NCBI GenBank assembly: GCA_000934665.2
Contig: JYFJ02004079.1
Coordinates: 1-35,091, forward strand
DNA length: 35,091 bases
Source of the DNA: Catajapyx aquilonaris
Lineage: Eukaryota
Direction of reading: 5' to 3'
Shown here: piece after piece, positions 1-35,091 of the stretch
Position numbering within the stretch: position 1 is the first letter of the stretch
Layout: each line of letters starts with the position of its first letter
The notes under the pieces: generated by a model
What the model was told of the DNA's origin: nothing
The model's input: only the letters and a program-made list of their open reading frames with translations
Database searches by the model: none
Translations under genes and position numbers: made by a program

Positions 1-449
1 TTAAAATTGACGAAGTTTTAAACCCTGTGTCGAGCTAGCTCAAATTTTTGAACCAAAATTGTAATATACACCCATATTATCATTCTGTGTTTTTTTTTAA
101 ACGTGCGACTTAACCGTAAGTTGTTCCAGGAAAATGTTGCGATAAAGCTACTGCTGAGAAACTATGCTGAAAGTGGTGTAAAGAGCCAGGAGGTATCGCG
201 AACTTTTGGCGATGTTGTTTTCGGGGCCCAGATTCACCTCAGCTCTTCCACCATTTGCTGCTTACATAAACAACTTTTATTAGAACAGGTTTCACAGGGT
301 AACAGCTTCCTCTTCGTCTCTCACTCCCTCTCTCGGGGGTTGCCTTTCCGGGGATATATTTTTTTAGCACCTTTTATGAGAGTTATTTATATCCACCCTG
401 GACGGCTCTTAAGGGGATTCAGAAGTTAAGTTCATTCTGTAGCCATATA

Positions 450-849
450 CAGGGTGTTCCACAACACGAGTAGTCAGCGAGATCTCTAAGCAGTTAATTT
501 TATTGGTCATCAAACATATTAGCCGCAGTCATTACCTGCATTGAATATTGCTGCACTGCACTGCAGAGAAATGTAGCTTTTTTTAAAAAATGGGGCAAAC
601 GTTTGACATATCATGCGAACCGTTTAGTGTGGATCACAATGGTTAAAAATACAAAATTAATAGCAATTTGTGGTTGACGTTTTTAAGCAATTAGTTTCTG
701 ATAGCCCATGAAATTAACTCATTAAGTGTGGCACATAAAAATCTTCGCCTGAGACTGTATTTGCTTTTCCTGTTACTGGCAGAGAATATTGCCTCCACAT
801 TCTCAAAAGAACTGCTTATTTCACTGCTCAATGCACCTGGTTCACCCTG
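450..849. mobile_element. Putative non-autonomous Tc1/mariner-type MITE (~400 bp)
   Basis: Left end TA|CAGGGTGTTCCA (TA 448-449). Right end TGGTTCACCCTG|TA (TA 850-851), reverse complement CAGGGTGAACCA, 10/12 match. CAGGGTG ends with flanking TA are typical of Tc1/mariner. No coding capacity inside. Confidence 0.45.
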
Positions 850-2939
850 TACATGAAGAAGCCAGAGAGCATTGAAATCCAACGTTACTGTTAGACTACG
901 CTTTTGAGTGATGGATTATGTTGGTATAACACTGCCCTGGCCGGTGGCTTTTGTTGAGCGCATTGTGTGGAATACAATCATGCACGCGTTATTAAAGTGC
1001 AGTGAACAGCAGGGGGGAGTTTAAACCAGTTTAATATGGGCTCTGTGGGGACCCAATTACGATGGATTACAGTGCAAGTTACTTTATTAGGTTGGGAGAA
1101 CTATATGGAAATGTGGCAGCAGATGCTGGGAGTGACGTCAGGTGCGCAAAAAACTACTGCGCGTAGACACCTTTTTGTGCTGGGATCAGGTTTGATTCGG
1201 ACTGGAGATATGACCTTTCCTCATTGATTTTATCCCTTTTTTTTGGATAAATTTCTGTCCAGTTGTTAACTGACATCGAAATGTTGGGCAATGTTACAAA
1301 TTGGGTTGGACTCTTCCGGGTGTATAAATGTATAAATTGATTTCCGGGCTGGCGAACCCCGGGATCTAGGTAAATATTTAATGAGCCCCACGCACGTCCA
1401 GGATGCAAATTTCACTCCGGGTCATCCAGGTGGTCACGACCTGATCAATTTTTCAAAGGCCCCCATCCCCCCCCCCCACCTCCCTTTGATTGAGAATCGG
1501 CCTCAAAAAACCTGCTGCATTCATATTCACACACGTTACTATGCAACAGGCATTAACTCATGAATTTTTAAAAGCAACTTACGTTTGATCATGCCAACGT
1601 GGCCACCAAATTTTTGGGTAAAGTTATATGAAACTTGTTGTTGTTGTAACTGTTTGATACCGACTCTTGCAGTTTGGGAGTTAACCGTGCAAGTTTGGAT
1701 CATTTTGTAGCCATAAAGAAGGGGCAGATTAAGTGGACTAGGGCCGATGAGTTATGATCCATCCGAGTGTGGCACGATGGCGGTTGGCATTCCGGCCACG
1801 TCTTCTCACCCGCGTCATCACCGAGTTTCGGAACATTATATCACGCTGCCCTCGTTCAAAGTGTTGCTGGAACATTTCCGGCTTGGAAAGAAGAAAAACT
1901 AAGGGGCAGGAAAGGTGGCAACCTCCGGGGCCAATAAGGCGGGGTCTAATTTAATCCAGGCCCCTTTGGCCCCTTCTCTTCTTCATCTGACCTGTGCAGG
2001 ATTGATTTAACAGGAGCGACCCTTTTTCTGCGGAAGAATAATCGACTATTAGTCTGCGATAGAAGCGGCCTATATAACTCAGCAGACTGAGAGGCTAGCT
2101 AGTGCCGCCGCTTTTCTCGTAATTATTGTTCCCCTATTCGGCCAATCTAGCAGCTTTTAATGAGCAATGATGCCCAGGAGCAGGGTCCTGAATCAGCGAT
2201 GTTGCCTGATGAGGCAGACTCCAGCAAAATGCCCTGAATTTAACGCCAATGTAGCAAGAGGCGGATTATTTAGTAGGTGGGGGAGATGATAATTATAATA
2301 ATTTTAAAAGGTCAGACAATAGTTTGTAGTTAGTTGGCAAATTCGGTTTTTGAATCACCTCATTCCAGGTTGCCTCCTGGCATTGGGTCCGAAATTGGGT
2401 GCCGTTAACTACTTTCATGGCAATTTGATTCCAGCGCACCCCCTTTGCTCCACCTACTAACCCAGCATCATGATCTGTTCATATCGTACACACCCAGGCT
2501 ATAGACGCTCAATTTTATCCTCAAAAAAAAAACTTATTTGATTTTCACTCTTCGGCAGCAGCAGAATCTACAAGAGTATGTATGGTACAGTACATTTATT
2601 ACCGATTCAGCTGGCAGTAATTTCCACTCCATTAAAAATACCGTCTGACGTGGGTCGCCTTTGAGCAGTACTGGCCCGTAATTAATCCTTCAACTTTTGA
2701 ATGAACAATGTCATACGCGCAATCCCTGCCAAGTCCGTTCTCTTGTTTCAAATTGGCCAGATTTCACGGTGCACATCCCTTCCTGGAATCCGACAGAGGG
2801 ATTTGTACTCGTACAGGAATCGGGCAAGTTAATTCTCCGGATTTCATTTGCATGCTGAAAAAAAAGGTCAATCCTTCGCCGCGACGCACAGGCACCAAAA
2901 AAAAAAGCCGCCTCGTCTTGCATGGAGATACAGATCATA

Positions 2940-3034
2940 CAGGGTGGCACACTGCTCAATCTACAAGTCTTTTTTTCTATTTGCACTGCATTGTCCTCAC
3001 GTCGAATTGTGGACTGGAGCAGTTCACCACCCTG
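2940..3034. mobile_element. Mini MITE-like hairpin element with ~30-bp imperfect terminal inverted repeats
   Basis: Left arm CAGGGTGGCACACTGCTCAATCTACAAGTC versus reverse complement of right arm CAGGGTGGTGAACTGCTCCAGTCCACAATTC. TA precedes the left end, but the right end is followed by TG, so the target-site duplication is imperfect. Confidence 0.5.
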
Positions 3035-5849
3035 TGTATATCTAGTGCACACAAGGCTGCAACTCGAGACAAATCGATTCTATTGGGGACTAGACAGTAT
3101 AACATTTCCTTTTCCCCCCTTCCACCTCTTAACTCCCACTGAGGAAAAGACCTCGGTAATGATGCACTGCCTGATAGGCTGTAATTCAGGGCTGAGACCC
3201 CCGAGATTTATCAAGGCGATGCATCGTAAGCGACTCTTAACGTATTAACTGCCTGCTCTCTTGTGTGTCTGTTATCGGGTAGACTGTTTTTAACTGATCG
3301 CAATCGATACTTTGTTTTCCTGGAGCGGCCTATATGTATATTCCGGGTTTTTTAAAATTATATCCTTTTTCCAATTTCCATTGCGGTACTTGTTCAATAG
3401 CATTCGAGCAGAGGGGGTTTATTTTTTTAAGCCTGAGCCACAGGAATGGTCCAACCACAGCAGGCCAGAAGCTGCAGTTAAATTCACGTTTCTGTATAAT
3501 TAGAATTTCTCAAAAAAAATCATCTGGAGGCTATTACCAGTCCTATTTCAGAAAGGAAACATTAAATAATTTTTGTATTGTTAAAGCTTTTTTATGATGT
3601 GCATATATAGTACTCTTTTATCAATAAACCTTCCGTACTGTGCACCACTCTTGGAAACATCTGAACATGTTGTTGTTACGACCTGGAACTATTTAATTTT
3701 TACGCCGGCAGTTTCGAGCCGGAAACAATATTTTAGCCTGCAAATAGTAAGTGCACGTAACCTATTTGGGGCGCCAAGTGGCCTGTTCAGACACTGTGGT
3801 TTCTGGTGGGAATTGGCATGCTTCAGGCTATTTCCAAGCCCGATACTTTAGAGCACGCACATACAAAATGACTGCTGGCCAAGTTCTAAAGTCAACATTT
3901 GCAAAAAATTTTACCGGCCTGGAAATTGCGACCTCAACGGTCCTAACTAAACATACCTCCATTTGAAAACAAGGTTTACACACAAAAAAAGGCCCAGGGA
4001 CGCACTAACAGTCGGTTGATTACACCTCGGGTTGCACCAACAACAAAAAGCTAAAGCTCTCCGTTAATTTAACCTCTGTACATATACGGACCTAATTAGC
4101 ACAAAGTGACTGTATATGCCTAGCAGTCGAACCAAGCTTAAAATTTTAACCTGGTTTTGACTAATTGCCTTTCATAAAAATTTATGCACAACTGGAATTT
4201 CCGGATTACTGCGTTTGTTAAGACTTGCGGAAGCGTGTGATTAAATGTTTTTTTACGAGCAGTACTGCTACCTGCTGAATCCGGGTTTGCAGGTGGAAAA
4301 CTACCCTCTTTTTTATTTTATCCGGAGTCCTTACAGAGCCCAACCGGGGGGGCCTTAATTGCACCGCAAATTGACCCAGCAGCCAATTCTGCAACGAGAA
4401 GGAAGGCGTAATGTTATCAGGCGCAAAACTTTTTCATTTGCACACACACTGGGATCGTAAAATAAAAGTAGTTTGCTGCCTGCCAACTGAATCAGTGGTC
4501 TCCGTAGGGATCAATTCCCGGAACCTGATTCTGCATCCGGTACACGGATCCGGAATAATAAGCGAGAAAAAGTTTCAGCAATTCGGTGATGAAAGAGTAA
4601 AGTCGGAATGAATCCTAGTTATCTCTCAAACATCAGGTGATGCACCAAGAGTAGTGCAAATAGTGACCTGATTACTCACACTTAAATAGGTCCATTGTGT
4701 CAGTTAAAAAGTTTTGTGCACAATTATTAAAAACATATTTTGAAACACAAAAATATCGGTTTTTTTCCATTGGAACCCTCGGGGCTTAAACCACTGAATT
4801 AGGTGAATCCACGCCTCAATTTTTTTTTATTTGCCAAATTCCTGTCGAAGATTTAATTTCTGAACCCGAAAGCGATTTAGAATACAGCACCTTGTTGACG
4901 CCATTTGATTAAGGTGACATTAGCATACCTTCAAGCCACGGTTGCCAAAACATCCCCACATCAAGAGTGAGTGAAAAAGTTTTTTTTTTTTTTTTTTGAA
5001 AAAAGAGAGGCCCGTTTTCTGCCAATAGTTTGCCTTTTGGATTTCCTCCACCCACCCCACCTCCACTTTTTTGTGCTCTAGAATGGTATTGATCAGCTGT
5101 GGTGGAGGTAGAGAAGGGGGGGCAATGTTTTATTGAGGAACCGGAGAGGAGACTTTGGCAACGTGGCTTCAGGGGCCGGGTATTGATCCCCATTGCCAGA
5201 CCCGGTCTTGCGTTGCTTCTGGCTCCCACCCGAAAATTCAGCATCCCATGGACGAGCCATGGGGGGGTTCATACTCCCCTCACATTCCCCCCCAAAAAAC
5301 ACTGTATCTCTGCTTTCCCCCCCAAAAAATACCTGCACCATTTTGGGGGAAACCCTGACGCCATTTTGGGCCCCGTTTTAATATCCGATGCATGATGACC
5401 CACCCAGCCAAAATGTCCTACAAAATATTGGGGCGCATGGCTGCTTCCATGCCAGGAAAAGAGAGGAAAAAATGGGCGTAAATCGATAGTGACGTAGGCT
5501 TCTCTCTCTCCATAGTACTATACTATGACCGCCGCCATTCACCCAGCAGCACAGGGAGGAATGGCCTGTGCTTGATGCTGGATCCGGAGGGAGAAAGTGA
5601 ATAATTGAGACAATAGACCGAATCGTTCAAACGGGGATTTCTCCGGAGAGGAATGTGTGGGGGCTGTCCCTCAAAATACGGGATTGTGATGGTTGTACAG
5701 TGGGAGGTAACACCTTCCGATTTAAATCCTAATAAATGCCAGCTGTTATAGGAGAGGAATCTCCAATGTGAGAGTTAGGACGTGTACGAAATTTGTAATA
5801 AACTTTTTAAAATGCCTTCCTGACAATTTTTCTTCTTTTGATTTTGCAG

Positions 5850-6002
5850 AAACAAGCGATGCTTGTCCGGCAGCTGGAGGAAGAGCTGCGGCTGCGCAGC
5901 ATGCGTAACCCGAGCATGGAGATGCAGCAGCAGATGGAGGCCTTGTATGCTGAGAATGAGCATCTCACCAGGGAGATAGCCATTCTCAGGGAGACCATCA
6001 AG
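5850..6002 (+). CDS. brp: Bruchpilot/ELKS-CAST internal exon (first in window), KQAMLVRQLEEELRLR...LRETIK, phase 0-0
   Basis: Acceptor ttttgcag|AAA with pyrimidine tract and donor AAG|gtgagt; 153 nt. Peptide closely resembles the CAST-homology region of Drosophila Brp as recalled (EMQQQMEAxYAENxHLxREIxILRETIK). Confidence 0.93.
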
Positions 6003-8057
6003 GTGAGTTCCATGAACCAAATAATAAAACAACTCCTTCGACGACGCTCGGTAACTAGTTTAAAAAAATCGTTGGGTCACAAAGTTGCAGGTATTTAAAA
6101 AAAATCAGTGATATGTAACTGCAAGTGTATCAAGGCACTTGCTTCATATATAAAATGCGACCTTCCTTATCTGGACCCATGTCATCTAGTTAAAAAGTGG
6201 GTTTCATAAAAGATGTGTGGGCGTGTATGAATGGGACGTATTCGTGAATGAGCTATATGCATGTGGGTGGGTGGAGGGGGGAGGGGAGGGAGCTGGAGAA
6301 GGGTGGTCTGCTCAACAGGTAGATACTGCCTCATACAGGTCCGAATTACTCATTTACGGATGGTGTGTCAGGTAGTACAGTACAGAGCCAGATTAACATG
6401 TGTTATCCTGGTTTATATGCAACCCAACAGGCAGATCATAACAACCGGGTGGCTTGGTTACCAGGGGCAAAGCTTGGCAATCTGTCCTTATATAATGTGT
6501 CTGGAGATTATTCGATTCTTCGACCATACATTGCAACAATATCTTGGGAAAATGGAAGTTTACGATCATCTACCAGAGTAAGGAGGCCTTCAACTAAAGC
6601 TGCCGCCAGGTTTTATTGTCCGCCATATGTTTGTGAATCATGTGCCTCTAGACAAGCTGTTGCAGCCTTGCGTCCTGTACATTTTTAGGTCCGTATACTA
6701 TCTGCTAATCACTGGTTTCAATAACAAGCATGATTACGCAAGAAGGGAAGTAACAAGCCTTCAAGCTATACTTTGTGACGAAAGTTGGCAACTCGTGCTG
6801 TTGGCCAAACGAACTGGAAATAAAACATGGATGTACGAGAGTAAAGACGGTTGTTTGCTCGCAATCCCCGCAGATATTATACAGACCAGTGGTATACCCA
6901 ACAGACGCACGTACTGTACGTAGCCTTGTAGCTACAATCCAATTAAAACACCCGGACAAAGTCTGGGCAGCACGCCCACTAAATCCCATCCGCATCTCCT
7001 AAAGCTCCGGGCCGTACATACCGAAAAACATCCCTTGTACTTACATCTTGATTACACGAAATGCAACCGCAAGAGCCGAAATGAGCGTAACACTAAGCCC
7101 GAAATCGCCTATGGGACGTCTAGTCCTTTATAGCACCGGAAGTGTGGCCATTGCTAGAACCAATCACAAAATGGTTGGATGTTATGTGCATGAAATACGA
7201 GTATAGAAGTGTCGTAGGCTGTATCCGCGACCTCACAACGAGTTTGACATTTCCAAATGACACCTGCACATACGAGTGATCTTCAGATGTTCATAAATTC
7301 ATACGAAATGTTTTAATCATTACGAAACCATCTTGTGTAAATATGCTGCACTTTTGACGTCATATCCGACTTATTCCTTGAACCTTCTTCTCAATTTGAT
7401 GCTCCCAAATGTACTTTTCGGACTGTGGGGCGCGCAGTAAATCCGGGAGAATTCGCGAGTGAGAGTTTGCGAACGAGAGAAAAAAAAAACGACGAATAAA
7501 AGTTTCTGTGCAGGAAGCGGGAAAGAGTTGGAAGTAATATTTACTGCCCAAGCAGAAAGGCATTCGGGCAAATCAAATGGCCTCTCGCAAAAGTTTTGTT
7601 CCTTGCGACGAGTTTCGCCTTATTTTCTTATTTTTTTTTTGCGGGTGTTATATCCGCAGTGTACCGAAGGTCACGGGTTTTGATGTGAAGTTGTTGAAAG
7701 ATAAACCAGACAGAATTGTTGGGGCTGTTCAGATAACATTATCTTCGTTGCAAAAGCGGGGCAAACCACAAATTGAAGGGGTGGAGGACATGTGTTATTA
7801 TTATTATTATTTAAATTGTCTTTTTCTGTGGGTTAATTTAGATTACGATGTGTGCATGTCCGGATCTACTAGTGTGTACAGTATATCCCACTGGAGCAAG
7901 TAAACTCGTGTGAATGACCCTACTGAAAGTTCCCTCAACGTCGTTTCTTGCCCCACACCGGAGCAAATCTTCTCATCTTGCTTTAGAAGAGCTTTGCTAA
8001 CACCAACCTCTTTTCTCTTCCTTTTTTTTTGGTGGGGAACGAAAAAAAAACACACAG

Positions 8058-8154
8058 GAACTGGAGCTCCGGATAGATACCCAGAAGCAGACCCTTCAGG
8101 CTCGAGACGAGAGCATCAAGAAGCTTCTGGAAATGCTGCAGAGCAAAGGAGTAG
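8058..8154 (+). CDS. brp: brp/ELKS exon ELELRIDTQKQTLQARDESIKKLLEMLQSKGV(G), phase 0-1
   Basis: cacacag|GAA ... GTAG|gtgagt; 97 nt. TQKQTL.ARDESIKKLLEMLQ.KG is a hallmark motif shared by ERC1/ERC2 and Brp. This frame is not in the ORF track. Confidence 0.95.
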
Positions 8155-9280
8155 GTGAGTGGCCCTCCGAGAGGGGTGATTTGTCCAGGCCTCTGCCCAA
8201 TCAGGTGCAACCCTCTGCTCTTTTTCCAGCCAGTGAAGGATGTTTACTCTCGCTCTCACTTGCGCATTGTCTCAATCACTACCCGCTGAGAGTAAAGAGA
8301 GCAAAAGTTTTAGGCGGGGGGGGCAAAAAAAAAATACCGCCAAATTTTTTAGCACGCGAATTTGCTCGCGGTATTTGTAGCTCTTGAGAAATCTAATAGG
8401 TGCCATAAGTTCTGAATGGGGAGGGGTCGGTGTCAGAGTTTTTTTTTTAAAGTAAGGGAAGCTTTATTTGATTATTGTCTGGATTTATGGCGAGCGATTC
8501 TTCCGGAGCAAAATTTAATGCTGATTAAATTTCTGGCGGGCGTTGTGTAATCGCCGGATGTTTGCAGTTTCCTGCTCTTTTATTCACTGGAGATGTCAAC
8601 AACATAATCCGCGTGTTTCCAGCTGTTGTTGTTTTCGTGGCCATGTTGGCAGCACCAATTTTTTTTGACCACTCAGTATACATTAAACAGGCTCTCTGCT
8701 GGACTATAGTGTCACGGCGGCTTTCAACCGTAAATAGTAAACAGTAAAAACCGTAAATTACAATTCCCACGTACAGTGTTTTGAATGCAAAATATTTTTG
8801 TATAGTAATCTTGCAACATAACCCTACACAGTATGAATGGAAATAACGTGGTCATTTATATGGCCACGAGTAAATTGGGCTCGGTGTGACCCAATCCGCT
8901 AATTGACTACTCGATCTGGTATTTCCAATACAGGCACAAAAAAAATAGATTCCAACATGCAGGAATTATGTTGATATTTTAGGAGTAGTGATGAGGCAAT
9001 GTTTACTCGGGATATGTAATGTTGCGTAATTTACAGAATTGCATGAAAACTGGTATGAAATACTTGAGGTAAAATCTTTGTACGTGACACTCATGCAGGC
9101 CACCTGTTTAATACTTATGACAGTGGGTTTTGCCCAGCATGGCACCAACAACGGCTGGTTTTCCCTTTTTTTTTGCATACATACAAATACATGTAGTGGT
9201 GGCTCGGTCTTATATTGATGGCCTCCTCCCACACCCCTCCACGCCGGCGTGTGTTACCTACAAGAGCCATTTCGTTCTAG

Positions 9281-9336
9281 GGAAAGAAGAAGAGCGGCAT
9301 ATGTTCCACCAAATGCAGGCCTTGGCCCAGAAACAG
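9281..9336 (+). CDS. brp: brp alternative exon A (Brp-type): (G)KEEERHMFHQMQALAQKQ, phase 1-0
   Basis: ttctag|GG ... CAG|gtgcat; 56 nt completes the phase-1 codon. Resembles Drosophila Brp KEEERQMFQQMQAMAQKQ as recalled. Confidence 0.88.
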
Positions 9337-9883
9337 GTGCATTCGTTTTCCTTAAACAAACTACCCCCCTCTAATTATTACTTGTATTTTTTTATTACCA
9401 ATTATTATGGACTTGTCACTTTTTATCATGCTTGCCTGACCAGTGTATTCTTTGCTCACCATAATGGTAGCCAGTCACTATTCTTCTTTTCTTATTTCGT
9501 CTGCAGTTTTTTGTGTTTTCTGACGGTGCAACATATGACATTAGCGCACCAGAGGAAACATGTCACTATGGCGTTCAATTTGACCATTGGTTTTTTGTGC
9601 TCCTGTCCACCCCACCGTCCTTTCCAGTTCCTCAAGTCGGGAATCGTGCCGTTAGCCAATAGGAACCGATAGATACACAGGTTAATATTACTTTCAAAAT
9701 CTAAATCAGAATGAAAGCAACACTTCTTCTGAGCACCAAGTGTAATTTCTTAAGAGCATGTGTCGGTACCTGCTGCGGCACACCCGACAGTGTACTTCCT
9801 ACATATGATTTTTTTTTTTGTTCCTGAAGGAGAGGCTGGGGGGCATCATACTCCTGCTGGAGTGACCCTCGGGTACATTTTGT

Positions 9884-9907
9884 ATGATGATGATGATGAT
9901 GATGATG
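9884..9907. repeat. (ATG)8 microsatellite with degenerate continuation
   Basis: atgatgatgatgatgatgatgatg read directly, about 100 nt upstream of the exon B acceptor. Confidence 0.9.
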
Positions 9908-10006
9908 TGTGATGATGGTGATTTGGGGGAGAGTCACCGCAGAGAAAAGAGGTCTCCTGAAGCTTCTCTGATGGAACGATTCCCCCATGGCCCTTATTAC
10001 TTATAG

Positions 10007-10140
10007 GTGGTAAAATGTCAAATGCGGACGCGGTGGAAATGGAGCGAATGCGAGCTAGGCTTGCGGAAAGCGAAACGCGAGTGCAGCTTCTCGAGCAAAC
10101 CTTGAAGATGCGGGAACAGGAGCTGACTAGGGTGAAGAAT
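10007..10140 (+). CDS. brp: brp/ELKS alternative exon B (ELKS-type): (G)GKMSNADAVEMERMRARLAESETRVQLLEQTLKMREQELTRVKN, phase 1-0
   Basis: ttatag|GT ... AAT|gtgagt; 134 nt, same phases as exon A. Coiled-coil peptide resembling ERC1 ERTRRLAEAEMHVHHLESLLEQKEKE as recalled. Confidence 0.8.
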
Positions 10141-10274
10141 GTGAGTAGGGGCCCTCCAAAACCCCCTCCAACACAATCTATATATTATCTTTTGTGCTGA
10201 TGGTGTCCCGTCGTCCGCTGGAACCCTGGGTAATTGGGACGTTCACACACTAAGCACATGTCCCGGGTGATTCA

Positions 10275-10562
10275 GTGGACTCGCGCAAGTTGCAACGGGC
10301 CATTTTAACCTAGCTCAGGCCCATGCCACGCTTGAGCAGACCTGAATCAGACTTGTGCGCATAGGCCCCCAAACTATAGGGAAGTACGCATGCGTCAAGC
10401 CATTAAGCAGGTTTCTGCGCATGCTCAGGCCCTGAAATGGGCTTATGCGCATGCGCAAGGCCTCACAGCGTGCTTGTGCGCATGCTCAGGGTGAAACTAG
10501 GTCTGTGCGCATGCGCAAGCCCCGGAGAAGGCATAATCAGTGTGTAAATTACGCGAGTCCAC
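10275..10562. mobile_element. MITE-like element: 20-bp imperfect TIRs enclosing a ~30-bp-period array of TGCGCATGCGCA-type palindromes
   Basis: GTGGACTCGCGCAAGTTGCA (10275-10294) versus TGTAAATTACGCGAGTCCAC (10543-10562), 17/20 inverted match. Internal cores start at about 10327, 10356, 10385, 10416, 10446, 10477 and 10506. Confidence 0.6.
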
Positions 10563-12033
10563 ATGAATTCTGTCCAACTTATGTCGGCAGACCCTATCCC
10601 GCGTGAAATGGCGTCAGGAAAAAAAGGCACTTTATCTCTTCTCCCTGAGGATCGATGGAGTGGCCGTCTCCTCAAGAGGGATGAGTGGAACATGAGGGGA
10701 GGGAACGGAGGAGGAAAAGTTGCGACTGAAAAACTTCTCAATTACTCGGGTTCCGATCACTGTCTTGTGCCTTTATTACCTTCCCCCATCGTAGTTTGGT
10801 TGCTTTCCACATTCTTTCCTGACTGTATATCTCTATATATACATTCTATCTCTCAAAAAAATTCCCTGCCATCATTTGTGGAGATTGAAAAATGGGTGCC
10901 TTCAGTGAGGTATGAGTTTGAATTTGAAACCGAAAAATTTTTGCGAAAAAAAAGTCGCTCCTTTTATTTTGGTGTACTATACTTTTTTTTCCTGCGATTT
11001 GGTTTAAAGTTGTTTTTTTCTTGCCGCCGTGCAATTAGGAGGTGTTTAGCAAGCCGTTTTTGCTCCACAACCTGTGACGATTGTGGTCTAAAAACGTTTG
11101 CCCCACAGACTCCATTTTGTACGCTGTTATGTTTTTGCACTTACTTTGCACTGGGTACATCCCATTTCAGTAGGGGGAGATGTAAAAAAAAAGAGTGTGC
11201 TTAGCGATCACTGCACATACACAAAATTGATCAGATCCCGAACCACGTAATCCCTGGCTGACAGAAACCACGCCCGCTTTCCACCTCCCCCAGATGACTA
11301 TTCACGTCAGACCGCACCACACCCCACATATCACACTGTCACTACCCCTCCGACCGACTCTATCGCAATGTCACTTCTCCTGCCAGCCTTTTACGTCACA
11401 TTCCTTCAACCTATGCTGTCAACCGCCCTTTGTTTTACTATCCAGGTCATTAATCTACAGGTTTTGTGCACTTGTAGCTATGGATGCGGTTGTTGATTAA
11501 TGATATTCCACATATTCAATATTATGTATACGTAATTGGTAAATTTTAATAGAAAGCCTTTCAATCAAGTTCGGTGTTGCAATTAACTGTTACATACACG
11601 TTTAAATTACATCAATTTAAGCTCCATGACGTAATGAACAGTGATTATGTTATGATTATATTATGAAGTGCTCTTTGAGCGTCACCTGTTCAATATCCAT
11701 ATTTTACTAATGGAGAGTGCCATTTATCTGGGTATCGCAAGTTTTTTAAGCTCATAGGAGTAATTCGGTGTAATTAAAATGAGCTCATGTCACTATAGAC
11801 AACATCGAATAAGTGGCAGCCAACCTTTCCTATCCACCTGATCTCCACATTATAACCTAGCACCAGCCAGGCACCCCCCCGCAGCGTGGCTACAATGTGT
11901 ACAGGTTTACTCACTTTGGTTAGCTTCTGGCCATTGATTCAGTTCGCCATTCTTTCTTTTTTCTTCCTTTTCTCGTCCCCTCTTACCACTATACATCCCG
12001 CCTCCTCCTTCCTCTGCCTCTTACCCAACACAG

Positions 12034-12414
12034 GAGCTGCGGGGTTCGCATGAGTCCTTGAAAGGCTTGCATCACCACATGGAGAGTATGATGGCAGTGG
12101 GGACTATCCCTGCTGCCAACAAGGCGTCGTCCCAGGTAAACGCGCTCCCCAACTCGGTTCTCAGCACCCTGGTGGAGACCAAAGACGCACGAATCGCCAC
12201 TTTGGAAAAGGAGATATGTCTGTTGGAGCAGGAGCTGAGCCGGGTTAGGGATTTAGGGGGTCCCATGTCCATTCTTCCTCATCACGGCTCCATGTTTGTC
12301 GGGGCCTCCTCCGCTGATCACTCCCTCACCTCCTTGATCTCCTGCACTTCCCCGCTCTCTGACCCGGACGCCTCCTACGGCTCCTTAGGCAAACCGGATA
12401 GGCTCAAGCAGCAA
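12034..12414 (+). CDS. brp: brp/ELKS alternative exon C (ELKS-type): ELRGSHESLK...VLSTLVETKDARIATLEKEICLLEQEL...DRLKQQ, phase 0-0
   Basis: Long pyrimidine tract then acacag|GAG, donor CAA|gtaagt; 381 nt open. Core resembles ERC1 LQTVIEMKDSKISSMERGLRDLEEEI as recalled, with Ser/Pro/His-rich flanks. Confidence 0.8.
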
Positions 12415-15400
12415 GTAAGTCGAAAGGAAATCTGGGTTATACTACTACCTCCGGGGGTATAGGGTCCAGCAGATTTTTTGGGACATGACACCAAAGGGGT
12501 TTTTAGAGGGGAAAGAGTCGAAAAGGACTCGTTCACACGATTGGTTTCGTTTCGGGTCCCTACCAATTTTCAAGGAGCGTGCGAGGAAAGTGTGGAAGAA
12601 AGCCGCCCATGGGGGGAAAAAAAGAGTCTAATCAGAAAACCAAGAGGCCAAAAAATGCAAGCATGATGCCAATGGAAAAACTTTCTCAATCCAATCAGAT
12701 ATTGGAAATTGTTCCAAACACTCATCCTGCTTCCATTCTTTATCCAGCCGGGGCGTGTTTTCCTTCCTTCATTCTGAGGGCCTCTTGCGTGATCGGTGGT
12801 AAATCCAGTCCAAGTGATTAATCTTACTTGAATGCCACTTGTTCTGGTTTTATCATTGGTCACGCAAGCAGGATGGGTTACTTTGGGGACTTTACCAGAA
12901 GGACGAAAGACCGACTCTTGCTTTCTTTGACTCGACGGAGATTTCCTATTGGCAGCTGGCTTTCATTCTGACCCTGTTCTCTCATGGAAGATGTTGCTAA
13001 TAAATATCGCTTGCAAAAGTTAAACTCACTTTTTATGTACAAACTGTGTCGACATTTTTGCAGTATTTCCACTGTAACTATACCCTGAAAATGCAAAGAA
13101 AAAAATGCAAGTATTTAATTTATGGAAAGATTGGCTTGAAGTAAGTAATTGGTTTTAATTATGATGCTTGTGTTGTAATTATTGTATTAATGTGTCATAT
13201 TGGAGGATTTACAAGGGACAATACTGGACTGTAAATATTGTGCAATTGAATATTTTTGAACCAAATTCTTCGAACTTAGGCAAAACGAAAAGCGAGTTTT
13301 ATTTTTGCACCAAACCTTGTTAGACACAACTTTCTCCCCCAAAAAATGGCGGTGGTCCCCCTGCGAAACCAATCCTGCAGCGGATCCTTTTATATAGCCA
13401 CATCGCTTCGTAGCACCCAACCCATTACCTCGGAATCAGACTCAGCTTGTGCACCTTTTGATTTGTTACCCCCCCCTTGGCCCTCTCTTTCGATTGATAA
13501 AAAGAAAAAGAGGAAAGCACCCACACACTATTATACTCACAGCACTTATGGCTTTTTTGTCCTCTTGTTTGTATCGGTTGTGTTGACCCCTCTATTGTCT
13601 AGCTCTCTTCTGTCCTATACTCTTCTTGGCTTTCTTTATAATATTATCTCTCACGTCTGACTAATAGCTGTAGGGAAGAAGTTGTTTTGAAGCTGCACCA
13701 GCGACGATCATAAAATTTGGCCGGAATAATATTGTTTGAAAATGAAAGATGGTCACGTTCAATGTCCACAACCTACGCTCGAAAATTCAGAAGCGTACGC
13801 CGACACCTCCGGATCACTCTTTTACGACGCTTATGGAGTGGAAAATCACTCGTTTTGAATGGGTCACTTTGGTAGTCACAGTTGAGATAATTTTATTCGG
13901 AGTAACAAGCCGCATTTTGAAGAAACGGTTGGCGTGAAATAGGCCCTTGGAATGGTTGACACTTATCGAACGGTTGAAAATGGAATGCACTCGAAATGTT
14001 CCTAATTAAATTCGCCTCTAGTACCAAATCACTTGTATTTCGTTATGAAAGTCATTGGATTATGAAAAAAGGTATATTATGAACACTACTAAGCACTAAC
14101 CATTCTCTTTGTTAAGAAAATGACTTTTGGCAAGTGCTGCTTGAATTTCACTGTAGAGTTGTTCAATTTTTCAGCCACCTGATTGAAGGTCCCTCGATTT
14201 AGAGTGGTTTTCAACTAGAGACAATCAGTGTCACTCTATTTTACAGGGTTGGGTAATCTCGTTTCGAAAGACACGGATCGGCTCCAGGTGTGTCTGGCAA
14301 GGGCGACGCCACTCTTCTGAATTTATAGAGTGTAGCATCTCCTAGAGTCCTAGACTATAAGAAACTATAGCCCCTTGGCTTTTTTGCACGACTATGATCA
14401 TATCTACCAGTGTGATTTTTCCATTTAGGTAGTCCACATTTTTTTGAGTTTGCCTCTTCGCTTCTGTCGGCTTGCTGGTCGTGGCAGGTTGTGGTCACGG
14501 AGAGGCAATTATATTGCCACACATACAAGCTTCAAAAGCTATAGAGTGACACACACACGCAACACGCTCAGACACACCAGACACGCATGGTCAGGGTTTC
14601 TCTCTAGATAGCTGTTGAGTCAGTCACACAAAAGCATATTGGGGGGGGGGGGGGGGNGGGGGGGAATCAGAGCCGGTTTAATTCAAAAATCATGATTATT
14701 TTAGCAATATTATTTATGAGGGATAGATCTTGTGTTGCAACTCAAATATCCGCATTTTTCATTCATTGTTCCTTTCTGTGGGCAGAACCCTAGAAATGTA
14801 TTTTCAAATTGTTATGTTTAATCTACTGTAAATCAAAATACAGTATGTCCAAAAAAATGAAGCAGCTTGTATTTTATAGCGCTGCCAGATTTGTCTTTCA
14901 CCTCGGTCAAAATGGAAGCCAATAGTTGCGAAAGAGAATGATGGGAAGAGCCGAAAGGTCTCTTCTCCCTCGTATTTCCCTCACTCCTGTCTGTTCTCTA
15001 GCTCTTTTTTTTATTATCGAAAATCCATGATGGAGGAGGACAAGCGGGGGTGTAGACAGGGGTGGGAGGGGGGGTGGGAAGGGAGATGAAAAAAAGAGCA
15101 GGTTCCAGCCCCCCCCTCTCCCCAACCCTTCAAAATATCCAGCAGCACCGATGGAGGGGAAGGGGTTTACTGGTGACTTTAGATTTTTTCCGAGCGGTTG
15201 GAAACTGCTGCCGGGAATTGACCATCTAGTTTCAGGAAGAGAAAATAGGATTAGGGATAGACTTCAGCAAAATAGGCAGGTTCAGAAGGGGAGGGTCGGA
15301 ATTTCCACTTTGCAACAAACACATAAGGGTTAACAAACATGACATATCAATCTACACACTGTAATGAAGAGCAGAGCTGTAAATTTGTAGCAGTTAAAGC

Positions 15401-16181
15401 TACGAATTTGCAGCTAAATTCTTCCCACAGCTAATTCACACACGCGTCATACACAACATTTTGTAAAATATTTTCAATTGCAGTGTTATGGACAAGTTAA
15501 TCAGGTAGTGTCATTATCTTACGTTAATTAACACGGCGACGCTACATTTTAAAACCGCTGACAATAAATCCGTCGCTTCTCCCCCCCCCCCCTCCCTTTA
15601 TAGCCTTGTAAAAGAAAATCACATTGGCTTGTATATTACAATGACAGTTGAAACCGGAACGAAACCCATTCTTTCACGAACTTAAATCCTCTTTTGTGAC
15701 TAACCCACACATTTTACCACCTATTTGCAAACGTGTCGTTTTCTTTTCCTCCCCATGACTTTTTCTTTTTCTTTTTTGGTGATTGGATGAATGCAATGAC
15801 TGCATTTTTTTTTTGCTTTTAGTTCTTTTTTTGCATGCCTGGTTGTTCATTTCTTCAATGAAAAAAAGCATGGCCTCTCTCTCTCTGTGAGTCTGCTTTG
15901 TGATATCCCCACTCTCAGAATATACCTAAATGTTGTTATCACCGTCGTTCGATGTGGAGCGTTGTTATACTTTTGGGTGTGCGTGTAATAGTTGTTGTCT
16001 CGATGTCACCATTGTCAGGGAAGCTATTTTCTCGGGATTTTCTCGTCCCTTTCTTCTCTCCCCCCACTTCTCTCAATTATTATCTCTCCGATTCTTTGAC
16101 GAAAATAATAAGGGGGCGAGCTATTATACCTATTAGTCGCAGTTAATGATGTTGATGGAAAAAATCCGCAAATATTTGTTT

Positions 16182-16273
16182 TTCTTCAACAGCTACCAAC
16201 CCCAATTAGCTGTTGCCAGAAACCAGACATTTGAAATAATAATAAAAAAGTATAGCTGGTAGCTGTTGAAGAA
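16182..16273. repeat. Perfect 17-bp inverted repeat (hairpin, 58-nt loop)
   Basis: TTCTTCAACAGCTACCA (16182-16198) and TGGTAGCTGTTGAAGAA (16257-16273) are exact reverse complements. Confidence 0.85.
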
Positions 16274-17285
16274 TGTCAGCTTTTATGTGGTTGCTAATTA
16301 CACTTTGATAATGATCGATTTGCTAATCAAACAGCGTCGATTTCCCACACTTTCCGTCACATTTGTTGGCGACATTGGACGTTTCGGGCTTTTTTTAATA
16401 TCGTGCGTTTTGCGGGATGATTTATCTCGTTTTCATTAAAAATCGCATGCCGCATCATTGCTGCTTTACACCGCGGGACAGTACCGAGGCTGCAGCTGTC
16501 ACAGAAAGTAATGAATGTTGTGAATGATTGAATTATTTAAGCACTACGTTATTGACGGGAGAGTAGCTCTGTGTAATTGTGTCGGGGTGTGACGGGATTA
16601 AAACGTAATGTTTTTGGAAGCTTGTTCACGGACACTGTTTATGCTGTAGAGTTATTGAATAAAGGGTTACGCGGTACTGTAGATTGCCAAGTCATATATT
16701 AGGATAATGAGATGAAACTTTGAGGCCGTAATAGGCTATTATTGTTATAGAGTGTACGTATCTAATGATAGCAGTTTTGTCATAGTTCTTCCCTAAATAA
16801 TATCATCTAGAAGGCCAGTAGTTTTTAGATTAATTGTTAATATTGCAATAATTATTGAGAAGGTGTCGTGCAGAAATGTATACTCTGCCGTGGTTTATTT
16901 AGTGTCAGGTAGCGTTTACGTGCTAATCACATTTAGGTATCCTTCTACCGTAAGAATGGCCATTCCATAAGCGGTGTAGTCAACTCCAAAGTAAATGTAA
17001 TTTTATTCCCGAAAGTTCCACTTTGTTAACATACTAAATGCCTGCGAAATTGGCTTAGTACTTGGAACGCCGATTCCTAACGAATGTGAGAAAGTGTGGC
17101 AATCATCATTCCTTTATTTGATTGGTGTAAAAATAAATCTCAAAATGTACCAAAGAGAGAGGGCGGTGGGGTGAGTTTGGCTTAGTTAAGCACACACAAA
17201 ATGACCTTTAAAAAAATAGAAAAAATGAAAGGAGAGATCGCGCATAACCAACTAGAGCTGGGGGGGTGACCGATGGCGTCTTCAG

Positions 17286-17453
17286 ATCGAGGAGCTCCGG
17301 TGCGAGGTGACCAAAAGGGACCAGGAGCTGCTGGCCATGAGCGCCAAGATGAAGACCCTGGAGGAGCAGCACGCAGACTACCAGAGGCACATCGCCGTCC
17401 TCAAGGAGTCCCTCTGCGCCAAGGAGGAACACTACAACATGCTGCAGGCCGAC
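17286..17453 (+). CDS. brp: brp exon IEELRCEVTKRDQELLAMSAKMKTLEEQH...NMLQAD, phase 0-0
   Basis: cttcag|ATC ... GAC|gtgagt; 168 nt. Contains the conserved HIAVLKESLCAKEEHYNMLQ motif of Brp (HIEVLKESLTAKE in ERC). Confidence 0.95.
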
Positions 17454-18707
17454 GTGAGTCCGGAGGAGACGGTAGGGAAGGGATTCGGATGAAAAGAAAA
17501 ACAATAGTCGACCACACGACTCTCCAAATTTTTATATACCATTGGTACCCACCTCTCATGAAAAGCATGGGCGGACGCATATTTGCAAGCCTACAGTGAA
17601 TGCTACTGCCTTAGCGTGACCTGTTGACCTTATCCAGGCCAAGGCCAAACACAGCCAGAGGTTTCTCTAGAATTTCTAGATGCGTACGCCCATGTAGAGA
17701 TGGCCTATTTTTTTATACCCCCCCAACCCCCACTTCCAGCAAAGTACCAACCCTTGTTTAGGCGGAGAAAGCTCTTTCGAGCAGACCACCGCTCTAGGAG
17801 CTTTTTCTGTTATTCCGGACTCCACCGACACGACTGCTCCAAAACTATTAGGACAAAAATAGAGAGAGAGAGGAAAGTCTAGAAAAATCCATATTGACAG
17901 TAGTGTCTCTGAAAACACTTTCGAGTCGATTTTTCTCCCATTGAAAGTTCACAGTGGTCTTTGGTTTGTCAGATTGACTTTGTGACAAGACACAATTTAT
18001 GGTCAGTTACAAGGTCACATCTTGCATTAGGATAGATGTTGGAATTGCCATAATTTAAAGATCATTACGAGACGTTGCTTATGATAAGTTCACGTGCTAG
18101 TAAGAAGCACCTTGTACTATTTGAGTCCGGTTGGCTGCAGTAATCCCATTTAGGAATCTGAGAGCAAGCTGTTTTCCTTTCCAATAAGAATTTCCGGGCA
18201 GCCAGACTTTGCCTCTCTTGCGGTGGCATGTTGAAGAATCTGCCTCCCTCTCCCCAACCTCCCTTTTCTTCTCAGAGTCTCCCCCCTCTCTCCCTCCCCC
18301 ATTCTTCTTCTTGGGCATGAAAGAACCCAGAAGGAATTCTCCGTCCTTCTCCTTTTCTTGGCCTGCCTCAGATTTCTCTATACTCCGCTAAAAATCGCTG
18401 TAGCAATGCCAGAAATCTATCGGATTCTCCCCCCCCCCCACCTACNTCTCCCCCCCCCCCCCACCTACCTACCACCTCCTTTTATCCTTCAGACTTGCGG
18501 AGAATTCAGCTCTCATGAAAGAATCCTGCCGAATTCCTATCCGTTTAGACAATGTACTTGAGTCGTGATATTTTTTTTTGCAGCATATGTGGCTATCCAC
18601 AAATTTATTTTCTCCGCTTGATCTGTTGGATTGAAGAAGAAAAAATGAAAAGCTATTTCAACGTAGACCGGCGGCCAAGTTGAACCGTGTTGCTGTTTGG
18701 CTTTCAG

Positions 18708-18875
18708 GTGGAAGAGCTGAGGCTTCGGCTGGAAGAGAAGAACCGACTGATAGAGAAGAAGACCCAGACAGCTCTCCAGGCCAACCAGGACCGAAACAGG
18801 CTGAACAACGAGCTCAACGAGATCAGAGATCACATGGACATCAAGGACCGAAAGATCAACGTGCTTCAGCGGAAG
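18708..18875 (+). CDS. brp: brp exon VEELRLRLEEKNRLIEKK...DHMDIKDRKINVLQRK, phase 0-0
   Basis: tttcag|GTG ... AAG|gtgcga; 168 nt; conserved CAST-domain motif. Confidence 0.95.
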
Positions 18876-20064
18876 GTGCGAAAACACCTCGTTTTTTTTC
18901 CGGGTTATTATTGCTAAAAAGAAGCTGCCTTGTGGGATCGAGAGCTATTTCTCTTCCAGGAATGAGTAGTGGTTGCTCGTGAAAGCAGTTTTCATAGCCG
19001 GGGACCACCGATTCTAAAAGAAGTACTAAATCATATCAGCTACTTTTTTTTTGGGAAGCCCTATCGTATAATGTCAGTTTTGCTCTAGTAATCTCTGATA
19101 CTATCCCGGCTACGTCACGGTAAGTAACGACCGGTGCTTACACTTGGACATAAATCTTCTTCCCGATATTGAATCGTGATTGCTATTGGTGCAGGAGCAT
19201 GATTTGATTTTATAGTTGCCAATTATGTTTTCCTATATACAGTTAATGTGTTGACATTGAGTTGCCATTTAGTTGTTTTGATTTTTTTTTCTGTGTTCAT
19301 TTTATGATTTGTTGTGAACGCTATGTTTTCAGGGATTCCGGACGGTTTGTGTTTCGTAGTTCCAGTTGTTCCCTCTTTTTTTTGGTTGAATTATGACTTG
19401 TTTTCTTCAGAGTTTCCAAGGCCGTGGGTTTCTTTATCATATTTGCGACATTTTACTTTTGAAGAATCGCGTATGAGATGCTCATCGTGACACTGGAAGG
19501 TGAGCCATTTACAAGATCGTTATCTTACTAACATTACTGTCTTGTATACAAGTAATTAAGCGGTGTTGGCCAACCAGATAGAACTTGTAATATTTAAAGA
19601 GACACGACTGAGCACAACAAAGTCTACATTGACTTTTAACAACCCAACCTAACACAAGTTATTCGGTTTATTTGACTGCAAAGAACTCAATATAACTTTG
19701 CTTTTGATTATTTCAGCGTGCAATTCGATGTTTAACTAACCTATAGCACGGTTATACGTAATCTATTTTAAGCAATGAGATTTTATTGCGTGACTTTATC
19801 GCGAATAACAGCTTTGAGATAAATTTTTATTGAATGCACGATTATTGCGAATGTACGAGATTTTGTCGAGATTACACTGCCATTTTTGAACTGTAGCATG
19901 CTATGCTACGAAGAGAAGGAGCAATTACACATGATATCAGATACAGCGCGGATACCTGAAAGCTTTTGGAGCCCATGGCTATACTTATTCTGGTTGGCCA
20001 AAACACATTCCGGTGTTGCCTGGTGTTGTAATGTAACCCGTGTTAATTTCGCCCTGGTCTATAG

Positions 20065-20691
20065 ATCGAGAACCTGGAGGATCTGCTGAAGGAGAAGGAC
20101 AACCAGGTGGACATGGCTCGAGCTCGACTGACCGCGATCCAGGCTCACCACTGCACATCGGAGGGGGCGCTGAGCAGCCTGGAAGAAGCAATAAGCGACA
20201 AAGAGAAGCAGATCCAGCAGCTGAGAGAGCAGCGAGATAGAGCCGAGCAGGAGAAGCACGAAGAGCGAGATCTTCACGAGCGTGAGATTGCAGAGTACAA
20301 GATGAAGATGCATTCGCTGGAGAGCGAAGTGGAGAAGCTCCAGGTGAGGCTGGAGCGAGCCCTGGCCGAGAAGGACAAGCTGGAGGCAAAGCTGGAGAGC
20401 TCGCAGTCGGAACTGGGCAAGTCCAAGGCAGAGCTGGACAAGATGCAAGGGGAGGCTGGGAAGAGCAGCGTGGAGTGGGATGCTGCCAAGCAGAGGCTGA
20501 CCAAACTGGAGCTGGACAACGAGAGGATCAAGGCAGAGAACGAGCGGCTCAGGCACGAGGTCGAGAGGTCACAGACCAGCTACGGACGGTCCACGTTCAG
20601 CACCACGCAGGAGATGGACAGGCTCCAGGAGAAGCTGGACAAGTCGCAAGCGGAGCTTAGGAGAGCCCAGGCAGAGCTCAGGATGAACCAG
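20065..20691 (+). CDS. brp: brp exon IENLEDLLKEKDNQVDMARARL...ELRMNQ, phase 0-0
   Basis: ctatag|ATC ... CAG|gtacaa; 627 nt. Brp-like SEGALSSLEEAISDKEKQ...EERDLHERE and SQSELGKSKAELDK. Confidence 0.95.
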
Positions 20692-21265
20692 GTACAAACG
20701 TGATCTAAATTCGGAAACATGCGGAAAGTATAGCCAGTTAACTGGGAATGAAGGTGACATTTGAAAAGCGATCTGGGCCGTGCAATCGTAGCCTAATTGC
20801 TACATGAAGCAAAACTCAGGTCCGGTGCATTTTACGTCCATGGCGAGACATTAGTCCTAATTGCGATCCCGTCTCTCTGCCGGTTTCTAACCGTTCTGTA
20901 GTCACTCCCAAACTGCTCATGAAGCAAACAGAAGGAAAGGAGTCTCGTGGGACCTGTTAAAATTTGCATGGACACGGTTCCGGAACCGGGTGTGTCTTTA
21001 CATTTTAATGGCCTCGTCCTTTGGGAAACCGCTTAGACCGGCTCACCGACAGTCCCGACGACTCAGACCTTGCCTTGTCACTTCCTTTTTTTATTCCGAC
21101 TCTACAGTGTGCGTGCGTGCAGCCTGTTAGAGCCAGAAGAAAATTCTTTCAACATATGTCTAGCTCAATACCTGCGGCCGAATATATGAATGCTAATGTG
21201 GGAATGGCTAGAAGGGTGTTTTCATTTCGTCCTGAAAGTGTCTTAATGCTTTATTGTAATTCCAG

Positions 21266-22105
21266 GCTGAGTATGAACGGTCGCATGTGGAAGTGGAGCA
21301 GCTCCAGGAGAAGGTGGAGAAATCCCAGGGTGAGATCTACCGGTTGAAGGCCAAGCTGGAGAATGCTCAGTCGGAGAAAGAGAACCTCCAGGACGAGTAC
21401 GACCGAGCCCAGGCTGCGCTGACCAGGCTTCATGGAGAGCGGGACAAGGCTGTTACAGAGCTGGAGAAGCTGAAGGAGGAACTGGAGCGGTCTCAGGCCA
21501 CTCTAGGGAAGGCCCAGCTACAGCAGGAGAAGACACAGAATGCGCTGGACAAAGCCCAGACCGAGCTGGACAAGATGCAGGAGAGGTCGGAGAAGGTACA
21601 GGTCGAAGCCAGGAGGCTCCAGACGGAGAAGGAGAAGCTGGGGTACGATTACGAGAACCTCCAGTCACAGCTGGACAAAGCACAGGGTCAGGCTTCAAGG
21701 CTTCAGAAGGAGAAGGAGACTGCGCTGCTGGAGGTTGACAGGCTGAGGGACAAGTACGAGAAGGTCCAGATGCAGATGGTGAGGGTGCAGAAGGAGAAGG
21801 AGAACTTCCAGACCGAGTCCGAAAAACTGCATGAGAGACTGGAACTGACGCAGGCTCAGTTGGCCAAGGCACAAAGAGATCGAGAGAACACTCAGGCCGA
21901 GTTTGAAGTGCTTAAAGAAAGGTACGAGAAGGGCCAAGCTCAGGTGCAAAAGTTCCAGCTGGAGCGAGACGACGCGCAGACGGAAATAGAGATCCTGAAG
22001 GACAAGCTGGAAAAGGCCCATCTGATTGCCAACAAAGCTCAGGACGACAAGGACGCCGCAGCCAAGGAGTTTGAGAGGATGCTGGAGAAGTACGACCGAT
22101 CCCAG
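21266..22105 (+). CDS. brp: brp coiled-coil exon AEYERSHVEVEQLQEK...MLEKYDRSQ, phase 0-0
   Basis: ttccag|GCT ... CAG|gttggt; 840 nt; E/K/Q/L-rich heptad repeats of the Brp-specific extended coiled coil. Confidence 0.93.
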
Positions 22106-22252
22106 GTTGGTTCAATCTATATGCAAATGTGCCTGGGAGGACACAAATGAGGTTATTCACAACGTATATCTGTGCTGGGAATACAAAACTGTTGCTATTT
22201 TTGTGATGCAATATCTGTTGGCTAACACTGTCTTCTCTTTTGCATTTTCAAG

Positions 22253-22672
22253 AGCGAGGTGTATCGGCTGCAGGGAAAACTGGAGACAGCCCAAGCGGAT
22301 CAGGACCGCCTGCAGATGGAGGCGGAGAAGTCCCAGCTGATGGCAGCCAAGGCCCGCGAGGATCTCCGCAAGGCACAGGAAGACGTCGAGAAGGTTCAGG
22401 AGATGTACGACCGATCATCACTGCAGCTTGGCCGCTGCAAGGAGAGCGAGGAGAAGCTGAAGGAAGAGACGGAGCGAACCGCGGTCGAGACGGAAATGCT
22501 GAGGGAGAGGTACGAGAAGGCCCAGATGGAGCTGAGGAGAGTCCAGAACGAGAAGGAGAAGGTGCAAGCCGAGGTCGAAAAACTGACCTTCGAAGTGGAC
22601 CGTGCCCACACCCAATTCGGCAAGGCGCAGGCAGCGCAGGAGAAATACCAGGAAGAAGTGGCACGCCTGCAG
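22253..22672 (+). CDS. brp: brp coiled-coil exon SEVYRLQGKLE...EEVARLQ, phase 0-0
   Basis: tttcaag|AGC ... CAG|gtaaca; 420 nt, in frame with the flanking exons. Confidence 0.92.
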
Positions 22673-22736
22673 GTAACACGATCTATTCAGTCACATAATT
22701 GACACCACAACCTGACACAAAACATTTCAATTGCAG

Positions 22737-24110
22737 GTTGAGGTTGAGAAGATGTACGACAAGTATGACAAGAGCCAGGCTGAGGTACGGAAGGCGCAGG
22801 CTGATGCAGACAAGGCAAGGCAGGACACCGAGACCATGCAGGTTGAAGTGGAGCGGTATGCGGCCAGAATGGGCAAGTACCAAGACTCGCAGGAGAGGAC
22901 CATTGAAGAGACGGACCGGCTTAAAGTGGACGTTGAGAAGTACAGGGATCGCATGGAGAAGGCACTTGTTGAGCTGGAGAAAGCACGAGAAGCCCGTGAG
23001 AAGGCTGAGAACGACCTGGTGCGGCTCAGGTCAGACGTTGAACGGGCGGAGACGGCCAAAGGAAAACATGCTGAGAAGTGGATCGCGGAAGCCGAAATAC
23101 TTCGCGAGCGGTTAGAGACGACCCAGAATGAACTCCAGCGCTCCAGAACAGCCAACACAACCCTGGATGATGAATTGGGTAGGCTTCGAGTTGAGCTTGA
23201 ACGCAGCCATTCGCAGGCCGAGAAATCAGCCAGCGTGCAGGAGAGACATTCGGGTGAAATTGAGCGAATGCATATCGAGGTGGAAAAACAGCGCGATAAG
23301 GCCGAGAGGGCACAGGCTGAACTCCAGCGACTCCAGTCCCGGCTGGACACCTTGGAGTCTGAAAACCGTCGCCTCAGAAATGAGGTTCAGTCATCCAGTA
23401 CTGCAGTGGAACGGTTTTCAGCAACTCATGAGAAGACCAGGACTGAGGCTGAGCGGACCACTATGGAGCTGGAGAAGACCAGGGATCGCCTGGAGCGAAG
23501 CCTCCAGGATCTCCAGCAAGCGCAGTCTGCACGGGACAAAGCTGAGAGTGATGCAGCAAAAGCCAATCGTGACCTGGAAAGAGCTCAGCAACATCTCGCC
23601 AAGTACCAGGAGACATCGGAGACATCTAAGTCTGAATTCGAGCGCATGTCCAATGAAATGGAGAGGATGCAGGCTAAGGTGGAGAAGAGCCAGATGGAGT
23701 TAAGACGAGGCACAGAAGAGCGCACCAAACAGGAGGCTGAAATCCAGCAGTTGAAGTCAGATCTCGATAGAGCCAGAAATGAAGGACAGCAGAGGACCAA
23801 GGACGAGTCGTCCAAACTGCTGACGCAGCTGGAGGCCGTCCAGGCAGACCTGATGAAGGCAACTAAAGAAAGAGACAAGCTGGGAAGTGCTCTGGAGAAG
23901 AGGGAGAAGGTAGGGGAGAAGGTGGAAAGACAAATAACCAAGCTGGAGGGCGAGGTGAAGCAACTGACCACAGACAGGGACCAGCTGGTCATCCAACTGG
24001 AGAAGTCGCAGGAAATGCTCATGAACTTCCAGCAGGAGCTGCAGCAGTCAGAGGCAGACCTGGAGGCAGCGAGGGTGGAGAACAAGAGGCTCAAGACAGA
24101 GCAAGTGAAG
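22737..24110 (+). CDS. brp: brp large coiled-coil exon VEVEKMYDKYDK...DRDQLVIQLEKSQEMLMNFQQEL...KTEQVK, phase 0-0
   Basis: ttgcag|GTT ... AAG|gtaata; 1374 nt. QLVIQLEKSQEMLMNFQ matches a Brp motif as recalled. Confidence 0.93.
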
Positions 24111-24171
24111 GTAATAATGGTGCACTGTCAGTCTATATTGTTTGTGCTAATACCGACCGAAATATTCACAG

Positions 24172-24663
24172 GTGACAAAAGACGTGGAGCAAGGTGTGAA
24201 GGAGATGTTGGCGAGCAAAGACAAGGAGATCCAGCGGCTTCAGCAGCAACTACAATCTTACGAGAAGGACTCACTGCAGTTACAGCAGGAGAGAAACAAA
24301 GAGCGTCAAAGAGCAGACAAGATGGAGAAGGAGGTGGCTGCAGCTGCAAAGCAGACGCAGGAAAAGGGCAAGGTGGTTGAGTCCGAACTTCAGAATGCAA
24401 AGAAGCTGGCCGATGCAGAGAAGGCGAGGGCAGATGGCGCCGAGAAGGCTGTCCAGGAGCTGCTTCGGCAGACCCAGGAGTTGCAGAAGCAGAGCCAGCA
24501 GCAGAAGCAGCAGTTGCAGCAGGCCAAGGAATCAGCGCCAGACACCCAGAGGATGTCCAAGGACCTCAAGAAAGCACACGAGGAGCTTAAGAATGCTGCT
24601 GTCGAGCGGGAGAGGTTCCAGTCTCAGCTGGAGCTTCTTGTCCAGGAGCTGCAGCAGAAGCAG
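24172..24663 (+). CDS. brp: brp exon VTKDVEQGVKEML...ERERFQSQLELLVQELQQKQ, phase 0-0
   Basis: tcacag|GTG ... CAG|gttctt; 492 nt; Gln-rich coiled coil. Confidence 0.9.
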
Positions 24664-25042
24664 GTTCTTCCAGACAAAAAAAAATAGAAATCACTTGGTG
24701 TTGTTGGCAACTCAATGTCTCACATGCACTGTTTTCCCTCCTTTGGTTTAAGGAAGCACTTAGTTCTACATGTCTGCAACTCAATTATGCCCATAGTAAT
24801 GTGAAGATTTTTGTTGGAGTCATCCAAACATCACTTTTGAATATTAGACCTGCACTATTTATAAATTGTCACCTAATAGAAAAGTTATATTGAACTGCAT
24901 GATTTTAATGTTCCTTTTTTTTGACATATTTGTTACTGGATTTCTTTAGGTGGAATAATTCCTACATGGGAGACTGCACAACGCAGGAATTTCGTGCATT
25001 AGGTCCCCCATCTGAATTGACCCGAGTGTGTCCCATCCCTAG

Positions 25043-25578
25043 GTTGAAGTTCAGGAGGCGAACCAGCGTTTGGCAAATGGTGGTCCCCAGGCGGCGGAGG
25101 CAGCCCAGTTGAAGAAGCAGGTGGATGAGCAGAGGAGGCAACTGGAGGAGCAAAGGAGACAGCTGGAGGAGCAGAGAAAGCAGGCAGAGGAGATGAGAAG
25201 AAAGGCGGAGGAGAGAGGGAAAGGAGCGGACGTGGCCAGGAAAGCAGCGGACGACAGAGGAAAGCAGCTGGAGAAGGCGGAGGCCGAGCTGAAGAGGAGG
25301 AAGGACAGGATAGACCAGCTGGAGCAGCAGCTGCATAAGGCGCAGGCGGAGGCCTCCAAGCCAGGGGCCGCTGCTCCTGCAGGAGGGGCGCAGGCCGCCC
25401 AGCTCCAGAAGGCCCTGGCCGAGAAGGAGAAGGCCCTGGACCTGCAGAAGAAGGAGGTGGAGAAGATGAAGGATGAGGGGCAGCGCTCGCAGGGAGAGCT
25501 GGAGAGGCTGCTGCAGCTGGTGCAGATGAGCCAGGAGGAGCAGAACACCAAGGACAGGCAGATACAGGACCTCCAGCA
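25043..25578 (+). CDS. brp: brp exon VEVQEANQRL...ELERLLQLVQMSQEEQNTKDRQIQDLQ(Q), phase 0-2
   Basis: ccctag|GTT ... CA|gtgagt; 536 nt. ERLLQLVQMSQEEQN is the Brp near-C-terminal motif as recalled. Confidence 0.92.
25127..25210 (+). repeat. Coding 21-nt tandem repeat x4 (EQRRQLE EQRRQLE EQRKQAE EMRRKAE)
   Basis: GAGCAGAGGAGGCAACTGGAG, GAGCAAAGGAGACAGCTGGAG, GAGCAGAGAAAGCAGGCAGAG, GAGATGAGAAGAAAGGCGGAG read directly. Confidence 0.8.
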
Positions 25579-25715
25579 GTGAGTCCACTCGCCTGATCCT
25601 GCATCTCAGATATTTTGTGTCAATGTTTATCATTGATGCAAGTGGACATAATGCAACACTGTGTTAATATTGACTTCTAATGTTTTGGTAATGTGGTGAT
25701 TTTTTCTTTCTGCAG

Positions 25716-25785
25716 GGCACTGAGGAACGAAAAAGCCAAAGTGAAGAGTCTTCAAACTCAAAGCGCTCAAATGGCTGCTGACCAG
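25716..25785 (+). CDS. brp: brp exon (Q)ALRNEKAKVKSLQTQSAQMAADQ, phase 2-0
   Basis: tttctttctgcag|G ... CAG|gtacgc; 70 nt completes the phase-2 codon. Resembles Brp QQALKNAQAKLK as recalled. Confidence 0.88.
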
Positions 25786-25900
25786 GTACGCAACAAGTAA
25801 CAATGAGAGAAGAGCTGCATGATAAATATTACGAAACTAACACTGCATTTTCTTCTTCCCTTCTTAATTTTTGCGTTATTACCACTTTGATTTTAAATAG

Positions 25901-25939
25901 TCTTCAGGCCCTGGTGGCTTCCTCAAAAGTCTGTTTTAA
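25901..25939 (+). CDS. brp: Brp-type terminal coding exon SSGPGGFLKSLF*
   Basis: ttttaaatag|TCT TCA GGC CCT GGT GGC TTC CTC AAA AGT CTG TTT TAA in phase 0. Matches the Drosophila Brp C-terminus ...GPAGFLKSFF as recalled. Confidence 0.87.
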   Translation, partial: SSGPGGFLKSLF

Positions 25940-26191
25940 GTCTGCTGAGAGAAACCCAAGCACATGCACACACACAAAGCGGACAAAATGTGCTCACTTG
26001 TGTGTTATAGTCCAAAGTAACATTTTTTTTCTGGTGATTCAGGGAGTACTAACCTTGTGAGAAGTAACTGAATGTGCTAGTGAGCGACAAAACCGAGTGC
26101 CTAAGACTGAGGTTTTGCATTTAGTTTGACAGTTGTTTGGTTCTGTTGTTTTGAGTTTTTAGTTCGCCAATATTTTTGGTGGCTTGTGTAG

Positions 26192-26550
26192 AAAAGTGAT
26201 GTGGAGGAGCTGCTGAAGAAGGATGAGGTTGACGAGCAGAGTCTGGACGAACTGGAAGAGCTGATCCTGGTTGTGAAGCAGAAGAACGACAGGATAGAAT
26301 CACTGGAGCAAGCCTTGAGGGACAGCCTTGTCATCACATCCCAGCGAGACAGAGAAGAGCAGGTCAAACTTCAACAGGCAAGCCAGCAAGTGACGAAGCT
26401 AGAGCAACGCCTGCAGTCGTTGCAGTCTGCACATGCACTCAGGTGTAACTTGTGCAAACCCATTGCAACTAGGATGAGCGTGTGCCAGGCCAGACTAGAG
26501 ACTCTCCTGACTGAGAGAAGGACCCATCTGCAGGAGCTGTTCGACATGAA
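26192..26550 (+). CDS. brp: ELKS/ERC-type alternative C-terminal exon 1: KSDVEELL...NDRIESLEQALRDSLVIT...ERRTHLQELFDM(K), phase 0-2
   Basis: tgtgtag|AAA ... AA|gtcagt; 359 nt. Resembles ERC1 DRIEELEEALRESVQIT...ERRKHLEEVLEMK as recalled. Confidence 0.85.
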
Positions 26551-26692
26551 GTCAGTACCGAATATTGCTAATTTGCAACAACTTATTGATGTAAAGTAGC
26601 TTGGAATTAGATGGTTGTCATTTTTTGACTCATAAATAATTTTGGCATATGACACAATAGGATGAGCTGTGATATAGCGAACACTTTTGCAG

Positions 26693-26840
26693 GCATGAAG
26701 CGCTTACAGCTGCCATCAGTGAAAAAGATGCTCAGCTTGCTCTTCTTGAAGTCTCTGGGATAAGAACCGCTCGTCAAGCAGAAGACGTTGATAGGCTCCA
26801 GTCTGACAAAAAGAGATTGGTTGCTCGGATAAAAGAAGAG
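26693..26840 (+). CDS. brp: ELKS/ERC-type C-terminal exon 2: (K)HEALTAAISEKDAQLALLEVSG...KKRLVARIKEE, phase 2-0
   Basis: ttttgcag|G ... GAG|gtaagc; 148 nt. Matches the ERC motif KQEALLAAISEKDANIALLEL as recalled. Not in the ORF track. Confidence 0.88.
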
Positions 26841-27034
26841 GTAAGCAAACAAGTTCCAACTTGAAAGCCAAGGGAAAGTGGCTTGGGTCATTTTGCAGAC
26901 GTATATTAGGCAATTTAGATTTGCCTAGGTCATTTCAGTTGTAAAATTTAAACAAATACTGTGCAGCTTTTTTTTATGGATTTGCATTTACACAGGGTAA
27001 TAGCTCTAATTAAACGTAATGAATTTTTGTCCAG

Positions 27035-27212
27035 AACGAGAAGAGAGTGAGGCTGCTGAAAGAATGCTCCATTCCAACTGACAAAGAGTGCAACGGAGGA
27101 AGCTGGGCACTTCCTTTCTTGAAAGAGGCTGTGGATGAAACTGCAGACTGGGAAGAAGTCGACGTGAGTCTTCCAGAGCTGAGCAGCTTCAACTTGTCTT
27201 CTGGATCATATG
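27035..27212 (+). CDS. brp: ELKS/ERC-type C-terminal exon 3: NEKRVRLLKECS...; alternative donors after 27163 (gtgagt) or 27212 (gtcagc)
   Basis: tgtccag|AAC in phase 0; NEKRVRLL aligns with ERC QNRMKLM as recalled. The 3' boundary is uncertain. Confidence 0.7.
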
Positions 27213-27317
27213 GTCAGCATGGATTCTACTCGCCCAAAAATAAATCTAGCATAAATTTCATAATGAAATATTTAAATCTCTCTCCCACAATTTTAATGAA
27301 GATTTTCAATATTACAG

Positions 27318-27349
27318 GTGTGAATGACCAGTCTTCGGATGTGACATGA
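27318..27349 (+). CDS. brp: Probable last coding exon of the ELKS-type isoform: (G)VNDQSSDVT* (or V* at 27323 if the 27163 donor is used)
   Basis: attacag|GT acceptor; in frame with the phase-1 donor at 27212. Confidence 0.5.
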
Positions 27350-30300
27350 TGAGTGATTCGCCAGAAGTGAGTGTTTCGGTTCAGGCATATGTTATATATT
27401 TTTTATAACCTCGACACAAAATGACACTCGGATTTGAAAGGTCTCAAATGAACAAAGCAACAAGCACAAGGATTTTGGTGTGAGGAAATACTCTCATATT
27501 GCAAAAACCTACAAAAAAAAAATTAGGGAGAGAAATCTCTGCAGCTTTCGAAAAAAAACTCGGAGCAATATATCGATGTGTAATAATCGCCATATTTGTG
27601 ATGAAGGACGTCAAACAAAAATAGGGAACATAACAATTGGCGATGGTGAGTCACGTCTTCCCCGCCTAAGAAAAACAACAGTGTGACAATATGGATGAGG
27701 AAGAAAACGAAAAGAAAAGAACCTCAAAAAAAAAAGGTGTGTGCGGATGTATGTTACGTGTCGTGATATGGGGGGGAAAGCAAAACCCAATAATTTTTTT
27801 GCTTTGTTTTTCCTGCAACCCACCTTACGACTGTTTTCCTGCATTTTTGAAATAAGAAGTGATTCACTTCAAGACTGGGGGTGTAAAGAAATGCAACAAA
27901 AAAGGAGAAAAAAAAATATTATGTGGATGAAGAGACTCTTGTTGAGTAGTCCTAGTGTCAACCAAACTGCCACAGTTGTGCCATTACAGTCTATAAAATG
28001 TGTAGCCTGTTGTGGGAGCCATGGTGGAGCTACGTCATTTTGTTTCCAGTAGCACAATACAAAACCTTGATTTTCCCAAAGCAAGTGGACATTACACCCT
28101 ATTTTAACCAAAAATCAAATCATACAGACAAAAGCAGCCAAACTTGCAATCCCTTGAATTATACATGAGCAGGCTTATGTAATTTAAGGGTTTTTTTTTG
28201 TTTTGTTTCACATGATGGAATTAACATTTTGTCGTGTCTGTCTTACAAGAGTATTTTTTATTGAAAGCAAGGTTGTGTGCAAAAGTGATAAACACTAGAG
28301 TGCATTCCTGCCTTTGACACTACTTGATAAAAATTGCCCTCTGGCCAATGAGATTATTAAGCTGTTGCTGTGTACGTAAATAAAGTTCATGTACTAGCCA
28401 TAACTAGCAAAGTGCAGAGATAAACGAATCAATCAATATTTTCATATCAGTCACTTTTTTTTTGATGGGGCCATCACATTTCGGTGTAATGTACACTTGC
28501 AACAATTTCCTTATTTGAACACTATTCCTACCTTACAGTAGAAAAGTCATTGCAGCAAGTCTTTAGACATAGGTGCCATGTATTTAAAACAAAAAAAGAA
28601 GAAGGGAAAAAATAGGGTGTTGAATTTACAAATGATAAATTTTGTGAATGCAATACGTGTCTTCTCAACATCAGTTTTCTGTGAAGATTTGTGATGGAGC
28701 TTGTTCCAGCTGCCTTTCTCGAAACAACCTTTTCGTTTTCAACACCCAGCCTGAGCATTTATTTATTTATTCAGCATATTTGTTGAGGTAAATATACATG
28801 ATATGTGTGCAAGTGATTGTGACGACCACAAAAAAAACAATTGGAACAAGCTCTGTGACCAACTGACAACAATAAGAAGAATGCTTTATGAGGAGCATTA
28901 TTTTTCATATTGTTTGAGTACATCTGTTGGAGATATTAATTGAAAATACCATGCATATTGTGAGTATATGTGTGTAAGAAAATAAGCTGGTTAAGGCCCA
29001 TCCCTCCCACCCACCACTGCCCCCCACCCCTAAAAGGTTTTTCCAGAAAAAAGAGAGAAGTTCTTCACTGTGCAAAGTTGATTCCTATTCCAACTAGTCT
29101 TAGACGAAACCCCGATCATTTCCCCACTTTTTCCGAGCAGCAGCGCAAAAAAAGAGAAAAAAACCCTTAGGTGGACACTATCTTATGAGTCACTAATCGT
29201 GTTCGTTATTAGGGAATTTTTTTTAAAGAGAGAGAAAATAAATAATCTTTTCTTCCCCCCCTACCGTGGGGCATTTGCCTTAATGTTTCGAATGGTGTTC
29301 AGAGTAAAGATGAAGGGAAGGGGGAAAGATTTAGTGTTTATCACTCCCGAAGTAGTTCTTTTCGCTCTCAAGGAAGTTTTGCCTGCAAAGTGAGAGGATT
29401 ATTTTTTAATAAAAATAATCTCTTCTTGCAGAATATTATAGTGGGTAGGGGCATTTGCATGTGACCCAAAGCACCTTAAAATTCTGTGATAACTGCCATC
29501 TCACTCCAAGCAAATTTTCCTCGTGGACAGTGCAAAGTCTGTTGTTAACAAAATGTGATTGAACTTTGATAGGTCATGCAAGAGTGTGTACAACATGTTG
29601 ACAGTATTCGCCTCGACTTCGCCATTTGTTGAGCTGGAAAATGCACAAATTTCCAAACTTCCCACTTTGATCAGACCTTTCATGGCATTGAGAAGAAAAA
29701 AGAAAAAAAAATGAAAAGGAAGGGGTGATAGCTGCAACGTGTATAGCAAGTTTTTTGGATTTTTCTATGCACATAACACTAATACACATACAGACACACA
29801 AACAAAACCCTTACAACCCTAACTATAGTATTGGAGGCAGAAGCTCTTTTTTTCCCAAACGATTAAAAAAGGAAAATTGAGACAAAGTTGTCACATCGGA
29901 GGAACTTAATCTTATTGATCTGAGCTCACTCTTTCTCTCAGCACTTCTCCATCTCAGCTTATATAGTATATTTCTTGCTCAGCATTTCTTTCCGTGGGGA
30001 TAAAATATATTTAAAAACTATTGTGTATGGATGTGATGATCATATCAAGTTGTCTGTCTCCCATTCGCAAAAAAAAAAAGAAAAGAAAAAAAGAAAGTAA
30101 TGTGATGATGTGCCCATTTATTGAGACTTGACAGAATTAATTCCCCTTCCCGAATTGGGTGTACGCTTAAATAGCACCAATTATTGTATTCAAATGCATA
30201 CTTTAAAAACAAGTAAAACTACCAAAAAACATAATGGCCATGTCTCTCGATTACACGGCAGTTCCTAGGGTTAGAGTTAGATGACGTAGTTTTTTGCGAA

Positions 30301-30646
30301 GGAGAGGGAAAAAATTTTTTTGCTGGTAATCTCATGCACCAAAAGTAGATGGTTGGTGTGGAGATGGAGATGATATGATGACGTTGTAGCCCCCACCCCC
30401 ACCCCGACCCCCCCACCCCTTACAAAGAAAAATGGAACCAAAAAATAAAGTAAATAATAATAATAATAATAATGAATAAATAATATTAATATGTGCTGTC
30501 TGCTGTTCCCGTGTGCAAGGTGTGCTCTCTTTGCTGTTGCCTAGAGCTCTTTTGTGAATGTGGCATGCATGGTGGAATCCATGAGTGTTTCTAATATTGG
30601 TTTTGAAATGAGTTATATTTGGTCCCAAGAGTTATTGTTGAATAAA
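27350..30646 (+). other. Probable long AT-rich 3' UTR of brp/ELKS with several AATAAA signals (e.g. 28379, 29408, 30475, 30641)
   Basis: No credible exons; A/T-rich runs; AATAAA hexamers seen directly. The extent is inferred. Confidence 0.5.
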
Positions 30647-30908
30647 CTGCTCTTTACATATGCAGGATGTGCTGTTTTTTGGTCACCTTGTGCAGCCTTT
30701 ATGGTCATGCAAGATTAACCATGTGGCATCGGGCCAACTTTGAGAGTTGTGGTGTATACATCAGTGGCTGTAAACATACAGCATTTATCTTGAAGTTGGT
30801 GAATTCAGGTCAGAGATATAGGTATGTCATATCAAAAATATTCCAGAAATCAACGACCTATGCTCCGTTGCAACACCATCACCTAAATAGGAAAAAGTGA
30901 AGCGTCTT

Positions 30909-30915
30909 TATAAAA
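30909..30915 (+). promoter_or_regulatory. Possible TATA box of the methyltransferase gene
   Basis: TATAAAA starts 57 nt upstream of ATG 30966. Motif match only. Confidence 0.3.
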
Positions 30916-30965
30916 TGCTATCATGAACCAGTATCGTTGTCAATAACTCATTGCAAACTCAAGCA

Positions 30966-31106
30966 ATGTCACTCGCTTGCAATGGACATGCTCAGGAGGA
31001 GTCGACAAGAAGAGTGGACTTCTTTCTGGAGAAATGTGTGCACGAGCCCTTGACCAGAAACCAGGTGCAGGAAGGTTACAGCAAGTGGGCCAAAGAATAT
31101 GATCAA
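30966..31106 (+). CDS. METTL27/WBSCR27-like SAM methyltransferase exon 1 (MSLACNG...YSKWAKEYDQ)
   Basis: ATG 30966, donor CAA|gtgagt. YxxWAxxYD is the N-terminal motif typical of this class I MTase family. Confidence 0.82.
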
Positions 31107-31351
31107 GTGAGTCACAGTCAGATTTCACTGCATGAATTAAAAGGGTGAAAACCAAATTTATCTTATACAAATGAAACTGATTGGGTGTTCAAAGAAATAA
31201 AATGTCAAATAATAGGCACAACATAGACTTTGCATTTTTAAAATATTTTAATTACAACTATTTAGATTAAATATTTCAAGATAGCTGCATGAATAAATTC
31301 AGGTAGCCCTGAGACAATGAACCCACATTTTATTATTTGAATTCATTTCAG

Positions 31352-31483
31352 ATAGTGCTGCAGGAGCCATACATGGCTCCAGCAGAAGCTGCTCATGCAG
31401 CTGCAGAGGTTTTTCCTGAATCAAAAAGAGCAGGCATAAAAATTTTGGATGTTGCTTGTGGAACTGGGGTCGTCGGAGTGCAG
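31352..31483 (+). CDS. METTL27-like methyltransferase exon 2 (IVLQEPY...KILDVACGTGVVGVQ)
   Basis: tttcag|ATA ... CAG|gtaacc; 132 nt; SAM-binding motif I ILDVACGTG. Confidence 0.9.
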
Positions 31484-31614
31484 GTAACCAGTGATCAATC
31501 AAACAATAAGAGTAGTGTTGTCACGTCACAGTCAATCTCAATCGTTATTACGGGCTTAACTGAATCTCATTACGAATTTAATGGTGGCTTGATAACGATC
31601 ATTATGCACTTCAG

Positions 31615-31873
31615 TTGCATGAGCAAGGCTTTCGACACATTGATGGAGTGGATCCCAACTGGAAGATGGTGTCTGAATTGTTGCCCAAACGTGTCTATCG
31701 TCGTGTCACTTTGGCTGCTCTGGGAGATGGTGACAGCAGCAACAGTGTACCGGAGGAATCTGACAAAGAGATCCCCGAGGAGTCCTACGATGCTGTCATT
31801 CTCGCTGGTGGATTTTCCCCTGGCCATGTGCCTTACACGGCCATTTACGACATGCTCAGGGCATGCAAGAAAG
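31615..31873 (+). CDS. METTL27-like methyltransferase exon 3 (LHEQGFRHIDGVDP...YDAVILAGGFSPGHVP...LRACKK(G)); 3' end at 31873 (GA donor) or 31879 (weak GT donor)
   Basis: cttcag|TTG; motifs GF..IDGVD, YDAV and GF.PGHVP. The donor position is ambiguous. Confidence 0.85.
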
Positions 31874-31952
31874 GAATGTGTACTACTCTCTGGTCACACA
31901 TTGGTTTGATGATAATAATTAACTGTCTCAATTAATAGTCTCTGTATTTCAG

Positions 31953-32131
31953 GTGGTGTAATAGTGATAGTCATGCGTCCCGTTGTGCTGATGGATCAAG
32001 ATTATCTGCCACTTGGTCCTCTCATGGAAATCCTGGAAAAAGAAGGAAAATGGAAGCTAGAAAGAAAGAAAGAGTTTAAAAATTATTGGCGTTCCAATCC
32101 TGGCTTAGCATTCACTTTCCGCAAGTGCTAA
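31953..32131 (+). CDS. METTL27-like methyltransferase exon 4 ((G)GVIVIVMR...LEKEGKWKL...AFTFRKC*)
   Basis: tttcag|GT phase 1; open to TAA at 32129-32131. Completes the KxGG motif and the terminal beta strands, giving a protein of about 236 aa. Confidence 0.85.
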
Positions 32132-34399
32132 GAATAATTTATCAGCTCTTCATCTGATCAAATGTATCAGTCATTTATTAACCTCTACGTTGGCAATTAA
32201 TCAAACAAAAATAGCGCTGAAGCTTTGCGTGGCAGTGTTGTGTGTAATCATTTGTTATATCTTCTGTTATAAGATACAACGTGTATCTTAATGTGTGCAT
32301 GGTCTTGACTAAGTAAATAACTTACGCTAAAAATCTGAACAAGTCCGATTTACTATATAGTGAATGACATTTAGTTGGCCTATAACTTGCATAAGATCCC
32401 GAAAATGTTTAGGAGAGAACCTGTGATTTTATTATATGCAGCTATTAAAGAGCCTTTATAAAATGCATCATTAAACACTGATGTCTTAGTATTGGCCTCA
32501 ATTTGTGCCAAATCGCTTCATGTTTAAAACTCGCTCCATGTCTTTGGTGGTGTTAGCAAAATGTTTGTGTGTAAAAGTTAATCAAGGTCGCTTTGGGCCA
32601 CCTCAGCTGACATTGAATATAGCTGGAACAGTGGCCTCGTATCGAACATTTGATAAGCACCCCAAATTGCCATACTTGCGCAATACATAAAGATTGGAAA
32701 CAGAAACAAGCTCTTAGCACCCACACGTGCGGAGGCCATTCGATTTCATTACTCATTAATGATAATTATTTGGTACAACACTAATGCCCAAGAACTTGAG
32801 AATTTGCCTAGCACACTCTGAGCTCTTGATGATAGAGAAAGACTCACTGAATAACTGAAATTACCATTCCAGGATATTATTTTGTTAAATACTTTTGTTT
32901 ACTCGATTAACAAAGGAAACTCTCACATTTGCCTTTCATCATTATGTACGATTTATTCGCGAAAAATTGAAACAAGCATCAATGTCAGGTGTAGTGATCA
33001 ATAAAATATTTGGTTTCATCCACCACTGCTATAAAACTGGAATAACATTTTAATAATAGGCTTGCATGGAAGCAAATGAGGGAAAATCTCCAATTATGAA
33101 CAGGTATTCACAATGGATAATAACTTACAATATATTTGGGGGGGGGGGGGGAGGTTTACTCCTTAATTTGAATTTATTAACCGGCCGTCAGGGTAAATCA
33201 AGGAGAAAATGTCCCAAAAATTTCGATTATGAATTGCTTGCATAATCGAACACGTCCCGTAATTTGCGCGAAATTAATTGCATTAACTAATTTAAGAAGT
33301 GTGTGTAGTTATCAAACTGAAAAATGGGAAATGTAGCATCTTATTTACCCAGATTTTCGCAGATTAATATCTGAAATTGAGAACTATCTGTTACAGCTTC
33401 CTCTAAATTGAATCGACCATATACGTAATAATGATCAGGACACTTTCCTGACAGAGAATTATTCAGTTTCCCAAGCAAAATATATGAATGAAAAATGTAT
33501 CATGTGTGCATTATCAAGGGCATTTTCCTACACTGTGTTTCACAATGATGCCGACAAACTCCTGGGGTGAATATTCCTGCTGGCCATATAGGATCAAGGT
33601 ATAAGGATATGTCAGTTACTCAGATTATGATCTGCAAATAAAAGGTCTAAAATATCTCACAGTGCCATATCTATTTTGTCATTTTACTTTTATGTATCAA
33701 TATGGAATAATTTAAATGTAAGACACAGACTCTGATTAATTCGTCAGGACTTCCGGTATATTATGGTGTGGTACACAATCGACAACTGAGGACAGAATTT
33801 TCAAGCATTCCCGCCATTGCCGCAATATCGTCTTAAATTATTTTTTTCATGCTATAGGATAAGTTAGTGTTTCCTGCGTACGTGTTGCATAAACATTAAA
33901 ATCAGGCATGGTCCTATATAGCAATCGGATTGTTACACGTGGCGCAGTTCCTTAGGAAATTCCGCAATTCTAAATACACTGAACAGTGCCAATTACACTA
34001 CCTATTGATCTGAGCCATTAGAGCTTTCAACATAGCGATTCCTGAGTCGATACCAAGTGTGCCTCTCTACTACGATGTGGTGTATCAGAATCTTGATCTT
34101 ATCATTCTGCCCGTTCGTAATTAAATACGCTTGTGGAGAAATACCACATTGCGCATATTCCAAACACTAGTGTGGCTTCATTTTTCATACTCTACATTTT
34201 GTATTGCGGCTTGAGTAGTTGAATACGTCGCTAGGAACTTGGATCCCTATAACATTTCAGTGTGTCGGTCATTTAAGACTCACTACACATTACGTGCAGT
34301 ACCATGGTGACCTTCCAAGTGTGAAGTTTGTGCATTTCAAGAATCTACAGTGTAGGGCCTACCTTTGTTTATAATTAGTGGATCTGCAGTAGCACGGAA

Positions 34400-35091
34400 A
34401 TGGTCGTCATGACTGTCAGGAGCATGTTGTTCTTTTCCGTGGTCTTTAATGCGCTGGTCTTGACACCGGCACACTTCCCTCCTTTCGTCAATGAAAATAG
34501 CACAAGAATTGAGGTGCTTGTTTCCAGTCTGGTGCAAGACATTCACTCTGAGAAGTTACCCGAATGTACTCTTTTGCTAGCCCACGACTTTGTGTCTGCT
34601 CCGAAGACGATTCAAACGATCCTGTCTAATGCGAACGAACAATATCGCCCGACACTGTCTCTGTCCCCTCCCGAGTCCTTCTCTGTCCCTGATGACGCAT
34701 CGCATCGAGATTATTGGGACATTAGCTCCAAGGAGTGGACCGGTCCTTGTCTGGTGCAGCTGCTCACCCCCAGGACATCCGGACTGGTCAACCGGATGAG
34801 CATCTTCGTCTCCACCAGGGTCAAGGTCAGGTCAGACGATGACCACGTCGTCATATGGACCAGGGAAGACCCGGACAAGGCCATTTCACCAAAGGAGGAC
34901 AGGACCAACAGCATGCTGGGGATGAGGTGGAAGGTGGCCATCAAGCCTTCTCCTGATGGAGGGTCACTGGAGCTGGCCACCATTTGCTTCTTTCGCAACG
35001 AGGGAAACCACTCCAAGGTCACTCTGGGACACTATCCGGGACTGGGGGTAGGGGACTTGTTTCCAGATAACACGAAGCATTTCCATGGCAG
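34400..35091 (+). CDS. Probable divergent ionotropic receptor (IR, iGluR-derived chemoreceptor), N-terminal part; runs off the window end
   Basis: First ATG after an in-frame TAG (34376); 230 uninterrupted codons. Hydrophobic signal-like start MVVMTVRSMLFFSVVFNALVL, N-glycosylation sequons NST and NHS. Ends ...ICFF...DLFPDNTKHFHG, resembling the LFPDKxxNFHG motif that precedes the S1 lobe in arthropod IRs. Confidence 0.65.
   Translation, partial: MVVMTVRSMLFFSVVFNALVLTPAHFPPFVNENSTRIEVLVSSLVQDIHSEKLPECTLLLAHDFVSAPKTIQTILSNANEQYRPTLSLSPPESFSVPDDASHRDYWDISSKEWTGPCLVQLLTPRTSGLVNRMSIFVSTRVKVRSDDDHVVIWTREDPDKAISPKEDRTNSMLGMRWKVAIKPSPDGGSLELATICFFRNEGNHSKVTLGHYPGLGVGDLFPDNTKHFHG

Follow-up and report, generated by a model that had tools for sequence, protein, structure and literature searches.

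A Brp/ELKS-family gene with three alternative internal exons

The forward strand of the window (the whole 35,091-nucleotide stretch of Catajapyx aquilonaris DNA analyzed here, contig JYFJ02004079.1) carries a gene of the Bruchpilot/ELKS (Brp/ELKS, or Cast) family. Three of its exons match the Pfam Cast profile (PF10174) above the cut-off of 29.1 bits and mark it as a family member: the exon at 17286–17453 (E = 7.6e-14), the 212-aa exon at 20065–20703 (E = 3.7e-14), and the terminal exon at 26673–26864 (E = 4.7e-10). The gene also shows colinear, exon-by-exon similarity to named members of the family, and when crab, insect-like, and tick proteins are compared with the window by tblastn, the matches fall in order from 5847 to 26834, all on the forward strand. 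Both Brp-type exons (20065–24687) and ELKS-type terminal exons (26192–26864) are present within this one gene. A short ELKS-type form using an internal donor in the exon at 20065–20703 was considered and dropped, there being no GT at the expected place.

Between two constitutive exons, the first ending at 8154 and the second starting at 17286, lies a module of three exons that we refer to as A (9281–9336), B (10007–10140), and C (12034–12414), all on the forward strand and all with GT-AG splice sites. The upstream constitutive exon (8058–8154, forward strand) encodes ELELRIDTQKQTLQARDESIKKLLEMLQSKGV plus one base; it closes at 8154 with ...LLEMLQSKGV and the first base of the next codon, ends in phase 1, and has a gtgagt donor. 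Of the 15 homologues compared, 14 have a matching segment at 76–93% identity, the other (P0003) being a partial model that lacks the segment and gives a chance match only. The downstream constitutive exon (17286–17453, forward strand; IEELRCEVTKRDQELLAMSAKMKTLEEQH...) is preceded by ...cttcag and entered in phase 0, and is 73–89% identical in 14 of the 15 homologues, with P0018 lacking the segment and giving a chance match only. Within the 9.1-kb stretch between these exons (8155–17285), A, B, and C each give a single tblastn match, on the forward strand and in the correct frame: A with a D. yakuba protein (E = 1.4e-9), B with a tick protein (E = 5e-9), and C with a butterfly protein (E = 4e-13). 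Reading of the DNA bears out all the coordinates that an earlier note had given for the three exons.

Frame relationships of the alternative exons

Exon A (56 nt, 19 aa) and exon B (134 nt, 45 aa) are both entered in phase 1 and left in phase 0, with lengths of 3n+2 bases, and exon C (381 nt, 127 aa) runs from phase 0 to phase 0. Because the frame leaves the upstream exon in phase 1 and has to enter the downstream one in phase 0, a productive mRNA needs exactly one of A and B. Splicing in silico by coordinate gives four combinations that are in frame (A, A+C, B, and B+C) and three that are out of frame (A+B, neither A nor B, and C alone). When B is read after A, the product reads VVKCQ...SSKP and stops at a TGA at 10103–10105 on the forward strand, while skipping of both A and B, or inclusion of C alone, shifts the frame; the premature stop and the double-skip frameshift had both been claimed in the earlier note and are reproduced here. 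A and B have the layout of a mutually exclusive pair, being neighboring internal exons with canonical sites that maintain the frame only when exactly one of them is used.

A and B lack, however, the signs of exon duplication that such pairs usually show, because they differ in length and share no significant similarity. A tandem-duplication pair would be of similar length and detectably similar, whereas these exons are 56 and 134 nt long, and a comparison of 10 A with 13 B segments by hhalign gives a probability of 0.3% and an E value of 0.19. A common GK..EEER.M start prompted us to consider A as a truncated duplicate of B, and the same hhalign E value leaves this idea unsupported.

Conservation of exons A, B, and C

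Exon A encodes GKEEERHMFHQMQALAQKQ and is flanked by an acceptor in the context ...ttcgttctag and by a weak donor, gtgcat. It is 84% identical to the corresponding segment of a D. yakuba Brp homologue (P0005), which bears out the likeness to Drosophila Brp stated in the earlier note, and about 70% identical to crab exon A. Among the sequences examined, A-type segments are confined to those of insects and crustaceans and to others that resemble these. A does not serve as a marker of Brp-type proteins, as had been supposed; it is present in many proteins with an ELKS-type C-terminus, at least nine in all (P0065, P0076, P0078, P0080, P0169, P0170, P0171, P0174, and P0176), and is thus not Brp-specific.

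Exon B encodes a coiled-coil segment and has an acceptor (...ttacttatag) with a good pyrimidine tract and a gtgagt donor. A B-like segment lies directly after ...QSKGV in the tick-like proteins P0009–12 and P0015, and also in P0016, P0017, and a spider protein, and exon B is 33–47% identical to the positionally equivalent segments of tick-like P0009–15, P0016/P0017, and spider P0004, and about 35% identical to the crab segment. The form is common to chelicerates and deuterostomes: a multiple alignment shows B and C running colinearly with Rana temporaria ERC1, Xenopus ERC2, lancelet ERC1, and starfish ELKS, and sequences of tick, spider, crab, frog, lancelet, and starfish align with B at the same position. 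The Cast profile covers both B and the core of C without a break in P0179, the B+C isoform of the crab (profile positions 6–263). The match of B and C to vertebrate ERC1 after LLEMLQSKG, likewise stated in the earlier note, therefore stands, both by alignment with ERC1 and ERC2 and by the Cast profile through crab B and C.

Of the alternative exons, C has the fullest documentation; it comprises a coiled-coil core that is conserved (...LSTLVETKDARIATLEKEICLLEQELSRVR...) and a tail that varies, between a strong acceptor (...cccaacacag) and a gtaagt donor. Its own match to Cast is weak (profile positions 223–261, E = 0.041), with the next exon matching positions 291–345, and a word-index comparison with longer proteins gave no match. 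An exhaustive HMMER search yielded 26 matches at E values up to 0.001, of which 25 are real homologues; P0027 is an unrelated repeat protein and was dropped. The 25 homologues are mostly short stand-alone open reading frames (read-throughs of the exon), in which similarity starts at the exon start (...ELKATNE...), peaks at TLTAILETKDARIATLEKEV.LLEQEL, and stops at ...K(R/H/Q)Q, just before VS. Conservation in these sequences begins and ends at the exon borders seen in the window, the VS being the translated read-through of the GTAAGT donor. Two of the open reading frames, in Ampulex compressa and Acromyrmex echinatior, are annotated as stand-alone hypothetical proteins, and exon C is therefore orphaned or mis-annotated in at least these two insect genomes.

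A scan of metagenome contigs for exon C gave 16 loci, 13 of which were examined as DNA, leaving out the spliced contig L010 and the weak matches L015 and L016. At 12 of these 13 a pyrimidine tract and an AG precede GAGCT..., and CAA/gtaagt stands at the exon end, matching the window; the remaining locus, L014, falls outside the splice-context search pattern. With its length of 381 nt and phase 0 at both ends, C behaves as a cassette exon that is included or skipped in relatives, as in crab P0178 versus P0169, tick-like P0013 versus P0009, and butterfly-like P0056 versus P0080, and we infer that it alternates in the C. aquilonaris gene too. As judged from these comparisons, C is an independent and deeply conserved cassette, not tied to B.

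Isoform structures in relatives

The crab Scylla paramamosain provides isoforms of a single gene (O3P69_001991; KAK8407048-57), with seven of the ten listed products spanning the region. Four of the seven have A, two have A+C (P0178 and P0183), one has B+C, and none has A+B; the B+C product (P0179) and one of the A-only products (P0169) are identical on both flanks of the alternative region. Isoform X17 of Eriocheir sinensis ELKS/Rab6-interacting/CAST family member 1-like (XP_050727202.1) has B+C, and a protein from an assembled contig that is 97% identical to it over 618 aa carries A, the differences adjoining the module. Isoform X6 of the butterfly Leptidea sinapis combines A with C, and a protein similar to it has A only. 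The 2.8-kb contig L010, a spliced sequence from a metatranscriptome, reads from the upstream exon through A and C to the downstream exon and then into Brp-type coiled coil. Among the tick-like proteins B occurs alone in P0009–12 and P0015, and with C in P0013, whose cluster includes Rhipicephalus members, and in P0014. P0016/P0017 have B without C as well, and this arrangement was met only in the tick-like proteins and these two, not in insects or crustaceans.

Some of the isoforms of relatives are annotation models, and the X-numbered RefSeq entries are predictions, so perhaps not all of them are real; the protein searches covered sizes up to about 1,900–2,000 aa, with the long Brp-type isoforms being outside that range. 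A+B is found in no protein examined, including the seven Scylla isoforms that span the region. The proposal that A and B are alternative, frame-incompatible exons is upheld by the frame test and by the crab isoforms, which carry A or B and never both.

Probable usage of the alternative exons

We consider it probable (at about 0.72) that the locus contains a three-exon module in which exactly one of A and B, together with an optional C, would be spliced between the two constitutive exons. Use of B and C in C. aquilonaris is inferred from their intact reading frames, their intact splice sites, and their conservation. Inclusion of A or B, never both or neither, would bridge the phase difference between the constitutive exons, and the frame-neutral C could follow either of them; with C optional, the possible inserts are of 19 aa (A), 45 aa (B), 146 aa (A+C), and 172 aa (B+C). 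These inserts would sit at one point of the coiled-coil rod and set the length of the rod there. Transcripts with A+B, or with both exons skipped, would be non-productive and are probably lost to nonsense-mediated decay. The choice of exon would presumably be made by cell-type-specific splicing factors, with the frame rule serving only to clear splicing mistakes.

As to what might keep A and B apart, steric incompatibility was set aside as unlikely because the intron between them is 670 nt long, and incompatibility of the U12 type was rejected because every site is GT-AG. Seven inverted repeats of 14–20 nt, mostly runs of A or T, are present in the interval 8155–12033, including one in which the exon A acceptor (9278–9294) pairs with 9478–9494 at 82%, and none of them makes a convincing competing RNA structure that could account for exclusivity.

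There is no insect protein with B among the 120 best of 4,069 region-search matches, where it would be expected to rank high, and at four insect-like loci (L004, L005, L009, and L011) tblastn finds neither A nor B within the 6.5–7.6 kb upstream of exon C, owing either to longer introns or to the absence of B. These observations would fit a gene that splices in A alone or A with C, as in flies, and in which B is a relic that is unused and has not yet decayed. We regard this as unlikely, because exon B is still open in the correct phase, with an AG after a good pyrimidine tract and a gtgagt donor, and because B is in use in crabs, where A is present too. Moreover, its identity of 33–47% with the segments of tick-like proteins, P0016/P0017, and spider, and of about 35% with that of the crab, spans such distant lineages as to be unexpected for unused DNA.

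A different arrangement follows from the earlier note, which envisaged an internal switch of 19 versus 172 aa, possibly coordinated with the C-terminal choice. Taken strictly, A alone would alternate with an obligatory B+C, and the choice would be coupled to that between Brp-type and ELKS-type C-termini. It is in keeping with this that the crustacean proteins with B (P0057 and P0179) all have C as well, that B+C is the arrangement of vertebrate ERC proteins, and that the Brp-type exons (20065–24687) and ELKS-type terminal exons (26192–26864) belong to one gene. The either/or relationship of A and B survives, but the fixed pairing of B with C does not: A+C occurs in crab (P0178 and P0183), butterfly (P0056), and contig L010, and B without C in the tick-like proteins, so that the choice is not simply one of 19 or 172 aa. 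Coupling to the C-terminus likewise gains no support from relatives, as surveyed in proteins up to about 1,900–2,000 aa, since A is found with an ELKS-type end in the nine or more proteins listed above and L010 joins A+C to Brp-type sequence. A strict two-state switch of this kind therefore seems improbable to us. Routine inclusion of both A and B, with the frame rescued by another splice site, is more improbable again, to the point that we give it very little weight; there is an in-frame internal AG within B at 10043–10044 that could in principle act in this way, but it lacks a pyrimidine tract, and in no relative's protein that we examined does any portion of B come after A.

Proposed origin and significance of the module

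Bruchpilot is a central structural component of the active zone in flies, and discussion of its origin from an ELKS-type ancestor is usually limited to the extra C-terminal half. The comparisons described here show that the N-terminal, ELKS-like half has a conserved splice module too, with a fly-type A and a vertebrate-type B as alternatives in one gene. We propose that B+C is the ancestral (bilaterian) ELKS arrangement, and that A is probably a substitute for B with an origin in the lineage of insects and crustaceans. A fuller scenario, which we offer tentatively and at somewhat less than even odds, is that A and B have been an old either/or pair since the base of the insects and crustaceans; that flies fixed A and lost B; that crustaceans and Catajapyx use both, along with the older C; and that the resulting combinatorial scaffolds would have rod lengths tuned to each type of neuron. 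If true, a single gene would produce combinatorial active-zone scaffolds with a Brp-type or an ELKS-type body and tail.

We found no description of the A/B/C module in the freely readable full-text literature that was searched. Public sequence records of crabs, ticks, and butterflies already contain the module, and with the same layout in all of these it is evidently an ordinary, though undescribed, splicing module. Beyond its bearing on the origin of Bruchpilot, it is a routine case of frame-constrained alternative splicing.

Comparison with known systems

Close counterparts are the crab genes, Scylla O3P69_001991 and the Eriocheir gene of isoform X17, which belong to the same family and have the same three-exon module at the same position. 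Their isoforms have A, A+C, or B+C, never A+B, and the glycine codon before the module is split as in the window (...KGIG/K... or ...KGIG/D...). Identity to the window's exons is only about 35% for crab B and about 70% for crab A, the crab evidence consists of annotation records only, and only ELKS-type ends are visible in the crab genes in searches covering proteins up to about 1,900–2,000 aa. Identity to Drosophila Bruchpilot (isoforms of D. yakuba GE19282) is 84% for exon A and 77–82% for the flanking exons, and the window, like the Drosophila Bruchpilot gene, has long Brp-type coiled-coil exons. The fly proteins fetched have A only, one of them with an 18-aa insert after A, and neither B nor a full C is present in any of those D. 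yakuba proteins. The Drosophila isoforms BRP-190 and BRP-170 are described as differing at the N-terminus and not at the A/B/C module (Matkovic et al. 2013, PMC3747298).

In deuterostomes, B and C are colinear with Rana temporaria ERC1 isoform X2, Xenopus laevis ERC2, and lancelet ERC1 in the region following ...LLEMLQSKG, a stretch that is covered by the Cast profile, and these frog ERC1 and ERC2 and lancelet ERC1 sequences have no A-type segment. As a splicing arrangement the module recalls exons IIIb and IIIc of FGFR2, reportedly characterized by Jones et al. in 2001 as mutually exclusive exons whose exclusivity is enforced by the frame, with faulty products cleared by nonsense-mediated decay. 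Unlike FGFR2 IIIb and IIIc, exons A and B are of unequal length (56 and 134 nt) and share no significant similarity, and decay of the faulty transcripts is here an expectation. What the two systems have in common is the pair of adjacent alternative exons, in which joint inclusion or joint skipping destroys the reading frame.

Organization of the Brp/ELKS gene

Within the window, a single gene contains a long coiled-coil block of Brp type (20065-24687) as well as terminal exons of ELKS type (26192-26864). ELKS-type proteins of crab, butterfly and other insect-like sources skip the entire Brp-type block, matching the segment at 18708-18877, which ends ...KINVLQRK at window position 18877, and resuming in the segment at 25043-25582, where the protein match runs from 25043 onward. 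We looked for an internal GT donor at about 20454 in the Brp-type block and none is present. Single N bases occur at 14657 and 18446, both of them intronic.

Downstream (3′) of the gene there are two further open frames on the + strand, at 31313-32131 and 34379-35089, neither with a Pfam match at an E value of 0.001; these are probably exons of neighbouring genes.

Exon C and its surroundings

The intron between the alternative exons B and C includes a 288-bp stretch (10275-10562) that is delimited by 20-nt inverted repeats with 85% complementarity, and whose interior consists of repeated units containing GCGCATGCGC; this stretch looks like a small inverted-repeat transposon.

Homologues of exon C are annotated as stand-alone 'hypothetical proteins' in two hymenopteran genomes, those of Ampulex compressa (P0041, KAG7200290.1) and Acromyrmex echinatior (P0043, EGI58230.1), and each is probably an orphaned exon of a Brp/ELKS gene. 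In the fly D. yakuba, GE19282 isoform H (P0008) carries an 18-aa insert immediately following the A segment, the equivalent of exon A, and the top match of this insert in the window is to the core of exon C, with 8 of 16 residues identical at a non-significant E value of 2.8; the insert may be what is left of a reduced exon C, or it may have no relation to it.

A tick-like isoform with a Phe-rich tail

The tick-like protein P0011 (787 aa) exits early from the ELKS-type body and finishes with a short Phe-rich tail, ...FFSSFF. A simple pattern search of window positions 25500-35091 found no ORF end of this kind. The P0011 tail presumably recalls the C-terminal end of fly Bruchpilot.

Follow-up and report, generated by a model that had tools for sequence, protein, structure and literature searches.

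Bruchpilot (Brp) and ELKS are central scaffolds of the active zone, and the Drosophila Bruchpilot-type tip (GP.GFLKS.F) binds synaptic vesicles. In two papers (the review PMC5830537 and PMC3263340), Brp is described as ELKS-like only in its N-terminal half, as the first-pass annotation of this DNA had also stated, and the review holds Brp to lack the ELKS C-terminal interaction region, which limits the comparison of fly and vertebrate synapses. The same review presents ERC genes as single genes with alternative C-terminal ends, the A and B splice variants. Our literature search found no description of ELKS-type exons behind a brp stop. Here, we analyzed a window of 35,091 nucleotides from Catajapyx aquilonaris, in which, as we consider probable, the 3' part of one ELKS/Bruchpilot gene provides two alternative coding ends.

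Sequence comparison reveals colinearity with ERC1 along the entire locus, into which a Brp-only block has been inserted, and a Brp-type stop exon precedes the retained ELKS tail. Against Pfam Cast (PF10174; cut-off 29.1), single exons score 48.9, 47.4, 52.4, 31.5, and 35.8 bits, covering profile positions 290-343, 347-403, 403-583, 468-606, and 712-758 of 766, respectively, and seven exons match frog ERC1 (P0009) in order, at residues 286-308, 440-496, 497-552, 553-641, 666-756, 808-903, and 906-953 (BLASTP, 4-sequence database). The exon at 18708..18875 (+), which ends KINVLQRK in phase 0, is ELKS-homologous (Cast 347-403, ERC1 497-552) and delimited by RNA joints. The RNA evidence used throughout consists of contigs of a single run (X1), which agree with the sequence to at least 99% and have correct splice joints. 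The donor at 18875 joins either 20065 or directly 25043; contig rec1 contains the joints 17453>18708 and 18875>25043 (boundaries as placed after 'cut +2'), and in this one contig the latter skips the whole long coiled-coil block at 20065..24663 (+). The first exon of the block, 20065 to ~20700, is ELKS-like (Cast 403-583 by Pfam, ERC1 553-641 by BLASTP). The pieces in 21260-24660 (287+158+465+163 = 1,073 aa) are Brp-only coiled coil lying inside the ERC1-colinear locus: they have no match to four ELKS proteins at E<=1e-3 (BLASTP, 4-sequence database) and only sub-threshold generic coiled-coil matches in Pfam, and an Atlas search with a Brp-only exon returned generic coiled-coil clusters only, with low recognition. 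These pieces are expressed, as seen in RNA contigs rec2 and rec3 with the joint 24110>24172; the end of the block at 24663 is predicted from the frame and a GT rather than from RNA.

The exon common to both ends (25043..25578, +; RNA contig rec1, ERC1, and P0004) closes with ...ERLLQLVQMSQEEQNTKDRQIQDLQ and CA. Its residues 70-178 align to frog ERC1 666-756, and it shares 46% identity with residues 68-227 of the termite model P0004. Together with this CA, the last common exon (25716..25785, +), preceded by ctgcag and followed by gtacgc, encodes Q-ALRNEKAKVKSLQTQSAQMAADQ, closes in phase 0, and forms the branch point for the two C-termini. That the exon ending at 25785 can be spliced in frame to either end had been claimed beforehand, and both frames are indeed open in the sequence. 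The joints 25578>25716 and 25785>25901 are seen in run X1. From the TAG acceptor at 25901, the Brp-type coding end (25901..25939, +) reads SSGPGGFLKSLF and TAA, that is, 39 nt and 12 residues in frame, and the exon continues as UTR to at least ~25959, 59 nt beyond the joint in rec1. The 25785>25901 joint lies in a spliced contig; the Brp-type tip is thus joined by splicing in RNA. The C-terminus of Drosophila Brp is printed as ...DAGPAGFLKSFF in PMC6400551, and the window tip (GPGGFLKSLF-stop) shares 8 of its last 10 residues with Drosophila (GPAGFLKSFF), in support of the earlier reading of this first tail as Brp-type. This comparison is based on PMC6400551 and on the metagenome contig L003; among 273 retrieved proteins, none carries a Brp-type tip at its C-terminus. 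In a six-frame scan of the window, the tip pattern has a single occurrence, against 0 in 300 shuffles. An origin of the two tails in chance open frames or in faulty assembly has nothing in its favor and a vanishingly small probability, given this shuffle result, the close match and correct joints of the RNA contigs, the significance of the Pfam and PDB matches reported below, and the same order of elements in the independent contig L003.

The spacer from the Brp stop to the ELKS-tail acceptor (25940..26191, +; hexamer scan and RNA contig rec4) contains none of 15 poly(A) hexamers tested and closes with an in-frame TAG at 26189-26191, directly before exon 26192. The ELKS-type tail follows the Brp stop at a distance of 253 nt and continues the frame of the last common exon; the two TAG acceptors (25901 and 26192) are 291 nt apart. 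The acceptor at 26192 opens four exons, all in frame, which encode ~229 residues up to a TGA at 27347-27349. The first tail exon (26192..26550, +; alignments and open frame) comprises 119 codons plus AA of a split codon (AA/G), holds the conserved motifs IESLEQALRDS and AHALRCNLCKP, and aligns over its full length to the arthropod tail proteins P0001 (50%), P0004 (51%), and P0008 (45%). Against frog ERC1, its residues 6-119 align to 786-903 at 33%, and a separate BLASTP places residues 27-119 on 808-903. Alone, this 119-aa exon has no PDB match, and a word-index search with it gave no match despite existing relatives, a limit of that search. The second exon (26693..26840, +; EALTAAISEKDAQLALLEV...), identified by Pfam Cast, PDB, and an RNA joint, is a homologue of the Rab6-binding domain: it covers the last of the Cast segments listed above, 712-758, at 35.8 bits, and matches the ELKS1 Rab6-binding domain in PDB 8ij9_C at E 1.5e-6. 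The third exon (27035..27212, +; NEKRVRLL...) is bounded by the joints 26840>27035 and 27212>27318 in rec5 (depth 18.1), the second of which sets its end at 27212, not earlier; it has no family match beyond its first residues, and 27035-27163 is without a Pfam match. An internal GGSWA is present in this exon and is not a C-terminus. The 105-nt intron 27212>27318 is in frame, and the end at 27349 given by the first-pass annotation is still the stop. The fourth exon (27318..28100, +; frame, rec5, and rec6) is coding to the TGA, and its 3' UTR lies under RNA contigs to ~28100 (rec5 to 27734, rec6 27727-28100). No Rfam family was found in 24000-29000, and no Pfam family for the four minus-strand ORFs under the tail.

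Pfam Cast, PDB 8IJ9, and frog ERC1 808-953 agree that this second tail is the ELKS/ERC C-terminus, as had been proposed. The Rab6-contact residues of ELKS1 are listed in PMC10267580, according to which charge reversal of D871 and K905 abolished Rab6 binding. With ELKS1 numbering obtained by matching residue letters (domain ELKS1 849-922, PDB 8IJ9), seven of the nine contact residues in the aligned range are identical (I867, S868, E869, D871, A875, L876, and K905), and the other two are changed (L864 to T and L879 to V). The tail is accordingly a candidate Rab6-binding module at the level of sequence. It ends ...SSDVT, and a GIWA-type end, sought as [IVLM]WA-stop, does not occur in the three + frames of the window.

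On the use of the two ends, the junction check proposed with the first-pass annotation gave a split outcome. The X1 contigs show 25785>25901, 26840>27035, and 27212>27318, whereas the 25785>26192 joint was not seen in these contigs, which can drop rare variants. The only contig across 26192 is rec4, which covers 26070-26525 unspliced, so that 26070-26191 is transcribed contiguously with the next exon. Its mean depth of 4.8 is at the level of the brp exons (4.1-4.5), so that another abundant form sharing 26192-26525 can hardly be accommodated. Over 26790-28100, depth reaches 18-32, that is, 4-7 times that of the brp exons (4-5); besides 3' bias, extra transcripts starting downstream could contribute to this. 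The uncovered stretches 25960-26069 and 26526-26789 (the latter partly within exons) carry no weight as evidence, and two loose-end sequences of X1 are absent from the window.

The sole RNA over 26192, unspliced, situated after the Brp stop codon at similar depth and with no poly(A) hexamer in between, is also what would be expected if the tail exons were only the 3' UTR of the Brp-type mRNA, untranslated here, and a decaying relic of an ancestral ELKS end. We regard this as distinctly improbable. Across the four exons, 238 codons remain open (chance ~5e-7; 7e-4 for the first tail exon alone), their GT..AG introns are removed in RNA, identity amounts to 50-77% with arthropod tails and 33-52% with frog ERC1, the Rab6-domain contact residues are kept, and the exon boundary ...KEE/gt is identical in the termite sequence P0002, none of which would be expected of a relic no longer under selection.

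The elevated depth over the distal exons and the missing 25785>26192 joint speak for a different alternative, in which 26192-27349 is a separate transcription unit with its own promoter or first exon, encoding a tail-only Rab6-binding protein, and the frame fit to 25785 is a historical leftover. Tail-only proteins of ~220-620 aa are in fact annotated as genes of their own (RefSeq and others) in 10 named arthropod species, with taxa including Polistes, Fopius, Orussus, Aphidius, Zerene, Cloeon, Pycnogonum, Hyalella, and Trinorchestia; taxon names were looked up for 30 of the 150 matches listed, and the absence of Diptera and Coleoptera there is uninformative. Further short tail models exist in Timema and Gryllus. 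However, exon 26192 directly follows an in-frame TAG, has no ATG until ~residue 95, and shows ELKS-tail homology from its first residues, and it therefore needs an upstream phase-0 coding exon; since 26070-26525 is continuously covered, this region contributes no spliced first exon. Moreover, the N-termini of several tail-only models look like junk or are incomplete (Fopius, Hyalella, and Orussus 'partial'), and P0004 and P0008 connect the tail with ELKS/Brp exons. Overall, we consider a separate unit unlikely, though not negligible. The M starts of Logan/JGI tail-only ORFs were considered as start codons of their own and rejected: their internal positions vary, and one of them stands in place of a V of the termite protein, which points to prokaryote-style gene calling and leaves them without weight.

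Relatives support the gene structure proposed in the first-pass annotation. In the termite gene prediction P0004, the common exon is joined to the ELKS tail (...AQLEEQ/RRREEVEVQDKS...). P0008, a transcript-derived protein from another species, comprises 997 aa and lies on a contig of 3.6 kb; it extends from the ELKS N-terminus across the common exons and continues into the ELKS tail, and its residues 496/497 are the counterpart of the window RNA joint 18875>25043. The termite-like metagenome contig L003 carries the common exon (8047-8128), then the AGPAGFLKSFF-stop exon behind a TAG acceptor (9625-9660), and then the tail exons, again behind a TAG (VEVQDKS... at 10001), with both ends in phase 0. 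This exon architecture is real and conserved. In L003, an AATAAA at 9836-9841 lies between the two ends, so that a mechanism based on splice sites only is not general.

As a plausible mechanism for one gene with two coding ends, the reading that we favor, the spliceosome would choose, after 25785 (phase 0), between the TAG acceptors 25901 and 26192. The proximal acceptor would yield 12 residues and a stop, i.e., the Bruchpilot-type tip GP.GFLKS.F, and the distal acceptor the ELKS/ERC C-terminal coiled coil with the Rab6-binding hairpin and without the GIWA PDZ ligand. Because no poly(A) hexamer precedes 26192 and the RNA across 26192 is unspliced, the Brp-type mRNA probably extends past this point, with the tail exons spliced together in its 3' UTR; the switch would then consist in selecting a 3' splice site rather than a poly(A) site. 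We infer that the 25785>26192 joint is used in Catajapyx aquilonaris, and the two ends may constitute a functional switch between two scaffold types. The proposal that Brp arose from an ELKS gene gains from the insert within an ERC1-colinear locus, from the retention of both ends, and from the same layout in L003, while the evolutionary order, with the ELKS gene first and then the inserted coiled coil and the early stop exon, is one that we infer from these features.

More broadly, and with a confidence that falls somewhat short of even, we propose that the ancestral arthropod ELKS gene was a dual-output locus and still is in many lineages, in which the choice between two weak TAG acceptors, separated by a few hundred bases, would give a scaffold with a vesicle-tethering Bruchpilot-type tip or one with a Rab6-capturing ELKS-type tail, an optional skip of the ~1,400-residue coiled coil would multiply the forms, and Bruchpilot would represent a still complete ELKS gene that has acquired an internal insertion and an early stop exon. 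If this is true, the textbook statement that Brp lacks the ELKS C-terminus would describe one isoform or one derived lineage. A locus with both ends, conserved between Catajapyx aquilonaris and a termite-like insect, shows in terms of gene structure how ELKS could have become Brp, and it predicts an unstudied ELKS-type isoform in arthropods, probably Rab6-binding, and the isoform question becomes testable with isoform-specific RNA and knock-ins.

Compared with the known systems, the locus resembles Drosophila Brp in its ELKS-like N-terminal exons, its long coiled coil without an ELKS match, and its GP.GFLKS.F tip; it differs in having a complete ELKS-type tail, whereas the review PMC5830537 describes Brp with an 'unrelated C-terminal portion' and no ELKS C-terminal interaction sequences. 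With vertebrate ELKS1/ERC1 and ELKS2/ERC2 (CAST), it shares colinearity from the N-terminal exons to ERC1 ~953 of 995, the Cast match, and the Rab6-domain homologue, but it lacks the GIWA end and contains ~1,070 extra residues between ERC1 641 and 666; in addition, the ERC1 'A' tail carries a FIP-RBD domain (Pfam), whereas the alternative end in the window is the 12-residue Brp tip. C. elegans ELKS-1, as described in the same review, is similar in that one ELKS gene serves this invertebrate and its C-terminal coiled coil is conserved; it differs in ending GIWA (C.e. 720 ERRQ-GIWA 836) and, as far as the review goes, in having no Brp-type tip or insert. Finally, the short genes named 'ELKS/Rab6-interacting/CAST family member 1-like' or 'ERC protein 2-like' in insects, amphipods, and a sea spider contain the same tail module (..EELEEALRES.., AHALRC..CRP, ..ISEKDAHLALLE..) at 40-77% identity. 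They are annotated as independent genes of 220-700 aa, and in some (Hymenoptera) a repeated coiled coil of their own forms the N-terminus, whereas in the window and in L003 the module immediately follows the Brp stop exon and fits its frame. This suggests that a distal brp end which was left unjoined may account for many of the short 'ELKS-like' genes annotated in arthropods.

Most of an animal ELKS/Bruchpilot gene lies in the window, on the + strand. Its last common exon (25716-25785, +; cag acceptor, gtacgc donor) ends in phase 0, and two in-frame continuations follow it in the sequence, with acceptors at 25901 and 26192. The first is the Bruchpilot (Brp)-type end, entered through a tag acceptor at 25901 (+) and encoding SSGPGGFLKSLF, then TAA; the second is an ELKS-type tail, entered through a tag acceptor at 26192 (+) with an exon of 119 open codons and continuing through 26693-26840, 27035-27212 and 27318-27349 (+), where the frame closes at TGA. 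Since both continuations read open in phase 0, the exon ending at 25785 can join in frame to either end, as the first-pass annotation had proposed. Across the six frames of the window there is a single match to the Brp-tip pattern, against none in 300 shuffles, and the computed chance that all 238 tail codons stay open is ~5e-7. The four acceptors used alternatively (20065, 25043, 25901, 26192) are all TAG, and the six others checked (18708, 24172, 25716, 26693, 27035, 27318) are all CAG. Single Ns at ~14650 and ~18440 appear as X in the ORF translations.

The RNA data are the contigs of the single public run covering this stretch (X1, its kind not recorded), treated as RNA because its contigs are spliced. 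The simple repeats at ~9876-9920 (with poly-His/Asp/Met frames) and 15750-15785 were left out of read and contig placement. After cut shifts, the contigs give seven joints on the + strand, each GT..AG: 17453>18708, 18875>25043, 24110>24172, 25578>25716, 25785>25901, 26840>27035 and 27212>27318. One 897-nt contig runs through 17388-17453, 18708-18875, 25043-25578, 25716-25785 and 25901 to ~25959, proving that the Brp-type end is used in mRNA. It represents a short form, in which the 18875>25043 joint leaves out 6,167 nt of coiled-coil exons (~1,400 residues, the ELKS-like exon 20065-20700 included), with KINVLQRK joined straight to exon 25043 and the Brp tip at the end. The tail exons are likewise spliced to one another, the third ending at 27212. 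Of the two junctions predicted at the branch point, 25785>25901 is seen, whereas 25785>26192 is not among the X1 joints, although contigs may miss a rare form. A 456-nt contig spans 26070-26525 continuously, unspliced across 26192, at a depth of 4.8 compared with 4.1-4.5 for the brp exons. Bin means indicate no additional contigs over 25500-26827, and the uncovered stretches 25960-26069 and 26526-26789 (the second partly exonic) are accordingly put down to thin assembly, with no evidential weight. Contig depth is 18-32 over 26790-28100, compared with 4-5 over all brp exons and 26070-26525, an excess that could come from 3' bias, from internal priming at A-runs, or from transcripts starting downstream of 26525. 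Two contigs diverge from the window at 27527 and 27723, both adjoining A-runs in the 3' UTR, and their divergent ends, 255 and 153 letters long, are absent from the window.

None of the 15 kinds of poly(A) hexamer tested occurs in 25940-26191; the first canonical ones lie within the tail introns, with one more at 28379. Together with the contig that crosses 26192 unspliced, this makes it most likely that the Brp-type mRNA of Catajapyx reads through to the tail exons and carries them as 3' UTR; the choice of C-terminus would then be between two 3' splice sites, the 25901 and 26192 acceptors. Further downstream, 31313-32131 (+) carries a methyltransferase-like motif (ILDVACGTG), its sole Pfam match being sub-threshold (MTS, 18.5 bits, cut-off 23), and a 237-codon frame at 34379-35089 (+), open to the window end, has no Pfam family.

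The homology of the tail bears out the proposal that the second peptide is the ERC C-terminal coiled coil. Exon 26694-26840 matches Pfam Cast in its final portion (positions 712-758 of 766; 35.8 bits, cut-off 29.1) and PDB 8IJ9 chain C (E 1.5e-6), the ELKS1 Rab6-binding domain (residues 849-922) with Rab6B, for which contact residues are named (PMC10267580). Nine of these contacts fall in the aligned range, and the window keeps seven of them unchanged, among them D871 and K905, whose charge reversal is reported to abolish binding (PMC10267580); the changed positions are L864 to T and L879 to V. The 119-codon exon by itself has no Pfam or PDB match; it aligns over its full length with arthropod tail proteins (45-51% identity), and its residues 6-119 align with 786-903 of frog ERC1 (33% identity; 27-119 with 808-903 in a second comparison). 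The termite tail region finds vertebrate ERC1 at ~1e-25 in a search of 5.8 billion proteins. Vertebrate ERC1 ends in GIWA, as in the frog protein, and no GIWA-type end is found in the window; exon 27035-27212 has an internal GGSWA, ~20 residues beyond where the Rab6-binding-domain homology stops, which could be a vestige or have arisen by chance. By analogy with Drosophila Brp, whose last 17 residues bind vesicles and work with Complexin (PMC6400551) and whose brp-nude truncation has been described (PMC5830537), the Brp tip would be expected to tether vesicles. The ELKS tail would be expected to bind Rab6; we infer both roles from homology.

Relatives carry the tail too, and one contig has the same layout. 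A search with the 49-aa exon returned seven proteins, all with Pfam Cast, three of them named (Timema, Cryptotermes and Gryllus). The model from Cryptotermes, P0004, is 566 aa long and passes directly from Brp distal exons (...ERLLQLVQMSQEEQNTKEKMIRDLQ, EALKNAQAKLRSQQTANAQLEEQ) to the ELKS tail. A 997-aa protein from another species, presumably mRNA-derived because it is encoded on a 3,622-nt Logan contig, has an ELKS N-terminus (FWSPELKKER...) as far as the joint KINVLQRK-LDLHEANQKL, equivalent to 18875>25043 in the window, then the common exons and the ELKS tail; it shares the short joint with the 897-nt X1 contig but carries the ELKS tail instead of the Brp tip. Scanning metagenome contigs with P0004 gave seven loci, of which L003, 66-94% identical to the termite protein, spans the region, with a common exon at 8047-8128 (ALKNAQAKL...EEQRRREE, phase 0), a Brp-type end at 9625-9660 (tag acceptor, AGPAGFLKSFF-stop), a tail acceptor at 10001 (tag, then VEVQDKSVEAN...) and a further tail exon near 12600 (AHALRCSTCRP). 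Exon order, phases and the TAG acceptors at both alternative sites are alike in L003 and the window, while the tails are only ~50% identical. L003 has an AATAAA at 9836-9841, after its Brp stop and ahead of the tail acceptor, where the window has none of the 15 hexamers, and the Brp-type mRNA may therefore end differently in the two lineages.

Annotations in other arthropods, where the tail is a stand-alone unit, speak against a single gene. A HMMER search with P0004 against 1.84 billion representatives gave 450 matches at E<=1e-3; many of the 150 listed are tail-only proteins, and 30 of those listed were identified by name. Stand-alone tails are annotated in Hymenoptera (Orussus, partial; Polistes, Fopius, Cataglyphis and Aphidius), Zerene ('ERC protein 2-like'), Cloeon, Pycnogonum ('ERC1 (predicted)'), and Hyalella and Trinorchestia ('Active zone protein ELKS'). 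The hymenopteran proteins have their own N-terminus of repeated coiled coil. The stand-alone annotations may represent genuinely separate units or distal ends that annotators failed to join past the Brp stop. Pieces of the locus were already in databases as unlinked models. The Bruchpilot and ELKS families are known, as are alternative C-termini of vertebrate ELKS (PMC5830537); our literature search found no paper on an ELKS-type end kept behind a Brp stop exon or on its conservation.

Single exons of the window, compared with frog ERC1 in a database of four ELKS sequences, are colinear with it on the + strand: 8019-8111 with residues 286-308, 17265-17453 with 440-496, 18708-18875 with 497-552, 20065-20700 with 553-641, 25043-25576 with 666-756 (E 8e-8 in this four-sequence database), 26192-26548 with 808-903 and 26694-26840 with 906-953. 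Four pieces within 21260-24660 (1,073 aa) have no match to the four ELKS proteins and lie between flanking ERC1 matches; from sequence comparison, the Brp-only coiled coil therefore represents an insertion inside the protein, between ERC1 positions ~641 and 666, and not a C-terminal part, in agreement with the suggestion that a long coiled coil was inserted into an ELKS gene. Exon 25043-25576 is also weakly similar to Pfam Cast 468-606. In the usual description, Brp's C-terminal portion is unrelated to ELKS (PMC5830537, PMC3263340); the window departs from this account, in that ELKS similarity persists in exon 25043-25576, just 5' of the Brp tip.
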